Notes under the pieces: model-generated | Databases searched by the model: none | Told to the model about the DNA's origin: nothing | Seen by the model: the letters and a program-made list of their open reading frames with translations, nothing else | Program-made: the position numbers and the translations under genes | In this document: positions 1 to 64,000 of the stretch, one piece after another | How the letters are laid out: every line of letters begins with the position of its first letter | Position numbering within the stretch: the stretch's first letter is position 1 | Origin: an uncultured virus (IMG/VR IMGVR_UViG_3300042691_022988) | Taxonomy: Duplodnaviria; Heunggongvirae; Uroviricota; Caudoviricetes | IMG/VR virus record: IMGVR_UViG_3300042691_022988 | Strand: one strand, 5' to 3' | DNA length: 64,000 nucleotides

Positions 1-114
1 TCACGACCATCGAGTACGGATCAAATACCCATATGCTATACAACCACAATAACTGGGCAGGAAGCAACAAAAGTATGCGACCTGTGGCACAGCAGATAAA
101 TAAAACCGGAGGCG

Positions 115-438
115 ATGCGAAATACATCAACTTGCCGCACAAGGATATACCAAAACAATTCTTTAATACATACTTTTATGAGTAAGATAGAATGCCGCAT
201 CATCAAGACCACGCTGCCCAATGGCCGTGAGTTCTACACCATCGAACAGAAGAAAAAACGTTTCTTTGGCGGTTACAAGTGGAAGGAGGTCAACCCTTGG
301 GGTTCATGGCATCGCAACACTTACGACACCCTAGAGGATGCCCAAAAAGACCTTTGTTGGTACAACGGGACACGCACAAAGACAGAAGTCGTAAATACGC
401 CACCTAAAATCATTTACAACTATGAAAGCAATACTTGA
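115..438 (+). CDS. hypothetical phage protein (likely start at 178)
   Basis: ORF in a co-oriented run; overlaps the next gene. Confidence 0.55.
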   Translation: MRNTSTCRTRIYQNNSLIHTFMSKIECRIIKTTLPNGREFYTIEQKKKRFFGGYKWKEVNPWGSWHRNTYDTLEDAQKDLCWYNGTRTKTEVVNTPPKIIYNYESNT

Positions 439-637
439 ATTCAACCTACCCGATGATCAAATCGAGTATGACCTGTGCAACAAGGCTCAGGATATGTCAC
501 ACGCACTCAGTGATGTGAAGGAATACCTCCGGCGGAAAGTTAAGTACGAGGAGATGCCAGCCGACAAGTGGGAGCTGTGCGATGAGATATACCAAGAGTT
601 TTACAGACTATTAGAACAAAACAACATAAAACTATGA
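422..637 (+). CDS. conserved small phage protein (MKAILEFNLP type)
   Basis: ORF with an N-terminus typical of aquatic phage hypotheticals; ATGA coupling to the next gene. Confidence 0.7.
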   Translation: MKAILEFNLPDDQIEYDLCNKAQDMSHALSDVKEYLRRKVKYEEMPADKWELCDEIYQEFYRLLEQNNIKL

Positions 638-912
638 TAAACATATCTAACAAACCATCCAAGCAAGTAGAGTACTTTGCCGGAAGTATTACCATGTCTT
701 TCCCTGACGTTAAAAATAAGGAATGGACATTCACAGTCTTGCGTACAACGAACGGAGTCACTACCTTTGACGTAGAAATTGATGAAACACAATTCTATGA
801 ACACTTTGAGGGATGCTTGGAAGCGCAGGGATTTGCGATCGGAACTATCAAAGAGACCATCAAGGCGAACTTGGCTAAAGAACAGGCAGTGTGGAAACCT
901 GCCGAAAAATGA
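634..912 (+). CDS. hypothetical protein
   Basis: translationally coupled ORF. Confidence 0.6.
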   Translation: MINISNKPSKQVEYFAGSITMSFPDVKNKEWTFTVLRTTNGVTTFDVEIDETQFYEHFEGCLEAQGFAIGTIKETIKANLAKEQAVWKPAEK

Positions 913-920
913 GATAGCGT

Positions 921-1460
921 ATGAAGGCGAGGAATAAGAAGTGCCGGATCTGTAGGCAGGAGTTTATCCCCAAATACAGTACAATGCAGGCAACGTGCGA
1001 GAACATTGAATGTATGCTCGCTTATTCCTCCAAGCAGAAGGACAAGAAGATTAAACGAGACCTCAAGGTCATGAAGGAACGGAACAAGTCCGTTTCCCAA
1101 TGGCGCAGGGAACTCCAGCAAGTCTTCAACCAATACATCAGGCTTCGAGACCAAGGGAAGGGATGCATATCCTGCGGGAAGAAGCTACAAGGGAAGTACG
1201 ATGCCGGTCACTATTTCAGTGTCGGCTCGTACCCTAACCTCCGGTTCCATGAGGACAATGTACACGGCCAGTGTGTAGAATGCAACCAGCACAAGCACGG
1301 CAACCTGATCGAGTACGGAATTCGGATTGAGAGAAGGATTGGAAAGGGAAGTTTGGAAGAACTACACGCCCAAAGAAACGAACGGCTTAGCCTACCACTT
1401 GACCAGATAAAGGAAAAGATATATTACTACAAAGATAAAATAAAAGAAATAAAAAAATGA
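921..1460 (+). CDS. ninG: NinG/Rap-family recombination endonuclease (HNH-like)
   Basis: N-terminal CxxC; FNQYIRLRD, CISCG, DAGHY, LRFHEDNVHGQCVECN motifs. Confidence 0.9.
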   Translation: MKARNKKCRICRQEFIPKYSTMQATCENIECMLAYSSKQKDKKIKRDLKVMKERNKSVSQWRRELQQVFNQYIRLRDQGKGCISCGKKLQGKYDAGHYFSVGSYPNLRFHEDNVHGQCVECNQHKHGNLIEYGIRIERRIGKGSLEELHAQRNERLSLPLDQIKEKIYYYKDKIKEIKK

Positions 1461-1494
1461 TTGATCCACCCACCTGGGAAGACCTAGGCTACGC

Positions 1495-1502
1495 TAATTT
1501 TG
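1495..1502 (+). promoter_or_regulatory. Bacteroidota -7 promoter element TAATTTTG
   Basis: matches TAnnTTTG; ATG at 1509. Confidence 0.5.
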
Positions 1503-1508
1503 AATAAC

Positions 1509-1907
1509 ATGGATAAGACCAAAAATATATATACCTTAATCATCCTTGCACTCTGTGTTGTGATCCTGTTCGGAGTATTCTTTATGGTATTCCGGATGGG
1601 TATCCTTCACACCAGTTCAGAGAACGAGGCAATAGCTATTCAGCGACTGAATGAAATAAATCAGAAATATGTAGCGCAAATGGATTCAAACTTGCTTGTG
1701 GTTACAGCAACTAAGGCTGCCCTTGACTCGTTTATGATCCAAGACCAGCAGCAATTCCTGCTTGAACAGGAACAAATAGAAAGAAGTCAAAGAATTGTTT
1801 CACGAATACCCCATTTACCCGATGACTCGCTCAAAACTCTTTACGTTAGCTCTTGGAATTATATTCTCAACGAGTATCGTAACGGGCGTTTACGCCCAGC
1901 CAAATAG
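1509..1907 (+). CDS. N-terminally anchored coiled-coil membrane protein (possible spanin-like)
   Basis: one N-terminal TM helix then a helical region; overlaps the next ORF. Confidence 0.5.
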   Translation: MDKTKNIYTLIILALCVVILFGVFFMVFRMGILHTSSENEAIAIQRLNEINQKYVAQMDSNLLVVTATKAALDSFMIQDQQQFLLEQEQIERSQRIVSRIPHLPDDSLKTLYVSSWNYILNEYRNGRLRPAK

Positions 1908-2238
1908 CACTCCACAGCTTCCTAGAGAGGCTCAGGAGGTCATATCTGCTGCTGCCGAGACTATCCGTCAGGACAAGATGACGATCGAGTCTCGTTCGCA
2001 ACGTATTCAAATGATGAGAGATCAGATTGAAGCTGCACAAATTGCGCTTGACCTTGCTATACAGAACGGAAACTTATGTGAAGAGGTTCGATTAAATCAG
2101 TTGTCAGAGATTCGCTTCCTGAAAGATCAATACACCGGCATGAAAGCCGAGATGAAAAAGGAGCGCAGAAGAAAGATATTTTGGAAATGTACAACGATCA
2201 CCCTGTCTGGTGTGTCGTTGTATTTGTTGTTGTTATAG
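1822..2238 (+). CDS. signal-peptide coiled-coil protein with C-terminal hydrophobic tail (possible spanin partner)
   Basis: MTRSKLFTLALGIIF...VYA signal-like start; basic patch then hydrophobic C-terminus. Confidence 0.5.
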   Translation: MTRSKLFTLALGIIFSTSIVTGVYAQPNSTPQLPREAQEVISAAAETIRQDKMTIESRSQRIQMMRDQIEAAQIALDLAIQNGNLCEEVRLNQLSEIRFLKDQYTGMKAEMKKERRRKIFWKCTTITLSGVSLYLLLL

Positions 2239-2258
2239 TTGTTATAGTTGTTTATTGT

Positions 2259-2293
2259 AAAAAAAAAGGGAGGCCATCGCGGTCTCCCTTTTT
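2259..2293. terminator. bidirectional intrinsic terminator
   Basis: A9-GGGAGGCC-ATCGC-GGTCTCCC-T5 between convergent genes. Confidence 0.8.
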
Positions 2294-2310
2294 GATTTAA
2301 AATCAGTCTA

Positions 2311-4356
2311 CTATCGAGTTACGAGGATGCTTGCCTCGTTATTAGCCGGATTACTATCTGGCAAACCGTTTAGCTCGGTCACGCGCATTCTCCATGTGTT
2401 TGGAAGTTGACCCTGCAAGTTGCTTGACCAAACGGTTCCACCTGTTACCGAACGACCCGGAAGGATTGTCTCTGTGCGATTCCATGTGGTCTGCCATTGA
2501 CCATCAAACCCTACAACAGCTTTCCATGAAGTCACTGTAGCAGTTCCCTTGTTGGTTACTTTGTAACGAACACGAACACGACTTGCATCAAGCCATTCAT
2601 ACCCCGTAACCTCAGCCTGAACATCTAGGTTCTGGCTTGGAGGTGTTGGCGCAAACACAGTAACAGCAGTCTGAGCAATGTTGTCATTCTCATTTGACTC
2701 ATCAACCAAGTTCTTAGGATCAATAGTTAAAATAAATTGACATACTCCGCTAATGTTATTCGGAACGGTATAAGGTATGGTAGCGGTAAATGAAGTCTGA
2801 CCCTTTGGTACAGTAACGTTTCCGCTGTAGAAGTTAAGCACTCCACCATTAGGATTCTTAAAAGTAATCACGACAGGAACAAGCAAGTCACCGGGCAACT
2901 CTTTATCAACAAGTACTGAGTAAGACACATTTGTAGTAGCCCCAGCCTCAACTCTTGCGGCAGAGCTAATAACCCCATACGCATTAAATACAATCTGTGG
3001 GGGAGGTGGAGTAGCACCTCCAGCCAAAGAAACCGCTACGCTTGCATCTACGATACCAAATCCAAGCTCAGCTGACTTCCCACTGGCGTCGTATGTGTAA
3101 CCACCAACCTTACGGCAAGAGTTCTTTAGAATATCACGAACTTGTGCCTCTGTAAGGTCTGGATTCTTTACAAGGACAAGACCTGCGACAGCTGCCATAG
3201 CAGGACATGAGGCAGATGTTCCGCTAAATCCACGATATGAATCAGATCCGTACCCAGCAGCTCCTGTGCGGTCTACAGTCAAAAGGGCCGTTCCAGGCGC
3301 AGCAGCAAAAAGTTTTGGACCGTAATTACTAAACGCTGCGCGAGTATCATTCTGAGTGCTTGCCCCTACAGCCATTACCGATGGGTAAGATGCTGGGAGT
3401 TGAACAAAATCAGACTGGTAGCTATTACCGGAAGAAGCAAAGAGTGGAATACCCTTACCATTACGGGCTGTTGTACGAGCAGCAGTCAAAGCGTTGCTGA
3501 ACATTGGATATCCTGATCCAAGACTACCCCATGACATAGACATTGCTACGCAATTGGGATTTTCTACGGCTTTATTTACCGCACGAGTGATAATGGTGTC
3601 AGACGTTTGAAAGCTGCCACCAGAGTTACTATTGTACCCGATGTGAAGGAACTGAACTTTTAGGTGGTTGTTACCTATTGCTTTAACTCCAATTCCATTA
3701 CCGGTGTTAGCGGCAATAACTCCAGAGCAAGCGGTTCCGTGCTTTTCGTATTCCGATATTGGATTTACGTCAGCGGTATCCATAACACAGTTCCAACTAG
3801 CAGAGCTAATCATTCCTGCCAAGTCTTCGTGATTGGTTTCGCAAGCAATATCCAAAACAGCAACCTCTCCAACGAAATCTGTACTGATCTGCGCCCAAGC
3901 CTCTTGGCATTTCATGTTTGGAAGATGCCAGTGAGCAGAGTACTCATACTCCGCGTGAGCAGTCATAGGCACGATGTAGTCAGGCTCTACGCTGATAAAG
4001 TGACCAGTAGACATAAGACTATCGTAGAATGCTTCAAACGTAACAAAGTCTGGCGCTTCCACAAAGAAAGTCTTGGAGAAACTAAATGAATCCTTTACAG
4101 CAATTCCGCTAGAAGCGAAATAACTTTTTGCCTGCTCAAAATCTTTAGCAATAACAATAGCAAGACCCGTGTCAATGTAGTCAAGCGATTCGTCCACACT
4201 GTTGGATTGAGACACCTTGGCAGGATCCGGAGTTACTGGTTGTTCGTCACGGAAGATAATGATGCCAAAAGGCTCATGCACCGCAACCACGTTTGGTTTG
4301 TTTTTGTTCTTTTCGAAGGATGCTCTGTCCTTGAATTTTACTGAATTTAAACTCAT
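2311..4356 (-). CDS. S8 subtilisin-like serine protease with C-terminal CARDB/Ig-like domains
   Basis: triad motifs VAVLD, HGTACSG, GTSASCP; ASSGN oxyanion Asn; IDPKNLVDESNENDN and DSNPANN CARDB-like ends. Confidence 0.9.
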   Translation of the reverse strand: MSLNSVKFKDRASFEKNKNKPNVVAVHEPFGIIIFRDEQPVTPDPAKVSQSNSVDESLDYIDTGLAIVIAKDFEQAKSYFASSGIAVKDSFSFSKTFFVEAPDFVTFEAFYDSLMSTGHFISVEPDYIVPMTAHAEYEYSAHWHLPNMKCQEAWAQISTDFVGEVAVLDIACETNHEDLAGMISSASWNCVMDTADVNPISEYEKHGTACSGVIAANTGNGIGVKAIGNNHLKVQFLHIGYNSNSGGSFQTSDTIITRAVNKAVENPNCVAMSMSWGSLGSGYPMFSNALTAARTTARNGKGIPLFASSGNSYQSDFVQLPASYPSVMAVGASTQNDTRAAFSNYGPKLFAAAPGTALLTVDRTGAAGYGSDSYRGFSGTSASCPAMAAVAGLVLVKNPDLTEAQVRDILKNSCRKVGGYTYDASGKSAELGFGIVDASVAVSLAGGATPPPPQIVFNAYGVISSAARVEAGATTNVSYSVLVDKELPGDLLVPVVITFKNPNGGVLNFYSGNVTVPKGQTSFTATIPYTVPNNISGVCQFILTIDPKNLVDESNENDNIAQTAVTVFAPTPPSQNLDVQAEVTGYEWLDASRVRVRYKVTNKGTATVTSWKAVVGFDGQWQTTWNRTETILPGRSVTGGTVWSSNLQGQLPNTWRMRVTELNGLPDSNPANNEASILVTR

Positions 4357-4372
4357 TATTTTATTTTTATGT

Positions 4373-4963
4373 TTACTTTCTAAAGCGGGTTGACCGCTTC
4401 CATCTGGTTATGTGTACGCTTTTAGACAAGGGACGTATCTTAATGTAAACACCATCTCGTGACCGGCTGTCACGCATCCCCTGTTCGTTTGTATTGCCTT
4501 CAATTGTTCTAATCGAATACTCGCCGACACGATCAACAATTCCAGTATGCCCTATACCCTTGTATCTTGCAGTATTCTTAAACTTAGCATACGACATAGT
4601 CATTACAAGAACGTCGCCATCCCTAAATGACTGCCAAAATCTGCCATCTGAGTATATCACATCTTGCTTGTTGTAGGCAGTTGGAGACCAACCAGAAACC
4701 TTATTCTCAATTCCACACTCATCCAACATGGCGCGAACAAAGAAACTGCACCAAGCATAGCCAGGCTTCCATCCTACCGCAGCCATCATCTTTTGTAAGT
4801 CTTTATCAGTAAACCCTTTATTGTTCCCTCCATATTCTTTTACTCCTACATAGGAGGCAGCTGTGGCGCGGACGCAGTAACCGTCATTATCAGCCACAAT
4901 ATGAACAGGAAGAGCAAGAAAAGCCCAAAGTAAACACAGAGATATAATACTATTCTTTGCCAT
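4373..4963 (-). CDS. CHAP-type endolysin with N-terminal hydrophobic signal
   Basis: YAWCSFFV (Cys), GHTGIV (His), TIEGNT motifs. Confidence 0.8.
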   Translation of the reverse strand: MAKNSIISLCLLWAFLALPVHIVADNDGYCVRATAASYVGVKEYGGNNKGFTDKDLQKMMAAVGWKPGYAWCSFFVRAMLDECGIENKVSGWSPTAYNKQDVIYSDGRFWQSFRDGDVLVMTMSYAKFKNTARYKGIGHTGIVDRVGEYSIRTIEGNTNEQGMRDSRSRDGVYIKIRPLSKSVHITRWKRSTRFRK

Positions 4964-5238
4964 GGTGTTGATGAATATTCAACTTCTGCCTTTGCTTCCT
5001 TAGAGTAGAAGTATTTCTGTAGCCCACGAAAGTTCATGAACGCTCCGAGAAACACTACAAAGTTACCAATAATCATGATAAGTACAGCAAGAATTACCTG
5101 CTGTATATACTCTATAGAAATCAATCCGTCGCCAAAATACTCATAACTGTATGTGCCGGCAAGCAGGAATAAAAAGAAGGCAAGTGGAATAGTCCAGATG
5201 CCGTCGAAGAGTTGAAGTTTGCGAATAATCTTTTTCAT
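4846..5238 (-). CDS. three-TM membrane protein, candidate holin
   Basis: three hydrophobic segments; overlaps the endolysin start. Confidence 0.55.
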   Translation of the reverse strand: MKKIIRKLQLFDGIWTIPLAFFLFLLAGTYSYEYFGDGLISIEYIQQVILAVLIMIIGNFVVFLGAFMNFRGLQKYFYSKEAKAEVEYSSTPWQRIVLYLCVYFGLFLLFLFILWLIMTVTASAPQLPPM

Positions 5239-5474
5239 ATGTTTATGTTCCATGGTGCAATAGATATAATTGCGTCTGTGATTACTGAGTCATCTGCGCC
5301 CCAAGATTGAACCGTAGCGTCATCAATTATACACTGACCATCTTTTAACACAAGGTCATCAGCGGTTGTTAATTGATAGTACGCCACGTTGTCGGGGTAC
5401 GTCATTGACCACTTTAACTTTGTAAGAGTAGTGTTGAAGTAAGTCAACGGACTTGGAAGAGTTGCTGTTATCAT
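5235..5474 (-). CDS. small tail-fibre-associated protein
   Basis: directly follows the fibre gene; WGADDS motif common in Bacteroidota phage fibre-adjacent proteins. Confidence 0.55.
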   Translation of the reverse strand: MITATLPSPLTYFNTTLTKLKWSMTYPDNVAYYQLTTADDLVLKDGQCIIDDATVQSWGADDSVITDAIISIAPWNINI

Positions 5475-5476
5475 GA

Positions 5477-8400
5477 TTATGAAGTAAAATATGTTCCGCT
5501 GTAGTCATAAAACCTAGCATTTGTTATTGCTGCTGCGGGGTTAAAATAAAATCTAAATGTAGGAGTAGCCGCAACATTTACCTGCAAGCCACCATAAAAA
5601 GTAGCTTGCGCTGCGGTAGTGTCCCTTTGTGTAATTACTGACATAAAGTTTCTTACTAGCCAATAACCATTGACGCTAACACCAGATGGTACTACGGGAT
5701 TTGGCATATCAGCAGGTAAATCCCAGGTTATGAAACCTGAATTAGCTACCCATGTTATTGGGGTAGCGCTAGTATAAAAATAAAACATATAGTTAACCAT
5801 ATTACCAACTCTTGTCCAGTTGTAGTAATAGGTTCCGGCTCCTAATGTTAAGTTACCACCACCTTGATTATAGGTTATAGTCCCAGTAAATGTTTGATTG
5901 CCGGGATATCTAAACGTGTGATCAGTAGCGGTTGCTGTTACCCCTGTATTATTAGCCTTCACTGTGTATGATGGGTAACTAGAGTCTTGAGGAGTATACC
6001 CTAAAATGGTTGGGATACTCTTAGCCTTCCATAGATCAGGGGTTGTACTCGTGTCAAACACAAGAACATCGTTGTTAACCGGAGGGGTTGTTACAAGGTC
6101 CACGTCATGAATTTCATCCAACTCATATCCGTTCTGACAGCGGACATATATCTGCCCGTTACCAGCATTAGCCTTCTCTACTATACCAACATAAACCCTG
6201 TGAACAGGTGCGTAAGTTGGTGTCGAAACGTAACCGCCTGGAACTGATCCACTCAAGTACAGGGTGTCTCCCGCTGTAAATGCAGCTGTATTAATACCCT
6301 CGATAACGCCTTGGATAATAATGTAACCCTCCCCGCCTATTCCGATGCTTGAGTCGTACACCAGACCAATTGTCTTAGCGGATGTAGCGTCCGCGTCAGC
6401 CATAGCTAACTTGACACTCATCTTGTCACCGCTTGCGCCAAACGCGTAAACAGCTTGACCCTTTGTAATTACTGCTCCCTCAGCGTTGTGAACGTATGCG
6501 AGAAGTTGGTTGGTCACTAGACCGATAGCTTGGAACGCAGCACCGTCAAAGACTATTGTAATCTCTTGTCCCGCCTTGATGTCGCCACTAGCTATCTTGA
6601 CATCTGTGTTTTTAAAGATGTCGTAAGCAGGAAGCGTATTTATTTTTAGCGTTGAACCATTCTGGTTTACGCTATCGAACTTAATCATAAACGTGTCGCC
6701 AGCAGCTAACGACGTAACTCCTGTAATAGTCGTTTCGTACTCGCCAGGTAACACTTGGGTTGCGTCACCCGAATTTAGACCGCCGCCGCCAGCATTTTGA
6801 AACTCTACCTCTCCAGTAACAAGGTCTTGTAATGTCAAAACTTGTCCGACAATAGCGGTTCCCCCTGATACATTTGGTGTTCTAACATTTAACTTTGAAT
6901 CAGTTACTGTAAATGAAGTAAGGGGACCTGAAATTCCGCTAATATTTCCCGCCTCCAAGGCAAAATTGTGCGTGGTTGCTGTTACAGTATTAACGGAGGA
7001 AACGGTAAGAACCTGTGGCCCCGCTTGGTATCTAACGTAACTACCAAAGTTAGGACTTAGCGGATTATTGTCTTCAGCGTTTAATGTTATTCTATTATTT
7101 GCGTTAACAGTAAACCTCAACATTTCATCAAATGTCATCTGCCACTGGTTAGTGTCGCCGCTAACAATAGTATTTTGAATTAAATCTCCGCCTAACTGAA
7201 AGTTATTTGCCGGATTCTCAGTAAGACCGTTGTTGACTGTGTAGCTGGGACCACTGCCGCCCGGATCAATCTCTACTACATTTCCACTCGCGTCTACACC
7301 CAATGCCCATACAGGTGAGGGGTCATAAAACTGCGCTGGTACTTGACCGTATTGATAAAAAGAAACAAGTCCAATACCATTAAAGCCTGCATTTAGCACT
7401 TGACCACCAAAAGTGTCATCATAGCCATAAATATATAAACTAGAATTTCTACCAACTGGCCCTGGGCTAGTCCATTCTGAAACAATACTTGAGGTTGGTT
7501 GTGTTGGTGGAGGAGCGAGAACGGTTGTCCTAGCCTCAATCCAAAAATCTATACTACCAGCTATTCCACCAAAGGGCTGTATAGCAGTTGTATTTCTTGT
7601 GAGTTTTAATAGGCCAACGTTTCCTGATGAACTAGCATCATTTCTTAAAAACTGAGCAACATAGTCATTTTGAGACAAGCCTTCGTAAGCAGACCCGTTT
7701 CCATCTCCTGTAGCTGGGTTTCCGTTTATTGAAGCCCTAACAGCCCATCCATTTGAAGAAGTTGCCTGTATAGCCGTACCACTATCTGGATTAGAACTAG
7801 TATGACGAACATTTAATCCAATCGTAGAGTTTCCTATTTGATCGATAACAAAAGGAAATCCATCATTCGTTATATATGTATCCCTGACCAACAACCCTGT
7901 TCCTACCAACGGTCCTCCAAGTTGGAAGTTGTCAGCCGGGTTTTCAATTAATCCGTTGTCTACGGTGTAGGTTGTGCCAACTCCTGCATCTGCTACGAAA
8001 ACCCGTCCAGTATTATCGACATTCAAGACACCAACAGAAGGCCCAGAAACAGCATCAAACGCAGTTGAGTTATTGTACTCTAGCATTTGCAACTGGCCTG
8101 ATGCCAAAAAACTAAATCTGTTGCTTGCCTGTGAGCTTATATTAAAACTGTAAGCATCAACGTCAATGTATCTGTCCGTTAAAAATGGAATAGTACCAAA
8201 GGCTCCAATTGGACTATCCATTCCAAGTTCAAACGTGTCGTTTGCTAGGAATGTATTTTTGTATACACCCTCAGCGGAGTCATAGGTCGGTCCTCCGCCA
8301 GTAGCATTCAAGGTATTCCCCACGAGCGAAAGATTTGTCCCAAGCTCAATCTCCTGGAAAACTCCTAAGCCTGCATCGTAACGACCAACAAGGAAACCGC

Positions 8401-10351
8401 TGTTCATTTGAGAGGTAACAACTCCAGACGTAGTGAATGGGTTGGTAGCGGTTGTGGTCAAAAGACCCGTTGCCCCGACAGAGGTAACGGTTCCGCCGCC
8501 CGTAGCCAACTTCTTCCAAACTCTGCCCGTGTTATCTGTGGCTAAAACGTAGCTAAGTGAATTGTCTATGTTTGTAGTACCGTCGCTAAATACAGCCGGG
8601 CCATACTCATCCAAAATCAATTGACCTGGACCTGTTACCTGCAACTTGGTCTGACGCGAACCCTGATCGTAAAGCTGTAACTCAAACAATGACTGCTCGT
8701 CTCCGAGAGTCATGTCTGTCATCTCGGTAGTCAAACGACCTGCGATGAAGTAAGCCGGAGTCGGATCGTCCTCTCTGAACTGGTAGTCAATCGACATCCT
8801 TGCACCAACCGCTTGGGTTCCGTCGTATCTCAAACGAAGAAGCGTAGTACGGTCAGTAAACACCGGATTAGGGTTAGGTAAATCACCCTGCATGGACAAG
8901 GTCAATATCGGATTGAACAAGTCATTATCCGTAATCATCTGTACCGACGGGTTTGGCCTTGAACCAGAACCAAAATCAGAAAAAACAGCCACGCCACCAT
9001 TACCTAAATTGGTAACAGATAAAGGACGCCTGGTGTTTTGATTAGCTGTTCCGGCTACGCCTAATACATACTCAGTACCTCCATTAGTAGCTGTAATAAC
9101 CGTGTCTTCAACCAATAATCCGCCGAGGTGAAATAAATACGGATCCGGCGGAGCCTCTCCAGGAACCCCACCAAAAGCGTGAAGACCGTTCTCAACTGTG
9201 TATATTGGAAACGTTTGCAGATTACCCGTTCCATCGATGTATTCTAACACTGTACCTGCTCCTGTTACTGTAAAGCTACCATTGCTCGTAAGAGGATTTG
9301 GTGTGCTAACTGTAAACGCAGGAGGCATGAAGAGTCCTATAGAACTTATAGTTCCCGTGCCTGCCTCAACATACTCTACGTGTCCCGACGCATCAAGTGC
9401 CAATACCCACCCCGTGCTTGCAGATCCATAGTTGGGGGTGATTATATCAATATATGAACTGTTAACAGTTATAGACTGAGATCCGGCAATCAAAGAAGAT
9501 CCATTTATATCTGTTTCAATGGATCCTCCAGGAGAATTTATTACAAACGAATTGTTGTTATCGAAAATAAAATCAAAATTACCGCCATCAACAGTGTTGT
9601 CTTGTGTAAGGGTAGAACCAACGATCAATGTGTCTTGCCAATCTTGAACGAGAGAACCACCAACGCTTGTCACGTCTATACAAAGCTCTGTACCCTCCGG
9701 GAAAATATCCGTGCCAGCAAGAAGAGTTACATCAAATTGTGCATAAGTTCCTCCATCAAAATAATTCGACAATTGAAATACTCCATATACTGTTGGATCG
9801 GTTTTGCTAAATATAAAAAACCACGATCCATCCTGGATAATAGGCCAAAAACCTGTAAAGTCTTGGTTGTTAGCTGTAAAATAATTTATTCTTGCACTTC
9901 CAGAACCAATCAAAATAGTCCCCGGATCCCCACCGTTTCCAGAAACATACTGAATAGAACACTCTGGTTCCGTATTGCCACACTCGCAACACCCTTTAAA
10001 AATAGCAGTAACTAACAGTCGATAAATCTCTTGAGTTTTAGCAGCTACTACATCAGATGTATCAAGAGTAGTTAATGGAACAAATGTATTTCCACCAACA
10101 TCAGTTATGCTATAAACTGTAAATGTAAATGACTCTCCGGCTACTTGAGAAATTGTAATGGTGTCATAGCGATATGAAATGTAAGCAGGATTCTGCTCCA
10201 TAATTTGACTCATCCCGCGCACCCATTGGTACGGTGGAGCCGAGCCATACAAGAACGATACGGTATCGTTACCCTCTACTTGTATTCGAGTAATTTCGGG
10301 TACACTAACCGGAGTTGTCGCCCTGTTGTTCACTATTTGTCTTGTAGCCAT
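5477..10351 (-). CDS. long tail fibre/spike protein
   Basis: 1624 aa, G/T/N-rich, repeated YTVxNGL..F.LGG modules; end of structural operon. Confidence 0.75.
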   Translation of the reverse strand: MATRQIVNNRATTPVSVPEITRIQVEGNDTVSFLYGSAPPYQWVRGMSQIMEQNPAYISYRYDTITISQVAGESFTFTVYSITDVGGNTFVPLTTLDTSDVVAAKTQEIYRLLVTAIFKGCCECGNTEPECSIQYVSGNGGDPGTILIGSGSARINYFTANNQDFTGFWPIIQDGSWFFIFSKTDPTVYGVFQLSNYFDGGTYAQFDVTLLAGTDIFPEGTELCIDVTSVGGSLVQDWQDTLIVGSTLTQDNTVDGGNFDFIFDNNNSFVINSPGGSIETDINGSSLIAGSQSITVNSSYIDIITPNYGSASTGWVLALDASGHVEYVEAGTGTISSIGLFMPPAFTVSTPNPLTSNGSFTVTGAGTVLEYIDGTGNLQTFPIYTVENGLHAFGGVPGEAPPDPYLFHLGGLLVEDTVITATNGGTEYVLGVAGTANQNTRRPLSVTNLGNGGVAVFSDFGSGSRPNPSVQMITDNDLFNPILTLSMQGDLPNPNPVFTDRTTLLRLRYDGTQAVGARMSIDYQFREDDPTPAYFIAGRLTTEMTDMTLGDEQSLFELQLYDQGSRQTKLQVTGPGQLILDEYGPAVFSDGTTNIDNSLSYVLATDNTGRVWKKLATGGGTVTSVGATGLLTTTATNPFTTSGVVTSQMNSGFLVGRYDAGLGVFQEIELGTNLSLVGNTLNATGGGPTYDSAEGVYKNTFLANDTFELGMDSPIGAFGTIPFLTDRYIDVDAYSFNISSQASNRFSFLASGQLQMLEYNNSTAFDAVSGPSVGVLNVDNTGRVFVADAGVGTTYTVDNGLIENPADNFQLGGPLVGTGLLVRDTYITNDGFPFVIDQIGNSTIGLNVRHTSSNPDSGTAIQATSSNGWAVRASINGNPATGDGNGSAYEGLSQNDYVAQFLRNDASSSGNVGLLKLTRNTTAIQPFGGIAGSIDFWIEARTTVLAPPPTQPTSSIVSEWTSPGPVGRNSSLYIYGYDDTFGGQVLNAGFNGIGLVSFYQYGQVPAQFYDPSPVWALGVDASGNVVEIDPGGSGPSYTVNNGLTENPANNFQLGGDLIQNTIVSGDTNQWQMTFDEMLRFTVNANNRITLNAEDNNPLSPNFGSYVRYQAGPQVLTVSSVNTVTATTHNFALEAGNISGISGPLTSFTVTDSKLNVRTPNVSGGTAIVGQVLTLQDLVTGEVEFQNAGGGGLNSGDATQVLPGEYETTITGVTSLAAGDTFMIKFDSVNQNGSTLKINTLPAYDIFKNTDVKIASGDIKAGQEITIVFDGAAFQAIGLVTNQLLAYVHNAEGAVITKGQAVYAFGASGDKMSVKLAMADADATSAKTIGLVYDSSIGIGGEGYIIIQGVIEGINTAAFTAGDTLYLSGSVPGGYVSTPTYAPVHRVYVGIVEKANAGNGQIYVRCQNGYELDEIHDVDLVTTPPVNNDVLVFDTSTTPDLWKAKSIPTILGYTPQDSSYPSYTVKANNTGVTATATDHTFRYPGNQTFTGTITYNQGGGNLTLGAGTYYYNWTRVGNMVNYMFYFYTSATPITWVANSGFITWDLPADMPNPVVPSGVSVNGYWLVRNFMSVITQRDTTAAQATFYGGLQVNVAATPTFRFYFNPAAAITNARFYDYSGTYFTS

Positions 10352-10998
10352 TATTTACATTCTTCTTCAGTCGCGAAGGTACAAAATTCATCGAGACTTT
10401 TGTATATTTTCGCGTACTTAGAAGTTGCAAATTTATCACGCCACTCCATTTTAACTCGCGCCCACTCTGGACCAGTTCTTACAGGTTGCGCCCGCTTTTC
10501 TTCCTTCGGGCCCGAAAAGATAAAATCAATCACAGACTTCTTGCTTGGGCGACCGCCATCCCTGCGCTTGTTCTCTATCATAACCCTTACCTCTGCCAGC
10601 TTCTCGTGATTTGCGTCTTCGAGCAATTCAACTAATTGACGAAGAGAAACGCATGACTCCAAACGCCCACGGGTTATTGAAACTTTCTCACGAACCGGCG
10701 GATCGCTGTCAAGAAATTTGATATCAAAGCCAAGTTCGCGCATAGCGAAGGTAAGGGACAGTATGTCTGCCTTGATTTGCGCGGTTCCCCGGTTGGGAAC
10801 TGAGGGGTAAATTGCGGAATGGGTGTCTGTTCGCTTCTCACGGTCTACATAAATTATCGTGTTGCTAATAGCGTAGTCGCTCTTACCTCTGTCAACCATT
10901 ACAATTGCAGTGGGAAACTTATCTTTTAGCTCCTTAATTAGTTCTCTATATTCTGCTAATTCATGCGGTGTAGGATCCGCTAATTTTAGTTCTATCAT
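10351..10998 (-). CDS. hypothetical protein
   Basis: 215-aa ORF coupled (TAATG) to the fibre gene; minus-strand TATATTTG just upstream (~11016-11023). Confidence 0.65.
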   Translation of the reverse strand: MIELKLADPTPHELAEYRELIKELKDKFPTAIVMVDRGKSDYAISNTIIYVDREKRTDTHSAIYPSVPNRGTAQIKADILSLTFAMRELGFDIKFLDSDPPVREKVSITRGRLESCVSLRQLVELLEDANHEKLAEVRVMIENKRRDGGRPSKKSVIDFIFSGPKEEKRAQPVRTGPEWARVKMEWRDKFATSKYAKIYKSLDEFCTFATEEECK

Positions 10999-11025
10999 AT
11001 CGCTTTGTTGAGATGCAAATATACT

Positions 11026-11056
11026 AAAAAAGAAAACCCAAGCCGCTGCCTGGGTT
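11026..11056 (-). terminator. intrinsic terminator
   Basis: AACCCAGGC-AGCG-GCTTGGGTT then TTCTTTTTT on the minus strand. Confidence 0.7.
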
Positions 11057-11136
11057 AACCAACAATAACACTAAACACATTTGTATTACCAAAACCGGGG
11101 CGAAGGTATGTGCAGATTTTACACAAACCAAATTAT

Positions 11137-11167
11137 TTTGTATTAATTAAGAAATGTCATATATTTG
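11137..11167 (+). promoter_or_regulatory. Bacteroidota promoter (TTTG-N19-TATATTTG)
   Basis: both -33 and -7 elements at canonical spacing; no plus-strand ORF downstream. Confidence 0.7.
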
Positions 11168-11171
11168 CATC

Positions 11172-11245
11172 GCAAGTTCGCGCACGTTTGTGCAGTCGGG
11201 AGACGAGAACTTTGAGGGCGGGCTGATCACCGCCCTCTGTGTTTT
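11172..11245 (+). ncRNA. candidate small RNA
   Basis: promoter upstream; three-way junction closed by AAGTTC/GAACTT; GAGGGCGG/CCGCCCTC hairpin with T-rich tail. Confidence 0.5.
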
Positions 11246-11278
11246 ATAGAAGGTACAATCGGGAAAACGTCTTAAAAC

Positions 11279-11488
11279 TTAGGCTCTTTTCTTTTGAGAC
11301 TTCTTGTAGTGACCATAAAGAACTACAAGAGAAACAATGCAAGCAAGAAATAGGGAGGCAATACGGAAGGCCCATTCAGCCTGTTCCTGCCATGAAACTA
11401 CGGCGGCAAAACTAGTTAACAAAACCGACGCCAAACCATCTACATATCCTTGTCCTGTCATATCTGTATGATTGATATCATGCTGCAT
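11279..11488 (-). CDS. small two-TM membrane protein, candidate holin
   Basis: two hydrophobic segments and a basic C-tail; minus-strand TATATTTG at ~11497-11504. Confidence 0.55.
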   Translation of the reverse strand: MQHDINHTDMTGQGYVDGLASVLLTSFAAVVSWQEQAEWAFRIASLFLACIVSLVVLYGHYKKSQKKRA

Positions 11489-11523
11489 TGCGCTTACAAA
11501 TATAGTTCATCATTGCCTTACGA

Positions 11524-14500
11524 TCATTCATCTTTTTTCAAAATATCTTTGATTTGTGACTTTTGTGACCGCAATTCTTTTTTTATTTTTTTATCCAGAC
11601 CTTCTTCACTTACAGTGAAAGATGTCTTAGCAAGATTGGTTGCTTCAGTTTTTAATGCCTGTAGATATTTTGAAAACTTTTTATTATCCATTTTAGATAA
11701 CTCATCGTAGTTTTCTTCTAGCGCTTTCTTAATGTACCCGCCCCTTATCTTGGCAAACTTATATGCTTGTTCATCAGTTACTTGAACCTCTTGATTGTTT
11801 TTGTCTACATACGTTTCTGGTGCAGTAGGGGTCCCAATTGTTTGCTTCTTATCGATAACAAGTTTCCAAAGTTTATCTTCTGGCTTGCCTTTTTCAGTGC
11901 TAAACATGAGATCGGTATCATAGGTAACCTCGTCACCCAAGGCATTGATCATGTTGTTATACTTGTCTCTTGCAACAGGGACGTCGCGAAGCATTCGTCC
12001 TAAGTAAGTATCCTTAATATCTTTCTGCGGGATATCCATAATCTCAGAAATCTTCTGGGCGGTCTGAGTGTAGAAGTTTGGAAGAAGAATAGCACCCGCC
12101 GTTTTCTTGAGTGACTCACCAACATTATCCATTAGGTTCTCATCCCTCTCATCAAACATGGCCGACAAGAAGTCTTCACCACTTGACAAGAATGTTTGAT
12201 CAAGGAATGATCTCATAAGAGCGGTACTAGCAAAACCAGCCTTAGCATATCCATTTTCAGATATATCCTCACCTTTATAGTTCTCAGCATCATTTAGCGC
12301 ACCGATAAATGAGAACCCAACCATGAATGGAGTTGTCTTATAAGACATCCATGGAGAATACTCGCCGGTTACAGGGTTTTTAACACGTAATGAATACTGC
12401 TGCCATCCAGTTTCCGCAAGCTCTTTGTTCTTTTTGTAATCACCGAAACCATTAGTAGTGATCTCAAGGATCGGCTCGTCATCATCGTCCTTCAATTTAG
12501 TCAACAAATAAACCGTAGCCATCAACGCAGTACCCATAGTTGCCTTGATCATAAGCTCGGTTCTATGCTGGGCGTTCCAATCCCTTTGCGGTTTCTGTCC
12601 ACTAATGGTTCCACCCTCCCTAACGCCCCTTGCAAAACCAATAGGCGTGTAATTCAGAGTCTCATTGGCCACGTTAGAAATTACATTAACAAATGGGATC
12701 ACGAATTTAAGTGGTGGGAAATCTCTGGAAGCAGAGTTCATGTAAGTGGAAAGCATTCCAAGCAATCCCGTGGGCTGGTAATTGAATGTCCCTCTGGCAG
12801 CGTAATCCTTGGCCTCCTGCATGATTTCTTCTGGACGACCCTCTTCAAGAAGTTCATGAATTCGGAACCGCTCATCTACACGAGCAAAATCCATCTGCTT
12901 TTTAAACTCCTCTTTGGTTATTTCACCATTGGTAAGTTGCTGATTTAATTCAGCTTCCCTTTCCTTACGTTCCTTTTCGGCCTGCTTAATTACTTTGTCC
13001 TTTCTCTCGTCATTACGATTCAATATCTCAAGAGTCTTGTCACGCAGTTCTTTACGAGACATTCCTTCATTCTCGGCAGCTGCCTTCTTGTAAGCCATCT
13101 GGAATGATCGCATTTGACGCAGACCTTCAAAAGCCACAACGTCTACAGCGGTCATTAGACGACGAACGTATTTTGCGTAGTTAAGCGGGTTGAACTTACC
13201 GCCCTTGAACTTAGTTCTTTCAAGAATGGTAGGTGTTTCAGACTTATCACGAATAGGACTGTAACCGGTTTTCAGTGTATCTAATCCTTCGAAGAATCCC
13301 CTCTTCCAACCAACAGCCAAACCTTTTGCAAGCATTCTGCGGCTTGTGTTTTTCTGAGCAGAAGCAGTTATAAATAGCGCTCCTGTATTGTACAAGTTGG
13401 CGATCGCGTTGATCGTTTGTGTTTTCCAACCAGAGAGGATGCTTGCCATCCACACAGCCTGAGTTGCATCAAACCATGAGAAGCCCTTCATGTTCTCCTG
13501 ATAGGTCAATAAATCCTGAACAGCCCTCAACTCTTCACGCTCTGTCTCGGCTTCCTGCACCTTGTTGGCCAGGTCTTGTATGTTCTTGGCGTCTTCAGCG
13601 GACAATCCTTCAATGCCCAATGACTCAGCAAGCGCATCATTAACCATAGCCTCGGTTACCGCGCCAAGGTTAGATGCTTCAACCAACTTCTCAAAGGCTT
13701 CTTTCTTCTTAGAAGGCTCGCCCTTGCGTGGCATATATCTCTTTATAGCACTTTCCTTCCTTTCCTTTACAATCTTTTCAAACTCTGTCTGCACTTTGTC
13801 AGCAAGAACATCTGCTTCAGCCCCAGTCAAACCAGCCTCGTTGACAAACTTATCTACCAAATCTTGCTTGGTAGCTTCAACCTCGGAGTAGTGCTTTTTA
13901 ATCAAGTCACTAATCTTCACGTTCATTTCCTTCAACCCCTTCTTGACTCCGGCCTCGGTAGCCATGTAAGCCACGAGCTTGTCAAGTTTCTTCTGGGCTT
14001 TTACAGCGTCTCGGTCAAGCTGCTCTTGCGCTAGGATCGCCTTGTAATCATTGAGGATTTGGTTGAATGCATCGTTGCCAGTAGCCGCATCAATAGCGTC
14101 TGCCATTTCTTGCAGCTTTTCTAACTTAGACCTCCTATCGACTTGCTTTGGAAGTTGCTGGGACATCATAGTTCCAAACTTCTTCACGTTCTTGTCAATC
14201 TCTTTCTGTGCAGCCTCAGCGTTCAGGCGATCGGTGGCAGCATCATAACTTGATTGCAAGTAGTCAGATACTTTGTCACCAAAATCCTCAGCCATTCGCT
14301 TGGCAAAGTCAGCAAAGTTTCTAGCCCCCGCCTCAATGTGGAACATCGCCACCTCAACCAGTTCGGGCGGAGGAGCCACGGCACTAAACATTTTGCCCTT
14401 CAGCGCTTGCTTTGCCTTCTCGTATCGCTCCTTGGTTACGAGTTTATTCTTAGCTCCATATGCCGCAGGGCGTTTAACAGTACGAACAGTGGCTGTTGTC

Positions 14501-15210
14501 TTCTCTACCTCTTTCTCTACAATTTTAGCCACATCGCCTGCGGCCTTCTTGTTTATTGAGTTAAGTTCATTCTTGAGAGCCTTGGTATCAGACGCATATT
14601 TCTTGAGAGTCTTCTCGCGAGACTTTTTGATCTGACGAGTAACCGCAAGCACCGCCCCTTCTGGGGTTAAACGAGCAAACAACGACAATGCTTGAATAGC
14701 TTGACCAAAGTCGGTGGCCAATTCAGCAATGCTCTCAACCAACTCAACCGCACGTTGGGTCTCTCCATTAGCCGAGAATCGCTTGATCAGGACTTGAGCA
14801 AGGGTAATTCTAAATGCCGTAGGCATATTTTTACTTCCTGTAAGGGCAATCTTCTCTGCCTCATCTATACCAACTGAATCTATAATTCCGTTAGCAGCAG
14901 ATACTGATAAATCATTAGGAAGAACCTCATAGTTAACTCTATCCTCAGAGAAAGCAGCCTTTACATTATCCGGGATATCTTCGTTTTCTTCTACAGACTT
15001 AACGAATCCACGTTTTTTAGTAGGACCCGGTTTAGGCCTCGCTGCCTCTACTGGACTTTCACCCTTCAAGGCATTTGTATTTATAGTTCCGTCGGCGATG
15101 AATTTCTCCAGACCTCCATTATAGAGCATCTCCATATAGTCCTCGAAGGACATTTCCTTGGGAGCTGCATTTGGGGATGTTTTTATGGTTACCTTACAGG
15201 GTGCTGCCAT
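11524..15210 (-). CDS. large virion/ejection protein with polyvalent-protein-like C-terminal region
   Basis: 1228 aa, helical; ARGTFNY..G, VIPFVNV..N and hydrophobic segments resemble C-termini of phage large polyvalent proteins. Confidence 0.65.
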   Translation of the reverse strand: MAAPCKVTIKTSPNAAPKEMSFEDYMEMLYNGGLEKFIADGTINTNALKGESPVEAARPKPGPTKKRGFVKSVEENEDIPDNVKAAFSEDRVNYEVLPNDLSVSAANGIIDSVGIDEAEKIALTGSKNMPTAFRITLAQVLIKRFSANGETQRAVELVESIAELATDFGQAIQALSLFARLTPEGAVLAVTRQIKKSREKTLKKYASDTKALKNELNSINKKAAGDVAKIVEKEVEKTTATVRTVKRPAAYGAKNKLVTKERYEKAKQALKGKMFSAVAPPPELVEVAMFHIEAGARNFADFAKRMAEDFGDKVSDYLQSSYDAATDRLNAEAAQKEIDKNVKKFGTMMSQQLPKQVDRRSKLEKLQEMADAIDAATGNDAFNQILNDYKAILAQEQLDRDAVKAQKKLDKLVAYMATEAGVKKGLKEMNVKISDLIKKHYSEVEATKQDLVDKFVNEAGLTGAEADVLADKVQTEFEKIVKERKESAIKRYMPRKGEPSKKKEAFEKLVEASNLGAVTEAMVNDALAESLGIEGLSAEDAKNIQDLANKVQEAETEREELRAVQDLLTYQENMKGFSWFDATQAVWMASILSGWKTQTINAIANLYNTGALFITASAQKNTSRRMLAKGLAVGWKRGFFEGLDTLKTGYSPIRDKSETPTILERTKFKGGKFNPLNYAKYVRRLMTAVDVVAFEGLRQMRSFQMAYKKAAAENEGMSRKELRDKTLEILNRNDERKDKVIKQAEKERKEREAELNQQLTNGEITKEEFKKQMDFARVDERFRIHELLEEGRPEEIMQEAKDYAARGTFNYQPTGLLGMLSTYMNSASRDFPPLKFVIPFVNVISNVANETLNYTPIGFARGVREGGTISGQKPQRDWNAQHRTELMIKATMGTALMATVYLLTKLKDDDDEPILEITTNGFGDYKKNKELAETGWQQYSLRVKNPVTGEYSPWMSYKTTPFMVGFSFIGALNDAENYKGEDISENGYAKAGFASTALMRSFLDQTFLSSGEDFLSAMFDERDENLMDNVGESLKKTAGAILLPNFYTQTAQKISEIMDIPQKDIKDTYLGRMLRDVPVARDKYNNMINALGDEVTYDTDLMFSTEKGKPEDKLWKLVIDKKQTIGTPTAPETYVDKNNQEVQVTDEQAYKFAKIRGGYIKKALEENYDELSKMDNKKFSKYLQALKTEATNLAKTSFTVSEEGLDKKIKKELRSQKSQIKDILKKDE

Positions 15211-15701
15211 TAGAACAGTTTTTCTTCGAGAAGTAACAACTTGAATTTATCCTTACCATCTACATCTTCGAGCAGGTTCAGCTTGTCGCTGTATTCCGCC
15301 ACAGACTTGGTCTGAATAAGACGGAACTGCTGCAAGAAGTCAAACGTGCAAAGATCCATGTTGAAAAGTTTTTTTGACGTTTCCTCGTAAGCCTCATAAA
15401 GATCGTACTCGATCTTGTAAGCCTCTTCCAGAACCTCAAGCAGGGTTGAGAATTCTATGCGTGGCTTGGGTACAGTTGGAAGCGGAACGGTGATGTTCCA
15501 GTCTACCAAGTACTTCTCAATCTTTGCGGCGTGTTCAAGTTCATCCTGAGACTCGGCAGCAAAGAAGGCCGCAGCCTTGAAGTATCCAACACCCTGACAC
15601 CAATTGCTGGCAGCACGATAGAAATAAAATGCGTCCATCTCGTCAAGATGACGTGGAGCTAATAGGTCTACTACACCTTTGTCTAAGCTATGAGGTTTCA
15701 T
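15210..15701 (-). CDS. ferritin (non-haem FtnA-like)
   Basis: EMDAFYFY, WC..GY..AAAFF..ESQDELEHA, D.CTFDFLQ ferritin motifs. Confidence 0.85.
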   Translation of the reverse strand: MKPHSLDKGVVDLLAPRHLDEMDAFYFYRAASNWCQGVGYFKAAAFFAAESQDELEHAAKIEKYLVDWNITVPLPTVPKPRIEFSTLLEVLEEAYKIEYDLYEAYEETSKKLFNMDLCTFDFLQQFRLIQTKSVAEYSDKLNLLEDVDGKDKFKLLLLEEKLF

Positions 15702-15707
15702 GTTTTA

Positions 15708-18700
15708 TTACGGACAACCGTCGGTTTTATCTGTTATCACACCTGCGTTTTGCAGCTGCTTGTTAATCTCTTCAATATTTCTGTAAATATACTTCAACTT
15801 AGGGTCAGACTCCAAAATCTGTGTATTAGCGGCCTTGGATTCTCTGTCTCCTTTGTAGTAATTGTCGATGATGTTTGCAATTGTAGCCTTGATCCCTGTA
15901 GGTTTTGCCACCGGAGCCTTTGGCGTTACACCGAACTCATCCTTGATGATTTCATCGAACTGCTCTTTCTGCTTTGGAGTCAACTCGCTATACCAATCCT
16001 GGCTGGTTATGTTGTCCTCTACAGCAGTCTGGGCATCAACTCCGTCAGCAATCGCCTCATCAACGGAATCCATAGAGTCTTCCATCAGGCGTTGAACCTC
16101 AGCTGAGGTACGCTTGACCATTGATGGCTGACCCTTAGCCATTTTGCTCTTTACATAGTCTATTTCATCCTGAACAAAACTTCTATCGTTGTCCGTCAAT
16201 CTCAAAAGACTTATCCCATTGATATATTCTAATGGAAACTGACGTTCGGTGAGTTGTGTATATGGCGCAGCCTTTCCAGATATAGCACCTGTATCAACAA
16301 ACTCTTGTAGTACTTTGATATAATTTTCTGGCGTGTACACATCTACACCACCCATATCATTAGCTACAAAGTATTTTTTGCGATCAATTGCTTCATCGAT
16401 TCTTTTATCCAAAGCATTACGCTTGACCATTGATGGTTGGCCTTGTTTGGAAACAATCTTTGGAAGTCTACCCTCAGACAAGTCCTTAGCAATCTCAGCA
16501 AGCTCTTGGGCCGTGAATTTGCGTGGGTTCTTACCGTCCGAGCCAGTCTTGATGTTCTCAAACGTGTCAAGATCGAAAAGCGATTCCTGACCAGCAAGCT
16601 CCCCAAACTTCAACGCCACATCGCGGTACTCCCTTGGGATTACGATGTTCAAGTCGTATGACACCTCCGGACGGTCTGGGAACTTGTAAAGTCCGATCTT
16701 AAAGATGTCGCTGGAAATATTCCCTTCGTTATCCTTCAAGAACTCAAACAATCCTTCTGCGCTAACGTCATCCTGAGCCACGTTGATTGAACCAGCAGGA
16801 ACCACAAGACCTCCGTCCTCATATGTACTACCGTCGAGGTTAAGTGTTGCGCCGTCCTCGCTTGTAGCAGCCTTGATTCGGTCAACGGTTCCCGATACAT
16901 TATCGGAGAACTGTTTTACACCGCGAGGAATGCCAATAGAAGCCTGACCTTTTTTACCGAACAACAATCCACGAACACGGGCAGCATCTGCCTGCATTGA
17001 CTTGGGAAGAACCTTCGTCATCATGTCGTACTCCTCAGGAGTAATGTCGCGCTTGAACTCGTTGTCTTCGTACTTATTCTCAGTAACCTGACCACTCATG
17101 TACACGCTGTCAGCGAGCTGGTATTCCTTGCTTGAGAACTTCTTCTTGGATGACATAATATCACGCACCTCAGAGGCAATAGACTCAAGCTCCTGCTTGG
17201 CCTGTTCGCTCTGCTGACTTGGGAATGGAATACGCTCCATGCCCTTCTCAGCGTTGGATGTGAATGACTCTGGCTTCTCTTTAGTTGGCTTGAGCGGCAC
17301 GAGGGCGTCTGCACGGAACTCTGGGAGTTCACCGGCTGGCTTGCCTGTTCTGCTGTACGACCACTCTCCGACAATCATCTCATAGCCGTTCTTCTTGGCC
17401 ATGTCTGCGATTTCACGCTTCACAGCCTCGCCACGGAATGGAGTGCCTTGTGGAATTTTAGCCTCCGCCTTCTCGCCATATCCAAGTGGATCGGAGTCGA
17501 TCGGATAAACCTTAGCCTTAGGAACACGCACCGCATACTTCTCTCCACCTACCATTCTCTCGCCATCCTCTGGTCGAGTGTAGTAAGACGCTACTCCATA
17601 CTGAAGCCCCTTCTCTTCCCTTGCGGTTCTGAGTGATGTGTACTTCGTGCTGTCAATGCCCTTTCTGATCGATGCTTCCGGCGCCGATGATACGTGGAAG
17701 AAGATGTAATCGTTCTTGTCCTCTGTCAGACCTGACTCGTAGTAGGTGTCCTTTACAAGATTGTTTCCGCGCTTGATGCCTTTGGATGGCTGAACTGTTG
17801 GAACAGTTTCTTCATCTATGTCTACCTCATCTATAGTCTCACCCTGCTCAGAATCTTTGATTGTATAATTAAATGAGTTGCCTGAGTTTTTCCACTTTTC
17901 GTATGTTTTGTTTGCGGCATCTTCATAACTTATGCCTTGGATTGGTTTGGTAACCCCAAGTTTTTTATACAAGTTTTTCTCGAAATACCACAATATAGCC
18001 TGGATATCAGCTATGGTGACATCTATACCAGATCGCTTTAATTTCTTTTGAGTATCAATAAATGCATCATACATGAATTGACGATCCTTAGCTCCAAAAG
18101 GAGCATCGTTCAATTCTACATATAATTTCTTGTAAAGAGTATTAGCTGCCTTTTCAGCTGGAGTACCTTTCTTGTATCCCTTATCTTCATAAGTATCGTG
18201 ATCTTGAACGATCCTGGCTAACACCTCTTCTTCTGAAGCATCTTTTAATCCAGCAATTTCGCGATATCTATCTATACCTAACGCTTCTCCTTTTTTGTTG
18301 TAACCTCTGGTTATTTGAGGAATAAGAGTGCCTCGATATCTATTGAATGTTCGAGACCACCATCTGTCAAGGGTTGGATACTGTTCCATGCCGCTTAGGT
18401 TGGCGTAGAACATCCCGAGTTTAGGACCAAAAATTGAAGCCGCCAAAGGAACTTTGAAAGAAGCCGGCCACTTTGTGTCAAGTTTCTCAAGCCCCTGTGC
18501 TTTTCTCTGCTGATTTAATTCAGATATTGATTCAATGGTCAAGAGTTCTTTTTTAATGGCTTGAACATCTCCATTGTATTTGTCAAGCAAATCCTGGATG
18601 TTCCTGAAGTTGACCATATAAGATTCCGCACGTTGGGCCTTAGCTGTAGTTGGCATCTTGCCGGTCTCTTTGTAATTCTTATATGCCAAACTAGCTTGCT

Positions 18701-21700
18701 GGAAATTTTGCATTACCTCAGTTCCATCTGAAGTTATAGCAACCAACATTGTAAAGAGATCTCTTGCGTTTTGATCATCTTTCATTTCTGGGAAAATAGC
18801 AGCCATTGCATCAAGTCCTTTTTGGAACTTTTCACCATACCAACCTTTTCCGCTATTTTCACCAAATGCTTCTACAAAGAATCTAACTTCATCGGCCATG
18901 AAAGACGATATCGCTTTTAAAGCCTTTTCAGATCTATCTTCTCTGGATATGATTCCATATAACTCTCTTGATCTTTTTTCAAGAGCTTCCCCAATTTTTC
19001 TAGTAGTATTGACACCCTTTTTCAGTCCATACTTAACAAGGCTTTCCTTGCCTTTGGCGATGCTAACCGCTCTTTTTTGAGCGCCAACTTTATTCTGGAA
19101 CTCACCCACATTTTCCTTCCCAACAACATCACTAATCTTACCGCCTTTGTTCAACGCCTTTGACAACTGATCAGCCAAACGCTTCACCTCCATTCGTGGA
19201 GAGTTTACCGCGATAGGCTTCAGTCCAAGCATCTTGGCCAGCTTGTTCATGAACTCGATGAACTTCTCACGGAAGCTAGGCTCGAATGTATCAATGTCAA
19301 TATCCCCGGCAGCTACACGAGCCATAGTTTCAACTACAGTTTCTTCTTCGATTGCAGATGGACCTTGCTCTTGGTAGTATCCAGAAGAAGCGACAGCCTC
19401 AGCAGCCTCAGCTACTCCAGCGTTCTTAACCGCCTCTGCTTTCAGACCATCAACAATGGCCCTGTAAAGTTTCGGGTTAGTGTTGCGAATGATGTTTACA
19501 ACTGGGTGGATACCCTCGTGGAATGCAATCGTCTTACCTTCTGCGCCTTTGATTCTCTCCTTGTTGAGGTAAATCTTACCAGTGTTATTATCTACTAAGA
19601 ATATACCGTCGGCACTACCCTCGAAGTTACGTTGCTTACCCTTTTCCTCAAACGATTTCGGATCGAGAACCTCAACTCCAATGTTGGCCTCTCCAAGGAA
19701 GCTGGCCACCTTCTCAGCAGCAATCTCCCCTTCCGATGTTTCAAACATCTTAGCCAGACGCTCACGACGGCTAGGCTTAACAACTGGTTCAACGGTGACT
19801 TCGGGAGTAACTTCAGGGGCTGTCTCTTGGTCTTTGAGAGATTGTAATTTGTTAAAAAGTTTTGCAGCGTCGGGAGAAATTCGTTTAGATTTTTCAAAAC
19901 GGACTTTTGCTCCTTTTTGCTCAATCTGTTTTATTAATTCAGTTGCTACTCCTTTTCTTGAAAACTCAGGGGCTACCGCAAGATGCTGTACACCTCCATC
20001 ACTTTGTAATTCTATAACGCCAACTTTATTTCCATTACCATCAATAGCGCTAATACTTTCCTTATCCCCTTTATAAGTTAGCGGCGATTCAACATCTAAT
20101 TCCCCCCTTTGTTTTGCTCTATTGTACGACTTACCAACGCCTATTGTGTCTAATATCCTAGTTACATAAGATGATTTACCTTCCCTGCTTTCTTTATTAG
20201 AAGCAAAGGCGTCACCCTCTCCTTCGTAATTCCAATTACTTTTAATCTTTTCGGTTGGAGTTACTTCTTCTTGTGCTTGAAGTACTCCACCTGCTTCAGG
20301 CGCTTCTGCGCTTGGGACTTCGACAGGTTGGGCTTGGATAGGTTCTTGCCCTTCTCGGACTTGACTTGGTATCCCTTGGATGTTTTCTTGATCACGTGCT
20401 TCTGTTTTTGTTTCAGCAGTTCCTTCGAGTGTACGAATGTCCTGCTCTAATTGTTTTTGAACACTTGCGATTTGACCGCGAGTCATCATCCGATTTGGAT
20501 CAGACTTCATGTCGGTCAACTCCTTGTACTTCTTGTATAGATAATTTGACGCAGCCTGCTTTACAGACTGGGCCACAGGTAATCCCTGTTCGGTTCTTTC
20601 CACCGCGAATGGAACCATTGGCTTCATGTCGCTAAGGAATGTATCAAGTTCGCTTACACCCTTTTCCTCACGCTGCTTCTGGAGTTCTACGATTTCCTGG
20701 TCGCGTTCGTCTTCCTGAACCGGGAACTCTTCGCCCTCCATAGATTTATTGAAATCGTCCTCAATGGCCTTGAGCTTTGCATCCTTAGCCTTCTGTTTTT
20801 CCTGCTCTAATTGAATGGAGAACATTTCGTTCACCTCGTCTTCGAGCCTCTTGATCTCAGCGTCCTTTCTCTCATCAGGAATACGAAGCTCTTTCATCCG
20901 CTCCTGCTCCTTCTTCATTACATCAGCCTGTTGAGCCAAAGCAAATGCGTGGTCTTGCTCCTCTTTAGACATTTGATTCCATCCAGAATGTGCCTTCATC
21001 GCATCAAGTATCTCCCCAGCATCTTCAACTTCCTTCTTTCCTTCCGGGCTTACTTTGCGGTCTGCGTCTGTGCCTTGAGCAAAAAATTTATCTCTATTCT
21101 CAACAATCTGACGCATCACTTCTTCCTGAACTGGACTCTTAGGTGTCGCCTTCGAAAACATAGAACTAGCACCAGATATGCTACCAGCAGCAATAAAACT
21201 TCCAATCGCAGCATCAACGTAGTTATCTACATTGAATGTATCGTTAAAATATGTTTTTTGGCTTCTATTGTTGATTATCTCTTTCGCTGTATCCTCGGCT
21301 AAATTTTGCGGAAGTTCTTCTGCAAAAAATTCTTTTCCACCACTTTTAACGATGTTCGAACCAAGAGTTAATGCGTTTTCTGGTAACGCTGAAATAGCAT
21401 TTTTAAAAGCCAATTTAGCAGCTTCCTTGGCTGGAAGCCCAGACTTCATTGCTTGCATCGTTCCAGAAACAACACCTTTTTTAAACCCTACAGCATTCAG
21501 ATATCCTATATCCGGCATAATCGTTTCAAACAAGGCCATTTGTGCTGCCAAATAAGTACCTGTTATTGCGGCGTCCTGTGGAGACATTCCACCTTCTAAT
21601 GCCTCTTGGTAATAATTAGATTCTTGGGTTAGAAAAGCCGTGGCGTATGTAGCCGCTCTTTGCCCTAACTTAGTGGCTCCTCCAGTGGCTCCTCCAAGCG

Positions 21701-22982
21701 CAAATATTCCCATAGTACCAATCGCATTTCCACCAACAACAGCAGCTCTTGCAACAAATGGTAGGTCAGACATTCTCGCTCCTTGTGGGAGTGGAGCGGC
21801 TAAATCTACATCTAAGACACTCTTAGCGCCGGAAATAGAATCGTAAAACTCATCGCTCCAATCGTAATCTTTATCACCCATCAAGTCTCCCATGACTTTT
21901 GGAAACTGATACATATTTAAGATGCCATCCATGGCAGCATCCCCTACCGCTGTAAAAAACGCTTTTGTCTTACCCTCCCCTGCCTGTATTTCTTCAAATG
22001 CCTTTCTCTTGTTTTCTTCACTTTGCATTTCCTGGCCGGCTATTTTACCATACTGCAAGTTGTTTTGATCATATGTAGCGGAAATACCTTTAAGTGAGTT
22101 TGAGATTTTCTCGTACTCCTTATACATATAATCTAACTTGCTTCGGTCAGATGGGGTGACGGCTGTTTTTTCAAGATTATCAATATTTGAACCTAGTAAC
22201 TGTAAACGCTCATAATTAGCGTCGTAAACTTTATTAATAGCTTCAGTTTCTACTTGTCTTAAAAAACTTTCATCAACAGCGGTCCTATCTTCTTTTGACT
22301 TAGCTTTTAGTACCTTGTACTTCTCATTAGTATAAGTGCCTTTTTCAGGGTCAATTTGCTGTAAGTAGTTTAGATAGTCAGCCGTAATGTCAGAAGCGTA
22401 CTCCTTGGATTCAAAATACGTAGGCATTTCGAACACTTCTTTTGATGCAACCTCTCTGTAAAAATCTTTATCAGCCTTTTGTTTGTTTTCTCTTTCGGCT
22501 ATTTTTTGAGGGGTAGCCATTGAAATGGATTCTCTTTTTCTCATTTCAACCGGGCTAACTGCTGGTTTTACAGCTGTTACATCTTGTGGCTCAGTTACAT
22601 CTACTTCAAAGTATTTCGATGGAACTGTTTTTTTCTTTTCCTGAACAGGCTCTTTATCTTGTTGTGAGGTCTTAAATGGAACCTGAGTAGATGAATTGAT
22701 TATTTTTTCAGTTACCTTCTGGCCAAAACTCGGCGCAGAAGGCTTTCCAGGCTGCTGAACAGGCTGTCCTGAGCCTTGCGTAGTACCCCCTTTTTTTTTT
22801 GAAGGATCAAAATACGCCGAATGAAACGCCGTGGCATCCAAATTGGTTAACTTGTTGTCAACCATAAATTTATGGATTTCAGCAGATTTCTTTGGGTCCG
22901 AATACGCTTTAACGAAAGAAGCCTCATCCATTTGGGTGAGGTTATTTTCTTTCATGAATTTATAAATTGGGTTACTGTCCAT
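15708..22982 (-). CDS. large polyvalent (probably ejected) protein: GNAT, zincin HExxH, glycosylase-like, ART-like and SAM-lyase-like domains
   Basis: LAVAPEFSRKGVAT; FHEGIH..EETVVE; GWY..GPKLGMFYANL..TLDRWW; FFHVS..YYT; IGLY..SYDL..GQESLFDL. Confidence 0.75.
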   Translation of the reverse strand: MDSNPIYKFMKENNLTQMDEASFVKAYSDPKKSAEIHKFMVDNKLTNLDATAFHSAYFDPSKKKGGTTQGSGQPVQQPGKPSAPSFGQKVTEKIINSSTQVPFKTSQQDKEPVQEKKKTVPSKYFEVDVTEPQDVTAVKPAVSPVEMRKRESISMATPQKIAERENKQKADKDFYREVASKEVFEMPTYFESKEYASDITADYLNYLQQIDPEKGTYTNEKYKVLKAKSKEDRTAVDESFLRQVETEAINKVYDANYERLQLLGSNIDNLEKTAVTPSDRSKLDYMYKEYEKISNSLKGISATYDQNNLQYGKIAGQEMQSEENKRKAFEEIQAGEGKTKAFFTAVGDAAMDGILNMYQFPKVMGDLMGDKDYDWSDEFYDSISGAKSVLDVDLAAPLPQGARMSDLPFVARAAVVGGNAIGTMGIFALGGATGGATKLGQRAATYATAFLTQESNYYQEALEGGMSPQDAAITGTYLAAQMALFETIMPDIGYLNAVGFKKGVVSGTMQAMKSGLPAKEAAKLAFKNAISALPENALTLGSNIVKSGGKEFFAEELPQNLAEDTAKEIINNRSQKTYFNDTFNVDNYVDAAIGSFIAAGSISGASSMFSKATPKSPVQEEVMRQIVENRDKFFAQGTDADRKVSPEGKKEVEDAGEILDAMKAHSGWNQMSKEEQDHAFALAQQADVMKKEQERMKELRIPDERKDAEIKRLEDEVNEMFSIQLEQEKQKAKDAKLKAIEDDFNKSMEGEEFPVQEDERDQEIVELQKQREEKGVSELDTFLSDMKPMVPFAVERTEQGLPVAQSVKQAASNYLYKKYKELTDMKSDPNRMMTRGQIASVQKQLEQDIRTLEGTAETKTEARDQENIQGIPSQVREGQEPIQAQPVEVPSAEAPEAGGVLQAQEEVTPTEKIKSNWNYEGEGDAFASNKESREGKSSYVTRILDTIGVGKSYNRAKQRGELDVESPLTYKGDKESISAIDGNGNKVGVIELQSDGGVQHLAVAPEFSRKGVATELIKQIEQKGAKVRFEKSKRISPDAAKLFNKLQSLKDQETAPEVTPEVTVEPVVKPSRRERLAKMFETSEGEIAAEKVASFLGEANIGVEVLDPKSFEEKGKQRNFEGSADGIFLVDNNTGKIYLNKERIKGAEGKTIAFHEGIHPVVNIIRNTNPKLYRAIVDGLKAEAVKNAGVAEAAEAVASSGYYQEQGPSAIEEETVVETMARVAAGDIDIDTFEPSFREKFIEFMNKLAKMLGLKPIAVNSPRMEVKRLADQLSKALNKGGKISDVVGKENVGEFQNKVGAQKRAVSIAKGKESLVKYGLKKGVNTTRKIGEALEKRSRELYGIISREDRSEKALKAISSFMADEVRFFVEAFGENSGKGWYGEKFQKGLDAMAAIFPEMKDDQNARDLFTMLVAITSDGTEVMQNFQQASLAYKNYKETGKMPTTAKAQRAESYMVNFRNIQDLLDKYNGDVQAIKKELLTIESISELNQQRKAQGLEKLDTKWPASFKVPLAASIFGPKLGMFYANLSGMEQYPTLDRWWSRTFNRYRGTLIPQITRGYNKKGEALGIDRYREIAGLKDASEEEVLARIVQDHDTYEDKGYKKGTPAEKAANTLYKKLYVELNDAPFGAKDRQFMYDAFIDTQKKLKRSGIDVTIADIQAILWYFEKNLYKKLGVTKPIQGISYEDAANKTYEKWKNSGNSFNYTIKDSEQGETIDEVDIDEETVPTVQPSKGIKRGNNLVKDTYYESGLTEDKNDYIFFHVSSAPEASIRKGIDSTKYTSLRTAREEKGLQYGVASYYTRPEDGERMVGGEKYAVRVPKAKVYPIDSDPLGYGEKAEAKIPQGTPFRGEAVKREIADMAKKNGYEMIVGEWSYSRTGKPAGELPEFRADALVPLKPTKEKPESFTSNAEKGMERIPFPSQQSEQAKQELESIASEVRDIMSSKKKFSSKEYQLADSVYMSGQVTENKYEDNEFKRDITPEEYDMMTKVLPKSMQADAARVRGLLFGKKGQASIGIPRGVKQFSDNVSGTVDRIKAATSEDGATLNLDGSTYEDGGLVVPAGSINVAQDDVSAEGLFEFLKDNEGNISSDIFKIGLYKFPDRPEVSYDLNIVIPREYRDVALKFGELAGQESLFDLDTFENIKTGSDGKNPRKFTAQELAEIAKDLSEGRLPKIVSKQGQPSMVKRNALDKRIDEAIDRKKYFVANDMGGVDVYTPENYIKVLQEFVDTGAISGKAAPYTQLTERQFPLEYINGISLLRLTDNDRSFVQDEIDYVKSKMAKGQPSMVKRTSAEVQRLMEDSMDSVDEAIADGVDAQTAVEDNITSQDWYSELTPKQKEQFDEIIKDEFGVTPKAPVAKPTGIKATIANIIDNYYKGDRESKAANTQILESDPKLKYIYRNIEEINKQLQNAGVITDKTDGCP

Positions 22983-24252
22983 TAAATCCTGTTGTTGGTA
23001 CTCCTATAAAATTATTTGTTGTGCCGGTGTTCTTATTTCTTTCTTTAAATTCCATCAGTGGGTCAAATCCATCTAAATACGATTTCAGTTTAGTCTTGTT
23101 TTGATTGTAGCTAACCCAAACCTCTATAGGGTTTCCGTTATCATCAGTAACATAATTGTTATCCTCATCTAGCTCATAACCCTGAACACTTACATCCCGA
23201 CCTCCTTTAGCTAGGTAAAATTTAACAGGTTTATATTTAGCTATGGTTCTAAAATTATTATTAGATCCACCATCAATACCCTCAATTGGATCTAATTCTT
23301 GATTGTTCTTGGTAATAGCCATGTCATTATAACCATGCTCAAAATAATCAGTACTTGCTGTTGGCTCAACAACTATAGATAAATCACCCCATTTGCTAGT
23401 TCCGTATTTAGGAGTAGTGTCTTTCCTTGGGGTTGTCGTGCCAGTTTTTGTAACCGGCTTAGGCTTACCGGGATTCATGTATTTAAACATGGATACAGCC
23501 TCTTCGTACAACTTATCATTGTCGTATTTATATCGGGGAATGAGGGCTTCGTAATCACCCATCCCCACCTGGTCTTTGAAGTATATACCCAAAAGGTTCT
23601 TGAATTTTTCAGGATCCTTTTTAATCATGGTTCTATTCCCCTCCTTGATCTCCTCTTCCTCCATCATCTCATCTATCTTCTCAACCACGTCAACTAAGTT
23701 TACGTTGTTTTTAAAGATACTATTTGATTGAGCGTATCGAAGTCTTTCCTCTGGAGTCATGTCGTCACGCATAAATTGCTTGGCCCATTCAGCTGCGTGT
23801 CCTTGGTCGTACTTAGCGGGGTTCTTGTCTACCTCGGTCTTATCTTTCTCCCAAATCTTTGCGTTTACTTTAGCTGCGTTTGTCTGTCTTTTGATTTCGC
23901 GAAGCATCTGGTCAACTTTAGTTTGCTCATCCGGCGGTAGATTTCGTGGGTCTATTTTGGGATTGAGCTTTAGCTTCTTCATGTACTCTTTGTACTCAGT
24001 TACTTTTTCCTGAATCTTAGGCAAATCAACATTCCAAACATCTGGATCTTCCATATTGAAGTCCTGCCACGCCTGCATCTTAGCTTGCTGATCTTTCTTT
24101 CTTTCACCCTCGTATAAACGAATATCCTGTAAACCTTGATTTACGATATTCAAGGTCTCTCCCAACCCCTCTGAATACGCCGCGCCACGGTTAGAACCTG
24201 GCATATCTCCTGCGGCCCCTGTATAAACTATTGCTGAGCTTGGTACTCCCAT
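22972..24252 (-). CDS. probable ejection (internal virion) protein
   Basis: lies between the small ejection protein and the giant protein, as in podoviruses. Confidence 0.55.
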   Translation of the reverse strand: MGVPSSAIVYTGAAGDMPGSNRGAAYSEGLGETLNIVNQGLQDIRLYEGERKKDQQAKMQAWQDFNMEDPDVWNVDLPKIQEKVTEYKEYMKKLKLNPKIDPRNLPPDEQTKVDQMLREIKRQTNAAKVNAKIWEKDKTEVDKNPAKYDQGHAAEWAKQFMRDDMTPEERLRYAQSNSIFKNNVNLVDVVEKIDEMMEEEEIKEGNRTMIKKDPEKFKNLLGIYFKDQVGMGDYEALIPRYKYDNDKLYEEAVSMFKYMNPGKPKPVTKTGTTTPRKDTTPKYGTSKWGDLSIVVEPTASTDYFEHGYNDMAITKNNQELDPIEGIDGGSNNNFRTIAKYKPVKFYLAKGGRDVSVQGYELDEDNNYVTDDNGNPIEVWVSYNQNKTKLKSYLDGFDPLMEFKERNKNTGTTNNFIGVPTTGFNGQ

Positions 24253-24257
24253 TTCGA

Positions 24258-24881
24258 TTATGTTAATGAGGGGGTTGAATAATCCCCAATATTGCTATAT
24301 CCTCCTGCCGCTGATCCAAATTGTCCACCAACTTGGGCCGCTTTTGCAAAGGCATCAAAAGTATTGTTTGACTCCTGATATCTTTTTTCGCGAAGAGCAG
24401 AAATTGCCGCTGAAGTTCTTAGGAAAGGATTTAATTGATTTTCCTGATACATAGTATCTCTATATCCAGCTATCTCTCTACCTGTTTGCTGCAAATTTTG
24501 TATTTTTTGCTGTTCTGCCTGAGCCTTAAAAAGGCCGGCTTGAGTAGCCAGATCCAATCCAGCAGCCATTTTCTGACCACCAAGACCTGTTGCTACTGAT
24601 AACAAATCTTGTGAACTTGTAGCAGCCCTACTTGCACCGCCGAGAGCCGTCCCGTAAGACAAATCTAATCCAGATTGGGCCGCGCTCATACCAGGCATAT
24701 CTGTTCTTTGCCCCAATTGCCTGTTGTATACATCCATTAGCTCCTGGGGAAGCTCATACTTTGGCTCTCTAAGACCCTCTTGAAGTTTTTTAATTTCTTT
24801 TTTAGCTCGGTTAGCGCGAATGGCGCTTTGAACGCCCTTCCCGACAGCTATACCACCTGCTACTGCTAATATTACCGGCAT
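24258..24881 (-). CDS. small ejection protein (P22 gp7/T7 gp14-like position)
   Basis: G/A/Q-rich with hydrophobic N-terminus; gene order. Confidence 0.6.
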   Translation of the reverse strand: MPVILAVAGGIAVGKGVQSAIRANRAKKEIKKLQEGLREPKYELPQELMDVYNRQLGQRTDMPGMSAAQSGLDLSYGTALGGASRAATSSQDLLSVATGLGGQKMAAGLDLATQAGLFKAQAEQQKIQNLQQTGREIAGYRDTMYQENQLNPFLRTSAAISALREKRYQESNNTFDAFAKAAQVGGQFGSAAGGYSNIGDYSTPSLT

Positions 24882-25315
24882 GACTTATATCTTAGTTTAA
24901 CAACATTCTCTATATCACAATCCTCTCTTTCCATCCCGCATTTCTCAAACCACCTTATCGCTCTCTCGTTTCTTTCCCACATATAGGTTACGAAATCATC
25001 CTTCATCCATTTTTTAATATCATTAAACAACGACATCAAAAAATCTTTTGTCCTGTACTTCTTATTAACGCCAAAACTAACAAGTACGTCTCCAAAGTAG
25101 TAAACAAAACCAACTTCCATTTCTCCGTGTTTCAAAACCTCAAATACCCCTTCTACCAAATCTTCATATACCAGCAGCTTCTCGTATGCATCATCGCTTA
25201 CTCCTTCCGGCGTAGGCTTATCATTACTAGGGTCACAATAATTTTTTATATCATCATCCCCATCAAAAGCCGCACAAATAGCGCTATAGGATATCTTGGT
25301 ATCCATTAACGGCAA
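24872..25315 (-). CDS. GNAT-fold tail-associated protein
   Basis: SFGVNKKYR and NERAIRWFEKCGM GNAT motifs; follows the tail stabilisation gene. Confidence 0.7.
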   Translation of the reverse strand: MPLMDTKISYSAICAAFDGDDDIKNYCDPSNDKPTPEGVSDDAYEKLLVYEDLVEGVFEVLKHGEMEVGFVYYFGDVLVSFGVNKKYRTKDFLMSLFNDIKKWMKDDFVTYMWERNERAIRWFEKCGMEREDCDIENVVKLRYKSCR

Positions 25316-25317
25316 AT

Positions 25318-28300
25318 TTATGATAAAACACCCTTAATTCCAACTGATACAAGTATTGAACTAGTATTATTGATTGAAGGATCGTATTCGAGGGTATGAG
25401 TCAAAGCATTTGCCCTAATGTCTTGACCATTGCATAGCGCTATCTCACTTAAATACCAATTCCCAAGATCGCCATTAGTGCTAGGCTCTTGATCTTGTAA
25501 AGTGATTAAAGTCCAGTCGTTTACAACATCATATACAGCTGAAGTCACTAATCCCGTAAAAATGTTTCCGTCAATTTGAATAATGGTGACCAACTCATTT
25601 AACAACAATGATTGATCAAAATCAAATATCCATCCGTTAACTGGCTGAGCTGGTGGTAGATAAAAAGATGATGATATGTTGTTGTTGTTAAAGAATTTAG
25701 GATCATATAAGTTTTTTCTATAATTCACCTTACCATATCCTTCATAAGTGCTAATCAAATTTGCTGGCATAGTTGTTTTCATACCAAGCGGGTAACTTCT
25801 GTTCGGTTCAGATTTAGCCTCAACAGAAAATAAATCATCAGACACTAACGTGATATCTTGGTAACGCTTCAACATTAACGGATTGTCATTAGACACGAAA
25901 GAAACCTTCTGAACAAACGATTGGCCGTGAAAGTTCCATTGATTAGGCTGATTATGGAGATACAATTGATTATCAATACCCCATCCGACTAGAGTCTGGC
26001 CAAGATTGCAGTATTGCTGAAAATTGTAATCATAAGTTGATCTCCACCTCATGTTTACATAGTCAAACACAACATGATCGTAAGACAATCCGCTCGTGGT
26101 ATAATAATATCCAGGTTGTAAATAGTCAATTACGTCTGGCTCAACCCCGTCGAGCGCTATAATAGTACTATTTGACAGCGGTTGATATTCAACAAAATTT
26201 ACTGTTCCAGAATAAACATTGCCGCTCTCAACAAAATAAATAACCATGTCATACCCATACAGGTATTCAAAGTTACCCCCAAACAATATAAAACCTTCAA
26301 TCAACTGTCCAACCGCAGGATTAAATATTCCTTGAGCCTCTCCAGTGTATGGCACATCAAACCTAAAAGCAAAACCAACCTCACCAACAGATTCGTTTAC
26401 GTATGTCCGAACCATTGGAGCTGGGCTTGCGTTGTATGCTGCTGCTAGGGCCTTTGTCTTTGTTCTAAATTTGTAATCCGCCTTTGTGTCCGGGTCTATT
26501 TCACTTACTTGTATCTGACCATTAGCGCCAGAATAAACAAATACCCCAGCATTGTTGTCAAAATACATTGTTGCACCATTTGGAAGGATTGCGGTAGCCC
26601 CTGGATTCACGCATCCCAAAAGACTCTTGTAGTCAAACCAAGAAGCAAAAGTTCTATTGGATACACGAACTGTTGAATCGGATCCAACTTCATTTGGATA
26701 GTATTGAATGTAAATTGAATTTTCTTTTTTGGGCTGAAGACATTTCAATGTTTTACCTTCCCGACCCGACATATAAGCTCTAACAACGGGTCCAAATATC
26801 GGATTCATGTCTTCAATGTTTTGATTATCCAAAGCAAATGAAGACAAGCCGTTTATCTGTGTACCTACAATAAACGAATCAGAATGAATAGCAGTAGCTT
26901 GACGATGAGTCATTTTAGCATTAGTATCCTCAATTCTTATTCTACCAGTATTGTGTATATTACTAAGCCAATAGTCAGAATAATGCGGATCTTCCATAAA
27001 ATAATAAGCCTGCTCATTACTCGCACCAAGCCCAGTATTCCAATTTCTTTTCCTTACATAAACATCACCATAGTTTATTTGGAATGTTGCTGGAGTAAGA
27101 GAAACTAAAGCAGAGACATTTTGCTGTTCATTTGTTTGACCTGGCGCAGCAAATGGATCGGTATCTAATGTTACATAAGCCATATTTACATTGGATGCAA
27201 TTCCAAGCGTAATCCTCGTTATGTTTAAATCTTGATCATAAAAAGTAGATGTAATACTAGTCCCAACAGACGATGTGGTTCCGTCAAGATTGTATATAGT
27301 TATATCATAGGTGTTTCCGTTTAGAAATGAATAGTCACCTCCGATGTAATAAAAAGGAGCCGCCACGTAAAGATAATACAATGGTGGCGCTCCATGAGAT
27401 CTGTTTTCTGTATGTGGATCTATGATGTCTATTGATGAAGTTACATCATTCCATGTTGATAGAAATATATTCCCAGTATCGTCTACAGAAGGACGAGGTG
27501 TATAAATCTCGACCATTGAACCAAATACAAAACCACTAGTAGATGGGGGATCAGGCTCTACAAGACTAATATCAAATAGATTAGTGTAGACTGCAACTCT
27601 TCCATCTGTTCCGCTAGTGTCAACATCTACAATATCGATTTCTAAATAAGGAAGATAAACAGCACCAGTTCCAAAAAGTCCCTGTCTAACAAACCTCAAC
27701 TTATCACCAACTCTAATTTCATGTTTTATCGTAGCCCCAAGATTTTTATTCTCATAATAATTATCAATATATATTATGTATCTATTATTGGTTACGCTAT
27801 CTAGTTTTATTGATTGAACATATCCGGCTCCTGATCCGTCTTGTTTGTTGTTAGATATATATTGACCAAAACTCAATATTTCTGTAGCGGGTTTAGCTAC
27901 AATCCAATATTTTGTAGCCCAAACAGGAGGGATGTGGTCAATAGTAATTCTTGGAGTAACTGTGTATGGATTTCTATCGTCAGCAAAACTTGCTCTTGCT
28001 GGTTCATCATAGAACCAAGGAACAAAAAGATTCAATGAATCAATAGTATAAACAGTACTATCTCTATAAGCTCTGTCGCCATAAACAATTCCAAATTCGT
28101 GTGTTGCTCCCGTTTTTAAACTAGGAACAGCGTCCGTAGACCTATCCCAAATGCCCTCGTCATTATTTCCAACCCACCCACTTGGACCGGGACCACCACT
28201 ATCTGGAGCCTCATATTGCATACCAGCTAAGCCAAGTGGTGTAACAGTACCCCCTGTAGTATATATAGTTGGCGCAAGTTGAGTTGATAAAGAATCGCCT

Positions 28301-29676
28301 ATTAAGGTTAATATATATGCATTTTGATCAAATGTAGTTGGTTGAAGCAAAGCAGTATCAATATCGTTTTGAGATATAGTATAGTATAAAAATATATTTC
28401 TATACTGAACAGGGGAAAGCACATTTGGGCTGGTAATGTATACAATCATTCCCGCCTCAAAAACAAAAACATTATTTACATCTATACTTGGCGTGTTAAA
28501 GCTATTAAAATTAACAATGAATGTGCCTAATCCACCAACCAATATATTGGTCGATTGATAAAGCGCCCATGGCCTCCATACTAATTCTTCCACAGAATAA
28601 GTCATTGTTGCATCAACAAGAAATGGGGCTTCAGTCGGCTTATCATAGCCCTCTCTAAAATTAACATATGTCAACTGATTTGTTGGGAGATATTCTTGAC
28701 AATCTGCCACAATAGGTAATCGATCATAATTTTTTGCAAAATCTATAGCTGGTGATGTAGCTACGTCTCCATAGTAATTAATTTCATAAGGAACACCATC
28801 AGCTATATTATCTAAATTTTTATCAAGCTGTAAAAAAACTCCGTATGGAGGAATTGCTCCAATTAATTCTCTATCATATTGCTGAATAGCTATATTAAAC
28901 TTCCTTATTATGCTTGGGCCAGTATTGAATTGTATCCTTATCCCATTGTCATTATTTAAGAAAACCCAATTTGTTCCGGATACTAATTCAGATTTATAAG
29001 GCAGACTTAATTCTGAATACATAGACCAAACACCCTGTTCACCATTTTCATAAACAGGTTGAATAATAAACCTAAAAAGTTTATTTCTGAGTTTATTGTC
29101 ATTCCTTGTAGGATCAGTAAAATATGACACTACTAGAGGGTCCATTGGCCATTTTACCGCGTCTATTGTTTGAAGATCAAATATTGGGTAATCACCATCA
29201 AGAGCTTTCCTGAGATTGATTTGGTATGGGGGATTAAAGAGTCTAGTTCCATCATCCTCATACATCAATGGATCCCATCGCCCATCAGTCCACTTCAGAA
29301 TATCATCAATTACATTGGCATGAAATATCGGCCAATCACGGCTAAAATTAAGCTCAGCACTTTGTACCGCAACGGTGTGAGTTTGATTAGTGATATCATA
29401 AACCCATATCTCATGAATGCCATTTGCTTTAAAGACAAAATAAACAATTGAGTTTTCTTTCTGCCAAGAAGCAGCACCAATTATTTGGTCTTGAATTTCT
29501 ATAAGTGGATTTGGAATAACCAGTGTGCCATTAGATGTCTCAACTGCGTAAGCATTCCCAGAGTTATACCCCAAACGACAATATGAAAAATCTCGGTAAT
29601 CGCCCTTGGGCATACTCTGCGGAGTATCGTCAGTGTTTATGCCGCCTTCAAAAGTTATGATGTCTTCAAATTGCAT
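25318..29676 (-). CDS. tail stabilisation/nozzle protein (crAss-like, P22 gp10-like)
   Basis: N-terminal TFEGGINTDDTP..MPKGDYRD; WTDG and NQLTYVNFREGYD motifs; size and position. Confidence 0.8.
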   Translation of the reverse strand: MQFEDIITFEGGINTDDTPQSMPKGDYRDFSYCRLGYNSGNAYAVETSNGTLVIPNPLIEIQDQIIGAASWQKENSIVYFVFKANGIHEIWVYDITNQTHTVAVQSAELNFSRDWPIFHANVIDDILKWTDGRWDPLMYEDDGTRLFNPPYQINLRKALDGDYPIFDLQTIDAVKWPMDPLVVSYFTDPTRNDNKLRNKLFRFIIQPVYENGEQGVWSMYSELSLPYKSELVSGTNWVFLNNDNGIRIQFNTGPSIIRKFNIAIQQYDRELIGAIPPYGVFLQLDKNLDNIADGVPYEINYYGDVATSPAIDFAKNYDRLPIVADCQEYLPTNQLTYVNFREGYDKPTEAPFLVDATMTYSVEELVWRPWALYQSTNILVGGLGTFIVNFNSFNTPSIDVNNVFVFEAGMIVYITSPNVLSPVQYRNIFLYYTISQNDIDTALLQPTTFDQNAYILTLIGDSLSTQLAPTIYTTGGTVTPLGLAGMQYEAPDSGGPGPSGWVGNNDEGIWDRSTDAVPSLKTGATHEFGIVYGDRAYRDSTVYTIDSLNLFVPWFYDEPARASFADDRNPYTVTPRITIDHIPPVWATKYWIVAKPATEILSFGQYISNNKQDGSGAGYVQSIKLDSVTNNRYIIYIDNYYENKNLGATIKHEIRVGDKLRFVRQGLFGTGAVYLPYLEIDIVDVDTSGTDGRVAVYTNLFDISLVEPDPPSTSGFVFGSMVEIYTPRPSVDDTGNIFLSTWNDVTSSIDIIDPHTENRSHGAPPLYYLYVAAPFYYIGGDYSFLNGNTYDITIYNLDGTTSSVGTSITSTFYDQDLNITRITLGIASNVNMAYVTLDTDPFAAPGQTNEQQNVSALVSLTPATFQINYGDVYVRKRNWNTGLGASNEQAYYFMEDPHYSDYWLSNIHNTGRIRIEDTNAKMTHRQATAIHSDSFIVGTQINGLSSFALDNQNIEDMNPIFGPVVRAYMSGREGKTLKCLQPKKENSIYIQYYPNEVGSDSTVRVSNRTFASWFDYKSLLGCVNPGATAILPNGATMYFDNNAGVFVYSGANGQIQVSEIDPDTKADYKFRTKTKALAAAYNASPAPMVRTYVNESVGEVGFAFRFDVPYTGEAQGIFNPAVGQLIEGFILFGGNFEYLYGYDMVIYFVESGNVYSGTVNFVEYQPLSNSTIIALDGVEPDVIDYLQPGYYYTTSGLSYDHVVFDYVNMRWRSTYDYNFQQYCNLGQTLVGWGIDNQLYLHNQPNQWNFHGQSFVQKVSFVSNDNPLMLKRYQDITLVSDDLFSVEAKSEPNRSYPLGMKTTMPANLISTYEGYGKVNYRKNLYDPKFFNNNNISSSFYLPPAQPVNGWIFDFDQSLLLNELVTIIQIDGNIFTGLVTSAVYDVVNDWTLITLQDQEPSTNGDLGNWYLSEIALCNGQDIRANALTHTLEYDPSINNTSSILVSVGIKGVLS

Positions 29677-30407
29677 TATCCTAAGTTAAATTCTGAACTC
29701 TGTGCCAACGCATCAATCATTTCGGTAAGTCGCGGCGCCTTGACAAGCAAGTTAGCGCTCCATTGAGCGGCCTCGTACTGAATCTGTAATTCCTTGTACT
29801 TAGCCTTATCCTCGCTATTTCCTTTGTGGAAACAGTATTCACTCATCAAATACAAACGGAAAGGTTCAGCATACGCTGTATCAATCAATGTATTCTCATC
29901 CACTGATGAACCGTTTGAAAAATACTCTATAATCAACTGACCATCAGGTATGTTGTGGCTAAAAATGATATTGTTACCATCTACACGATAGTAGTTCTCG
30001 TTTCTTCCACCACCCACTGTATAATTTGGATAACTATAAAAATATCCAAAATAACCAGTTGGAAAATACCCATCAAGTACGACATCGTCGTTTTGGTCGC
30101 TCTCACATTGGAAGAATTCCTCTGGATAAGTCAACGAAGTATCTGGAGTCAATGTCCAAATACGACGACCTGACTTTAGTCCAATTTTAGATATCCTCAT
30201 ACAGTCTCCGGGCATAGTGAATACCCGTGCGCCTGTATCAATCTTAGCGTAGATAGTTTTTAGCGATACATTTCCATCCAATGGAGACTTCTCACTTAAA
30301 TAATCAATAGCCACTTGCGTCATCCACGTTAGCTCACGACCAACAGGATTCTTCCCCAGACGATATAGGGCTGAAGTAGCAATATATTTTATGTTCTTGA
30401 TTGTCAT
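29676..30407 (-). CDS. tail ring/adaptor protein
   Basis: FTMPGDCMRISKIG and LIIEYFS motifs; position. Confidence 0.65.
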   Translation of the reverse strand: MTIKNIKYIATSALYRLGKNPVGRELTWMTQVAIDYLSEKSPLDGNVSLKTIYAKIDTGARVFTMPGDCMRISKIGLKSGRRIWTLTPDTSLTYPEEFFQCESDQNDDVVLDGYFPTGYFGYFYSYPNYTVGGGRNENYYRVDGNNIIFSHNIPDGQLIIEYFSNGSSVDENTLIDTAYAEPFRLYLMSEYCFHKGNSEDKAKYKELQIQYEAAQWSANLLVKAPRLTEMIDALAQSSEFNLG

Positions 30408-31024
30408 CCGTTACTATATAATCTTGAAGTATCTCTTGCAAGTGCTTGAATATCAATTCCATCATTGTTCAAATCATCTTGGAATTGTTGTGACATTAAC
30501 ACCTGTAAACACATTTGAAATAACATCATCTCACCCTTTCCCGTTTCATCACTTGGAATAATCAAAACATCATCATCCTCCATTTGGTACACATTTGGAA
30601 CCATGGTAACGGTAACACTCCCCTCTGGTTTCTTGTTAAATCGCAACTTATCCTTAAAAAGGATTGCCGCCGACTTATTGCCGCCACGCAGAATATTAAT
30701 TGCAGTAGCCTCTGCTTTGGTCTGAACAATGTAACCATTGTCTCCAGTAGACTGGTCCTCTACACTAAATATCGCCATGGACCCAGCGATTGGCTGTGGG
30801 TTCAGCGTTACATAATAACCATTGGCATCAGTAGCAGGAACATAAGTATACGGAACGGCCATATCGCTTGCCTCATAGGGATTACGAGAAACAATATCAG
30901 CAAGAGCTAAGTTTAATACTCGCGATATAATTGAACGTGGATACAACCGACGCAAATCTTCTGGGGTGTCTCCACCAGTCAATCTGTGTTGTATTAGTTC
31001 TATGGCTTGACGCTTGGTTATCAT
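30404..31024 (-). CDS. tail ring/adaptor protein
   Basis: position among ring genes; DDLNNDG C-terminus. Confidence 0.6.
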   Translation of the reverse strand: MITKRQAIELIQHRLTGGDTPEDLRRLYPRSIISRVLNLALADIVSRNPYEASDMAVPYTYVPATDANGYYVTLNPQPIAGSMAIFSVEDQSTGDNGYIVQTKAEATAINILRGGNKSAAILFKDKLRFNKKPEGSVTVTMVPNVYQMEDDDVLIIPSDETGKGEMMLFQMCLQVLMSQQFQDDLNNDGIDIQALARDTSRLYSNG

Positions 31025-31776
31025 ACTTTACTTGGCATTTGAGTGTTGATGTTCCATTGGTTTTCATTACCAATTCCAATGTAGGTCTTGATCATATCTG
31101 TCAAGTGGTCTACACAGCTTTCTGGATACTCAAACTCAACACTCAAGCTAGGAGAATTCAGAGGCTGTACACTATTATTGGTATGAAATGTACCCGGTGG
31201 TAAATATACGGGAATTCCATTAATAATGTCATAGTCAAATACAGGTTGAATTGGCTCTCGTATGTAAGTAAAGGTTATCCGTGGCATATACGGATAAATA
31301 AAATATCGATCGTTTCGTGTTACTAAAATTGGGTCATTCTCCTCGGGGTTGTCTACTGGGCTTGTAATCGAGTTACGCATCTTAGCATCAAACTCGTGCT
31401 GACTAACAAACTCAATACTTCTGTAGTTTGTATCATAAGAGCAATTATTGTTTAGCTGCTCAAGGAAACTTGCAGTTGCTTGATACCAAATATCGGCAGG
31501 AATATCAGCATATCCGCCGCGTTCTGGGCGCCCCTGTAATACGGGAGTGAATGATAAAGCTGGATATTGGGGAGAACCTAATGTCTTAATAAATGTCTGA
31601 AGATCGCTTGTAATTTCTCGGTTTTTTTCAAAATTATCAACGAGGGTATTAAGATATCGCTGGTTAACAATCTTGATAGCCCGATTGAAATCGTCGGGCG
31701 TGATGTAGCCGCCCCTCAGATCTTTTCCGGCTCTGAAGAGAAGCTCATCATATATTTCTCCAAGATTAGTATTCAT
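31021..31776 (-). CDS. tail ring/gatekeeper protein
   Basis: GGYITPDDFN, TYIREP, FEYPES motifs typical of crAss-like ring proteins. Confidence 0.7.
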   Translation of the reverse strand: MNTNLGEIYDELLFRAGKDLRGGYITPDDFNRAIKIVNQRYLNTLVDNFEKNREITSDLQTFIKTLGSPQYPALSFTPVLQGRPERGGYADIPADIWYQATASFLEQLNNNCSYDTNYRSIEFVSQHEFDAKMRNSITSPVDNPEENDPILVTRNDRYFIYPYMPRITFTYIREPIQPVFDYDIINGIPVYLPPGTFHTNNSVQPLNSPSLSVEFEYPESCVDHLTDMIKTYIGIGNENQWNINTQMPSKV

Positions 31777-34103
31777 TATGGATAAATCTCAATTTTGATA
31801 TACGCACCGTTTACAACAGCGTTATCTAAAACCCCTGCCGTTGAATATGTATTAACCGTAATAGTAGTATTATTATTCCTTGTTGCGGTAGCGAATCCAG
31901 CTGTTTGTGTTTGGATAAAAATAGCAGTAGCGCCTATAAATACGCCGCTAGAAGCGGTTATAGTATAAGATCCAACTCCAATATAGTTTATACTTATTGT
32001 GGCTGCTGTCGTATTGTACGCTTCGGTTATGTTAACACTTGGCCCTGGTATGGTTCTTATTATTCCAGTGTAACCTATAATAGTAGGCAACTCTATTACG
32101 TTACCAGCAGAATCTACTGATAGATTATAGGTAGGCGGAGTTAAATTAGCAAATGTGCCTTGTCCGTATTCGTTTAATGTGACAAGACTGTTTTGATTTA
32201 GTGTAATTCCAATATTCTCTACACCGTTATCTACAGTACTTATTGTTAATCTCGAATCTTGAGTTGTTGCGTTTGCCCAAGAGCTTTGAATTGTAGATAA
32301 TGGGAAAGCAAGCGCTGAAGTAGCGGGTGCTGCCGTAAAATAAATTCCACTTCCAAGACCATTAGCTCCATTGCCAGCAGTAGTGGTTGTTTCTAAGATT
32401 AAGTTTTGACCAACTCCAGTATTTGCAGACTGCGCCCTAGCGGATGTTAACCCCACGCCATCTCCAGCGCGAACAATCAATGGGTCACTGTCGCTTACAA
32501 CTTCAAAAACATAGTTGTCAACGTTAATGGTTGTATTTGATGTAAGTGTACCACCCAATCCAACATCATTGCCTGATTTCGTAAGACCGTTTATCCCATC
32601 AAACAAAAACAGCGCTTCAACCTGATTTAATTGAGCCTGTACATCATTTCCTGTCAATATTGCTCCAGGTACAGCTGATATTTGGGCTGCTGTAGGTAAA
32701 ATACCAGGTGCATAATACTCTACCCAAACCGCAGCACCTTCTGTGTTGTCTGTACAGCGATAAATAACACCTGTGTTGACATTTTCCCACAATGCTCCAA
32801 CTTCTACTCCTTGAGTTACGTCGTTGGTTATAAGTGGAGAACCAGGTCCAACAGGATCAAGATTGAACAGTCTAAATTGAAACGCTTCAATCAAACTTTC
32901 AATTACTGAAACCCCGGAGTTATTTGACACCCAGTAATAAGTTTCATCATCGCAACAAGCACACTCGCAGCCAGAGGCGTCAAGTTGAGCTTGAATACAA
33001 GCTATTGCAGCCTTATATTTATCAAGTTCACCGCAAGCCTTATAATTCAACGCTTCAATGTAATACATTAAAACATTATCTACGTAAACTTGATATTTAG
33101 ATATTTTATTTCGAGTTAATTCCGCTTGATGAGCAGCACGAAGATTCTCAATGCAAGGCACTAATCCACACAAAGTTCCAGCACAACTTACTTGGAATTC
33201 CTTAATTACAGATCTAGTGTAAAGAAGAATCAGTCCATCTGTTTGGGTTTGCTGTATTTGCTCTGTTAAAGAAACAGTATAGGTCCCTGTAGCAAGAGGT
33301 GTTTCTACGTTAGGCGCACCTGGATATGGAAGTGAAGTAACCACAACATTTCCAGGGAATGTAGGACTAAGTGTTGCCCATGAAGGGTAATTAATGGCAC
33401 AATTTAAACTAGCTACAATTTCATTGGAAGCTAATTGAGTTGCATTTGAAACAGCCCACGAACCATTATCCCCTACTTCGCAATCGTAAACAAAATTTAC
33501 ATCTGCATTTGTTTGTGTGCATCCAGAATAGGTATAAACACCACTTAACTGTAAGTTTGTTAATTCAAACGTTATTACATCACCAACAGCTATTGTATAA
33601 TCGGTTACGGTTATTTCTCCATCCGGACCCACTTGCTCAGTGGATATTACTTGCACTGTTTCTGAGGCAACAAATGGCTCAACAATAGTAATATCATTAC
33701 CCGGTTCCAAAAACAGAGAAACCCACTCATTAGCGGGTACTGTAACTAGATCATTTGGAGTTAACGTAATTGGAATTGCTACAGCAGCCTGTACATTTAC
33801 CCTTAAACTATAACTAAATGTGTAAACACCATTTGCTACATTTCCATTCAGGTCTAATTCAAGAGGGAATGTAAAAACTGGTGTTCCCTGAGTTGCATAA
33901 TCCCAGTTTTGCAAATCAATCATGGGATCTAAAACTGTATCATGCTGCTCAATTACGGTCCCATTAAAAGATATAACACCGTATCCCTGCACCTCATTTA
34001 AAAGTAAATCTAATCCGAGGCCGGCATAATCAGTTGAATCTGTAACAATCCCTATTGGGGGAGACGCACTTAAATCAAACGAAAGGGATACGGTGCTAAT
34101 CAT
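31776..34103 (-). CDS. structural protein with Cys-rich linker and fibre-like C-terminus
   Basis: 775 aa; CECACC; NGLTKSGNDVGLGG module shared with the fibre at 5477-10351. Confidence 0.6.
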   Translation of the reverse strand: MISTVSLSFDLSASPPIGIVTDSTDYAGLGLDLLLNEVQGYGVISFNGTVIEQHDTVLDPMIDLQNWDYATQGTPVFTFPLELDLNGNVANGVYTFSYSLRVNVQAAVAIPITLTPNDLVTVPANEWVSLFLEPGNDITIVEPFVASETVQVISTEQVGPDGEITVTDYTIAVGDVITFELTNLQLSGVYTYSGCTQTNADVNFVYDCEVGDNGSWAVSNATQLASNEIVASLNCAINYPSWATLSPTFPGNVVVTSLPYPGAPNVETPLATGTYTVSLTEQIQQTQTDGLILLYTRSVIKEFQVSCAGTLCGLVPCIENLRAAHQAELTRNKISKYQVYVDNVLMYYIEALNYKACGELDKYKAAIACIQAQLDASGCECACCDDETYYWVSNNSGVSVIESLIEAFQFRLFNLDPVGPGSPLITNDVTQGVEVGALWENVNTGVIYRCTDNTEGAAVWVEYYAPGILPTAAQISAVPGAILTGNDVQAQLNQVEALFLFDGINGLTKSGNDVGLGGTLTSNTTINVDNYVFEVVSDSDPLIVRAGDGVGLTSARAQSANTGVGQNLILETTTTAGNGANGLGSGIYFTAAPATSALAFPLSTIQSSWANATTQDSRLTISTVDNGVENIGITLNQNSLVTLNEYGQGTFANLTPPTYNLSVDSAGNVIELPTIIGYTGIIRTIPGPSVNITEAYNTTAATISINYIGVGSYTITASSGVFIGATAIFIQTQTAGFATATRNNNTTITVNTYSTAGVLDNAVVNGAYIKIEIYP

Positions 34104-34107
34104 CTTT

Positions 34108-35037
34108 TTATAATTTTCTTAATTTACCTAATAATTCTTCATTTACCTTGAGGTGATCAATCAACGCAAATGCAGCTTCGCTACCTTTTTGCGCTGACTC
34201 AAAAAATGGTGTCTTTAGCCATTTTGTTCCATCGCCTCTACGGTCGCGAATATACCACATTCCGTCCTCATTTTTGATATAATTTTCACTCAAAAGTCGG
34301 TTTACTAATTCATGGATAGTTTCGCCATCCGCTGACTTGGTCTGAACCGGCTTTGCTGAGTTAAGGATTTCAAAAGCATTCTTCTTGAAAGTCTCACTGC
34401 CCTTTTTGATTGAATCATGCAATAACACACGATTTTCTTCCTCGGTATGCATTTTGTTCAAGCCAAGCCCCTCAATGGCCTTCAATACAATTTTATAATC
34501 TGTATCAAAGTAGATGAGATCTTCGAGTTCGCGGGCCGCTTTGGCAACGCTAATTTTGTTCTTAGCCTCAATGTGCTTCATCTCGTACTCATACATACGA
34601 CGATTAGTCTTGTTCAGCGTCTTATTGTTGTTTACAATAGGGCATATGTAGTGAATATAGAACAATAAATCTTTTTGCTCCGGCTGAATCCTAAAACCAT
34701 CCCCAATACGCAATCTGGAGTTATTGTAGTTATATGTGCCGTTGATGACGGTTGGAGCTGTTTGAGTGTAAATCAGCGTATAAGTAGCCTCTGTTTCTTT
34801 ATCATAAAAATTTCCGCTTGTCTTTACAGAAGTAGGGCCTGGCGCCTGAACAAACAAACGAGCGTCTGAATCGTGATTGTTGCTAGGAACTTTGTATGTT
34901 TTTAACTTGTACTGATCTCTAATACGCAACACTACTGGTCGCTTATTATTAAAAAAATCAGGAAAATCATTTCTTAATTCCTGTTCTGCCCATTCTGGGA
35001 TATCTACAGGTGAGTTGTTGCTTAGATCAAATAACAT
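34108..35037 (-). CDS. hypothetical protein following the major capsid gene
   Basis: 309-aa ORF; position. Confidence 0.65.
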   Translation of the reverse strand: MLFDLSNNSPVDIPEWAEQELRNDFPDFFNNKRPVVLRIRDQYKLKTYKVPSNNHDSDARLFVQAPGPTSVKTSGNFYDKETEATYTLIYTQTAPTVINGTYNYNNSRLRIGDGFRIQPEQKDLLFYIHYICPIVNNNKTLNKTNRRMYEYEMKHIEAKNKISVAKAARELEDLIYFDTDYKIVLKAIEGLGLNKMHTEEENRVLLHDSIKKGSETFKKNAFEILNSAKPVQTKSADGETIHELVNRLLSENYIKNEDGMWYIRDRRGDGTKWLKTPFFESAQKGSEAAFALIDHLKVNEELLGKLRKL

Positions 35038-35060
35038 ATCGTTTTATTTTTTGTTTGTAT

Positions 35061-35093
35061 AAAAACCGGGAGAAGTCTCCCCCTCCCGGTTTT
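35061..35093 (-). terminator. intrinsic terminator after the capsid gene
   Basis: AAAACCGGGAG...CTCCCGGTTTT stem. Confidence 0.75.
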
Positions 35094-35106
35094 GAATTTA
35101 CTAAGA

Positions 35107-36561
35107 TTAGGCTGTGAACAAACCGTATTTGTTAGCGTTGATGAACTTGAACGCAACTTCAGATACGATGTGAACACCGAGCTGCCATACGTCAGTCTTG
35201 TTAGCTGCCGCACGACCACCTGTTTGCCACATATTCATGAAAGCACCTGGCTTATGGCACAGACGGATATACTTACCCATGTTACCCAAACCGTCATCAA
35301 CACCTCCATTAGTACTCAATGGAATGAAGAACGCATACTGCTTCCAAGCGTTGTCTGTAGAATCAACACCAACACCCAACATGGTTGGATTGTCGAAGAT
35401 TCCCATACGAACAAATCCGAAGTTCTTATTGTTGAACACGAGGTTGTTGAATGAGAAAGTACGGCTCATCAAATCAGCGTAAGCGCCTTCGCCCCAGAAG
35501 GTTTTCTCCATCTGAATCTTGTTAACGCTCACGTTGTAGTTCAATGCAGAAGCACCAGGACCAGCTGCTTGGAAAAGAGCTTGCTCTAAGAGTGATTGCA
35601 TATAACCGCTAGTCCAAACCATGTAGTTCTTTACAGAACCATCTTGAGAGGTCAAAGCAGCTTCCATGTCATAAAAATCACCAATTGCCACAGCACCCGC
35701 ACCTGTAGGAATAACAGTGCTGATACCACCGCCGTTCGCACCAGAACCGTTGTTCAAGATAGCATCAAGCAAACCTTGTGTGGTTTGGAATGAGCTGCTT
35801 GTTGTAGTAACTGGGTTGATCAAGTTAGCTCCGTTGGTGGTTGGAGTAGAGGTAAAGAATGAGTTTACCATAGCAACTTGGTGTTCACGCTGCAAGTAGA
35901 TGATGTCGCGTGAGTTAGAGTATGGAGTCTGAACTCCGTTCTCCAACTGTGAGTACCAAAGTTGGTTGTAAAGAGCTTCTGAGCTAGAAGTAGTGTCATT
36001 ACGGAAAGTCTGCAAGAATGAAGTCTTAACCTCATCAAATGCGTACTTAGAAGCGTAAGCACCACCATTTTCAGGGGCTGAGTTACCTACGTAGAACATA
36101 AAACCGCCAACAGTAATAGTTCCACCAGTTACCAAAGGAACAAAAGTGAAAGTATCTGCTGCTGTTTTTTCAACGATCTGGAAAATATCACCGGTAACGG
36201 CATCTTTCCAAAGATCGCCAACATTAGGCCATGAGTAGTCAACACCACCCACTGTAGTTACTCCAGAAGCGTCAATGGTTACGGCCCATCCAGCATCGTT
36301 ACCAGCAGCTGCATCAGCAATAATAGGAGCCTCCATACGTGTCAATTCGAACCAACGAACACGAGGATTCTTTGCAATTTCACGGTTACCTACCGCGTTC
36401 ATGATTTGGTTCATCGCATCCCAATATTCGTCGCCGAATGGGAGGTATGCTACCGCATCAAAATCTTCCATCAGCGCATCCCAGTTGTTCTGGATCGCGC
36501 CTACCGTCATTGCACCCGTACTAATAGGAGGTGCAATTGTGGGACTCTGTACAAATGCCAT
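35107..36561 (-). CDS. major capsid protein (crAss-like)
   Basis: 484 aa; third gene after TerL; LQTFRND and TTQGLLDAI motifs; own terminator. Confidence 0.85.
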   Translation of the reverse strand: MAFVQSPTIAPPISTGAMTVGAIQNNWDALMEDFDAVAYLPFGDEYWDAMNQIMNAVGNREIAKNPRVRWFELTRMEAPIIADAAAGNDAGWAVTIDASGVTTVGGVDYSWPNVGDLWKDAVTGDIFQIVEKTAADTFTFVPLVTGGTITVGGFMFYVGNSAPENGGAYASKYAFDEVKTSFLQTFRNDTTSSSEALYNQLWYSQLENGVQTPYSNSRDIIYLQREHQVAMVNSFFTSTPTTNGANLINPVTTTSSSFQTTQGLLDAILNNGSGANGGGISTVIPTGAGAVAIGDFYDMEAALTSQDGSVKNYMVWTSGYMQSLLEQALFQAAGPGASALNYNVSVNKIQMEKTFWGEGAYADLMSRTFSFNNLVFNNKNFGFVRMGIFDNPTMLGVGVDSTDNAWKQYAFFIPLSTNGGVDDGLGNMGKYIRLCHKPGAFMNMWQTGGRAAANKTDVWQLGVHIVSEVAFKFINANKYGLFTA

Positions 36562-36586
36562 TTTATTAAATTTTTTTAATAGTTAA

Positions 36587-37660
36587 TTATGATTTTAGCG
36601 ACTGCGATGGCAAAGGAATTCCGCGCTCCATGAGATCTCTTTGAGCAGCAGTCAAACCTTTTTGATCGACAGCCGTTTTGCCTACACGGTTCGGCGTTTT
36701 AGGCTGACCGTTGTAAACTTCGCGCACTACCTTTTTTTCGGTTTGAGCCATAAGTGATTTGGCTATTTGAACACCTATATCCCCAGACTGAACCTTATGA
36801 ATGAGGATTTGGTTCGACAACCATTCACGTACCGCTTGTTTACCTTCCTTTGTGGTAGTATCAAAGGCTTGACCTAAATAGCTTGCATACTGCGACTTCA
36901 AAATCGAATCGATCTCTTCGTTTGAAACTTTTAACGAAACTTCCGAATCGCCGAATTTGTAGGGGACCTCTTTTAGCTGCTTGGCGTAGGACTCTGCCTC
37001 GGCAAGTGCTATGGTTTGTCTTTCCGCAATCTGTTTTTGATTTTGGCTCTTTAGCTCTTTTGCAAAGGTAAAAGGATTTTTAACAGTTTCAACATCTTTC
37101 TTAGTCTTTTCAATCATTTCAATTGCATCGATTGCATCAGACTTTAAAAGAGCTGTAGCGTAATATTCGCCTTCACCTAAGTTATATTTTTCACGAATAG
37201 CTTCCTCAATAGTTGATTGGCCAAGACGTTTGAATTTGTCTGGGTTCTTCACCGCTTCAGCAAGCACAAGAGCCTTGAGCGGATCTTCCATTAAAGTGTC
37301 TGGTGTAGAAGACACAATTTGGTTAGCAATAGTAGAACTGATACCTTTCTTACCAAATGCAACTATTGTGCGAGCTTCTTCAATTCCACCAAATGGATCA
37401 TCAGCCTCTTGAAGTAGGGCAATACCCTCTTCAATATCCTTTTGTTTTTCTGCAAGCTCTTCCGCTAGACTTTTATAGGAACGAAGTTGTTCAAACTCGC
37501 TCTTAAATGAATCCTCGCTGTCATACCCGTAAGCAGAAAACCAAGGAGAATCTACCGGATTAACCTCTTCGCTTACTTGTTCGTTTACTTGTTCGGTTAC
37601 TTGATCATTTACTTGCTCGTTCACCTGTTCGTTTTGATTTTCTAATTCGTTCGTTTCCAT
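36587..37660 (-). CDS. acidic scaffold-like protein
   Basis: between portal and capsid; acidic N-terminal EQVN repeats. Confidence 0.65.
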   Translation of the reverse strand: METNELENQNEQVNEQVNDQVTEQVNEQVSEEVNPVDSPWFSAYGYDSEDSFKSEFEQLRSYKSLAEELAEKQKDIEEGIALLQEADDPFGGIEEARTIVAFGKKGISSTIANQIVSSTPDTLMEDPLKALVLAEAVKNPDKFKRLGQSTIEEAIREKYNLGEGEYYATALLKSDAIDAIEMIEKTKKDVETVKNPFTFAKELKSQNQKQIAERQTIALAEAESYAKQLKEVPYKFGDSEVSLKVSNEEIDSILKSQYASYLGQAFDTTTKEGKQAVREWLSNQILIHKVQSGDIGVQIAKSLMAQTEKKVVREVYNGQPKTPNRVGKTAVDQKGLTAAQRDLMERGIPLPSQSLKS

Positions 37661-37665
37661 ATGTT

Positions 37666-40062
37666 TTATACTCTACCTGTGATTTCACTTCCTAATTGAG
37701 CCTCTAACGTAGCCTCAAGTTGTATTTCCTGAAGAGCCTGTTGACCCTTGAGTAATTGAACTTGATAATTAGAGTCTGCCTTAATTTTTGCAAGTTGCTG
37801 CTCTTTCATCAATTCCATATTAGCCATCTCGCGCTGCTTCATGATTTCAATTTGAGCAAGCTGCATTGCGGTCTGACGCTTTGCTTCTTCGGTCATTATA
37901 GCAGATTGCTGTTGACCTTGTATTGTTTGCTGAAGCATCATTTGAGCGTGTTCTTCTTCTCGTTGACGCGCCTCTGTTTCTTCTGTAGCCATAAACCAAA
38001 GAGCCTCGTCTATATCACCGTTCTTCAGCATTTGAGCTACGCGCTCTACACTAGATGGACTAAGAAGAACCGCCCCATCCTTTGTTGGCATTTGAGACAT
38101 TTGCATAGCGCGTTGTAAAATAGCACTTTTTTCTTTTTCGTTTGGAAGAACTTTGCAGGAAATTGCAAGTTGATCCAATGACAATCCCTCAATATCATCA
38201 AGTGCGCTTACCATGTTTTGTCCTATAATACTTTCATAGAACTCACGAATTTTAGGGTCGAATTCAATGTCAATTCGCGCTTGATGAATAATTCTCTCAC
38301 CGAGTTTCTGTTTAAATTGACGCTCAGACTCGCGAAGTGGCCAATTAGCGTGGTTTCCAGCAACATAATCCGCCTCCATTACTCCCACCAATCGTTCTGC
38401 TGACTGGTCTGGGCTTGCCGCCATTGCATCTGGAATACCCATGAGATCCTTGATCATCATTTGAAGGTTAGCAATTTGAGCAAGCCATTCTTGTCCTTGA
38501 GGACCTAGACCATTATCCATTTCTGTCAAGGGCTGAGAAATATACTTGCCTGTTGCTGCATTAAACTTAGTTGCAACAATCTGAATACCGTTTTGACGGT
38601 GGATGTGCATGAGGTCGAACAAGTCGTACTCTACACCTCCAATTTTGATATTAGCGGCTTCACCAACATCAATTCTATATCCCTTTGGAGCAGCAGCCCA
38701 AACAGCTGCGCGTAACTTCAATACAGCAAACATCAAATCGTCAAGTAAGCCCTTTACGCTGCGAGTAGGAGACTGACCGTTAATGCGATGAATAACATAA
38801 GAACTCATTGGGGTCAACCCCTTCTGCATTTGATTTGGCTTTTTCTTCCATTCGTAAATGCGGTCTTGACCGGTTCCAGAAATAATGTACGAACCCTCAT
38901 ACCAGTAGTTGCAAGCAACCTCATCATATGTATCGTTAGGATTCTTTTTCTTTTCGTCAACAGGCTTGTTATTACGGATATAGCTTCCGTAACCTTCTTT
39001 ATTTACTCGCTCTACATATTGCTTATAATCTGTAGAGAGATATTCAAACTTCAATACATAAACTTTGAAATCCATCCAAACCCAACGATTTGTAGTTGAA
39101 TCCTTGCGTTCAAATGCCCATTGCGGTATAGTTGATACGTTTGTTTGATACGGAACGTATGACTTAGCCATTGCTTGTATTTGAGCCTCATTAAATCCAG
39201 CGTCTATCAGTTTATCAAAAATAGACTGAATAGTTTCAGCTTCAATATGACCAATCGCTACCGGCTCCTCTTGGTTATCTTCATTCCATAGCATAACCAT
39301 ACGAGCTGGATCCACATAATTAAATTTTACTTGACCTGTAATTGGATCATTGTAAATCTTAGCCGCACGGAAATGGAAATCAATCGCGTCACGATTAAAA
39401 TCCATACGCTGACTAGCCCAATTAGATGCGCGAAAACCGGATTCAGCTAGTTTTTCTAGGGCTACCTCATATTTTGTTTTAAAAAATCCAAGACGGTCAG
39501 CCATCTCTAACATTGCATCGTCTTTAGGGACAAAAGGAACATTAAGCTCTGGAAGACCAAGCTCTCGCATCAACGGGTTTACAAAAACCGTTTTAACATA
39601 AATATCATTTTTCTCATCCTGTTTTTTATTGATGATATTTTTATCAAGAGAAATACAGTCGAGTTTATAATCGTTATCAGCAAGAATTGATAGAAGAACA
39701 TTCGATAATTTTCGCATAGGAGAGAAAATGTCATAGCTAATATTAGCCATTGCCTTTCTCTGAGCCTTACTCATCCCCTTTGTGCTTGCCGCCGCCTCGC
39801 CTTGACTTATGCCTTTAGTGCCTATTGGAGATCCGTTAGTAAACCAATTTTTATACTTATCTTGAGATTGATTTCCTGCGCCATAATTTCTAGTTTCCTG
39901 CATTTCAGGAACTTGGCTATAAGTGAAATATGTACCACCCGCGCAAAAACGAGAATATAAAGCCCGCGCACAACGCAAGCCAAATTCTGGCTTTAGCTTA
40001 TCAATCTCAGGTATGTTGTCATTTGGAAACAACACACTACCAACTATTTGTGGTAATATCAT
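37666..40062 (-). CDS. portal protein (crAss-like)
   Basis: 798 aa after TerL; YVDPARM, DLMGIPDAM..SP...ERLVGV; Q-rich C-terminal coil. Confidence 0.85.
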   Translation of the reverse strand: MILPQIVGSVLFPNDNIPEIDKLKPEFGLRCARALYSRFCAGGTYFTYSQVPEMQETRNYGAGNQSQDKYKNWFTNGSPIGTKGISQGEAAASTKGMSKAQRKAMANISYDIFSPMRKLSNVLLSILADNDYKLDCISLDKNIINKKQDEKNDIYVKTVFVNPLMRELGLPELNVPFVPKDDAMLEMADRLGFFKTKYEVALEKLAESGFRASNWASQRMDFNRDAIDFHFRAAKIYNDPITGQVKFNYVDPARMVMLWNEDNQEEPVAIGHIEAETIQSIFDKLIDAGFNEAQIQAMAKSYVPYQTNVSTIPQWAFERKDSTTNRWVWMDFKVYVLKFEYLSTDYKQYVERVNKEGYGSYIRNNKPVDEKKKNPNDTYDEVACNYWYEGSYIISGTGQDRIYEWKKKPNQMQKGLTPMSSYVIHRINGQSPTRSVKGLLDDLMFAVLKLRAAVWAAAPKGYRIDVGEAANIKIGGVEYDLFDLMHIHRQNGIQIVATKFNAATGKYISQPLTEMDNGLGPQGQEWLAQIANLQMMIKDLMGIPDAMAASPDQSAERLVGVMEADYVAGNHANWPLRESERQFKQKLGERIIHQARIDIEFDPKIREFYESIIGQNMVSALDDIEGLSLDQLAISCKVLPNEKEKSAILQRAMQMSQMPTKDGAVLLSPSSVERVAQMLKNGDIDEALWFMATEETEARQREEEHAQMMLQQTIQGQQQSAIMTEEAKRQTAMQLAQIEIMKQREMANMELMKEQQLAKIKADSNYQVQLLKGQQALQEIQLEATLEAQLGSEITGRV

Positions 40063-40068
40063 ATCTTA

Positions 40069-40076
40069 CAAATTTA
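40069..40076 (-). promoter_or_regulatory. -7 promoter element TAAATTTG upstream of portal
   Basis: consensus match 6 nt upstream of ATG; a second element TACATTTG at ~40088-40095. Confidence 0.6.
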
Positions 40077-40125
40077 GTTTACCAGCACAAATGTAATGAA
40101 ATTTTTATTAAATAGTTGAAAACAA

Positions 40126-42588
40126 TCATTCTACATCAAACATTGCAAAACCACCCTTTATCTCTATAGGTTGATACACCTCTTTGTAAAGATCTGGCAT
40201 TCTGCTTTTTATAGCTCTCATACACCACCCTGTTGCAGCACACAAGTCGTGGTTTGTCAAATCATCAAGACCTCTCATCTGACTCCACTCCTCAATTATC
40301 TCCCACATTTTCACATATTTGACATTATTGTTAAAGAACGTCATTATGTCTCCAGCCATTTCGTTCTTCTCAGCTTCACCTGCCCAAACTCCTGGTCTTG
40401 AATCCTGTTTACCATCAGACCCCAAATCTTTCAAAAGGTAGCCATCAAATCCGTTGTCTCTGAAGTATTCTACAAGAGCTTCTCCATCGGGCCACTCAGG
40501 GTAGACGTATGCACCAAGGAATACAGCGGCCTTTAACCACTCTTCGTGATATTCAGCTTTGTCTTCTGTTTGTCTGTTGTAAATCAAAATCCAATCATTG
40601 CTAACCCATTCGCTTCTTGATTTGCTATCTGGGTCCACCTGGCTATCTCGCTTGTAAAATACAGCGGCGGCGGCGTTTGATTTTTTCTTGCCTACAGTAT
40701 TTCTTTTATGGAATTTTACCGGGTCACAACAAAGAAAAAATTTATTCATCACCGATGGATCGGGAGCGTATATTGGACCTCTCTCTTTAGGAGGAATATA
40801 ACCCTCTTCTGCTGTTACAATAGTTTTTCTGTTACGCATTTCGTGCGGGGGGAGGTAACTCATAGTCCAGCTTCCCTTCGGGTCGTTCTCTACATACACG
40901 TCTCCACCAAATCTATCTCCAACCCACTTAAAATTAATCTTTGTTGTAATTGGAGTTCGCGAAAACTTTAGTTCAGATATACGATCACGCATCTTTTCGA
41001 TGGGCATACCCATATCCTTTGGTATTACAGCAAATGCTTGTTTCCATGTCATCGGGAAGTTTTGCTGCAACTTAATTAGCTTCTGCCATTCGCGCTTGCG
41101 CTCGAAATAATCTGCTTGATTTAACAAGTAAGACTTAGCTCCCTTGGTAATCCACTTACCCTCATTAGACATAACGGGTTCCTTGGGGTCGTCAATAATA
41201 CTTGCTCCATACTCGTCAATGTATCCCTCTACCGCGTAATAACCGGGCAGGAAGAAGTTGATAAGTCCAGATGGTGTAGTTCCATTCTCGTTACGATCAG
41301 AGAAATGCGAGTCGTTAGCAATGTCAAAGAACTGCGCTCCACCACCGGTGTCCATGTCGCCCACAGTGGAAGGCATGATGCAGAATCCTCGAATATTTTC
41401 GCCTCGCTCGATCGCTGGCTTCATCGTGTTATACCACCACGTCGGGATGTTTTGGTCCGCCGCCTTCGCGTCCGTTTTTTTCGCTGGCTCGTCACGGTAG
41501 ACAAAAGCGATTTCCGCTTCACCATCCGCCGCTTTCTCCGTCGAAGGCAACGGCGTGATGAAGCATTCCATTTGTTCGGGAATGATTCCCGCTCTTGCTG
41601 CTGATGCGATTGCTCCTTCATACTGAAAACGCAAACCTTCCTTTGCCTCTATCCTACCCCGATAATGAGGTCGAAAGAAGAAAGGAAGTTTGCTTACAGG
41701 TGTTTGAATTTGTTTTATAAATATCTTATTAACTGCCTGGTCTTCATTCATCGCCTGGATGATAAAGGTCTGGTCGGGCATATTGAGTGTCCCCCACGTA
41801 CAGAAGCAACAAGCGATTGCAGTCTTTGCAATACGTCTTCCAGAAACAAAATTAATCCCATGCACTGTTCGCTTCCCTTTACCAACAGTTACGTTCACGT
41901 TCGGTTCCATGAAATACTCAACCCCCATCTCATTCATATCCTCTACCACATTCTTCACGTCCTGGTTAGAATATTTTGTTTTTACAACGCCATCTTCCCT
42001 ATACAAAACCTTATGCTTGTAAAACGCATCTTCTGTTGTGTAAGCATACATGAACAAGTGAAACATCTTACGTTGATAATCTCGGTAGTCTGGGCGATTA
42101 TTATTCTTGCCAAAGTTTTTTACTGTCCAAAAGTTCAAGAAGAAGTAGTTCGCGCCATTGATATATGTCGGCTTCCCCTTAATAAAGCACCAGTAACCTA
42201 CATACCTGCGCTTGATCTGGAGCTTGATCCATTCAATCTCCATTGCATAGTACTTCTGATTGGATTCAATCTCTTCATAAATATCTTCAAGGCGAACGTC
42301 ACCTACCTCTTTGTACTTTGACTTGTTGGTTGCGTGTTTCTTATTAAAAACGACCTCATAAATCAACTTTATTTTTTCCGGAGTTTCCTGATAAGTAAAC
42401 TTTTGGTCCTTTGGAGCAAGCCCATACCCATCAACATAAGTTAATGCCTCTTCACGTGTAACCTCTCGCTTTAAATGATGCGAATACCATTTTTCAAGAC
42501 GAGGAAGAGGAATGCGAATTGTATCTAATTCATCATCGTCTTCGTGGAACGAGACAAACTCATCTTCCTCTAAGTAATCGTACTTCAT
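40126..42588 (-). CDS. terL: terminase large subunit
   Basis: PTYINGANYFFLN, PDYRD, Walker A-like SGRRIAKT, Walker B VYRDE, PST, LCCDP nuclease motif, HDLC. Confidence 0.9.
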   Translation of the reverse strand: MKYDYLEEDEFVSFHEDDDELDTIRIPLPRLEKWYSHHLKREVTREEALTYVDGYGLAPKDQKFTYQETPEKIKLIYEVVFNKKHATNKSKYKEVGDVRLEDIYEEIESNQKYYAMEIEWIKLQIKRRYVGYWCFIKGKPTYINGANYFFLNFWTVKNFGKNNNRPDYRDYQRKMFHLFMYAYTTEDAFYKHKVLYREDGVVKTKYSNQDVKNVVEDMNEMGVEYFMEPNVNVTVGKGKRTVHGINFVSGRRIAKTAIACCFCTWGTLNMPDQTFIIQAMNEDQAVNKIFIKQIQTPVSKLPFFFRPHYRGRIEAKEGLRFQYEGAIASAARAGIIPEQMECFITPLPSTEKAADGEAEIAFVYRDEPAKKTDAKAADQNIPTWWYNTMKPAIERGENIRGFCIMPSTVGDMDTGGGAQFFDIANDSHFSDRNENGTTPSGLINFFLPGYYAVEGYIDEYGASIIDDPKEPVMSNEGKWITKGAKSYLLNQADYFERKREWQKLIKLQQNFPMTWKQAFAVIPKDMGMPIEKMRDRISELKFSRTPITTKINFKWVGDRFGGDVYVENDPKGSWTMSYLPPHEMRNRKTIVTAEEGYIPPKERGPIYAPDPSVMNKFFLCCDPVKFHKRNTVGKKKSNAAAAVFYKRDSQVDPDSKSRSEWVSNDWILIYNRQTEDKAEYHEEWLKAAVFLGAYVYPEWPDGEALVEYFRDNGFDGYLLKDLGSDGKQDSRPGVWAGEAEKNEMAGDIMTFFNNNVKYVKMWEIIEEWSQMRGLDDLTNHDLCAATGWCMRAIKSRMPDLYKEVYQPIEIKGGFAMFDVE

Positions 42589-43238
42589 GGTATAACCTCT
42601 GGAAATATTTCTTTCTTCTCACGCCAAACTCGCGAGTAGTGTTCAGGTTGGATTCCAAGATTCTCAGCACGTACAGAAAAGGTAATTGCTTTTTGTAACG
42701 TAATGCTAACCTCGTCGTTCATTATCCTACTACGGGCATCTACTAAGGTCTGTCTCCAACTCTCAAGTCCCGCTTGAAAGTTCTTGTCATCATTAGACCT
42801 ATCGACGGGCTGTGTCAACAACGCTCTCTGCAAGGCTGCTATTCGGATGTCGGCTGTACTCATAATCGAATAATCCTCCGAACATTGTAGCCGGGTGAAC
42901 GTGATGTAACGCTCCACCGCCCAGTCCACATTCATCATGCAGAGCTGGGCGTAACCGTTGTCTGGGTCCGTGTCATCAACCATGATGTTCAGCTTGTTCA
43001 AAGTATATCGTTTGCGCTGGTTGATGTCCGGATACGCATCCTTAACGGGTGTACCTGGAGCGAACATATATATGAGATATCGAACAACTTTGTCGGCGCT
43101 AACTCCTTCTGGAAGGTCGTCAGACCTATCGAGAATGTGGGCTTGACTAGCCAGGTCCGAGAAACGGTATATTACCACCTCGTCATCCGGGATGCCTTCA
43201 ATGTTGTAGGATATTTTACTAAAATCTAATTTTATCAT
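42585..43238 (-). CDS. hypothetical protein (terminase small subunit candidate)
   Basis: coupled to TerL; position only. Confidence 0.5.
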   Translation of the reverse strand: MIKLDFSKISYNIEGIPDDEVVIYRFSDLASQAHILDRSDDLPEGVSADKVVRYLIYMFAPGTPVKDAYPDINQRKRYTLNKLNIMVDDTDPDNGYAQLCMMNVDWAVERYITFTRLQCSEDYSIMSTADIRIAALQRALLTQPVDRSNDDKNFQAGLESWRQTLVDARSRIMNDEVSITLQKAITFSVRAENLGIQPEHYSRVWREKKEIFPEVIP

Positions 43239-44038
43239 CTTTCGTAAGCCATTATTACTCTTGGCTGAAATCGAACATAGTCAGTTGAGTTTGCCATCGT
43301 TGGATCTAATTTTATAGCGTGTATTCTTCTGACGCAAACCACATCTCCCTTTTCAACACTTGTATTTGTCCAAACATCATGAAACTGGTATCGCGGCATC
43401 CTAGTTGGAACAACTACAACTTCTACTCTTGTAATATCATTATCTAACATATGTATCCCGCCACTCTTTCGCTCATTTCCCAACAGCTTGCCTATTACGT
43501 ATCCGTTTAAACTGAAAATATCATCCCCTCTTTTTGCTGCATATATGGACTTTTTTGATATGGATAAATATGTTTTACCGTCCTTAACAAACCCACCCTC
43601 TCCTTCAGTTATCATCTCCCTAGTAAAGGTAGCATCAAACCAAACCTCATCGCCAACAATCCCGTCGAATTCACAGTCGTAGTCCCACCCTTGATCATTC
43701 AAATCAGCCTCGGCTATTTTGATTATTTTACCGCGCCTAACCGCTTGTTTTCCTTGTATATCTTCTTTGTTTGTATCTGCCTCTCTTTTTGATTCTGCAA
43801 CTATCCTATTGTACTCTTTCATTAAAGACTTGTCCTTGTATCTTGATTTTTTCATTCCATTAACAAGGCTAACCATATGTTCTGGATCAACTTCAGCAAT
43901 GTAATCCTTTACCTTGTTTACAATCTTTAATTTACCGCCATTGAAGTCAATTTCATCTTCGGTTAATGAATGAAGTTCTATGATGCATTCTCCGTTTATT
44001 AATCGTAAACTATCTATATCTAATCCGTTCAGATTCAT
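43235..44038 (-). CDS. tandem GroES-like protein
   Basis: two GroES-like units: GKIIKI..VGDEVWF..ISKKSIYA and LNGYVIG..SGGIHM..VEKGDVV..FQPRVIMA. Confidence 0.55.
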   Translation of the reverse strand: MNLNGLDIDSLRLINGECIIELHSLTEDEIDFNGGKLKIVNKVKDYIAEVDPEHMVSLVNGMKKSRYKDKSLMKEYNRIVAESKREADTNKEDIQGKQAVRRGKIIKIAEADLNDQGWDYDCEFDGIVGDEVWFDATFTREMITEGEGGFVKDGKTYLSISKKSIYAAKRGDDIFSLNGYVIGKLLGNERKSGGIHMLDNDITRVEVVVVPTRMPRYQFHDVWTNTSVEKGDVVCVRRIHAIKLDPTMANSTDYVRFQPRVIMAYER

Positions 44039-44292
44039 TTGTTTGCAAGTTTATTTTCGTAAATTTCAAGTACTTGTTTCTGTTTGTCAAAATTTTTCTT
44101 CCCAATAGGAATTTTATTTTTAAGTTTATTCACGCATCTTCTGAGTGAAGAATAACTGCCAAAAACCATAACAGCATCCCAATCAGACATTAAGCCCTCG
44201 ACTTTTACCGGATCTACTTTTTCCCGTCGAATGTAGTATTCGTACACCTCTATGATTTTGAGGTAATTATTTTTTGTTTTTGTTCTGATCAT
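44035..44292 (-). CDS. hypothetical protein
   Basis: coupled ORF. Confidence 0.55.
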   Translation of the reverse strand: MIRTKTKNNYLKIIEVYEYYIRREKVDPVKVEGLMSDWDAVMVFGSYSSLRRCVNKLKNKIPIGKKNFDKQKQVLEIYENKLANK

Positions 44293-44569
44293 AATGCTCT
44301 TGCAATGTTTTGAAGAATGAAGATCGCTTAATACGAGTTTCTACCTTTGTTTTTGAGATCTCATCAAGAGTTTCACGATATCTACGAATAGCCTTCTCCA
44401 CCTGATCAAGATCTTCCGATGTTATGTGCGGGTCACAATACAATAGTCTTCGGCGAGACTTTGTGGCCATTGGAGTAAATATCCTCATAACCTCATATAT
44501 CTCAATCTTCTCATCAATCATTGTATTGAGAAGCAAGATGGCTCTGTTCCAATTTTCTATGTTATTCAT
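44267..44569 (-). CDS. hypothetical protein
   Basis: ORF; likely start MNNIENW. Confidence 0.55.
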   Translation of the reverse strand: MNNIENWNRAILLLNTMIDEKIEIYEVMRIFTPMATKSRRRLLYCDPHITSEDLDQVEKAIRRYRETLDEISKTKVETRIKRSSFFKTLQEHYDQNKNKK

Positions 44570-44777
44570 AAACCATAACAATAAATTGCTCGTGTACAGA
44601 ATATTCCGTAACATCTTGCAGTTCAACCTTGTCTATTTTACCAACAATGCAAACGCGTTGACCAACTTCAAAATCAGTAAATCTTCCAACTTTGGTTATT
44701 ATTGCGTCAATCTGCGATTTGCCTTTATTTTCTATTTCAATAAATACCCGATAATCGGCAGGGAATAAATTACTCAT
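44562..44777 (-). CDS. minimal GroES-like protein
   Basis: LFPADYRVFIE..AIITKVG..FEVGQRV..VHEQFIVMVYE follows the GroES pattern; TATATTTG directly upstream. Confidence 0.6.
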   Translation of the reverse strand: MSNLFPADYRVFIEIENKGKSQIDAIITKVGRFTDFEVGQRVCIVGKIDKVELQDVTEYSVHEQFIVMVYE

Positions 44778-44853
44778 GATGCAAATATACAGAAAAACAA
44801 CACTGTGTCAAGTTGATGCTTGTAAATAACACTAAACAATGTAAATTTGCGCT

Positions 44854-45045
44854 ATGTTTATCGTTTCAATCATACTCGTTATATCGTGCCTTACATTTAT
44901 GATTAAGAATTCCATATATGGCTGTGGTAAAAGATGTTACAAGACTCGAAAGGAGGCCGAGGAATACTGTGATTACGACCAGCAAGTCTATATGTGCTGG
45001 GAGTGTGAGACATGGCACATAAAAAATAATGGAGAAAACCCTTGA
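44854..45045 (+). CDS. small Zn-finger-like protein with N-terminal hydrophobic segment
   Basis: CGKRCY..YMCWECETWH; TAAATTTG upstream. Confidence 0.55.
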   Translation: MFIVSIILVISCLTFMIKNSIYGCGKRCYKTRKEAEEYCDYDQQVYMCWECETWHIKNNGENP

Positions 45046-45064
45046 CAACCTCGCGTGGTTGTTT

Positions 45065-45189
45065 TATGTTTGCCAAATATTCCAAGCGTAGTTTGTTATA
45101 GAGCAACAGCAAACTAGGCTTCGGATGCCTCGGTAAAGTAGAACTTTTACCAAATTAGGCCCGCGAAGTTGCTCTTGCGGGCTTTTTTT
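45065..45189 (+). promoter_or_regulatory. promoter plus structured attenuator leader of the replication operon
   Basis: TATGTTTG at 45065; hairpins; terminator GCCCGCGA/TTGCGGGC-T7 just before the ATG at 45195. Confidence 0.7.
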
Positions 45190-45194
45190 ATTTT

Positions 45195-45851
45195 ATGAAT
45201 ACAGGACAAATTGTTAAAACCAGGAACGTGCCTTTCGCAATGGTTCCTACTGAATTTCTAAGGGACAAGTCAATAAGCCTAAAGGCTAAAGGTCTTTTGT
45301 CTTTTCTGCTATCTCTACCTCCCGATTGGGTGATATACAAAAGTAAGTTGACAGACTATTTCTTAGATGGTAAAGACTCTATATCAAGCGCTTGGGATGA
45401 ACTAGAAGTGCTGGGATATATACACTCAGTTAGGATGATTGGAAGCGATGGCCTGTCTCGCGGATTTAATTATGTGGTTTATTACGAACCAACGGAAATC
45501 GGATTACCGGAAAGCGGATTAACGGATTGCGGAAAACCCGATATCCGAAAACCCGCCACTACATATATAGATAATACAAAGAAAGAAATAACATATAAAT
45601 ATACTTTCGAGCAGTTTTGGATTGCTTACGACAAGAAGGTGGACAAGAAACAAACTCTAGCTGTTTGGAACAAACTATCCGCTGATGACAGAATCCTAGC
45701 AGTTGAAGGCATGGATAACCACAAATCGGGTCGCGAACGCAAATACTGGAAGGATCCTGTTCGATATCTTCGCGATAGAAGATGGGAAGACGAAACACAA
45801 ACGAAAACAATAAAACAAACACCTATTCAAGATGATAACAACACATGGTAA
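45195..45851 (+). CDS. phage replication initiator (N-terminal wHTH)
   Basis: LRDKSISLKAKGLLSFLLS..W; FEQFWIAYDKKVDKK..W..DPVRYL..RRWEDE. Confidence 0.8.
   Translation: MNTGQIVKTRNVPFAMVPTEFLRDKSISLKAKGLLSFLLSLPPDWVIYKSKLTDYFLDGKDSISSAWDELEVLGYIHSVRMIGSDGLSRGFNYVVYYEPTEIGLPESGLTDCGKPDIRKPATTYIDNTKKEITYKYTFEQFWIAYDKKVDKKQTLAVWNKLSADDRILAVEGMDNHKSGRERKYWKDPVRYLRDRRWEDETQTKTIKQTPIQDDNNTW
45493..45552 (+). repeat. four 15-bp iteron-like repeats (probable origin)
   Basis: CGGAAATCGGATTAC/CGGAAAGCGGATTAA/CGGATTGCGGAAAAC/CCGATATCCGAAAAC followed by an AT-rich tract. Confidence 0.7.
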
Positions 45852-47772
45852 GATTTCAATTTACAAAGACTTCAATGACCTGCAAGGACACCAAATTACT
45901 GTGGTGGGCGCACTTGAACGAATTCGGACTGGAAAATCAAAGGAGCTTGTCGAGAAGGCGAGGGAAGCCAAGACCAAAAAAGAGGCGGACGAACTAAAGA
46001 AGAAACTTCCAGCGGTTTGTTTCAGTGGTCTTTTTAATAAACGCAAGGATTCTGAACTTATCGAACACTCCGGGTACATCGTACTTGATTTCGATAATGT
46101 CCCAAATATAACCCAAAAAAGAAATGAATTGGGTCATATAAAGCACATTGCGGCTGTTTGGGTGTCGCCTTCTGGGAAAGGATTAAAGGCTTTGGTCCAA
46201 ATTGAATGGAAAACCATGCATAAGGAGCATTTTGATGCCTTAATGAATGATTTTCCGGACATTGATAAAACGGGTAGGAATGTTTCTCGTTTATGCTTTG
46301 AATCATACGATCCAGACCTTTACTACAATCCGAATGCTGAGGTTTACTCTAAATTACCCGTAAAGAAGGCCGATAAAAGATCACCACAACAGACAGCCAC
46401 AGAAACGATTAACGACGACGACAAGATATTCCAGAACCTTTTGACCTGGATGACATCCAAAGGAGATGCGTTCCGAGAAGGAGAAAGGAACCACTTTGTT
46501 TTCAAGTTAGCTGCAAGTTGCTGCCGGTTCGGGATGCTTGAGGAGACATGCTACAACATGATGATGACCTATGTTGTGCCTGACGCTAGTTTTAGCCAAC
46601 GTGAATGCAGACAAGCGATACGTAGCGCATACAGGGCTAACATGAATCAATGGAATACAGCCGAGTTCACCAAAGACCAGTTGGTTAGTAAGAGTAACCG
46701 ACTGGAGGTTGACATCGTAATCTCCGCAGAAGATGCGGCGAATATTGCGGCGAATGACGTGATTTATGCGGAGGAAGTTATAGAACAGGCGTCCGACATA
46801 TACCTCCACGGATACAGGGCAGCTCAACCGTTAGGGGTTCCGCAACTCGACAAACACTTCAAACGTGTGAAGGGTGACTTAACAATTGTTTCCGGAATTG
46901 GAAATTACGGAAAGTCGTCGTTTATGAAGTGGGAGATGGTTTTTAGAATCGTGAAATTTGGAGAAAAGGTTGCCATTTTCACGCCTGAAGAATTACCAGC
47001 AGAGCAGTTTTACCACGACCTGGTCGAAATTTACTTTGGAAAAGACTGCACACCCAACAACCCCAACCGCCCGTCATACGAAGCGTACATGAAAGTGTAT
47101 AAAATGATTGGAGAACACATATTTATGGTTTACCCTAAAAGTGTAAGCCCTACTCCTGAATACGTTAAGGAGGTATTCCTTACCCTCATCGTAAAGCATG
47201 GAGTAGAGCGAGTTATCATCGACCCGTTCAACCAGATGGCAAATGATTACACGAAGGGAGGAGGACGCAGCGACAAGTACCTGGAGACGTTTCTATCTGA
47301 CTGCACCCGTTTTGCCAGAAAGAACAACGTGTACTTCGACATAGTGGTTCACCCACACAAAATGAGGAAGGGAGATGACGGTAACTATCCATGCCCAGAA
47401 GTATTTGACCTTGCCGACGGAGCAATGTGGAACAACAAGGCTGACAACATTCTCATATACCACCGTCCGTTCGCTCAGACAGCCCCAGAAAGCCCTATCT
47501 GCGAGTTCCATAGTAAGAAGATCCGACGACAAAAGATCGTGGGTATAAAGGGCTTCTTTGAGTTCCAGTTACAGAGGAACACTCGAAGGTTTACTTTTGA
47601 TGGAGTGGACTACCTGCAACAAGCGATTGATGGCAAGTATGTACAAGCTACAATGGAAGAACCAAAGCCCTCTGTAATTAAGCCAAACAGAAGTTGGACT
47701 GACTCAAAAGAAGCAAAGGAGTGGAATGAAGAAATAGATCACCCGAACGGCTACAAAGAGGCCTGGGAATAA
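45832..47772 (+). CDS. primase-helicase (BT4734/VirE-N-like primase, PriCT, DnaB/Twinkle-like helicase)
   Basis: KKKLPAVCFSG, HSGYIVLDFD, SPSGKGLK, EGERN, GIGNYGKS, IIDPFN, VVHP. Confidence 0.85.
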   Translation: MITTHGKISIYKDFNDLQGHQITVVGALERIRTGKSKELVEKAREAKTKKEADELKKKLPAVCFSGLFNKRKDSELIEHSGYIVLDFDNVPNITQKRNELGHIKHIAAVWVSPSGKGLKALVQIEWKTMHKEHFDALMNDFPDIDKTGRNVSRLCFESYDPDLYYNPNAEVYSKLPVKKADKRSPQQTATETINDDDKIFQNLLTWMTSKGDAFREGERNHFVFKLAASCCRFGMLEETCYNMMMTYVVPDASFSQRECRQAIRSAYRANMNQWNTAEFTKDQLVSKSNRLEVDIVISAEDAANIAANDVIYAEEVIEQASDIYLHGYRAAQPLGVPQLDKHFKRVKGDLTIVSGIGNYGKSSFMKWEMVFRIVKFGEKVAIFTPEELPAEQFYHDLVEIYFGKDCTPNNPNRPSYEAYMKVYKMIGEHIFMVYPKSVSPTPEYVKEVFLTLIVKHGVERVIIDPFNQMANDYTKGGGRSDKYLETFLSDCTRFARKNNVYFDIVVHPHKMRKGDDGNYPCPEVFDLADGAMWNNKADNILIYHRPFAQTAPESPICEFHSKKIRRQKIVGIKGFFEFQLQRNTRRFTFDGVDYLQQAIDGKYVQATMEEPKPSVIKPNRSWTDSKEAKEWNEEIDHPNGYKEAWE

Positions 47773-47852
47773 TTTAACATTTTTTTTCTTGCATAAAAGA
47801 AACATATATGCTACATTTGCGAATATAACCAATATAAATTAATCAAAAAGTT

Positions 47853-48488
47853 ATGGGATTAAATCAAGGTGGTTCATCAAACCGTACTTACCTCAGTATT
47901 GCTGGCGGTAAGATTGCCAAGCGCGTTCCTGAAGGAACAGCTGGCTCAATTAAGTGTATGAGTAAAGACGGTACTAAGATTTGGTACGAAGAGCGTTACA
48001 CATCACTTTCAGGCTACATCACAGACGTGTTTAAGCGTGTGTCCGAACAGGGATATGGCGATCAGCTGTGTATTGTATTGAAAGATGGTGATAAGGAATA
48101 CCAAATCCAAATGCCGTGGAGTTCACGCTACTCATCCGGATTCTTTTTGTCAATGCCTAACATCGATGCCGGAAAAGAGATTACTCTTACTCCATGGTCT
48201 AAGGAGATTGACGGCAAAACCCGTACAATGCTTTACCTGCGTCAGGGACAAGAAGACATCAAGTGGGCATGGACTAAAGACAACCCCGGAAATATGCCTG
48301 AAATGAAACAAATCAAGGTAAAGGGTCAAGTTGTATGGGATGACTCAGAGCGTCAAGAATTCTTTGAAAAGCATCTCAACGACATATTCTTGCCACAGGT
48401 CAAGGCCGTAAGTTCCGTAAAGAAATTAGATTCGTATGCTGCCCCAGAGGTAGTTGAGGATCCAGATGACGACGGATTGCCATTTTAA
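47853..48488 (+). CDS. single-stranded DNA-binding protein (probable)
   Basis: acidic tail DPDDDGLPF; in the replication module; TACATTTG upstream. Confidence 0.7.
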   Translation: MGLNQGGSSNRTYLSIAGGKIAKRVPEGTAGSIKCMSKDGTKIWYEERYTSLSGYITDVFKRVSEQGYGDQLCIVLKDGDKEYQIQMPWSSRYSSGFFLSMPNIDAGKEITLTPWSKEIDGKTRTMLYLRQGQEDIKWAWTKDNPGNMPEMKQIKVKGQVVWDDSERQEFFEKHLNDIFLPQVKAVSSVKKLDSYAAPEVVEDPDDDGLPF

Positions 48489-48556
48489 TCTTAACCAAGA
48501 GTCGTGGCGGGGGATAAATGCAAGCAAACCCGCCACGGCTTAAACCAAACGAACAA

Positions 48557-49042
48557 ATGAGATACACATTCAAAGACCTAGTAGAAATGGTTCCGTTTGC
48601 AAGACGGGCCGAATTCACAAAGATTTACGAGTACCTCCACAAGGTAGATAATCCACACGAAAACGACATCTTAGAAAAGGTAAGCAAGCACTTCGAAGTA
48701 CCAACCGCTGACATTAAAAGCGATAAGAGATTTGCAGATGTTGTTCTTGCTCGTCAAATGTATGTAACGGCAGTAAAAGTGTGTTCAACGAAAAGCCTAG
48801 CAGAAGTTGCTAGAACAGTGAATAAAGACCACGCAACTGTATGTCATGCAATGAAAACCATAAAGGGTGATTACAGCTACAATGCGGTACGCCGAAATAA
48901 AATTCGTCACTTTATTGCTGACCTTGATCCAACTAAACAAGAACTTTTATTAGATTTTTTCAATGAACGGAATCCCGATATCCTTGCCGCCTACTCCGTC
49001 GATGTCGACCGAGTTACAGCACCTGCGGAGCCTAAGGCATGA
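48557..49042 (+). CDS. DnaA C-terminal-like HTH protein
   Basis: VSKHFEV..DIKSDKR..VVLARQM..SLAEVA..KDHATVCHA. Confidence 0.8.
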   Translation: MRYTFKDLVEMVPFARRAEFTKIYEYLHKVDNPHENDILEKVSKHFEVPTADIKSDKRFADVVLARQMYVTAVKVCSTKSLAEVARTVNKDHATVCHAMKTIKGDYSYNAVRRNKIRHFIADLDPTKQELLLDFFNERNPDILAAYSVDVDRVTAPAEPKA

Positions 49043-49232
49043 AATGCTTGCTGGTGACAGCCAATACCCCAAGAAAAAAGGTGTATACAAGCCAAAAGAC
49101 AAATACAGGAGAGATTATTTCTTGATGCGTCTGATTAACAAGAGATTGTACGAATTAACCGGTAATGATATGTACCTTTGGCTTGGTGGACTTTTCAATG
49201 AACTAAAAAAAATAGAAGATGGGCAGAATTGA
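49023..49232 (+). CDS. hypothetical protein (start uncertain)
   Basis: ORF; LINKRLYELTGN motif. Confidence 0.45.
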   Translation: MRSLRHEMLAGDSQYPKKKGVYKPKDKYRRDYFLMRLINKRLYELTGNDMYLWLGGLFNELKKIEDGQN

Positions 49233-49497
49233 AATAAAAGACGCAAAGCGCACCATTGATGGGAAAAGGGTTAATGCTTACCGCGTTAGAACAATCGGAG
49301 AAAATAATGAAATACTCCAGACCTCAGAAGTTTTAAATTCTCCTGACGCTGTTAAAAAACATATCAAAGCAATGGCGATGGCTTGGGGCAGCGAAGGCGA
49401 ATGCGAGGTTATTGATTGCACTTACCGTGGCAAGTTTGACGGCAAGTCAATAGAGCTTGAAAAGTACGACAAGCTAAAGTTTGAAGTTATTTTTTAG
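49219..49497 (+). CDS. YegP/DUF1508-like protein
   Basis: YRVRTIGENNEILQTSEVL pattern. Confidence 0.55.
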   Translation: MGRIEIKDAKRTIDGKRVNAYRVRTIGENNEILQTSEVLNSPDAVKKHIKAMAMAWGSEGECEVIDCTYRGKFDGKSIELEKYDKLKFEVIF

Positions 49498-49777
49498 AAG
49501 ACTTACCGTTATGCCCATTCCTAGCTCTATTGGAAGACTGCTTTTCTCTAACCATTTTACCAGATTTGGTATGAGACATATCCTTTCCGTCGCCATTACC
49601 GTAGGTATTTGCCTTGCGGTTGGCGCGGTTAAGGGATGCTCGGTACTTTTTCCTCTCTTCAGTAGAGTGGTACTTTTTGTCATACTCAGCCTTTTTTTCT
49701 TTGGAATCGGGATTTTTTGCATAATGTTTAGCAGATCTAGATTTTCCCAAAGAACGACCGGCAAGTTTATTTCTCAT
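49487..49777 (-). CDS. basic protein with HNH-like remnant
   Basis: GDGKDMSH..SSNRARN; TATCTTTG upstream on the minus strand. Confidence 0.6.
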   Translation of the reverse strand: MRNKLAGRSLGKSRSAKHYAKNPDSKEKKAEYDKKYHSTEERKKYRASLNRANRKANTYGNGDGKDMSHTKSGKMVREKQSSNRARNGHNGKSSKK

Positions 49778-49983
49778 GGCTATGAATTTGAGCAAAGATA
49801 AATTAAAATTTACCGTATAATGTCAATCATTGAATCGCGAATATTTGAGAGGTTTAGTTGGTTTGAAAACGGGGAAAATAAAACGATGTATATTTGCGTA
49901 CCGGCAACGCTGGTGATAATGGGCGAGATAAATCAAAAAACACATTTTATATTTTGGAACTAAAGAAATCATTTATCCGATAT

Positions 49984-50193
49984 ATGTTGGAAATACCCAA
50001 CATAACACTAACCGCATTTTTGATTGCGTTTGGTATTGCACTAGTCCTTTCTATAATTGAGAAAAACTATCCAAGCGCGATAGGTTGTTTTCTAACCATA
50101 GCAACCATATTGCCAATCAAGTATATGGTCTGGAGAAAACAAGTACAAGTAGAAAATAAAAAGCAAAAAGTCATCGTAATCAAAAGAAAATGA
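49984..50193 (+). CDS. small two-TM membrane protein
   Basis: two hydrophobic segments and a basic tail. Confidence 0.5.
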   Translation: MLEIPNITLTAFLIAFGIALVLSIIEKNYPSAIGCFLTIATILPIKYMVWRKQVQVENKKQKVIVIKRK

Positions 50194-50214
50194 ACAAGCT
50201 AAAAAGTTTGTTGA

Positions 50215-50307
50215 TACATTTGCTGAGTTGCGTTGTTGTGGCGCAAGTTCAGTTTGTTTTAATCATTTCGTTTGTGTGAACCGCTCCTAACAAGGGGCGG
50301 TTTTTTT
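50215..50307 (+). ncRNA. candidate small RNA with own promoter and terminator
   Basis: TACATTTG at 50215; 5' hairpin; U/G-rich linker; AACCGCTCCT/AGGGGCGGTT-T5 terminator; no ORF. Confidence 0.6.
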
Positions 50308-50345
50308 CTCGGTGATGGTGATTATATTTGCAATATATCAACCAA

Positions 50346-51368
50346 ATGAAAAATAACGTACAAAACTATCGCAACGTACTCAACGATACTCGCGATATAA
50401 GCCAAAACAAAAAACTAGAAGAGGAGTGGAATAAGGCTGAAACCGGGTCTAATCTACAATCTTTTAAAAGAGGTTTCCTGGCGTGGAAGAAAACAAACTC
50501 ACACAAGGAGCCGGTGAAAAAAGCACGATTTAAACCACAAGCAATTGTAAATGCGTTCGAGGATATCATTAATGAGCTGATTCCCGACAGTAATCCATTG
50601 GGTCTCCCAGACTCAAAGGAAAACAAGTACAGCCCGTATAAATTTCCAACTAATCATAATGATATCCTATTTCTCACCGACATTCACGTACCATATCACA
50701 ACATTGCTGCCGTCACAGCTGCACTCAAGTACGGTCTTGAAAATGAGGTCAACACAATCTACATTAACGGGGACCTCATCGACTTCTACGCAATCAGCCG
50801 CTTCCAAAAGGATCCGCGAAAAAGGGACCTCGCCTCGGAAATCTACATGGCAAGAGACTTCCTCTACACCCTGCGACGATTGTTCCCTACACAAGCAATA
50901 TACTTCAAAGCAGGAAACCACGACATCCGTTGGGACCACTATTTAATCAACAATGCCTCAGATCTTGTGGGGATTGAAGAGTTCTCATTGCAATCCATTC
51001 TTCACTTGGATAAACTGAACATCACGTTTATTCCAGACAAACAACTTGTTAGAATGGGTAAGCTAGTAGCCCTTCATGGGCATGAGTTTGGGTCAAGTAT
51101 GTTTAGCCCAGTAAACATTGCCCGTGGTCTTTATCTTCGAGCCAAGGATAACGCTATCTGCGGACACCACCACCAGACGTCGGAGCATACCGAGCCAAAC
51201 ATCAACGGAAAGGTAACCACCTGCTGGTCGGTAGCTTGCCTTTGTGAGCTGCATCCGGACTATATGCCAATTAACAAATTTACACACGGATTTGCACACG
51301 TCAAAGTGTTTGATAATGAAGACTTTGAGGTGACAAACTACCGTATCGTGGATGGTAAGATTAAGTAG
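50346..51368 (+). CDS. calcineurin-like metallophosphoesterase
   Basis: TDIHVP, NGDLID, GNHD, HGHE, GHHH motifs. Confidence 0.9.
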   Translation: MKNNVQNYRNVLNDTRDISQNKKLEEEWNKAETGSNLQSFKRGFLAWKKTNSHKEPVKKARFKPQAIVNAFEDIINELIPDSNPLGLPDSKENKYSPYKFPTNHNDILFLTDIHVPYHNIAAVTAALKYGLENEVNTIYINGDLIDFYAISRFQKDPRKRDLASEIYMARDFLYTLRRLFPTQAIYFKAGNHDIRWDHYLINNASDLVGIEEFSLQSILHLDKLNITFIPDKQLVRMGKLVALHGHEFGSSMFSPVNIARGLYLRAKDNAICGHHHQTSEHTEPNINGKVTTCWSVACLCELHPDYMPINKFTHGFAHVKVFDNEDFEVTNYRIVDGKIK

Positions 51369-51447
51369 TCACTCGTAACATTTTTGTGCGTGTTTTTGTT
51401 ACGAGAGATGTGCGTTTTTTTCTGTATTTTGCATAACGGGATGTGCA

Positions 51448-51690
51448 ATGGAAAACTTCAGGATCAAATACAGAAAGTTGGGCAGGGAAAAGGCCAGGGG
51501 TCTTTACCATGAAGACGGCTTGATTGAAATTGATCCTCGCCTTCCAGCCAAAGAACATTTGGAGGTTGCAATTCACGAATATTTACACCACGAATTCAAG
51601 CATTGGGATGAACACTATGTTGAAGAGTATGGTGTAAAAATATCAGAGTTTCTTTGGGCATTAGGTTATAGAAGAGTAAATTTGGACTAA
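51448..51690 (+). CDS. mini-zincin-like protein
   Basis: GL..IEIDPRL..IHEYLH..E. Confidence 0.65.
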   Translation: MENFRIKYRKLGREKARGLYHEDGLIEIDPRLPAKEHLEVAIHEYLHHEFKHWDEHYVEEYGVKISEFLWALGYRRVNLD

Positions 51691-51691
51691 T

Positions 51692-51946
51692 ATGCTGAGA
51701 GTCATATTACCTGTGGTTATTGACACCGAAGAAAAACGGTTGGCTGATTTGGTTGGTGCTACACCCGAAAAGTATGAGTGTGAGCCAGGCATATTCTATA
51801 GTATCGACAATGTTCGCCCATATCAAAACTATAAAAATCTTTGTATGGTAAGTTCCGGTGGGGACGACTTCATTATAGGACTTTCTATGGAACAAGTGGA
51901 TGAAATTATTATGAGCGACGTGAGCTTTATGTTTAGCGCAAATTAA
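51692..51946 (+). CDS. hypothetical protein
   Basis: ORF in operon. Confidence 0.6.
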   Translation: MLRVILPVVIDTEEKRLADLVGATPEKYECEPGIFYSIDNVRPYQNYKNLCMVSSGGDDFIIGLSMEQVDEIIMSDVSFMFSAN

Positions 51947-52006
51947 TGTTAAAATGCTTGCACCAACTCCACTTGTGTTGTATTTTCGCAACTAATTACA
52001 AACGAT

Positions 52007-52480
52007 ATGACAGAACAGGAAAAGAAAAGACGACTAATTGTTACAGCCTTAGCCGCACAACAGATTTACGCTCAGTGCCACGATGAATGTGTAGAGCTTA
52101 AATTCTTCCGACAAGATCTTAAAATGCACTCCAAAAACCTGGTTGCAAAGCTGGAAAGAGAGCTGATGCCGCTGTTTGCCGTGTTAGGCAATGTTCAGGG
52201 TGGTGAAGCCTACATGAACGCGGTAGAATTGATGGAAATCACCCTGCAAAACCTAGCAACCCTACCAGTTGAGTACTGGGCATTAGTTAATCAAGGCGTA
52301 TCTGACATAAAACGACAAATAGATGAAAAGAACCAAGCAAGCGCTAAAGGAACACCTGATCCAGAAACTAACGGAGTGGAGGCCGCAGATGGATCAGGAC
52401 CTGATCACCACGGTGGTGAAGAACAACCTGCCGGGATTGAAGTCAATGAAGATGGACGAAGTGGAGAATCTACTCATTAA
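52007..52480 (+). CDS. hypothetical protein
   Basis: ORF with A/C-rich leader. Confidence 0.6.
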   Translation: MTEQEKKRRLIVTALAAQQIYAQCHDECVELKFFRQDLKMHSKNLVAKLERELMPLFAVLGNVQGGEAYMNAVELMEITLQNLATLPVEYWALVNQGVSDIKRQIDEKNQASAKGTPDPETNGVEAADGSGPDHHGGEEQPAGIEVNEDGRSGESTH

Positions 52481-52488
52481 GTGCAAGG

Positions 52489-52680
52489 ATGACCTTTCCC
52501 CCTTCACCAATCCCAGTTACGACTCCACTTGGAGATGGATACATCCTTTACATAACACCGGGCGGGATGCTAGAGAATGACGAAATAACGGTCGTTCTCC
52601 TTGACGGGGGAAGAATCAAGCACTTTACCAGCGACCAAGTCAGAATTTGGAAAAATTCAACCTACGAAATACATGAATAA
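52489..52680 (+). CDS. hypothetical protein
   Basis: PIPVTTPLGDG motif typical of small phage proteins. Confidence 0.6.
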   Translation: MTFPPSPIPVTTPLGDGYILYITPGGMLENDEITVVLLDGGRIKHFTSDQVRIWKNSTYEIHE

Positions 52681-52861
52681 CTACGTAATAACTGTTTGGG
52701 ACGGCGACAAGCTGGTCCATAACGCAAAGGCTAAAGCAAAAAGCCCGGAAATGGCTAAAACTAAGGCCCTAAACGACTGCTGGAGACTGGATAAAATGAT
52801 GGGAACCGAACGAAACTGGCATAAATACCGATGGGACATACAAGCGACAATAAGCCGATAA
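52673..52861 (+). CDS. hypothetical protein
   Basis: overlapping ORF starting MNNYVITVW. Confidence 0.5.
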   Translation: MNNYVITVWDGDKLVHNAKAKAKSPEMAKTKALNDCWRLDKMMGTERNWHKYRWDIQATISR

Positions 52862-53043
52862 AATACGCCTCGCATTTACTCAACGAGGTAGTTATGGACA
52901 TGATTATGCGTGAAAAGAAGGGTTTTTCTCAGTATAATCACACAATGGACCGGGAAGACTTGACAAAGGATGAGTGGATCCAACACGCATACGAGGAGGC
53001 GCTTGACCTTGCCCTGTATCTGAAGAAGATTATGAAGACGTAG
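52831..53043 (+). CDS. MazG-like all-alpha nucleotide pyrophosphohydrolase-like protein
   Basis: REKKG..Y..TMDR.DL...WIQHAYEEALDLALYL. Confidence 0.6.
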   Translation: MGHTSDNKPIKYASHLLNEVVMDMIMREKKGFSQYNHTMDREDLTKDEWIQHAYEEALDLALYLKKIMKT

Positions 53044-53116
53044 TCACGAATATTTGAAGAATTGTGACACAAACCGGTAACAAATTTTTACCGGATTTGT
53101 TACAAAAACAAACGAA

Positions 53117-53432
53117 ATGAACAAAAAGTACAACTTTTTTAACAGCAGGGAATTTGAAACTCTGATCCCCTACCTGGTCATGATTGCCGTAGGGATTGCA
53201 ACATTCTACATCATCCAAGTATGTGTAAATTTAATGTAAGAAAGATGATGAGAATGATCTGGTGGGAGTTTAACAAACCGCATTGGATCACAATGGTCAT
53301 CTACTATCTCGTACTAACAATCCTATACTTCCTACTCGTATGGAGCATTACATAACCGGATTTATGGCGCTGGCAGCCCTGTACATCTTCGCCTACGGAA
53401 TCGTCAAGATCGTAGAGAAGTCTGACAAATAA
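53117..53432 (+). CDS. three tiny single-TM peptides (53117-53239, 53245-53355, 53340-53432)
   Basis: hand-translated 40, 36 and 30 aa ORFs, each with one hydrophobic segment. Confidence 0.5.
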
Positions 53433-53457
53433 AAAAACCGGGAATGACCCCGGCTTT
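53431..53457. terminator. terminator between convergent operons
   Basis: A7-CCGGG-AATGAC-CCCGG-CTTT. Confidence 0.6.
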
Positions 53458-53497
53458 AATCGTAACTACAACAGTCCCCTGCACGAGACCGTGTTTC

Positions 53498-53761
53498 TTA
53501 ACAGTCCCACTTGCGAAGAGCCAGCGCCTTTCTTGTAGGCTTGCCATTAGGCTTTTTCATCGGACCAGGCATACCTCCCATGCGAGCACAGAAGGATTTA
53601 CGCCTGGACGCTGCTTTGGGAGACTTCTTGGCTTGTTTGGCAGATACCGGTGGCTTCAACGTGCCTCCAGTCTCGCGTTTATACGCAGCTCGACCCTTGG
53701 CATTCAAACCTCCTTCTGGGTTCTTACCCTCCTTGCGTTGCCATGCTGGTGACTTTGCCAT
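53498..53761 (-). CDS. basic phage protein (DUF6321-like)
   Basis: WQRKEGKNPEGGLNAKGR..RRKSFCARM..ALRKWDC. Confidence 0.75.
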   Translation of the reverse strand: MAKSPAWQRKEGKNPEGGLNAKGRAAYKRETGGTLKPPVSAKQAKKSPKAASRRKSFCARMGGMPGPMKKPNGKPTRKALALRKWDC

Positions 53762-54229
53762 TTATCCCTTTTTTAGATTTTTATTAACACGCTTCACGGT
53801 CTTTTTTGCAGATGCGTAATCAAGATTATTAGCGGTATAAGAATAACCACCAGAAAGGTTTCTTGTATATCCTGTTTTTTGAGATGGTTTCGCCAAACCC
53901 TTTAATTTATTTACCAGTCCCTTATCAACTACCTTTTCTTTTGTAGCAGTAGTGCTTGTTTGTTTTTTAGGACCATAACGGTAAATATCAGTTGACGAAG
54001 AAGAAAGAGATTTTACCTTTCTAGTAGCGCCATTTGCGAACTTTTGTTTTGCTTTTACTTTTTTCGTAGATAGATCCTGACCCTTTTCAGTAAGAGCCTT
54101 GCGATAAACAGAACGACTTTTTGTAACCGTACCCTGCGCGTCTACGCTTTTAGATTTGGTAATGGTTTTTTGATTACCACTAAAAGGATTAGTGCGAACT
54201 ATCGTTTTTTCTTTTGGTTTATTAGCCAT
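53762..54229 (-). CDS. highly basic protein
   Basis: K/T/S-rich 155-aa ORF in the basic-protein operon. Confidence 0.7.
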   Translation of the reverse strand: MANKPKEKTIVRTNPFSGNQKTITKSKSVDAQGTVTKSRSVYRKALTEKGQDLSTKKVKAKQKFANGATRKVKSLSSSSTDIYRYGPKKQTSTTATKEKVVDKGLVNKLKGLAKPSQKTGYTRNLSGGYSYTANNLDYASAKKTVKRVNKNLKKG

Positions 54230-54247
54230 TGTATCTAATTTTTAAAA

Positions 54248-54409
54248 TTATTTTACCTTAGTTGTCCTCATCATCAACTGTCTTTTTGGACCAGATGTAG
54301 AGACCTTGGTTGTCTTCATCATTAATTGTTTTTTAGGAGTTGATGAAGAAACTTTTGTGGTCTTCATCATCAACTTTTTCTTTGGGTCTGGTTGATTTTT
54401 CTTGATCAT
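54248..54409 (-). CDS. basic protein with three PKxxLMMxTTKV repeats
   Basis: tandem repeat visible in protein and DNA. Confidence 0.6.
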   Translation of the reverse strand: MIKKNQPDPKKKLMMKTTKVSSSTPKKQLMMKTTKVSTSGPKRQLMMRTTKVK

Positions 54410-54410
54410 G

Positions 54411-54560
54411 TTATTTCTTTTTAGCTGTTTTCTTTGACTGTGCAAATGCCTTTGCCGTAGGTGCGCCCTTCGTTCCGGGCTTCCTCATCTTCTCGCCTGA
54501 TCCAGCAGCAATTCTCTTGCGCTTGGCGTTGATGTTTGCGTATAGTCCCTGTTTTGCCAT
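54411..54560 (-). CDS. 49-aa basic protein (MAKQGLYANINAKRKRI...)
   Basis: hand-translated; TAATG coupling; below the ORF-track size cut-off. Confidence 0.7.
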   Translation of the reverse strand: MAKQGLYANINAKRKRIAAGSGEKMRKPGTKGAPTAKAFAQSKKTAKKK

Positions 54561-54679
54561 TATCCCTGTCCTCTTGTTGGTTTAACATTCTTATCCTTGG
54601 GAGACTTGCGCTTAAAGGGCTTGCCCTCCTTTCTTTTGCCAAAGGTAGTCTTTAATCCGCTTCCTAGTGCCTTTGCCAT
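54560..54679 (-). CDS. 39-aa basic protein (MAKALGSGLK...RGQG)
   Basis: hand-translated; TAATG coupling at both ends. Confidence 0.65.
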   Translation of the reverse strand: MAKALGSGLKTTFGKRKEGKPFKRKSPKDKNVKPTRGQG

Positions 54680-55227
54680 TATTTTTTACCTTTTCGTACT
54701 TCTTTTTTAAACGCAGCACGTTGAGAAATAGGGTTACTCAAAACGTATTTGCGTGTTTCTTGATTCTTTGCAGAGTTAGCCTCAACCTGGTATGATCTTC
54801 CTCCCTTAGTTTTTCCCTTACCGGCAGGGATTCGAAGATTGCGAGTATGGGCAGTAACGGCTGATTTACGAGATGTCATAGTCTTTTCAACACCACGCTT
54901 ACCCTCTCCAGAGCGAGTCACAGTCTTGCGACGAACCATTGATGGAGTAGAAACAACCTTTGTCTTCTTATCAGACGCGCTGTCGTAACCAAACTGCTTT
55001 TTTGGGTTAGCAACATTTTTCTCCATCTGCATCTGACGACGAGGAGTATCCTTACTACGCTCAGTCAAAAATGGCTTGCTTTCCCCCTTACGATACTCTT
55101 TGTAAGTCTTCTTATTTAAGCGAGGACCAGAAACCTCCTTTGACTTGTACTCATAGCCGGAACCGCTCTCCCCGCTACTCTTGGTAACAGTGCGACCCAG
55201 TAAGTTTTTTCTGATTTTTTCGGGCAT
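54679..55227 (-). CDS. highly basic protein (MPEKIRKNLLGRTVTK paralogue)
   Basis: K/R-rich; coupled. Confidence 0.7.
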   Translation of the reverse strand: MPEKIRKNLLGRTVTKSSGESGSGYEYKSKEVSGPRLNKKTYKEYRKGESKPFLTERSKDTPRRQMQMEKNVANPKKQFGYDSASDKKTKVVSTPSMVRRKTVTRSGEGKRGVEKTMTSRKSAVTAHTRNLRIPAGKGKTKGGRSYQVEANSAKNQETRKYVLSNPISQRAAFKKEVRKGKK

Positions 55228-55517
55228 TACTTTTTCTTGGTTTTTGACTTTCCGGTTTGTCTTCCAGGAGTCATCATGTTTTGAATTCTTACTTTCTTCT
55301 TTTCAAGCTGACCAAGTTTACCCTGGGCCAGACTCGATTCAGAAACCCCAGTAATTCTACTAGCAGCCCTGTTCAAGTATTCCTCCTTGTTCAGCCCAGC
55401 CTGATTAGATTTCAACTTCGATATCTTTGTTTCAACCTTCTTCAGCTTAGCCTCGTTTCTCTGTTTTAGAGTCTTAGGCTTGGGAAAACTTTTTGAACCG
55501 TTTGATCGTGATTTCAT
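55227..55517 (-). CDS. highly basic protein
   Basis: K-rich; coupled. Confidence 0.65.
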   Translation of the reverse strand: MKSRSNGSKSFPKPKTLKQRNEAKLKKVETKISKLKSNQAGLNKEEYLNRAASRITGVSESSLAQGKLGQLEKKKVRIQNMMTPGRQTGKSKTKKK

Positions 55518-55951
55518 TATTTGTTCTTTTTGATTTGACGACGAAATTCAGCAGCCTGACGCAAAGCGCCCATATTGGTCCTCGTAGAAGTCTCGCCAGG
55601 CTTTCTTGTTTCAACCGAACGTACTTTACCTGATCTCCCTCTTACTGTTTGTTTTTCAGTAGTAACTCCACCAGATAGTCCTGCCTTACCGACCTTTCTT
55701 CTCGTTACATCAGATTTACCAGCTGGATAATCGTATTTAATTTTTTCCCTTACAGACTTATTGTTTTCGGACCTTTTCAAAGTACGAACAGTACCATCCG
55801 ATAGTACCGACTTGGTTTTTGCCTTTAACTTTATAGACTCGCCCCTAGAATTTTTAACTAACTTTCTTTTAAATTCTACACCGCTAGAGTTTACTCCAGA
55901 CGTTTTAGTTACGGTGCGACCTAGCAAGTTCTTTTTAATTTTTTCTGGCAT
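55517..55951 (-). CDS. highly basic protein (MPEKIKKNLLGRTVTK paralogue)
   Basis: K/R-rich; N-terminus shared with 54679-55227. Confidence 0.7.
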   Translation of the reverse strand: MPEKIKKNLLGRTVTKTSGVNSSGVEFKRKLVKNSRGESIKLKAKTKSVLSDGTVRTLKRSENNKSVREKIKYDYPAGKSDVTRRKVGKAGLSGGVTTEKQTVRGRSGKVRSVETRKPGETSTRTNMGALRQAAEFRRQIKKNK

Positions 55952-55961
55952 ATCCTTATTT

Positions 55962-56285
55962 TTAGAATTTTGATCTCGTTGATGGCGAATGCTTCTCCTT
56001 CTCCTTGCGACGGAACTCCTCCATCTCCTCCTTACGCTTGGCTACCTGCTTAGGCGTTAAAACCTTATTCTTCTCGCCGGTAGAAGCAGACGAAGTCTTT
56101 ACAGTATAACCCTTCGAACCAGCACCAGATCCGCCACCCCCAGTGTCATATGCAGCGCACCCATCCTTACTACAACTCATACTGACCTCCTGGTCCTTAG
56201 CGTCCTTCTTCTTTTTCTTCTTCAAGAACTGACTCACATAACTGGCGCCAAACATATTGTCGCGATAATCTTGAGATGCTTCCAT
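55962..56285 (-). CDS. basic low-complexity protein, first gene of operon
   Basis: start MEASQ, 15 nt downstream of TATATTTG (56300-56307). Confidence 0.6.
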   Translation of the reverse strand: MEASQDYRDNMFGASYVSQFLKKKKKKDAKDQEVSMSCSKDGCAAYDTGGGGSGAGSKGYTVKTSSASTGEKNKVLTPKQVAKRKEEMEEFRRKEKEKHSPSTRSKF

Positions 56286-56451
56286 GGAGCTTTTTTTTAC
56301 AAATATACACGGATGCACATAATAATCAAAAAAAATCATAATACCAGGATGGTTGGGAAAATCGTTGACCAACTAGGGTTGGGGTCACCCCCCCCGGCAG
56401 GCGGTTACGCGACCCGACCCGAAGTCGATTTGGCAACAGGGGTGGGGTACT

Positions 56452-56636
56452 TAACACCCTGATTTGCAGCCTGTTATGCCACCAAGGCCAACTGCTTGAC
56501 CCTCAGGTAGATATAGCACACAGCACACAGCCCGATGCGCGGCAACTTGTCTCCGCTCGGTGGAGAAAGTAGACTAACCCATTGATAATCAACCCGTTTG
56601 CATAAACGTCACAACGTGTTAAGTATCAGCACGTTA
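56452..56636. repeat. four 25-bp imperfect palindromes YAAC-N4-TGA-N3-TCA-N4-GTTA
   Basis: copies start at 56452, 56489, 56575 and 56612. Confidence 0.7.
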
Positions 56637-57170
56637 CACCATGCATGACCATGCCCGCTAGATACTGCAAGCACCCCGCCCGATGCCCTAGAAACCACAC
56701 GGCCTGAACGCCTGAAAACCCCGCCATTCCTGAGAACCATGCAAGGCTCGGAAATTCTGCTTGGGGTAACCTAGATTGAGTTGGCCTAATGTGCGGGCGT
56801 GCACGAGTGCTTTATGTGCTCTCTCTCCTGTCTCTTGGTGTGTGTGTGTTATTACATAGGGTGGATTGTGGGTTATTTGCCCGCGCATGGCCTGTCCTTT
56901 GCCTGCTGTTTGGCTGTCCTGTTTTACCCTGTCTGATGTCTCCTGATTGCTCACCTGTAGACCGCTTCCCAGGACGCATACGCTTTTTGTTGATTTTCGC
57001 TCTCAAACCCGCGCTGTGCCTGTCCTAGAGAACATCTGATGCTGTTTTTGGGTTTTGGCCTGTTTCTACCCCTGTTCACCCCCTCCCCTAGCTGTGAGAA
57101 ACGCCCATTTCTGACTATTTCCCGCCGGCCTGAATCCCTTGTCCTACGCGGCTTTCAGCACCATTGCTTA

Positions 57171-57178
57171 CAAAGATA
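57171..57178 (-). promoter_or_regulatory. -7 promoter element TATCTTTG (leftward)
   Basis: consensus match; no convincing ORF downstream. Confidence 0.4.
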
Positions 57179-57411
57179 GTCAATGTTTTCGCGGCTTCCA
57201 AGAAATAACGTAAAAAAGATTAAAATTCGTCGATGATAAATTATAATTCGTCGACACTTTTTGTCAGTTAGGCGAATTTATTGCCTTTGGCTGTAATTCA
57301 GTTATTGGATAGACGTGGCGCGGGTTTCAAAAAAGCAAATCTCTGAACACCGCATAAACACAGGTCGTTTAGAAGGTCTTTAAAACTTGATTTAGAACTT
57401 AGATATCCCCT

Positions 57412-57419
57412 TATCTTTG
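57412..57419 (+). promoter_or_regulatory. early promoter -7 element TATCTTTG
   Basis: consensus match, with TTG ~22 nt upstream, at the head of the plus-strand early region. Confidence 0.7.
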
Positions 57420-57424
57420 CCACC

Positions 57425-57810
57425 GTTCAACGGAACAACGGAGTGCTCAAATCACCCGCAATAGTAATACCTCGTGAGACGTGTGAAATTGAAAGATAGC
57501 TAGCAGTTCTGATTCCCTCTCTGCAACAATCAAAAGAGGGTGAGCGCTTAGGCAACGAAGCGACGGGAGTTCGCCCGCAAATAGCCGACAACATTCGGCA
57601 ACCTGTCAGTAGCAAGGTTAGGAGCTACAGGTTAAACGAACGAGAACCCTGCAAATAGCAGGGGACTACAAAAGCCGAGTCTTGGGACTATACGCGGTGA
57701 CCCCTAACGGGAGAGCGGATGAGTACAGCGGTAAACAAGTAGCACAGCTATGCGTATGTGACAACGTATGGCTGTGTGTATCAATACTACAGCGCAACGG
57801 CGCAAATTCA
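57425..57810 (+). ncRNA. large structured RNA, unclassified
   Basis: at least 8 hairpins in ~390 nt; no plus-strand ORF of 60 aa or more; G-U pairs favour the plus strand. Confidence 0.6.
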
Positions 57811-57820
57811 ATACAACTAT

Positions 57821-57898
57821 AGCAACGACGCATGGTGCGGCAAGCCTAGATGACTGAGGTCGCTAGTCTCGCAGGGGGTTCGAGTCCCCCCGTTGTTC
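57821..57898 (+). ncRNA. tRNA-like element without a canonical anticodon arm
   Basis: acceptor AGCAACG/CGTTGTT; T-arm GGGGG-TTCGAGT-CCCCC; mini D-arm CGCA-TGG-TGCG. Confidence 0.7.
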
Positions 57899-57919
57899 TA
57901 ACACTTAAAACACAACATC

Positions 57920-58399
57920 ATGAACATGACAAAAGGCACAGCCTTCGAAGTTGAAATCTTCAAGCAAATGAACTTATCACAGGAAGTAATTGAGCAGCAC
58001 ATATACGACTATGCGCCAATCATGAAACTGATACCGCTCACAACTGATGAAATCAGGGAACAGGGTAGAGACTACAACCCTAGAGAATGGGACAGGGTCA
58101 TTGACAGGATGCTCAACTACAACGGTATCAAGTGGTTCAAACGTGACAGGAACGAGAGTTCAAACGGCTACGATGAGTACTTCGCGGTATTCAGCAACAG
58201 CGCAGGCGTCAAGGTAATCAATCACGTGTCATACAGCGCGTCCATGACCAACACTCCGTGGGTCGAGGTTGCTATCGACGAGGACAACATCCTGCACTAC
58301 AACCGCCGCTCAATTCGCTTCAAGCGCAACGACGAGGCTAGGGACTACCTAGCAGAGCAAAGCAAGACAAGCGGTCGCATCTACACGACAATCTTCTGA
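57920..58399 (+). CDS. early hypothetical protein
   Basis: 159-aa ORF with A/C-rich leader. Confidence 0.7.
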   Translation: MNMTKGTAFEVEIFKQMNLSQEVIEQHIYDYAPIMKLIPLTTDEIREQGRDYNPREWDRVIDRMLNYNGIKWFKRDRNESSNGYDEYFAVFSNSAGVKVINHVSYSASMTNTPWVEVAIDEDNILHYNRRSIRFKRNDEARDYLAEQSKTSGRIYTTIF

Positions 58400-58451
58400 G
58401 GTTAACTGATGAGACTTCAATAGTCGAAACTGCCTACGGGCAGTCTTAACC
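58400..58451 (+). ncRNA. type I hammerhead ribozyme
   Basis: GGTTAA-CTGATGA-GACT(tcaat)AGTC-GAAA-CTGCC(tacg)GGCAG-TC-TTAACC. Confidence 0.92.
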
Positions 58452-58460
58452 AATAGCAAT

Positions 58461-58622
58461 ATGAAAGCAATCCAATCCCTCGCATCATTCGCAATGGTGC
58501 TGTTCTTTTTCCTGAGCACGATAGTCGCGCCAATGGCCGGCATTTGGTTCTTACTGCCGCTGACTATCCTGTGCCTGAACCTGAGCCTGAACCTATTCGT
58601 TCAAATTCATAATTCCAAGTAA
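58461..58622 (+). CDS. 53-aa hydrophobic membrane protein
   Basis: hand-translated MKAIQSLASFAMVLFFFLS... Confidence 0.55.
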   Translation: MKAIQSLASFAMVLFFFLSTIVAPMAGIWFLLPLTILCLNLSLNLFVQIHNSK

Positions 58623-58623
58623 C

Positions 58624-58815
58624 ATGACTGAGAAATTCTACTTCCGCAAACTAGGCGGTTGGCCGTTCGAAATGGAGGCCACAATCAACGATGGCCGCCA
58701 CCGAGCAAACTTCCTAGCGGCCATGAAGCGCAAGCGTTTCATACAGGTCGACGAGGCCGAGTACATCAAGGACAGCAGACTGCGCTCGATGTACGCATCA
58801 ATGTTCCACAAGTAA
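58624..58815 (+). CDS. early hypothetical protein
   Basis: ORF in operon. Confidence 0.6.
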   Translation: MTEKFYFRKLGGWPFEMEATINDGRHRANFLAAMKRKRFIQVDEAEYIKDSRLRSMYASMFHK

Positions 58816-58834
58816 TCAATAAACAGTAATCGAT

Positions 58835-59161
58835 ATGACAACACAAGAATTCATTCAGCAAATGGGCAAGATGCCTGTTGCAAACTACAACGACGGCACA
58901 ATTCACTTCGAGAATGGCCTCGAAATCAGCCACAGCGTTAAGCTAGCAGAATGGCAAGGCGACTTGCCTCTGCAAATGGTCGTGCGGGTATCTTTCCAAG
59001 GCGACTACGTTATGACGTGGGGCGCTGAGACTGACGAAGACAATCGACAGCTAGTGTATATGTGGCGCACGTTGAAAAGCCGCGCACAGGAGCGTTCAAA
59101 GGACATACAGCAGTACAACTCCCGTACAGGTTACGAACTGCTCATGAAGGGGCTGCAATAG
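58835..59161 (+). CDS. early hypothetical protein
   Basis: ORF in operon. Confidence 0.65.
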   Translation: MTTQEFIQQMGKMPVANYNDGTIHFENGLEISHSVKLAEWQGDLPLQMVVRVSFQGDYVMTWGAETDEDNRQLVYMWRTLKSRAQERSKDIQQYNSRTGYELLMKGLQ

Positions 59162-59219
59162 GTAAACTGATGAGGCTTCAATAGCCGAAACCACGGGGCT
59201 TGCCCCTGTGGTCTTTACC
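59161..59219 (+). ncRNA. type I hammerhead ribozyme
   Basis: GGTAAA-CTGATGA-GGCT(tcaat)AGCC-GAAA-CCACGGGG(cttg)CCCCTGTGG-TC-TTTACC. Confidence 0.92.
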
Positions 59220-59231
59220 AATACTAACGAT

Positions 59232-59516
59232 ATGAAAGCAACAATCGAAATCACGTCGACCTACGGGTTCGACCACTATTGGACACTAGTGTGTTCAACA
59301 CCTAAGACAACCAAGAGTTTCTACCTAGGACAGGACTGCAAATTCTGCGAACGAATACTAGGTATGAATACTGCGTGGGTTGCCCGCGAGATTGGCACGA
59401 ACAGGCTCGACACCGAGGCAGGCCGCGAGAAACTAGCCAAGTACATCTGCTCTACGCTAGGCATCAACGGACGTACAATGAAACAATATCAATCATGGTC
59501 GCTCTGCGCCCAATAA
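59232..59516 (+). CDS. early hypothetical protein
   Basis: start MKATIEIT downstream of the hammerhead. Confidence 0.65.
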   Translation: MKATIEITSTYGFDHYWTLVCSTPKTTKSFYLGQDCKFCERILGMNTAWVAREIGTNRLDTEAGREKLAKYICSTLGINGRTMKQYQSWSLCAQ

Positions 59517-59528
59517 ACCAACAACACC

Positions 59529-61127
59529 ATGTTACACAACGAGCATCTAAGCAAGGCGGATGAACTATACGAGGTTCGCCACGACAACAACGGCAACGCT
59601 ATCCATGTATTCATCAAGGACGGCGAGGCAATCATCTTTCAGAACCTGCATGACTTTGTCATGAGAATCTATTACGGCAAAGAGGTCGAGCGATTCTACC
59701 TCAGCGAAGAGGAACTGACCGATATGTACAATAGCAACGATTACGAGTATTACGAACTAAAATCAAAATACAGCCATGAGTAACATTGAAAGATTCGCAC
59801 GCATATGCAGTGCAACCAACGAGGGCATGAATGAGGGCTTCCTGTTCGAAGAGAGCCTCATGTACTTCATCGAGAAGGACGATGCCGAACGCTACGCCAT
59901 CGAGATTGGCTACGCTGACCTTGACGAGGCATACGACGACGATGCCTACTGCTACACGGAGTGGGATTGGGAAGACGAGGGTGAGTGGTACGAGAAGCAC
60001 GACGGAGTATGGTACGAATGTACCAACGACAGCAAGGTCGAAGTTAACATGAACAGCAACCTATTTTGGAAACAATAACATGAAGACAAAGCAAATCGTC
60101 GACGCGTACGTTAACGCTATCAACTCCGGAATTTGGGACTATCCCAATGGCCACGAGTTCAACAGCCCTGCTGAAATCTACAAGCTAGTGTGCGAGGGTA
60201 AAACAATCTACCACTTCGGACGCGAGGCCGTGATACACTACGGCTCGATGACGGGTGCGCTGATGGCATTCGGTGGCATCGGGTACACTTCGCAGTCAAC
60301 TCGCAAGGCAATTAGAACAGCAGTATTGTATGCTCAGAAAGTAAGTCAAACCAATAACAACTAAGCAATATGGACAACATCAAAATCACAGCAGACGGCT
60401 TCGTGTGGCTCATCGTCACGGACGTAGCAGAGAAACTTTACTACAGCAATGCCATGCAGGTTTACCGCCTGTACGATGACGGCACAGAGGCTCTCATCCT
60501 TGACTTCAGAGAACTGCAAGATGCACTAGCAGCAGGCAACGACATCGGGGTCGAGATTGCCCCGTTATGGAAACTTGTAGATTCACATCATTATCAAGCA
60601 CTAAACAAATACAATCAATGACAACACAACAGCAACACATCATCAACTCGCTTGTAGCTGAGTTCGAACGAATCAACAATCCAAGACCAAATGGCTTCGC
60701 TCGTATAGGCGAGGCACTTGACAAGTGTGACGAATGGTCAACACTATTCGCGCAGGTTACAGCATCCAATGCCCGATATACATACCTCCGCGAGCAGATG
60801 ATTGAAACCGATTACAATCGACTTGTCGAAGAGTGTAGACTCGCTGGCCTTAATCTTCGCATTACCACAAACGATGACTACATCTATATTGATATGCAAG
60901 GCACATATCAGACTGACCATGCGATTAAAATCCACTATTGGTTTGATACGAAAATGCACATGAGTGCCGCACGACAATCAATTAACGAAGTCAAGTCAAT
61001 ACGCCTTCATTCGTATCAAGCCACATCGAATTTCAGCGACAGCTTCGCGTCCATCGATAGCTTGTTTCTACATGAAACATTCTTCCGCAATTGGACTAAG
61101 CTAATTGAACTCTCACGCAATAATTAA
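59529..61127 (+). CDS. five early hypothetical genes (59529-59783, 59776-60078, 60080-60364, 60370-60621, 60618-61127)
   Basis: tightly packed co-oriented ORFs with A/C-rich leaders. Confidence 0.65.
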
Positions 61128-61302
61128 ACACAACACACAACAACGCAAATGAAACACTTCAGTATATACCGAAACATCCCTTTCTTAGACTGCAAGGGAT
61201 TAGGCTTCCATTACCAACGAATAGGCAACAGGTATTGGATAGACGTACCATTCATAAGTATCACATTTAAAATTATAAATAACAAATAAACACAACAACG
61301 AA

Positions 61303-61533
61303 ATGAAAATCTTATTCTTCGCGGCCATGATGGTCGCACAGCACTGCGCGGACACGCGCTTCAAAGAAATGCAAGACGACGGCACAATCGTGTACGAAGG
61401 GGAGGACGAGGACACAGGCAGAGCGATGTTCACTATCATTCTTCCTGACACGACCATCCACTACGCTTACGAGGCCGAGGTCAAGCAGTTCATCAAAACC
61501 GGAAATTTCACCTATAACGACCAATTACAATGA
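61303..61533 (+). CDS. small secreted or lipoprotein-like protein
   Basis: MKILFFAAMMVAQHC signal-like start. Confidence 0.55.
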   Translation: MKILFFAAMMVAQHCADTRFKEMQDDGTIVYEGEDEDTGRAMFTIILPDTTIHYAYEAEVKQFIKTGNFTYNDQLQ

Positions 61534-61715
61534 AGCACACACTTCGAATTGAGCCACTCCTTTGGCTCGCCTACATCGCTGCAATCATTACAGCAGCCGT
61601 ACTCATGAGTTCATGCAGTACCTCACGTCGAAACAACTACCAAGACCATCTCCGATCGACCCCGACTGAAAACTGGGTGCGCCACGATAATGGTGGATGT
61701 GGTTGGCACAACTAA
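61530..61715 (+). CDS. small lipoprotein
   Basis: hydrophobic segment ending in lipobox-like LMSSC. Confidence 0.6.
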   Translation: MKHTLRIEPLLWLAYIAAIITAAVLMSSCSTSRRNNYQDHLRSTPTENWVRHDNGGCGWHN

Positions 61716-61759
61716 CATGGCTATGGAGCAAGCAGGGGTTCGAGTCCCCTGCCATGTTC
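61714..61759 (+). ncRNA. tRNA-like acceptor/T-arm minihelix
   Basis: AACATGGC/GCCATGTT stem; AGGGG-TTCGAGT-CCCCT T-arm; 12-nt linker containing TGG. Confidence 0.65.
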
Positions 61760-61790
61760 TCTGCTCACAGCAGGCTCGTAATGCAACGAG

Positions 61791-61827
61791 AGGAGGGGAG
61801 CGGCAACGGCTGCACCCTCCTTATTTT
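61791..61827 (+). terminator. probable terminator
   Basis: AGGAGGG...CCCTCCT then TATTTT; new TACTTTTG element at 61863. Confidence 0.5.
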
Positions 61828-61892
61828 AACATCTCTTAACAAGTGTAATTTAAACTTTAATATACTTTTGTACCACTTAAAACAACAGCAAC

Positions 61893-62147
61893 ATGACGCA
61901 AGAGCAAATCAAACGCAGGCTTTTATTCATCATCGATGACGCGAGCCGTTTACTTCACCACCTAGAGTCAGGCAAGGACATGAGCGAATTCACGGGCTTT
62001 GCTGACGATGGGTATACACACCTGTCAAACATCCAAATCGCAGCAGACCTAGAGGACACGGAGTCTGACGTGTGGAAGAACGTACACTCCATGGATGCAG
62101 AAACCTTAGAACTTGTAACACTTAATTTTTCAAAAAGCAAAATATGA
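61893..62147 (+). CDS. early hypothetical protein
   Basis: ORF after the promoter element. Confidence 0.6.
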   Translation: MTQEQIKRRLLFIIDDASRLLHHLESGKDMSEFTGFADDGYTHLSNIQIAADLEDTESDVWKNVHSMDAETLELVTLNFSKSKI

Positions 62148-62623
62148 ACTTAGCACAATTTACAACGCAGATTGCGACCACGGGTGGCGCAACCTACAAC
62201 ATCGTAACAGGCGACAGCCCAACATCAGGCTACGCCGCATCAATGCAGGGACACGAGAAAGTCATCAAACTTCCTGATACATGGGATTCCATGTCGGGCA
62301 GCGACCGAGGGATGTACATCAAGCAGCACGTCCTTGACTTCATCGTAACCAACGGGACTCAGCTAGAGACCTCATGGGACTACATTGGAGCATGGACTCA
62401 TGAAGGCAACATCTACCTCGATGTGACCCGCGTGTTCAATGAACTCTACGATGCTGTCTTATTCGGCATCCTAAACAATCAGAAGGCCATCTACGATTTC
62501 AACCGAGATGAGTCAATCGAATTGCCCGAAGGTCAGACTCACGGCACAATGACTCAGGCCATGGACTACGCTAAGATGACAGCAACAGCAATCTCACATA
62601 AAATCCTTACAACAAATGAATAA
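62144..62623 (+). CDS. SAM lyase-like protein (T3 SAMase-like, putative)
   Basis: GGAT..GY..E; IGAW..IYLDV..A..G..NQKAIYDF pattern. Confidence 0.6.
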   Translation: MNLAQFTTQIATTGGATYNIVTGDSPTSGYAASMQGHEKVIKLPDTWDSMSGSDRGMYIKQHVLDFIVTNGTQLETSWDYIGAWTHEGNIYLDVTRVFNELYDAVLFGILNNQKAIYDFNRDESIELPEGQTHGTMTQAMDYAKMTATAISHKILTTNE

Positions 62624-63977
62624 CTCAAGCTACCACAACTTTAGCTTCGGCACGTTCGCCAAGCAAGTATCAAAGGATGCACCCCACTCGAAGGTTACGC
62701 TTCGGGTGGAGGCCGACAACGATGACGGATTCGTCAGCGTGTATGCATACGACCAATTCGGAGACTACCTCAATGCCTTCTCCTACATGGACAGGTTCGA
62801 GGTTGATGACGACATGAACCAAGCAATCGAAGAGTATCAACTAGACATCGAAACAACTAAGTAATATGAGCAACAATAAAGCAATTGCACACGTGCAAAA
62901 CCAAATCATGCTTTCATGGAAAGCCGTGATGAACTATGAGCAACAACTCCGCGACATCGGCCATGATGAAATCATCGAAGCCTGCATCGAGAATGAGAAG
63001 GAGAAGGTGTACATCTACACGACCATTCTCAATCAGCTAGAGACCTCAGTCAACCAAGCCAAGGCCATCCTCAAGGACGCTGGCTACTACGTTGACAACC
63101 TGTGGCACATCGATGACGTGAAGGGTCTGAAGGACATGAATGATGACGATGCATACGCCATCCTTGACACAATCCTGTCGGGCGACTACATCATAGAAGA
63201 TATCGCAAATTCAATTAACCAAGCAACTCAAACGCTATGACACACTACGCAAACTACGACGCATGGAAGTTGTCCAATCCCGATGACGATGGACACTACA
63301 CCGAGGATACCAAGGCTCGCATTGAAGAGCCAATCTATTTCAAGTACCAAATGAAATGGAACAGGAGACACCTTTACGGCATGATTACTACCTCAGGATA
63401 CGACATCAAGATATGGAATATCGGACGCATCAGGACGATAGACATTGACGAAATCGAAACCTATGTCGAGGACGTGTACAGCGAGATTGATAGAATCAAA
63501 TCTAACTACGAGAACTTCGAGTACATTTCTATGCAGGAGTTCTACGCAGAGTTCGAGCAGGTTCATAGCAAAACTCTAAAGATTGTACAAGATGCGACGA
63601 ATAATTGATTACATCGCATTCACACTGATGATGTGGTTCTTAAAAGACATTGACAAATGATATTAGACTATCGCACAGGTGACGACATCGTTGCCATTCG
63701 AGACCACTCTCAGGGTGTGTTCCTCAAGGGAGATGTGTTCACAGCTATTGCCATGCAAAGGAACAGCTGTGGATGCATCATCCTTGTGGATATAGGTTTG
63801 AATTCTGACAGGCCATTTACCATGTGCCCTGTATGCGAGATGAAGGATGAGAAGACCGACAAAATATGGTGGGTCGATGCCCGATCATTCCGGAGATTGC
63901 TTTCCCGATCGGAAGAGGCAGACCTCGCAGAAGTTCTAGAACAAGTGTTATCAGAGCCACTAATTAACACTAATTAA
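62616..63977 (+). CDS. four hypothetical genes (62616-62864, 62866-63240, 63237-63608, 63657-63977)
   Basis: coupled co-oriented ORFs; NYDAWKLSNP and CxC/CxxC motifs. Confidence 0.65.
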
Positions 63978-64000
63978 TGAGAGATTAGTTGAGAATCTAG

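What the first reader, a model, noticed from the sequence alone, without database searches (positions are those of the whole stretch)
57821..57898. tRNA mimic with intact acceptor and T arms but no decoding arm
78 nt with a 7-bp acceptor stem, a 5-bp T-stem with UUCGAGU loop, and a shrunken D-arm keeping the UGG that normally docks on the T-loop. The anticodon arm is replaced by CTAG-A-TGAC-(TGAG)-GTCG-CTAG with a 4-nt loop, and no CCA is encoded. Inference: a processing signal that defines the large RNA's 3' end, or a decoy for tRNA-elbow-binding or tRNA-targeting defence proteins (compare YrlA and mascRNA).
Basis: partly seen in the sequence, partly recalled or inferred. Interest (0 to 1): 0.7.

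Follow-up and report, generated by a model that had tools for sequence, protein, structure and literature searches.

The report
Anticodon-less tRNA mimic punctuating phage operon
A freshwater phage carries a conserved tRNA-shaped RNA without a decoding loop just ahead of the first gene of an operon, and shorter relatives of it swap places with self-cleaving hammerhead ribozymes between genes, so it most likely tells host tRNA-trimming enzymes where to cut the phage transcript.

Summary
Window 57821-57898 (+) folds into a cloverleaf-like RNA: a 7-bp acceptor stem, a small D-like hairpin with GG, a canonical T arm, and a long closed hairpin with a 4-nt loop instead of an anticodon arm. No CCA is encoded. 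ARAGORN and Rfam call nothing.

It is not a decaying pseudogene. Eight distinct variants from related phage contigs keep the fold, and 8 of 29 pairs show compensatory changes.

It is the long form of a wider, apparently virus-only family. "Mini" elements (acceptor, 11-12-nt UGG-GCAAG linker, T arm) fold in 32 of 34 pattern matches in viral contigs and in 0 of 33 in cellular genomes.

In six related phages the operon starts with one long form, followed by 1-3 minis and 0-2 hammerhead cores, all sense-strand and intergenic. After one orthologous gene, the window has a hammerhead where two relatives have a mini.

Best reading (about 0.55): a cis-acting tRNA-like processing signal for host RNase P and/or RNase Z. 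It would detach a roughly 400-nt structured leader RNA and give the mRNA a short leader. No RNA ends were observed. Decoy and non-cleaving structural roles remain possible.

The parts
57412..57419 (+). Putative promoter -7 box (TATCTTTG) that would start the leader transcript near 57425
   Evidence: A match to the recalled Bacteroidota-type motif TAnnTTTG lies at the same distance (-381 to -409 from the element; -341 for the closest of three boxes in L178) in 7 of 7 relatives that have enough upstream sequence. In the window the motif is not enriched overall: 69 matches against 58.5 +/- 8.1 expected. The assignment is therefore an inference from conservation only.
57425..57820 (+).
   Evidence: No ORF longer than 62 aa lies here. 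Five type-A homologues align, and RNAalifold predicts 85 pairs, 16 of them with compensatory changes. Two relatives carry a different 'type B' leader between the same conserved 5' start and the same tRNA-like element. Rfam has no match.
57821..57898 (+). Long-form tRNA-like element (the finding): acceptor 57821-57827 / 57891-57897, D-like hairpin 57829-57839, long arm 57840-57872 with loop UGAG 57855-57858, T arm 57874-57890, discriminator-position C 57898
   Evidence: Sequence; fold; 8 homologues with covariation; no ARAGORN or Rfam call.
57899..57919 (+). 21-nt A/U-rich spacer between the element and the ATG of the first gene; the proposed mature mRNA leader
   Evidence: The CTAA(A)C.TTAA motif is conserved after all 8 long forms. 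It resembles the stretch between the second promoter-like box and the ATG at 61893.
57920..58399 (+). First gene of the operon (159 aa, no family match)
   Evidence: ORF; no PHROG or Pfam match; 82-83% identical homologues in two relatives.
58400..58451 (+). Type I hammerhead ribozyme candidate directly after the stop codon of gene 1. The predicted cut after GUC (58445|58446) leaves a 15-nt leader before the ATG at 58461
   Evidence: Complete core. Rfam RAGATH-1-hammerhead scores 23.0 bits, E 1.3, below the gathering score of 56.3. The core pattern has 2 matches in the window against 0.01 expected. The same slot holds a mini tRNA-like element in two relatives.
59161..59219 (+). Second type I hammerhead candidate, overlapping the TAG stop of the upstream ORF. 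The predicted cut at 59213|59214 leaves an 18-nt leader before the ATG at 59232
   Evidence: (31.1 bits, E 0.1, below gathering). Copies in G004, G005 and G006 show compensating differences in stems I, II and III.
61714..61759 (+). Mini tRNA-like element (acceptor, CUAUGGAGCAAG linker, 6-bp T stem, C). The TAA stop of the upstream ORF (61713-61715) overlaps its first two bases
   Evidence: The covariance model R1 gives 69.4 bits, E 2e-18, the only full-length match in the window with filters off.
61760..61828 (+). Conserved hairpins and a terminator-like GC hairpin with a U run after the mini element; the probable end of the transcription unit
   Evidence: Read. The same sequence follows this type of mini in L007, L019, L029, L030, L034 and L044.
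61863..61870 (+). Second promoter-like box (TACTTTTG), 23 nt before the ATG at 61893
   Evidence: It is one of only three + strand TAnnTTTG matches between 57400 and 64000.

Best explanation
The element is a cis-acting tRNA-like processing signal, a phage counterpart of organellar 't-elements' and of mascRNA.

Proposed mechanism:
- A promoter near 57412 drives a transcript that begins with a structured leader RNA of about 400 nt. The transcript then runs through the tRNA-like element into a string of small genes.
- The element keeps exactly what the tRNA end-processing enzymes read: a 12-bp acceptor/T-arm stack, and a T-loop/GG 'elbow'. It has lost the decoding loop.
- Host RNase P would cut at its 5' edge, which would define the 3' end of the leader RNA. 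RNase Z, or a similar 3' endonuclease, would cut after the discriminator-position C. That would give the first mRNA a short, unstructured 21-nt leader.
- Further down the operon the same job is done either by shorter mini versions of the element or by self-cleaving hammerheads. The polycistronic transcript would thus be cut into units with leaders of 13-23 nt.

What is shown: the structure, its conservation and covariation, its strand, its placement, and its exchange with hammerheads.

What is inferred: that it is cleaved at all, by which enzyme, and that the cut on the 3' side is the one that matters.
For: 1. The fold is real and selected. In 8 distinct long forms, 96.6% of cells are paired and 8 of 29 pairs have compensatory change (5 in the long arm, 3 in the T stem). 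Slid controls give 32-53%. RNAalifold finds the same structure.

2. The most conserved bases are those that form the tRNA elbow: the T loop UUCGAGU is invariant and the GG of the D-like loop is invariant. RNase P, RNase Z and the CCA-adding enzyme all recognise the elbow (PMC4810234, passages read).

3. The fold is read from the sense RNA strand. Invariant or near-invariant G.U pairs (columns 6-80 in 8 of 8 sequences, columns 35-46 in 7 of 8) would be C.A mismatches on the other strand.

4. The mini family behaves the same way. In 22 sequences, 95.4% of cells are paired and 13 of 15 pairs have compensatory change, against 45-54% in slid controls. 32 of 34 pattern matches in viral contigs fold, against 0 of 33 in cellular genomes. 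Model R1 scores true copies at 52.6-73.7 bits, against at most 27.6 bits for the cellular matches.

5. Placement is consistent. All copies lie on the gene strand and between genes. The upstream ORF's stop codon begins at position -1 of the acceptor in 16 of 23 instances. A TAA or TAG triplet sits there in 24 of 32. For the AAACAGG-type minis the next ATG lies 14-24 nt after the acceptor in 6 of 6 instances, excluding one variant (L096) at 32 nt.

6. The elements exchange with ribozymes. Each of six related phages has one long form, then 1-3 minis and 0-2 hammerhead cores within about 4 kb. After the orthologous 159-161-aa gene, the window has a hammerhead where G002 and G003 have a mini. Homology runs up to the stop codon and then stops.

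7. Leader lengths match. The hammerhead cut sites leave leaders of 15 and 18 nt. A cut after C57898 would leave 21 nt. That leader resembles the stretch between the promoter-like box and the ATG at 61893.

8. Precedents exist. Plant mitochondrial t-elements carrying the same GGTTCRANYCC motif direct RNase Z/P cleavage that forms mRNA ends (PMC1920247, passages read). RNase P processes phage M3 RNA, the P1/P7 C4 RNA and operon mRNAs (PMC11143913, passages read). Phage hammerheads flanking genes have been proposed to process long transcripts (PMC3088659, passages read).

9. No phage RNase P, RNase Z, CCA-adding enzyme or RNA ligase was found among 39 ORFs. Host enzymes would therefore have to act.
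Against: - No RNA 5' or 3' ends were seen. The public runs that could be laid are contigs, the 'RNA' ones are probably DNA, and they hold relatives.
- If RNase P cut the minis at the canonical site, 16 of 23 upstream ORFs would lose their stop codon. That argues against a 5' cut there, or for a different logic.
- The acceptor of the long form never varies (7 of 7 pairs invariant), so its pairing has no covariation support.
- In the fold of the whole leader plus element, the minimum-free-energy and centroid structures pair the acceptor 3' strand with a 5' leader segment instead. However, such a complementary run is not above chance: 296 of 2000 shuffles match it.
- No CCA is encoded, which weakens recognition by bacterial RNase P (established knowledge, recalled).
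- The isolated element folds only modestly better than shuffles (z = -1.73).
- The members of alignment A1 were picked by their ability to pair, which inflates the percentage paired. The covariation counts and the cellular-genome control are less affected.
- The host is unknown. The promoter assignment rests on a recalled motif that is not enriched in the window.
Confidence: 0.55

Rival explanations
1. A non-cleaved structural module. The closed tRNA-like fold, like the closed stem I of the hammerheads, would act as a compact insulator. It would bring the stop codon and the next start close together for re-initiation, block 3' exonucleases, or stop the structured leader from pairing with the start region. 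No host tRNA enzyme would cut it.
For: - Stop codons overlap the first bases of the acceptor in 16 of 23 instances, and starts follow within 14-24 nt in the AAACAGG type.
- A 5' cut would destroy those stop codons.
- The element closes on itself, so its two ends lie side by side.
Against: - It does not explain why the elbow-forming bases (T loop, GG) are the most conserved. A plain hairpin would do for insulation.
- The slot is shared with hammerheads that keep a full catalytic core in 5 of 5 copies, which points to cutting as the shared function.
Confidence: 0.17
2. A released small RNA with a function in trans: a decoy or sponge for a protein that binds the tRNA elbow or acceptor (a defence nuclease, a nucleotidyltransferase toxin, or a modification enzyme). 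Alternatively, a CCA-tailed mascRNA-like RNA. Processing would be only the way to make it.
For: - The long form keeps an invariant acceptor and an extra conserved arm that the processing enzymes do not need.
- It lies in what looks like an early or host-takeover operon of small unknown genes.
- mascRNA-menRNA is the only Rfam model that touches this element family, and only below threshold.
Against: - There is no anticodon loop, so it cannot bait anticodon nucleases (recalled class).
- The minis have freely varying acceptor stems, which fits a shape signal better than a specific bait.
- A decoy role does not predict the stop/start placement or the exchange with hammerheads.
- No abundant small RNA was observed, because no usable RNA data exist.
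Confidence: 0.13
3. A DNA-level recombination linker. The conserved intergenic modules would serve mainly as crossover points that shuffle gene cassettes between related phages, like the promoter/stem-loop cassettes of T4-type phages (recalled). The RNA fold would be secondary.
For: - Modules sit at mosaic junctions. The genes downstream of the slot after gene 1 differ between the window, G002 and G003.
- The same mini plus leader plus gene occurs behind different upstream genes in G002 and G005.
Against: - Compensatory changes and strand-specific G.U pairs show selection on an RNA fold.
- Recombination at conserved modules is a likely side effect rather than an alternative.
Confidence: 0.08
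4. A decaying tRNA pseudogene, or a tRNA interrupted by an insertion in the anticodon loop.
For: It has tRNA-like acceptor, T arm and D-loop GG. The base of the long arm could be read as a 5-bp anticodon stem.
Against: - Eight variants keep the whole arm, with 5 compensatory pairs and a fixed 4-nt loop (U/C)GAG.
- There are no frame-like indels or decay.
- ARAGORN finds nothing.
- A family of even shorter forms is equally conserved.
Confidence: 0.03

Closest known systems
Plant mitochondrial t-elements (tRNA-like structures at mRNA ends; Forner et al. 2007, PMC1920247, passages read)
   Same: Both are non-decoding tRNA-like folds with the GGTTCRANYCC T-arm motif, embedded in longer transcripts next to coding regions. 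Both are proposed, and in the mitochondrial cases partly shown, to direct RNase Z and/or RNase P cuts that create mRNA 5' and 3' ends.
   Different: The setting is an organelle, not a virus of bacteria, and there is no sequence relationship. The phage family has a defined architecture: long form first, then minis with a UGG-GCAAG linker. It alternates with hammerhead ribozymes. Cleavage is not shown here.
mascRNA / MEN-beta tRNA-like elements of vertebrate lncRNAs (Rfam RF01684)
   Same: Both are tRNA-like elements at the 3' end of a long structured non-coding RNA, with a reduced D region, a non-decoding anticodon-side arm and no encoded CCA. In the vertebrate case RNase P defines the 3' end of the long RNA (recalled; tRNA mimicry by lncRNAs is mentioned in PMC4810234).
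   Different: RF01684 matches relatives only below threshold (22.4-25.9 bits against 42.5). The host domain differs. Here the element is followed by an mRNA rather than a terminator.
Mitochondrial tRNA punctuation of polycistronic transcripts (recalled; the search listing returned mitochondrial and organellar papers only in its 15 listed rows)
   Same: In both, genes are separated by tRNA-shaped units, and stop codons abut or overlap the 5' edge of the unit.
   Different: Mitochondria use real, decoding tRNAs and complete truncated stop codons by polyadenylation. Nothing of that kind is known or shown for this phage.
Phage hammerhead ribozymes flanking genes (Perreault et al. 2011, PMC3088659, passages read)
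   Same: They share the intergenic, sense-strand placement in phage operons and the same proposed purpose of cutting long transcripts. In this phage group they share the very same slots as the tRNA-like elements.
   Different: Hammerheads are self-cleaving. The tRNA-like element has no known catalytic core and would need host enzymes.
tRNA-like domain of tmRNA
   Same: Both have an acceptor stem plus T arm with a reduced D region and no anticodon arm.
   Different: In tmRNA the acceptor is formed by the RNA's own 5' and 3' ends, and the RNA carries CCA, a G3.U70 pair and a tag reading frame (recalled). Here the element is local, has C3-G70 and no CCA, and ARAGORN finds no tmRNA.
RNase P substrates of phages P1/P7 (C4 antisense RNA) and phi80 (M3 RNA), and E. 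coli operon mRNAs (listed in PMC11143913, passage read)
   Same: They are precedents that bacterial RNase P matures phage non-tRNA RNAs and cuts polycistronic mRNAs.
   Different: Those substrates are single cases. They are not described there as a repeated acceptor/T-arm module family.

Membership tests
Canonical (decoding) tRNA | Cloverleaf with a 5-bp anticodon stem and a 7-nt anticodon loop, recognised by tRNA finders | tested here: not met
   The loop is 4 nt, (U/C)GAG, on a 13-pair arm. ARAGORN finds 0 genes. No Rfam tRNA match even at E<=10.
Canonical (decoding) tRNA | 7-bp acceptor stem stacked on a 5-bp T stem, with a T loop UUCRANY and a D-loop GG | tested here: met
   acceptor 7 bp, T stem 5 bp, loop UUCGAGU invariant, GG invariant.
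tRNA-like processing elements (t-elements / mascRNA type) | Non-decoding tRNA-like fold with a T-arm motif, embedded in a longer transcript at an RNA boundary | tested here: met
   the GGTTCGAGTCC motif is present, and the element lies between the leader RNA and the first gene. The minis lie between genes.
tRNA-like processing elements (t-elements / mascRNA type) | RNA ends coincide with the element's borders; cleavage by RNase P and/or RNase Z; non-templated C/CCA addition | not testable with these tools
   Only contigs of runs that are probably DNA could be laid.
mascRNA-menRNA (Rfam RF01684) | Score at or above the family's gathering threshold (42.5 bits) | tested here: not met
   The best scores are 25.9, 24.8, 23.5 and 22.4 bits, on relatives and on the window's mini. 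There is no match on the focal copy itself.
tmRNA | tRNA-like domain formed by the 5' and 3' ends, a tag reading frame, and detection by ARAGORN or Rfam | tested here: not met
   ARAGORN reports 0 tmRNA and Rfam has no match. A possible pairing of the leader's 5' segment with the acceptor 3' strand is not above chance.
tRNA pseudogene | Decay without conservation of structure among homologues | tested here: not met
   8 variants are 96.6% paired, with 8 compensatory pairs.
Hammerhead ribozyme (the neighbouring modules) | Conserved catalytic core between three helices, with a cleavage triplet | tested here: met
   Core, stems and GUC are present in 2 window copies and 3 copies in relatives, with compensating stem differences.
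Hammerhead ribozyme (the neighbouring modules) | Rfam gathering score; self-cleavage in vitro | tested here: inconclusive
   RAGATH-1-hammerhead scores 23.0-31.1 bits against a gathering score of 56.3. Cleavage is not testable here.
YrlA / Y RNA | tRNA-like module joined to a Ro-binding helix, encoded near rsr | tested here: not met
   No Rfam match of any Y RNA or YrlA model. No Ro-like protein among 39 ORFs scanned with Pfam. The arm is a closed hairpin.

The most novel reading that the evidence does not exclude
A group of freshwater phages runs a modular RNA-punctuation system. Anticodon-less tRNA mimics, cut by host RNase P/Z, and self-cleaving hammerheads are interchangeable cassettes. 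They chop an early polycistronic transcript into units with short standard leaders. The long form at the head of the operon also releases a structured non-coding RNA of about 400 nt, and perhaps a mascRNA-like small RNA. This would be the first tRNA-punctuation system in a virus of bacteria. It would also be independent evidence that the role of phage hammerheads is simple transcript cutting.
Probability: 0.45. Interest if true: 0.8.

Novelty: new variant of a known kind. Interest (0 to 1): 0.66.

Why it matters
- It gives a testable answer to an old open question: what do hammerhead ribozymes do in phage operons? A shape that recruits host tRNA-trimming enzymes can replace a hammerhead in the same slot. 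The shared function is therefore most simply a cut in the transcript.
- It would extend tRNA-like mRNA punctuation from organelles and vertebrate lncRNAs to bacterial viruses.
- It defines two new RNA families, long and mini, that are absent from Rfam 15 and are not called by tRNA finders.
- It flags a conserved structured leader RNA of about 400 nt whose 3' end the element probably sets.
- It is also a natural counterpart of the tRNA- and ribozyme-based insulators that synthetic biologists use to separate cistrons (recalled).

Tried and rejected
- RNA evidence. The look-up of sequencing runs listed 24 runs, of which 20 hold the stretch or a part of it. The three that were RNA-labelled and held it (X18, X19, X20) were laid together with one DNA run. 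All are contigs. X18 and X19 are 'probably DNA', hold relatives at 90-99% likeness, and give no starts or ends. X20 covers only fragments. Nothing can be said about transcription or processing.
- Cultured phages. A 2.2-kb query found no match. The 111-nt element found no match at E<=1. A mini plus its leader gave 22 records, 0 of which cover 80% or more of the query. These are T-arm-only matches, partly to annotated tRNAs.
- Nearest held virus record, G001. It ends at window position 57515, before the element.
- Metagenome scan for more long forms. It returned 11 loci with 6 distinct sequences, none new.
- Cellular genomes. 33 pattern matches were found and none folds as a mini.
- Earlier findings of this scan.
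- tmRNA-like closure, or a switch between the leader's 5' segment GGAACAACGG and the acceptor 3' strand. It is present in the fold and conserved over 8-10 nt. However, 296 of 2000 mononucleotide shuffles give a run as long. It is kept only as an unexplained note.
- Promoter motif enrichment. TAnnTTTG is not enriched in the window.
- Literature. Searches found no paper describing tRNA-like punctuation or acceptor/T-arm modules in phage operons. The library holds open-access papers and bioRxiv only, so subscription papers and the supplements of the Breaker-lab motif surveys were not seen.
Full report
**1. What is there**

Window 57821-57898 (+) reads as follows:
- acceptor 5' strand AGCAACG
- a single A
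- a D-like hairpin CGCA-UGG-UGCG
- a long irregular hairpin at 57840-57872, closed by the loop UGAG
- a single A
- a T arm GGGGG-UUCGAGU-CCCCC
- acceptor 3' strand CGUUGUU, then C, followed by UAAC rather than CCA

RNAfold returns exactly this cloverleaf as both minimum-free-energy and centroid structure (-30.3 kcal/mol). The z-score is only -1.73, and 12 of 200 shuffles fold as well.

ARAGORN finds no tRNA or tmRNA anywhere in the 64-kb window. Rfam finds nothing at gathering thresholds, and no tRNA-type match even at E<=10 around the element.

The only amendment is that the replaced anticodon arm is longer than stated, at 13 pairs.

**2. Setting**

- The window is most of a tailed phage genome of about 66 kb. 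It encodes portal, large terminase, primase/helicase, a subtilase and NinG. A close relative is a complete 66,429-bp record with terminal repeats.
- Runs that hold the stretch are labelled freshwater or aquatic metagenomes.
- The element lies in a 1.5-kb ORF-poor gap between divergent gene blocks. It sits 21 nt upstream of the ATG of the first of many small + strand genes.
- About 400 nt upstream is a conserved TATCTTTG box. This fits the Bacteroidota-type -7 promoter motif that I recall, and a box occupies the same place in 7 of 7 relatives with enough sequence. The motif is not enriched in the window overall, so the promoter is an inference.
- Between that box and the element lies a conserved, highly structured, non-coding leader. 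Five type-A homologues align. RNAalifold predicts 85 pairs, 16 of them with compensatory changes.
- Two relatives carry an unrelated type-B leader between the same 5' start and the same tRNA-like element.

**3. Homologues of the element**

Pattern scans and a search with the neighbouring protein gave eight distinct variants of the long form in related viral contigs. A metagenome scan added no new variant.

On their alignment, 96.6% of cells pair in the proposed structure, against 32-53% when partners are slid by 1-3 columns. 8 of 29 pairs have changes on both sides: five in the long arm and three in the T stem. 0 of 500 shuffles reach the covariation score. RNAalifold predicts the same fold without being told it.

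Invariant features (pairs):
- the T loop
- the GG of the D-like loop
- the whole acceptor, so the acceptor pairing has no covariation support in the long form

G.U pairs that are conserved on this strand would be C.A on the other strand. The selected molecule is therefore the sense RNA. This rules out a decaying pseudogene.

**4. A wider family**

A second T-arm motif in the window, at 61737, belongs to a shorter element at 61714-61759. It consists of a 7-bp acceptor, a 12-nt linker CUAUGGAGCAAG, a 6-bp T stem with the same kind of loop, the acceptor 3' strand, and then CU.

Scans of viral contigs with the linker plus T-loop pattern found many such minis:
- With the looser pattern, 13 of 122 matches had a perfect 6-bp T stem, and all 13 also had at least 6 of 7 acceptor pairs. 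The remaining matches looked like coding sequence.
- With the tighter pattern, 32 of 34 matches fold, giving 23 distinct sequences.
- The same tight pattern in one genome for each of 185,579 bacterial and archaeal species gave 33 matches, and none folds.

A covariance model built from 22 minis scores true copies at 52.6-73.7 bits and the cellular matches at no more than 27.6 bits.

On the 22-sequence alignment, 95.4% of cells pair and 13 of 15 pairs have compensatory changes. These include one pair of a 2-bp mini-hairpin around UGG. Slid controls give 45-54%.

Two cautions apply. I chose these 22 for their pairing, so the percentage paired is inflated. Several also come from closely related phages.

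ARAGORN calls none of the minis.

**5. Placement**

All copies are on the gene strand and between genes.
- In 16 of 23 instances the upstream ORF's stop codon starts one base before the acceptor, so its last two bases are the first two of the stem. A further instance fits if its register is moved by one base.
- In the larger set, 24 of 32 have TAA or TAG at that place.
- For the AAACAGG-type minis the next ATG follows 14-24 nt after the acceptor in 6 of 6 instances, with one variant at 32 nt.
- The minis of the window's type are instead followed by two conserved small hairpins and a terminator-like hairpin.

**6. Hammerheads in the same slots**

Two complete type I hammerhead cores lie in the same operon:
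- The first, at 58400-58451, starts directly after the stop codon of gene 1.
- The second, at 59161-59219, overlaps the stop of its upstream ORF.

The core pattern has 2 matches in the window against 0.01 expected. Rfam's RAGATH-1-hammerhead model scores them below its threshold, at 23.0 and 31.1 bits against 56.3. Their predicted cuts leave leaders of 15 and 18 nt. Three further copies in relatives differ in all three stems in a compensating way.

Maps of six related phages show one long form at the head of the operon, followed within about 4 kb by:

| Phage | Order of modules after the long form |
|---|---|
| window | HH, HH, mini |
| G004 | mini, HH, mini |
| G005 | mini, mini, HH, mini |
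| G006 | HH, mini, mini |
| G003 | mini, mini (plus a weak hammerhead match further on) |
| G002 (contig end) | mini, mini |

The clearest case is the slot after the orthologous 159-161-aa gene. The coding sequences align up to the stop codon. The window then continues with a hammerhead, whereas G002 and G003 continue with a mini. The genes beyond the slot differ as well, so the modules sit at mosaic junctions.

**7. Interpretation**

The parts that are kept are a 12-13-bp acceptor/T stack, a canonical T loop and a GG that can dock on it. These are the parts that RNase P, RNase Z and the CCA-adding enzyme read (PMC4810234, passages read). The decoding part is gone.

Three things point to a cis-acting cleavage signal: the position at RNA boundaries, the exchange with self-cleaving ribozymes, and the similar leader lengths that each kind of module would leave (13-23 nt).

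The closest precedent is the plant mitochondrial t-element. It carries the same T-arm motif and directs RNase Z/P cuts that form mRNA ends (PMC1920247, passages read).

A 3' cut after C57898 would free an mRNA whose leader resembles the stretch between the second promoter-like box and the ATG at 61893.

I favour the 3' cut as the general one, for two reasons. The hammerheads cut on their 3' side. A canonical RNase P cut at the minis would also strip the stop codon from the upstream ORF.

From memory only: U at -1 suits bacterial RNase P, and U after the discriminator suits RNase Z on CCA-less precursors. Both bases are common here.

No phage enzyme of these kinds was found among 39 ORFs.

**8. 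What is not shown**

- No RNA end, no cleavage and no host were observed.
- The public-run attempt gave only contigs, probably DNA, of relatives.
- The whole-leader fold prefers to pair the acceptor 3' strand with a conserved 5' leader segment. This could mean a switch or a tmRNA-like closure. However, a complementary run of that length arises in 296 of 2000 shuffles, so I do not build on it.
- Why the long form keeps an invariant acceptor and an extra arm is unexplained. This leaves room for a trans-acting role of a released small RNA.

**9. Novelty**

- Rfam 15 has no family for either form. Only sub-threshold touches of mascRNA-menRNA were seen.
- No cultured phage record holds either form.
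- Seven literature searches found no description of tRNA-like punctuation in phages. The library is open-access only, and I did not see supplements of the large motif surveys.
- The idea that phage hammerheads process long transcripts is already in print (PMC3088659, passages read; review PMC6765202, passages read).

I therefore rate this a new variant of a known kind: a tRNA-like processing signal in a new host class, with a new architecture and a new relationship to ribozymes. Interest is 0.66.

Noticed in passing
window 58400-58451 and 59161-59219 (+): Two complete type I hammerhead ribozyme candidates lie between small genes. Each abuts or overlaps the upstream stop codon and ends 15-18 nt before the next ATG. 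Both score below Rfam's gathering threshold for RAGATH-1-hammerhead.
   Followed up: partly
window 57425-57820 (+): A conserved, highly structured non-coding leader of about 400 nt (85 predicted pairs, 16 compensatory among 5 phages) with no Rfam match. Two relatives have an unrelated leader of similar length between the same conserved 5' start and the same tRNA-like element.
   Followed up: partly
window 56380-57410, both strands: A further 1 kb without credible ORFs, partly conserved in relatives. It includes a pyrimidine-rich stretch around 56800-57100 (AT skew down to -0.52). A conserved TATCTTTG box on the - strand at 57171-57178 could drive a long antisense or leader RNA towards the - strand genes.
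   Followed up: no
window 57432-57441 versus 57889-57899: The conserved 5' leader segment GGAACAACGG is complementary to the acceptor 3' strand, and it replaces the local acceptor pairing in the fold of the whole leader. A run of this length is not above chance (296 of 2000 shuffles).
   Followed up: yes
window 61760-61870 (+): After the mini element come two small conserved hairpins, a terminator-like GC hairpin with a U run, and then a second promoter-like box. The operon therefore seems to be two transcription units.
   Followed up: partly
L013, L025, L005/L024 (viral contigs): Other odd T-arm-bearing elements that ARAGORN does not call. One has two T arms in a nested arrangement (L013). 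One is a long hairpin capped by a T loop (L025). One has a T arm followed by an acceptor-like strand ending in CCA (L005/L024).
   Followed up: no
window 45020-45196 (+): A weak Rfam match to Arrc14 sRNA (38.8 bits, E 0.009, gathering score 99), just upstream of the + strand replication genes. It is probably chance.
   Followed up: no
L234 and L238: Two long-form copies, one identical to the window's and one identical to G004's, lie about 65.7 kb apart on one 93.9-kb metagenome contig. This fits a concatemeric or wrapped assembly of a genome of about 66 kb.
   Followed up: no
window 15708-22982 (-) and 15210-15701 (-): A 2424-aa protein whose only match is a GNAT acetyltransferase segment, next to a ferritin-like protein, within the structural gene block.
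   Followed up: no

What the first reader, a model, noticed from the sequence alone, without database searches (positions are those of the whole stretch)
58400..58451. Type I hammerhead ribozyme 1 between stop codon and next gene
Complete core is present: CUGAUGA, GAAA, GUC triplet. Stem I is GGTTAA/TTAACC, stem II GACT/AGTC, stem III CTGCC/GGCAG with a UACG loop. It starts right after the TGA at 58397-58399. Cleavage after C58445 would leave a 15-nt leader on a 53-aa membrane-protein gene. Phage hammerheads are known, but their roles are largely unresolved.
Basis: partly seen in the sequence, partly recalled or inferred. Interest (0 to 1): 0.75.

Follow-up and report, generated by a model that had tools for sequence, protein, structure and literature searches.

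The report
Two hammerhead ribozymes between phage genes
The window holds two textbook self-cutting hammerhead RNA motifs wedged between small early genes of a phage that probably infects Flavobacteria-type hosts; this arrangement has been known in phages since 2011, so it is a solid but fairly ordinary find.

Summary
Window 58400-58451 (+) is a complete type I hammerhead: all core positions, three helices, GUC site, cut after C58445, 15 nt before the ATG of a hydrophobic 53-aa ORF. A second copy lies at 59161-59219 (+), with compensatory changes in stems I and II and a different stem III. These are the only two in the window (own descriptor; own covariance model, HH2 61 bits, next best 10.8 bits). 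The same core plus loop II occurs in 119 IMG/VR stretches; 84 of 86 testable ones form full hammerheads with strong covariation, a 6-bp stem I flanked by A on both sides, an upstream stop codon abutting or overlapping the motif, and a median 25-nt leader to the next ATG. A cultured Flavobacterium phage (Elemovirus) carries one, unannotated. Rfam gathering thresholds miss all of them (best: RAGATH-1 hammerhead, 27-31 bits against 56.3). Most likely they cut the early polycistronic mRNA between cistrons. In relatives, unrelated genes are swapped on either side of a conserved hammerhead, so they sit at mosaic junctions. Clustered phage hammerheads flanking single genes were described by Perreault et al. 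2011. Verdict: new member of a known kind. Cleavage is untested.

The parts
57920..58399 (+). Upstream ORF (159 aa, no family match); its TGA at 58397-58399 abuts stem I of HH1
58400..58451 (+). Hammerhead 1, type I: stem I 58400-58405/58446-58451; core 58406-58412; stem II with loop 58413-58425; GAA 58426-58428; stem III 58429-58444; C17 = 58445; predicted cut between 58445 and 58446
   Evidence: (74.7 bits, but this sequence was in the model's seed)
58446..58460 (+). 15-nt leader left on the downstream RNA after cleavage; A/U-rich, no Shine-Dalgarno, essentially unstructured (-0.7 kcal/mol with the first 30 nt of the ORF)
58461..58622 (+). 53-aa hydrophobic ORF directly downstream of HH1
58624..58815 (+). 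63-aa ORF, second gene of the block between the two hammerheads
58835..59161 (+). 108-aa ORF; the last base of its TAG (59159-59161) is the first base of HH2 stem I; 48% identical homologue in relative G003 is also followed by an HH2-type hammerhead
59161..59219 (+). Hammerhead 2, type I: stem I 59161-59166/59214-59219; core 59167-59173; stem II with loop 59174-59186; GAA 59187-59189; 9-bp stem III 59190-59212; C17 = 59213; predicted cut between 59213 and 59214
   Evidence: RF03152, 31.1 bits; 61.3 bits, E 2.8e-17, not in the seed
59214..59231 (+). 18-nt leader left after HH2 cleavage, no Shine-Dalgarno
59232..59516 (+). 94-aa ORF directly downstream of HH2 (no family match; unrelated to the gene downstream of the G003 hammerhead)

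Best explanation
Both elements are genuine cis-cleaving type I hammerhead ribozymes. They are transcribed as part of a rightward polycistronic RNA of small early-type genes of a tailed phage whose nearest cultured relatives infect Flavobacteriia. Each folds as it leaves the polymerase and cuts after C17 (58445, 59213). The upstream RNA keeps its stop codon plus about 46-53 nt of compact ribozyme, ending in a 2',3'-cyclic phosphate. The downstream RNA starts with a 5'-OH on a short, unstructured, Shine-Dalgarno-free leader (15 and 18 nt). The 6-bp stem I is short enough for the products to part. The operon is thereby cut into units (..159-aa gene | 53+63+108-aa genes | 94-aa gene..) whose ends do not depend on their neighbours. 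The ribozyme thus works as a portable gene junction that tolerates having unrelated genes swapped in on either side. Shown here: the motif, its covariation, its fixed placement between stop and start, and its position at mosaic junctions. Inferred: cleavage itself (about 0.8), cleavage in vivo during infection (about 0.7), and that the benefit lies in defined RNA ends for stability or translation (about 0.5).
For: Core and helices are complete in both copies. Between the two copies, stems I and II differ by compensatory changes and stem III is wholly different yet still paired. The family: a 23-specified-base pattern (core, stem II, loop II) gives 119 IMG/VR stretches. Of 86 distinct hits with enough flank, 84 have a full stem I, stem III and U-H, none of which was in the search pattern. 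On 26 gap-free 52-nt members, 99.5% of cells pair against 69.5% in shuffles. Twelve of 16 pairs change on both sides. The covariation score is 0.768 against 0.153 in shuffles and at most 0.095 with slid partners. Placement: 95 of 104 family members have an upstream frame of at least 45 codons ending at -49 to +38, and 69 of those 95 end at 0, +1, +4, +6 or +10 relative to stem I. An ATG-ORF of at least 30 codons follows in 113 of 115 members, with a median leader of 25 nt; 87 of 113 leaders are 18-34 nt. Clustering: 18 of 85 loci carry 2-5 copies, always on one strand, 249-1418 nt apart. Mosaic junctions: G002 has the order tRNA-like element, an unrelated 126-aa gene, then the hammerhead. G003 has a 48%-identical homologue of the 108-aa gene, then an HH2-like hammerhead, then an unrelated gene. 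Contigs of related phages lose likeness exactly at 58399/58400. Host frame: TerL relatives are all phages of Flavobacteriia. Operon leaders lack Shine-Dalgarno. A cultured Elemovirus has the same hammerhead between gp67 and gp69. Literature: three tandem prophage arrangements cleaved in vitro, and the processing idea was stated (PMC3088659, passages).
Against: No cleavage assay or RNA-end data exist for this sequence. The four runs that hold it are labelled RNA-Seq but are probably DNA and are kept only as contigs, so they say nothing on expression or ends. Rfam's curated thresholds are not reached. The fold with flanks leaves the start codon unpaired even when uncut, so cleavage is not needed to unmask it; the gain from cutting is inferred, not shown. 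In relative G003 the homologue of the 53-aa gene has no hammerhead and is ATGA-coupled to another gene, so HH1 is not required for that gene as such. The 26 rows of the covariation count were picked by a descriptor that demands pairing, which inflates 'cells paired'; the 84-of-86 figure is the less biased one.
Confidence: 0.72

Rival explanations
1. The hammerheads are kept mainly as portable recombination junctions. A conserved stretch of about 30 nt, shared by many gene boundaries and many phages, gives homology for shuffling gene cassettes, and it supplies stop codons in two reading frames. RNA cleavage would then be secondary or merely tolerated.
For: Either flank is replaced by unrelated genes in relatives while the hammerhead stays. 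Related-phage contigs diverge exactly at the motif's edges at 58399/58400, 58430 and 59191. The G002 hammerhead combines stems I and II of HH2 with stem III of HH1. The core UGA serves as the upstream stop in 13 of 95 cases.
Against: Recombination homology would not demand compensatory changes in stems I and III, an invariant catalytic core, or U-H at the cut site. Gene boundaries in phage early regions are mosaic anyway. This reading is compatible with the best explanation rather than exclusive of it.
Confidence: 0.12
2. The two same-strand hammerheads excise a 768-nt RNA (58446-59213) carrying three small ORFs. Its 5'-OH and 2',3'-cyclic phosphate ends are then joined, by the ribozyme or by a host RtcB-type ligase, into a circular RNA.
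For: The two copies share orientation. Their stems I would cross-pair at 5 of 6 positions. The end chemistry fits RtcB (recalled knowledge, not from a call).
Against: Perreault 2011 looked for circular or spliced products of tandem prophage hammerheads and found none (stated as data not shown). Relatives G002, G003 and the Elemovirus each have a single match to the model, so the pair is not conserved. No ligase gene was seen among the ORFs scanned.
Confidence: 0.04
3. Cleavage is conditional. Because the upstream stop codon abuts or overlaps stem I, a terminating ribosome unfolds the ribozyme. The cut would then report on, or be gated by, translation of the upstream gene, or by ionic conditions.
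For: Stops end at 0, +1, +4, +6 or +10 in 69 of 95 family members, and at 0 and +1 in the window. Perreault 2011 raises regulated cleavage for phage hammerheads.
Against: Tight packing is usual in phage genomes. A conserved A at -1 followed by G at +1 makes overlapping stops easy to arise. No ligand-binding or switch element is visible, and the MFE fold is the active fold.
Confidence: 0.08
4. The motifs are not catalytically active in vivo. They would act only as stable hairpin clusters, for example as 3' stabilisers or protein-binding sites, or they would be decaying relics.
For: No activity data exist. Stem I is short and open, and no classical loop I-loop II contact can be drawn. Rfam models score them low.
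Against: All conserved core positions are intact in both copies, and the core is near-invariant across the family (CTGATGA in 101 of 110, C17 in 102 of 110). Loop II and the A/A flanks of stem I are conserved together (81 of 81), as expected for a tertiary contact that supports catalysis. Relics would not keep covariation.
Confidence: 0.04

Closest known systems
Clustered hammerheads of prophages and phages (Perreault et al. 2011, PLoS Comput Biol, PMC3088659; passages read)
   Same: Canonical-core hammerheads occur in phage DNA, several in a row on one strand, flanking single genes or short gene blocks of varying identity. Processing of long phage transcripts into gene-length mRNAs was proposed. 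Anti-restriction genes sit nearby (ardA there; an ArdC-N protein downstream of one family member here).
   Different: This is a distinct subfamily: type I with a strictly 6-bp open stem I flanked by A/A, and a conserved 13-nt stem II with loop. The string of that loop was not found in the 11 supplementary files of the paper held as text (aligned PDFs may hide it). The setting is lytic-looking Flavobacteriia-type phages rather than prophages: 119 IMG/VR stretches against 3 in 185,579 prokaryote genomes.
HHphage of haloviruses HF1/HF2 (discussed in PMC3088659)
   Same: A hammerhead lies a few nt (13) upstream of the start codon of the first gene of an early polycistronic transcript, and a mapped 5' end lies within 3 nt of the cut site.
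   Different: That one is a core variant tuned to very high salt, in an archaeal virus. Here the core is canonical and the host is probably bacterial.
Rfam RF03152 RAGATH-1 hammerhead
   Same: It is the best-scoring Rfam family for both copies. It shares the core, the start of stem II, a long stem III and GUC.
   Different: Scores are 26.9/23.0 and 31.1 bits against a gathering score of 56.3. The model's stem II region is 4 nt shorter, and its 5' hairpin (model positions 1-25) is absent for HH1. What RAGATH-1 is beyond its Rfam name was not read in any paper here.
Type I hammerheads of dsRNA/ssRNA viruses upstream of ORFs (de la Pena group, NAR 2026, PMC13725137; passages read)
   Same: Type I with a long helix III, filling a small intergenic region, with the cut site a few nt (7) before the next start codon. 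They are proposed to serve translation of the downstream ORF.
   Different: Those are eukaryotic RNA viruses with cap-independent initiation. That paper set DNA-phage hits aside as already described.
RiboJ-type synthetic ribozyme insulators (recalled, not from a call)
   Same: A self-cleaving hammerhead placed before a coding sequence gives it a fixed 5' end regardless of what lies upstream.
   Different: Those are engineered parts. A natural insulating role here is an inference.

Membership tests
Hammerhead ribozyme (class) | Conserved core C3 U4 G5 A6 N7 G8 A9, G12 A13 A14, A15.1-U16.1, H17 (criteria as listed in PMC3088659) | tested here: met
   All positions are present in both copies with N7 = U and H17 = C; G10.1-C11.1 closes stem II.
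Hammerhead ribozyme (class) | Three helices around the core, supported by covariation | tested here: met
   The MFE fold is the hammerhead fold. Twelve of 16 pairs have changes on both sides in 26 family members. Of 86 pattern hits, 84 form stems I and III.
Hammerhead ribozyme (class) | Site-specific self-cleavage giving 2',3'-cyclic phosphate and 5'-OH | not testable with these tools
   No assay was possible, and the only runs holding the sequence are contigs, probably DNA.
Hammerhead ribozyme (class) | Tertiary contact between helices I and II for activity at low Mg2+ | tested here: inconclusive
   No loop I exists. However, A at -1 and A at +1 flank the 6-bp stem I in 105 of 110 members each, and all 81 members with the canonical loop II have them; members with GNRA-type stem II have other flanks. 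This is suggestive only, because relatedness is not controlled.
Type I topology | Helix I open; helices II and III closed by loops | tested here: met
Rfam hammerhead families (RF03152; clan CL00010, including RF00008) | Score at or above the family's gathering threshold | tested here: not met
   There were 0 gathering hits in 64 kb. RF03152 scored 26.9 and 31.1 bits against 56.3. RF00008 scored 19.1 against 48.5. Within the clan only the best overlapping hit is shown, so the score for Hammerhead_1 is not known.
Clustered phage hammerhead arrangement (Perreault 2011) | Two or more same-strand hammerheads flanking a gene or short gene block in phage DNA | tested here: met
   Two copies lie 761 nt apart around three ORFs. 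The phage identity rests on portal, TerL and primase-helicase matches.

The most novel reading that the evidence does not exclude
In phages of Shine-Dalgarno-less (Bacteroidota-type) hosts, early operons are 'punctuated' by interchangeable self-contained RNA junctions. These are hammerheads and, in this same operon, tRNA-like acceptor/T-arm elements that host RNase P/Z would cut. Each sits 15-30 nt before a start codon. They give every cistron a standard short leader and a protected upstream 3' end. They also bring their own stop codons, which lets unrelated genes be swapped in and out freely. The ribozyme would then be a natural, evolvable 'gene connector', and its function would be testable in a cultured Flavobacterium phage.
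Probability: 0.2. Interest if true: 0.6.

Novelty: new member of a known kind. Interest (0 to 1): 0.33.

Why it matters
What phage hammerheads are for has been open since 2011. This case adds no new principle, but it sharpens the question in five ways. (1) It defines a large, clean subfamily that standard Rfam annotation misses. (2) It fixes the geometry: stop codon touching or inside the ribozyme, then a 15-34-nt leader to the next ATG without Shine-Dalgarno. (3) It shows the ribozyme staying put while unrelated genes are exchanged on either side. (4) It finds tRNA-like elements at equivalent positions in the same operon. (5) It points to a cultured phage-host pair (Flavobacterium phage vB_FspP_elemoA_7-9A on Flavobacterium sp. 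BAL314) in which a core-dead mutant and RNA-end mapping could test the function directly.

Tried and rejected
- Rfam at gathering thresholds over the whole window gave nothing.
- The looser motif CTGANGA..GAAA is at chance level (6 found, 5.98 expected) and was dropped as evidence.
- blastn of 57800-59600 against 50,697 phage records gave no match. The window's own assembly is not held. Its nearest record, G001, is the same phage but stops at window 57515, so it is uninformative on the hammerheads.
- RNA evidence: no RNA holder is listed. The four runs come from one study, are labelled RNA-Seq but are probably DNA, and are kept as contigs only. There is no information on expression, RNA ends or cleavage.
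- Earlier findings of this scan: none near this place.
- Start-codon unmasking by cleavage was rejected, because the AUG is unpaired in the uncut fold too.
- A Watson-Crick pseudoknot between loop II and the flanks was looked for by eye, and no complement was seen.
- A terminator role for stem III was rejected, because no U-run follows it.
- A consistent downstream gene family was sought and not found: 13 of 105 downstream proteins have any Pfam hit (DUF6876 x4, DUF932 x3, DUF6874, DUF7178, DUF6011, ArdC-N with zincin, and two sub-threshold hits). The rest are small orphans.
- A virion RNA polymerase among the giant ORFs was not found by Pfam.
- Literature linking hammerheads to Flavobacterium or Cellulophaga phages was not found: 33 papers held at least 2 of the 4 search terms, and none of the 10 listed contains 'hammerhead'. 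A further search returned only an unrelated review.
- tRNA-like elements were sought in the other hammerhead loci and were present only in the window's close relatives G002 and G003.

Full report
**What is there**

Window 58400-58451 (+) reads as a complete type I hammerhead.
- Stem I is 6 bp (GGTTAA with TTAACC).
- The core CUGAUGA is followed by a 4-bp stem II with a 5-nt loop, then GAA.
- Stem III starts with the A15.1-U16.1 pair and continues CUGCC/GGCAG, closed by a UACG loop.
- C17 is at 58445.

The TGA of ORF 57920-58399 ends one base before stem I. The ATG of a 53-aa ORF is at 58461.

The 52 nt fold into exactly this shape as the minimum-free-energy structure (-16 kcal/mol, z -3.4). 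They do so also when embedded in 121 nt of context. The 53-aa product is hydrophobic nearly throughout and matches no family.

**A second copy, and no more**

The pattern CTGATGA N6-36 CGAAAC occurs twice in the window against 0.06 expected. The second site, 59161-59219 (+), is again a full type I hammerhead.
- Stem I differs by a compensatory pair (GGTAAA/TTTACC).
- Stem II differs by a compensatory pair (GGCU/AGCC).
- Stem III is unrelated in sequence and is 9 bp long.
- C17 is at 59213, and the leader to ATG 59232 is 18 nt.
- The first base of its stem I is the last base of the TAG of ORF 58835-59161.

My own descriptor (core, three stems, U-H) finds exactly these two sites on both strands. 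A covariance model built from family members scores them 74.7 bits and 61.3 bits; HH1 was in the model's seed, HH2 was not. The next best hit in the window scores 10.8 bits. The looser CTGANGA..GAAA pattern is at chance level.

**Known-family scans**

- Rfam at gathering thresholds reports nothing in the 64 kb.
- In E-value mode the best family is RAGATH-1 hammerhead (RF03152). HH1 scores 26.9 bits in a 181-nt search and 23.0 bits in an 8-kb search. HH2 scores 31.1 bits. The gathering score is 56.3.
- Hammerhead_3 gives 19.1 bits in a permuted alignment.
- Overlapping hits within a clan are suppressed, so I cannot state the score for Hammerhead_1.

By the class definition the elements are hammerheads. 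By Rfam's curated cut-offs they would not be annotated.

**The family**

The exact core, stem II and loop II pattern (23 specified bases) occurs in 119 stretches of IMG/VR viral contigs. It occurs in only 3 of the genomes of 185,579 prokaryote species: two MAG contigs and one Mucilaginibacter.

Pairing and covariation:
- Stems I and III were not part of the pattern. Even so, 84 of 86 distinct hits with enough flank form a full hammerhead, and the two misses are near-misses.
- On 26 gap-free 52-nt members, 99.5% of cells pair (shuffles 69.5%). Twelve of 16 pairs change on both sides. The covariation score is 0.768, against 0.153 for shuffles and at most 0.095 for slid partners.
- Caveat: those 26 rows passed a descriptor that requires pairing.

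Family regularities (3 artefactual calls longer than 110 nt were dropped first):
- Stem I is 6 bp.
- A precedes stem I in 105 of 110 members, and A follows it in 105 of 110.
- The core is CTGATGA in 101 of 110, and C17 is C in 102 of 110.
- All 81 members with the canonical loop II have the A|G..C|A frame. Members with GNRA-like stem II have other frames.

I read the A/A flanks plus loop II as the likely helix I-helix II tertiary contact. This is inference.

**Placement**

- Of 104 members with at least 150 nt upstream, 95 have a frame of at least 45 codons ending at -49 to +38 from the first base of stem I.
- Of those 95, 69 end at 0, +1, +4, +6 or +10. The last position is the UGA of the core itself (13 cases).
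- An ATG-ORF of at least 30 codons follows within 200 nt in 113 of 115 members. The median leader is 25 nt, and 87 of the 113 leaders are 18-34 nt.
- Downstream genes are small (median about 73 aa).
- Thirteen of 105 downstream proteins have any Pfam hit: DUF6876 x4, DUF932 x3, DUF6874, DUF7178, DUF6011, an ArdC-N anti-restriction/zincin protein, and two sub-threshold hits.
- Eighteen of 85 loci carry 2-5 hammerheads, always on one strand, 249-1418 nt apart.

The window's pair, 761 nt apart around three ORFs, is typical.

**The phage and its host**

The window encodes a portal, a large terminase, a virion protein, a primase-helicase and a replication initiator.
- The terminase's only relatives among 50,697 phage records are phages of Flavobacterium (68), Cellulophaga (15), Tenacibaculum (2) and Maribacter (1), plus one uncultured record, at about 24-26% identity.
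- Leaders in the hammerhead operon are A/C-rich and lack Shine-Dalgarno.
- A Bacteroidota-type promoter motif (recalled consensus) occurs 7 times against 2.8 expected, at intergenic sites elsewhere in the window.
- Nine records of cultured Flavobacterium phages (Elemovirus) hold the hammerhead's 5' half. In NC_055852.1 the model scores 50.8 bits (E 9e-15) for a full hammerhead between gp67 and gp69. That hammerhead lies under an antisense 35-aa 'hypothetical protein', gp68, which is probably spurious.

**Mosaic junctions**

- G001 is the same phage but ends before the hammerheads.
- In relative G002 the order is tRNA-like element, then a 126-aa gene unrelated to the window's 159-aa gene, then a hammerhead whose core UGA is that gene's stop. 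This hammerhead combines stems I and II of HH2 with stem III of HH1.
- In the complete relative G003, a 48%-identical homologue of the 108-aa gene is followed by an HH2-type hammerhead and then by an unrelated gene.
- Also in G003, the homologue of the 53-aa gene has no hammerhead and overlaps its upstream gene by ATGA.
- Contigs of related phages in four runs of one aquatic study lose likeness exactly at 58399/58400, with several different upstream sequences, and inside the motif at 58430 and 59191. This is contig evidence and only a weak hint.

The hammerhead therefore stays while either neighbour is exchanged.

**Mechanism**

Most likely each element cuts the nascent polycistronic RNA after C17.
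- The upstream piece keeps its stop codon and ends in the folded ribozyme with a cyclic phosphate.
- The downstream piece begins with a 5'-OH on a short unstructured leader (folds of -0.7 and -3.5 kcal/mol).
- Cutting is not needed to expose the AUG. The gain must therefore lie in end-dependent stability or initiation, or in making each cistron independent of its neighbour. This is an inference that fits the mosaic data and the engineered use of ribozyme insulators (recalled).

Rivals considered are a recombination-junction role, excision and circularisation of the 768-nt segment, translation-gated cleavage, and inactivity. They are weighed in their own sections of the report.

**What is known**

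- Perreault et al. 2011 (passages read) reported multiple hammerheads flanking individual genes or short blocks in prophages. They showed cleavage of three tandem arrangements in vitro and proposed processing of long phage transcripts. They also noted a halovirus hammerhead 13 nt before a start codon with a matching mapped 5' end.
- A 2019 review repeats the processing idea and calls the function unresolved.
- A 2026 paper on RNA viruses sets DNA-phage hammerheads aside as already described, and proposes a translation role for type I hammerheads next to start codons.
- I found no paper tying hammerheads to Flavobacteriia phages.
- The loop II string is absent from the text-held supplements of the 2011 paper, though aligned PDFs may hide it.

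Verdict: real, well supported, a new member (and a well-defined subfamily) of a known kind, with catalysis untested.

**In passing**

The same operon carries two conserved tRNA-like elements (57824-57897 and 61715-61757). Their acceptor-stem pairs covary between the window, G002 and G003. The first lies 22 nt before the start codon at 57920. They may be host-RNase processing sites that play the same role as the hammerheads.

Noticed in passing
window 57824-57897 (+): A 74-nt tRNA-like element: a 7-bp acceptor-like stem (one G-U), an internal arm and a perfect T-arm (5 bp with a TTCGAGT loop). It ends 22 nt before ATG 57920. ARAGORN makes no call; Rfam gives only 16.4 bits to mascRNA and a T-arm fragment of tmRNA. 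G002 and G003 keep it (G003 also has a short minihelix form), with compensatory acceptor-stem changes. It is possibly an RNase P/Z processing site.
   Followed up: partly
window 61715-61757 (+): An acceptor plus T-arm 'minihelix' lacking the D and anticodon arms. The Rfam tRNA model scores it 24.1 bits (gathering 29, E 0.0028) and mascRNA 22.4 bits. The acceptor stem covaries in G002 (a different 7-bp stem). It is followed by further conserved hairpins and a weak RT-9 RNA hit at 61793-61893 (26.8 bits against 46.1). It overlaps the nominal ORF 61697-61939, which may therefore not be a gene.
   Followed up: partly
L120 3962-4069 (NC_055852.1 17275-17382), Flavobacterium phage vB_FspP_elemoA_7-9A: The annotated 35-aa 'hypothetical protein' gp68 lies antisense across an unannotated hammerhead (50.8 bits) in the gap between gp67 and gp69. 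It is probably a spurious gene call.
   Followed up: partly
L126 2667-2752 (G002) and the family loci: The upstream ORF can end inside the ribozyme. The UGA of the catalytic core serves as the stop codon in 13 of 95 cases, a TAA within stem I in 14, and the UAG of loop II in 1. The conserved part of the motif carries stops in two of three frames.
   Followed up: yes
window 56000-64000 compared with the rest: The rightward small-ORF region has higher G+C (0.46-0.49 against about 0.39-0.45 elsewhere). It also carries almost none of the Bacteroidota-type promoter motifs found at other intergenic sites (11137, 11407, 49862, 51653, 56300). It may be read by a different polymerase or as one long transcript.
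   Followed up: no
window 15708-22982 (-), 11524-15210 (-), 5477-10351 (-), 25318-29676 (-): Four giant ORFs (2424, 1228, 1624 and 1452 aa). The 2424-aa one has a GNAT acetyltransferase domain at about residues 980-1045. The 1228-aa one matches a DarB-like antirestriction PHROG. These are possibly injected virion proteins.
   Followed up: no
window 58452-58472 and 59220-59243: Both hammerheads are followed by AATA.., and both downstream genes begin with the same ten bases (ATGAAAGCAA, i.e. Met-Lys-Ala). This could be a shared leader/start module or chance.
   Followed up: no
L019, L048, L059 (IMG/VR loci): Some viral contigs carry 4-5 hammerheads within 3 kb, one per gene junction, mixing the canonical loop II with variants.
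   Followed up: partly

What the first reader, a model, noticed from the sequence alone, without database searches (positions are those of the whole stretch)
59161..59242. Hammerhead 2 covaries with hammerhead 1 and shares its downstream start-codon context
The core and stem II loop (UCAAU) are identical to copy 1. Compensatory changes occur in stem I (GGTTAA/TTAACC to GGTAAA/TTTACC) and stem II (GACT/AGTC to GGCT/AGCC), and stem III differs, which indicates selection on structure. Both copies continue as CCAATA..A.TATGAAAGCAA into otherwise unrelated genes (MKAI.., MKAT..). Inference: ribozyme plus translation start form a portable cassette joint that could also serve as homology for swapping early genes.
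Basis: partly seen in the sequence, partly recalled or inferred. Interest (0 to 1): 0.72.

Follow-up and report, generated by a model that had tools for sequence, protein, structure and literature searches.

The report
Phage intercistronic hammerhead ribozyme, copy two
This is a genuine self-cutting hammerhead RNA lying between two small early genes of an uncultured freshwater phage, an already known kind of element, but in related phages the same slots hold a tRNA-like fold instead, which hints that its job is to cut the long early message.

Summary
Window 59161-59219 (+) is a complete type I hammerhead with predicted cleavage after C59213. Its twin lies at 58400-58451. A covariance model built from 84 other viral copies, without the window's, scores them 68.4 and 75.0 bits; nothing else in the window reaches E<=1. 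The subtype occurs in at least 122 viral stretches and in two cultured Pelagibacter phages, yet reaches no Rfam gathering score. Covariation is overwhelming: 99.7% of cells paired, 12 of 15 pairs changed on both sides.

The shared TATGAAAGCAA start context belongs to the downstream genes, because orthologs without any hammerhead keep it. Homology breakpoints do fall at the module's edges, but neighbouring junctions break too, and identical modules between unrelated flanks are rare (1 of 3,920 pairs).

The best reading is intercistronic self-cleavage of an early operon transcript, as proposed by Perreault et al. 2011. New here: after the same orthologous genes, related phages carry a tRNA-like minihelix instead. 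Cleavage is untested; the RNA data were uninformative. The scan has noted phage hammerheads on other DNA 119 times. It is a new member of a known kind, of moderate interest.

The parts
59161..59219 (+). Hammerhead 2 (type I): stem I 59161-59166 with 59214-59219; core CUGAUGA 59167-59173; stem II and loop 59174-59186; GAAA 59187-59190; stem III hairpin 59191-59211; U16.1 at 59212; C17 at 59213, with predicted cleavage 3' of it
   Evidence: Sequence; minimum-free-energy fold; R2 68.4 bits, E 8.7e-17; RF03152 31.1 bits, below its threshold of 56.3
58400..58451 (+). Hammerhead 1 (type I), predicted cleavage after C58445
   Evidence: Sequence; minimum-free-energy fold; R2 75.0 bits, E 1.1e-18
58835..59161 (+). 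Gene D (108 aa, no family). Its TAG stop (59159-59161) overlaps the first base of hammerhead 2
   Evidence: ORF list; no PHROG or Pfam match. Orthologs are followed by a hammerhead (G004) or a variant minihelix (L136/L141)
59220..59231 (+). 12-nt A/C-rich leader without a Shine-Dalgarno, between hammerhead 2 and the next start codon
   Evidence: Sequence; context statistics
59232..59516 (+). Gene E (94 aa, MKAT..., no family), downstream of hammerhead 2
   Evidence: The L147 ortholog (73% identity) has no hammerhead but the same start context
57920..58399 (+). Gene A (159 aa). Its TGA stop abuts hammerhead 1. In G003 and G004 the orthologous gene is followed by a tRNA-like minihelix instead
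58461..58622 (+). Gene B (53 aa, hydrophobic, MKAI...), 9 nt downstream of hammerhead 1
   Evidence: Orthologs without any module in L133/L134 and L147. One X19 contig reaches it from a minihelix
61714..61758 (+). tRNA-like minihelix (acceptor-like stem, UGGAGCAAG-type linker, T-arm) that begins inside the TAA stop of ORF 61530-61715. It is the other module type found in this operon
   Evidence: (mascRNA 22.4 bits, E 0.75)
57821..57897 (+). Cloverleaf-like tRNA-like element just upstream of gene A, conserved in G002, G003 and G004
   Evidence: ARAGORN calls no tRNA

Best explanation
HH2 and its twin HH1 are active-type, type I hammerhead ribozymes. They are transcribed as part of a tightly packed, same-strand operon of small genes (about 57.9-61.7 kb) in a freshwater phage whose genes lack Shine-Dalgarno sites, probably a phage of Bacteroidota.

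Inferred mechanism: each ribozyme folds as soon as it is transcribed and cuts after C17 (C58445, C59213). Because stem I is the open helix, the whole ribozyme body stays on the upstream message, just past that gene's stop codon. There it forms a structured 3' end with a 2',3'-cyclic phosphate. The downstream message takes only the 6-nt 3' strand of stem I. That short AU-rich helix should fall apart after cutting. The downstream message then starts with a 5'-OH and an unstructured A-rich leader of 15-19 nt before its AUG. The operon transcript is thus punctuated into separately stable and separately translatable pieces.

Shown: the fold, its conservation and covariation, its placement between stop and start codons, arrays on one strand in other phages, and replacement by a tRNA-like minihelix in the same slots of related phages. 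Inferred: cleavage in vivo, and its consequences for stability or translation.
For: (1) Canonical core and three helices. 130 of 131 pattern matches in the sequence held fold as full hammerheads. 99.7% of cells are paired, 12 of 15 pairs change on both sides, the covariation score is 0.745 versus 0.131 in shuffles (0 of 500 reach it), and slid controls give 30-40% paired.

(2) Placement. In 80 of 94 unique copies, a long upstream ORF ends between 5 nt before stem I and the core's own UGA. The next start lies 12-28 nt after stem I in 59 of 94. The leader is 44% A and 12% G, and 21 of 82 have a Shine-Dalgarno-like core.

(3) Stem I is fully paired over 6 bp in 92 of 94 copies and 5 of 6 in the other two. 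It is flanked by A on the 5' side in 94 of 94 and on the 3' side in 84 of 84.

(4) Arrays. 29 of 119 loci hold 2 or more copies, and none mixes strands. Of 34 intervals between copies, 21 hold one ORF, 6 hold two and 7 hold three.

(5) Same slot, different module. After gene A: a hammerhead in the window, a minihelix in G003 and G004. After gene D: a hammerhead in the window and G004, a variant minihelix in L136/L141. Early regions carry 2+2, 3+1, 3+1 and 5+0 tRNA-like elements plus hammerheads.

(6) No convincing terminator lies between the two copies.

(7) Precedent. Perreault et al. 2011 (PMC3088659, passages read) describe hammerheads flanking single genes in prophages, cleavage of about 2-kb polycistronic constructs in vitro, and one hammerhead 13 nt upstream of a start codon whose transcript 5' end maps within 3 nt of the cut. 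cyPhyRNA-seq detected in vivo cleavage of type II hammerheads near phage-like genes (PMC8782182, passages).
Against: No cleavage or transcript-end data exist for this phage. The only true RNA run laid covered 59416-60194, and only as contigs.

The G004 ortholog of HH2 has a U4C core and an altered loop. Perreault et al. say U4C considerably lowers activity in vitro.

Orthologs of the downstream genes B and E exist with no module at all. A 95%-complete relative (G003) has no hammerhead. So the ribozyme is dispensable at these junctions.

The leader is already unstructured in the uncut RNA, so cutting is not obviously needed for translation. No known tertiary contact between stem I and loop II has been identified, so the rate at cellular Mg2+ is unknown.
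Confidence: 0.6

Rival explanations
1. Recombination joint. The conserved 25-nt core plus loop, repeated between small genes, mainly serves as short homology at which phages swap single-gene cassettes, as proposed for PeSL motifs in T4-type phages. Any RNA activity is secondary.
For: Breakpoints fall at the module's edges: 58397, 58399-58466 and 59223, and three unlike contigs join at 58399. Of 15 pairs sharing only the downstream side, 14 start within 8 nt of the 5' edge. Of 30 sharing only the upstream side, 19 end within 6 nt of the 3' edge and all by +29. Pairs with one flank shared and the other unrelated number 37-45, against 11-25 sharing both, depending on the filter. L059's hammerhead combines HH1's stem III with HH2's stems I and II. 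PeSL precedent: PMC2839356 and PMC4122927 (search listing and start of abstracts only).
Against: BLAST runs through any hammerhead because the core is conserved, so the exact crossover point cannot be placed. The pairs are not independent. Shared blocks also end about 170-700 nt away, at junctions where I found no copy of this hammerhead, in 27 of 30 pairs, so mosaicism at single-gene grain is general there. There are 73 distinct fingerprints among 90 copies, and only 1 of 3,920 doubly unrelated pairs shares a fingerprint. A purely DNA-level role does not explain compensatory changes in all three helices or the strict strand bias.
Confidence: 0.2
2. Translation-start enhancer. The ribozyme exists for the downstream gene, giving it a defined short leader. 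This would resemble the synthetic RiboJ insulator (recalled, not read) and the ribozymes reported upstream of ORFs in some RNA viruses.
For: The start codon lies 9 and 12 nt after stem I in the window, and 12-28 nt after it in 59 of 94 copies. Only 2 of 49 window genes have a Shine-Dalgarno-like core, so initiation should depend on unstructured A-rich leaders. In 15 family pairs the hammerhead travels with the downstream gene. A paper on RNA viruses using self-cleaving ribozymes for translation initiation exists (PMC13725137; listing and start of abstract only).
Against: In this clade the module tracks the upstream gene. A and D orthologs always have a hammerhead or a minihelix after them (3 of 3 loci for A; 4 of 4 loci with a complete C-terminus for D, of which L136 and L141 are identical there). 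B and E orthologs occur with none. In the family, 30 pairs keep upstream gene plus hammerhead against 15 the other way.
Confidence: 0.1
3. Decaying or selfish passenger. The hammerheads are remnants spread by recombination and do nothing useful for the phage.
For: Presence varies among close relatives (2, 1, 1 and 0 copies). G004 has a U4C core variant. Orthologous junctions exist with no module.
Against: Near-perfect pairing is kept through many compensatory changes. The core is invariant in 88 of 88 aligned copies (partly imposed by the search pattern). Orientation is strictly with the genes. Placement between stop and start is precise. Stem I length and its flanking As are conserved.
Confidence: 0.07

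Closest known systems
Clustered hammerhead ribozymes of prophages and phages (Perreault et al. 2011, PMC3088659; passages read)
   Same: Canonical hammerhead core. Several copies flank single genes or short gene blocks whose identities vary. Processing of long phage transcripts is the proposed role. One example (HHphage of haloviruses HF1/HF2) lies 13 nt upstream of a start codon in an early operon.
   Different: This subtype has a fixed 6-bp open stem I flanked by A on both sides, and a 4-bp stem II with a 5-nt U...U loop. [quoted passage not shown] Alternation with tRNA-like elements was not among the passages I read.
Rfam RF03152, RAGATH-1 hammerhead (the only Rfam model that matches)
   Same: Type I topology, CUGAUGAG...CGAAAC core, about 5-bp stem I, GUC cleavage site (alignments).
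   Different: That model has an upstream hairpin and a one-pair stem II. The window's copies have a normal 4-bp stem II and no matching upstream hairpin. Scores are 31.1 and 23.0 bits against a gathering score of 56.3.
Plant mitochondrial t-elements (Forner et al. 2007, PMC1920247; abstract read)
   Same: tRNA-like structures at mRNA 5' or 3' termini, proposed as signals for RNase Z and/or RNase P. This parallels the minihelices that occupy the hammerhead slots in this phage clade.
   Different: Organelle versus phage. Here the tRNA-like element and a self-cleaving ribozyme alternate at one orthologous junction. Cleavage of the phage elements is untested.
PeSL promoter-terminator motifs of T4-type phages (PMC2839356, PMC4122927; listing and start of abstracts only)
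   Same: Short conserved regulatory motifs repeated between small variable genes and found at the boundaries of insertions, deletions and replacements.
   Different: PeSLs are promoter plus stem-loop DNA/RNA signals, not ribozymes. Here a causal role in shuffling is not shown.
RiboJ-type synthetic ribozyme insulators (recalled from memory; no paper read)
   Same: A self-cleaving ribozyme placed just upstream of a translation start removes upstream RNA context.
   Different: RiboJ is engineered and leaves a hairpin on the downstream RNA. The natural type I copies leave only 6 nt on it.

Membership tests
Hammerhead ribozyme, type I | Conserved core C3-U4-G5-A6-N7-G8-A9 and G12-A13-A14 | tested here: met
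   CUGAUGA at 59167-59173 and GAAA at 59187-59190; the same in HH1; invariant in 88 of 88 aligned copies, partly forced by the search pattern
Hammerhead ribozyme, type I | A15.1-U16.1 pair followed by H17 at the cleavage site | tested here: met
   A59190 pairs with U59212, and C59213 is position 17. Family: GUC 82, GUA 11, CUC 1 of 94
Hammerhead ribozyme, type I | Three helices around the core, supported by covariation | tested here: met
   99.7% of cells paired; 12 of 15 pairs change on both sides; 0 of 500 shuffles reach the covariation score; slid controls 30-40% paired. It is the minimum-free-energy structure of both window copies
Hammerhead ribozyme, type I | Stem I is the open helix; stems II and III are closed by loops | tested here: met
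Hammerhead ribozyme, type I | Tertiary contact between stem I and loop II (or a pseudoknot) for fast cleavage | tested here: inconclusive
   No known contact was identified. Loop II keeps its 5-nt size and U...U ends but varies in sequence. Invariant As flank the 6-bp stem I and could be the partner, which is inference only
Hammerhead ribozyme, type I | Self-cleavage activity | not testable with these tools
Rfam hammerhead families (RF00163, RF00008, RF02275-RF02277, RF03152) | Score at or above the family's gathering threshold | tested here: not met
   0 matches at gathering thresholds in the window. Only RF03152 appears, at 31.1 and 23.0 bits against 56.3. No other hammerhead model appears at E<=10, even on a 101-nt input
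t-element-like tRNA mimic (for the minihelices that replace the hammerhead in relatives) | Acceptor-like stem stacked on a T-arm with a T-loop consensus | tested here: met
   Seven copies with perfect 6-7-bp acceptor stems, 5-7-bp T-stems, TTCGANT loops and compensatory differences between copies. 17 stretches in 13 viral contigs. Weak mascRNA hits
t-element-like tRNA mimic | Cleavage by RNase P and/or RNase Z | not testable with these tools
   No data. Note that the acceptor stem starts inside the stop codon, so an RNase P cut at its 5' end would remove the stop
PeSL-like shuffling motif | Repeated motif lying at the boundaries of gene replacements more often than other junctions do | tested here: inconclusive
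   Boundaries fall at module edges. But other junctions break too, and there was no clean control

The most novel reading that the evidence does not exclude
In this clade of freshwater phages, a self-cleaving hammerhead and a tRNA-like minihelix (a presumed substrate of the host's RNase P or RNase Z) are interchangeable occupants of one intercistronic slot. Both begin in the stop codon of the same orthologous gene and end a short leader before the next start codon. If so, phages punctuate early operon transcripts with functionally equivalent self-cut or host-cut modules. That would give a natural swap experiment that makes the long-open question of what phage and bacterial hammerheads are for directly testable. 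The module appears tied to the 3' end of the upstream gene rather than to the downstream start.
Probability: 0.4. Interest if true: 0.7.

Novelty: new member of a known kind. Interest (0 to 1): 0.4.

Why it matters
Hammerheads between phage genes have been known since 2011, but the 2019 review I read in passages (PMC6765202) still says their purpose needs to be defined. This locus adds three things.

- It documents a widespread viral type I subtype that Rfam 15 does not catch at its thresholds. In a cultured pelagiphage it lies inside a CDS call and is not annotated as a ribozyme.
- It gives quantitative evidence that these modules bound mostly single-gene cassettes and sit at mosaic breakpoints.
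- It offers a natural comparison: the same junctions carry a ribozyme in one phage and a tRNA-like processing signal in its relatives. This supports an RNA-processing role and suggests simple swap experiments.

Tried and rejected
**Identifying the genome**
- Megablast of 57000-61000 against named phages found nothing.
- The window's own assembly is not held. The nearest record, G001, lacks this region.

**Transcript evidence**
- One run search and one laying. X18 and X19 are probably DNA of related strains. X20, true RNA, gave three small contigs over 59416-60194 only.
- Nothing can be said about cleavage, and the parts without cover say nothing.

**Literature**
- Searches for hammerhead with tRNA-like, phage, RNase P and polycistronic (41 papers, none relevant among the 15 listed).
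- Self-cleaving ribozyme with Caudoviricetes and hammerhead gave 0 papers.
- RAGATH-1 gave nothing descriptive.
- So "not in print" rests on those searches only.

**Other checks**
- Perreault et al.'s supplementary files held as text do not contain the loop signature. The files may be cut.
- The MAFFT alignment of the seven minihelices (A2) was out of register, so I did no pair count on it.
- The minihelix as a phage attachment-site remnant: rejected, because the 5' acceptor strand is present and covaries with the 3' strand.
- The shared start context as part of the module: rejected.
- Hammerheads as a young mobile element: rejected.
- PHROGs and Pfam give no function for genes A-F.
- My first pair classification used a collinearity filter that undercounts pairs sharing both flanks. 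The looser count gives 25 instead of 11. Both are reported.

Full report
**What is there.** Window 59161-59219 (+) reads as follows:
- stem I 5' strand: GGTAAA
- core: CUGAUGA
- stem II with loop: GGCU-UCAAU-AGCC
- GAAA
- a 21-nt stem III hairpin
- U, then C59213
- stem I 3' strand: UUUACC

A second copy lies at 58400-58451, with its cut after C58445. The two differ by one compensatory pair in stem I, one in stem II, and a wholly different stem III. Both adopt the three-way junction as their minimum-free-energy fold (z -3.21 and -2.92).

**Rfam.** No family reaches its gathering score in the window. Only RF03152 (RAGATH-1 hammerhead) matches, at 31.1 and 23.0 bits against a threshold of 56.3. 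No classical hammerhead model appears at E<=10, even on a 101-nt input.

**A large family.**
- Of 131 instances in the sequence held, 130 parse as full hammerheads. The one miss, L080, later scored 61.2 bits.
- I aligned 88 of the 94 unique copies. The 6 dropped had a stem III over 30 nt or no flank.
- On that alignment the canonical structure has 99.7% of cells paired. Twelve of 15 pairs change on both sides. The three that never vary were fixed by my pattern or parser.
- The covariation score is 0.745 against 0.131 in shuffles (0 of 500 reach it). Slid controls give 30-40% paired.
- A model built from 84 copies, without the window's two, L059 or the mis-parsed L072, scores the window copies 75.0 and 68.4 bits (E about 1e-18 and 9e-17). 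It finds nothing else at E<=1.
- Two cultured Pelagibacter phages carry the identical 27-nt core.

**Anatomy of the subtype.**
- Stem I is 6 bp, fully paired in 92 of 94 copies, with 30 different sequences.
- It is flanked by A on the 5' side in 94 of 94 and on the 3' side in 84 of 84.
- Stem II is 4 bp with a 5-nt loop. In copies that my pattern did not select, the loop varies (UCAAU, UUAAU, UUAGU, UGAAU and others) but keeps its size and its U ends.
- Stem III ranges from 9 to 59 nt.
- The cleavage triplet is GUC in 82, GUA in 11 and CUC in 1 of 94.

**Context.**
- In 80 of 94 copies a long upstream ORF stops between 5 nt before stem I and the UGA inside CUGAUGA. Nine have no such ORF in range.
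- In 59 of 94 the next start lies 12-28 nt after stem I. A start was found for 82.
- The leader is 44% A and 12% G, against 31% and 20% for the loci. Only 21 of 82 have a Shine-Dalgarno-like core.
- The hammerhead carries built-in stop codons, so I make no enrichment claim for the stop position.
- 29 of 119 loci hold two or more copies, and none mixes strands. L023 has five within 1.7 kb.
- Of 34 distinct intervals between copies, 21 hold one ORF, 6 hold two and 7 hold three. The window's interval holds three.

**The phage.**
- It has a portal, a large terminase, an endolysin, a primase-helicase and several giant ORFs.
- The terminase's only relatives among named phages, at 24-26% identity, are phages of Flavobacteriia plus one unclassified record.
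- Only 2 of 49 genes have a Shine-Dalgarno-like core, and the 20 nt upstream of starts are 46% A.
- It is held by freshwater metagenome runs from 13 studies; some of these runs may be the source of this DNA.
- A Bacteroidota host is therefore likely but inferred.
- Genes from 57920 to 61715 are packed on one strand with no convincing terminator between them.

**The start-codon claim.** TATGAAAGCAA after both copies is unusual: it is the only one of 2,473 family pairs with unrelated downstream genes that shares 11 of 11 bases. But orthologs of gene B (L133/L134 at 100% identity, L147 at 92%) and of gene E (L147 at 73%) have no hammerhead. There, another gene's stop directly abuts the ATG, and they still begin T-ATG-AAA-GCA-A. 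So the context belongs to the genes. The CCAATA-type leader also recurs before window genes that have no hammerhead.

**The breakpoint claim: window and close relatives.**
- Window versus L124 and L125: homology stops at 58397.
- Window versus L125: homology stops at 59223.
- L059 shares only 58399-58466.
- In run X19, three contigs join at 58399 with unlike sequence before it.

**The breakpoint claim: the wider family.**
- With a collinearity filter, 30 pairs share only the upstream flank, 15 only the downstream flank and 11 both.
- With a looser count the figures are 20, 17 and 25.
- In 14 of 15 downstream-only pairs, homology starts within 8 nt of the 5' edge.
- In 19 of 30 upstream-only pairs, it ends within 6 nt of the 3' edge, in 4 at +13 or +14, and in 7 at +21 to +29.

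**The breakpoint claim: caveats.**
- The conserved core lets BLAST run through any hammerhead.
- The pairs are not independent.
- In 27 of 30 pairs the shared block also ends within the fetched flank, often about 290 nt away, so other junctions break too.
- Among 90 copies there are 73 fingerprints, and only 1 of 3,920 doubly unrelated pairs shares one. Nine share stem III, including L059 with HH1.
- The hammerheads sit at cassette boundaries. That they cause the swapping is not shown.

**The unexpected part: another module in the same slots.**

| Junction | What sits there in different phages |
|---|---|
| After gene A | Hammerhead in the window. In G003 and G004, right after the orthologous stop codon, an element of about 45 nt instead |
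| After gene D | Hammerhead in the window; a U4C hammerhead in G004; a variant minihelix in L136/L141 |
| Before gene B | Hammerhead in the window; nothing in L133/L134 and L147; in one X19 contig, the 3' half of a minihelix |

- The 45-nt element has a 6-7-bp acceptor-like stem, a UGG(A/U)GCAAG linker and a T-arm. An ATG follows 14-17 nt later.
- The window has such a minihelix at 61714-61758, starting inside a TAA stop. It also has a fuller cloverleaf-like element at 57821-57897.
- Early regions carry the following:

| Record | tRNA-like elements | Hammerheads |
|---|---|---|
| window | 2 | 2 |
| G002 | 3 | 1 |
| G004 | 3 | 1 |
| G003 | 5 | 0 |

- Two of G003's five are Rfam tRNA hits.
- A restrictive minihelix pattern finds 17 stretches in 13 viral contigs. 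In 13 of those loci there is no hammerhead within 1.5 kb.
- Earlier notes of this scan describe similar tRNA top-half mimics in other phages. I used them as leads only.

**Reading.** The simplest account is RNA punctuation of an early operon. This is what Perreault et al. 2011 proposed for prophage hammerheads, and what Forner et al. 2007 proposed for t-elements of plant mitochondria (abstract). The type I topology leaves the ribozyme on the upstream message and six bases on the downstream one. In this clade the module tracks the upstream gene more faithfully than the downstream one. That favours a role at the upstream 3' end, but this is inference.

Against a strict requirement: the U4C variant, junctions with no module, and a relative with no hammerhead. 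No transcript evidence could be obtained.

**Verdict.** This is a real, well-supported hammerhead. It is a new member of a known kind, in a subtype that Rfam misses. The alternation with tRNA-like modules is the part worth following.

Noticed in passing
window 61714-61758 (+): tRNA-like minihelix: acceptor-like stem, UGGAGCAAG-type linker, T-arm. It starts inside the TAA stop of ORF 61530-61715. Weak Rfam mascRNA hit (22.4 bits). The same family fills the hammerhead slots in relatives, and 17 stretches in 13 viral contigs match a restrictive pattern.
   Followed up: partly
window 57821-57897 (+): Cloverleaf-like tRNA-like element (7-bp acceptor stem, mini D-arm, long central arm, T-arm) just upstream of gene A, conserved in G002, G003 and G004. 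ARAGORN and Rfam's tRNA model do not call it.
   Followed up: partly
window 61790-61892 (+): A GC-rich hairpin followed by a T-run after the minihelix, then an AT-rich stretch before the ATG at 61893. This looks like an operon end and restart. Weak RT-9 hit (26.8 bits, E 0.65), probably chance.
   Followed up: no
L125 4393-4451 (= G004): The ortholog of hammerhead 2 has core CCGAUGA (U4C) and loop UCAGU but keeps all three helices (57.0 bits). Perreault et al. report that a U4C variant is weakened in vitro yet sufficient in vivo for a viroid.
   Followed up: partly
L149 1195-1261 (MT375528.1, Pelagibacter phage Jormungand): A full copy of this hammerhead subtype (56.4 bits, GUA site) in a cultured phage, lying inside the annotated CDS of gp49 and not annotated as a ribozyme. 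About 430 nt without an annotated gene follow it, before MarR-family regulator and integrase genes.
   Followed up: partly
all aligned copies (A1, A3); window 58399/58452 and 59160/59220: An unpaired A immediately flanks the 6-bp stem I on both sides in essentially every copy (94 of 94 and 84 of 84). The search pattern did not impose this. It may be the partner of loop II in a tertiary contact. Unexplained.
   Followed up: no
L130 7240-7364 and 6862-6957 (-) (= G003): Two matches to Rfam's tRNA model above threshold (37.4 and 33.5 bits), but 125 and 96 nt long, so they carry inserts. They lie in the same early region as the minihelices.
   Followed up: no
window 5477-29676 (-): Giant ORFs of 1624, 1228 (with a DarB-like antirestriction stretch), 2424 and 1452 aa beside the 798-aa portal and the 820-aa terminase. 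Most have no PHROG match.
   Followed up: no
L023 1255-2958: Five hammerheads on one strand within 1.7 kb, three of them nearly identical, each interval holding one or two small ORFs. This is the densest array seen.
   Followed up: partly
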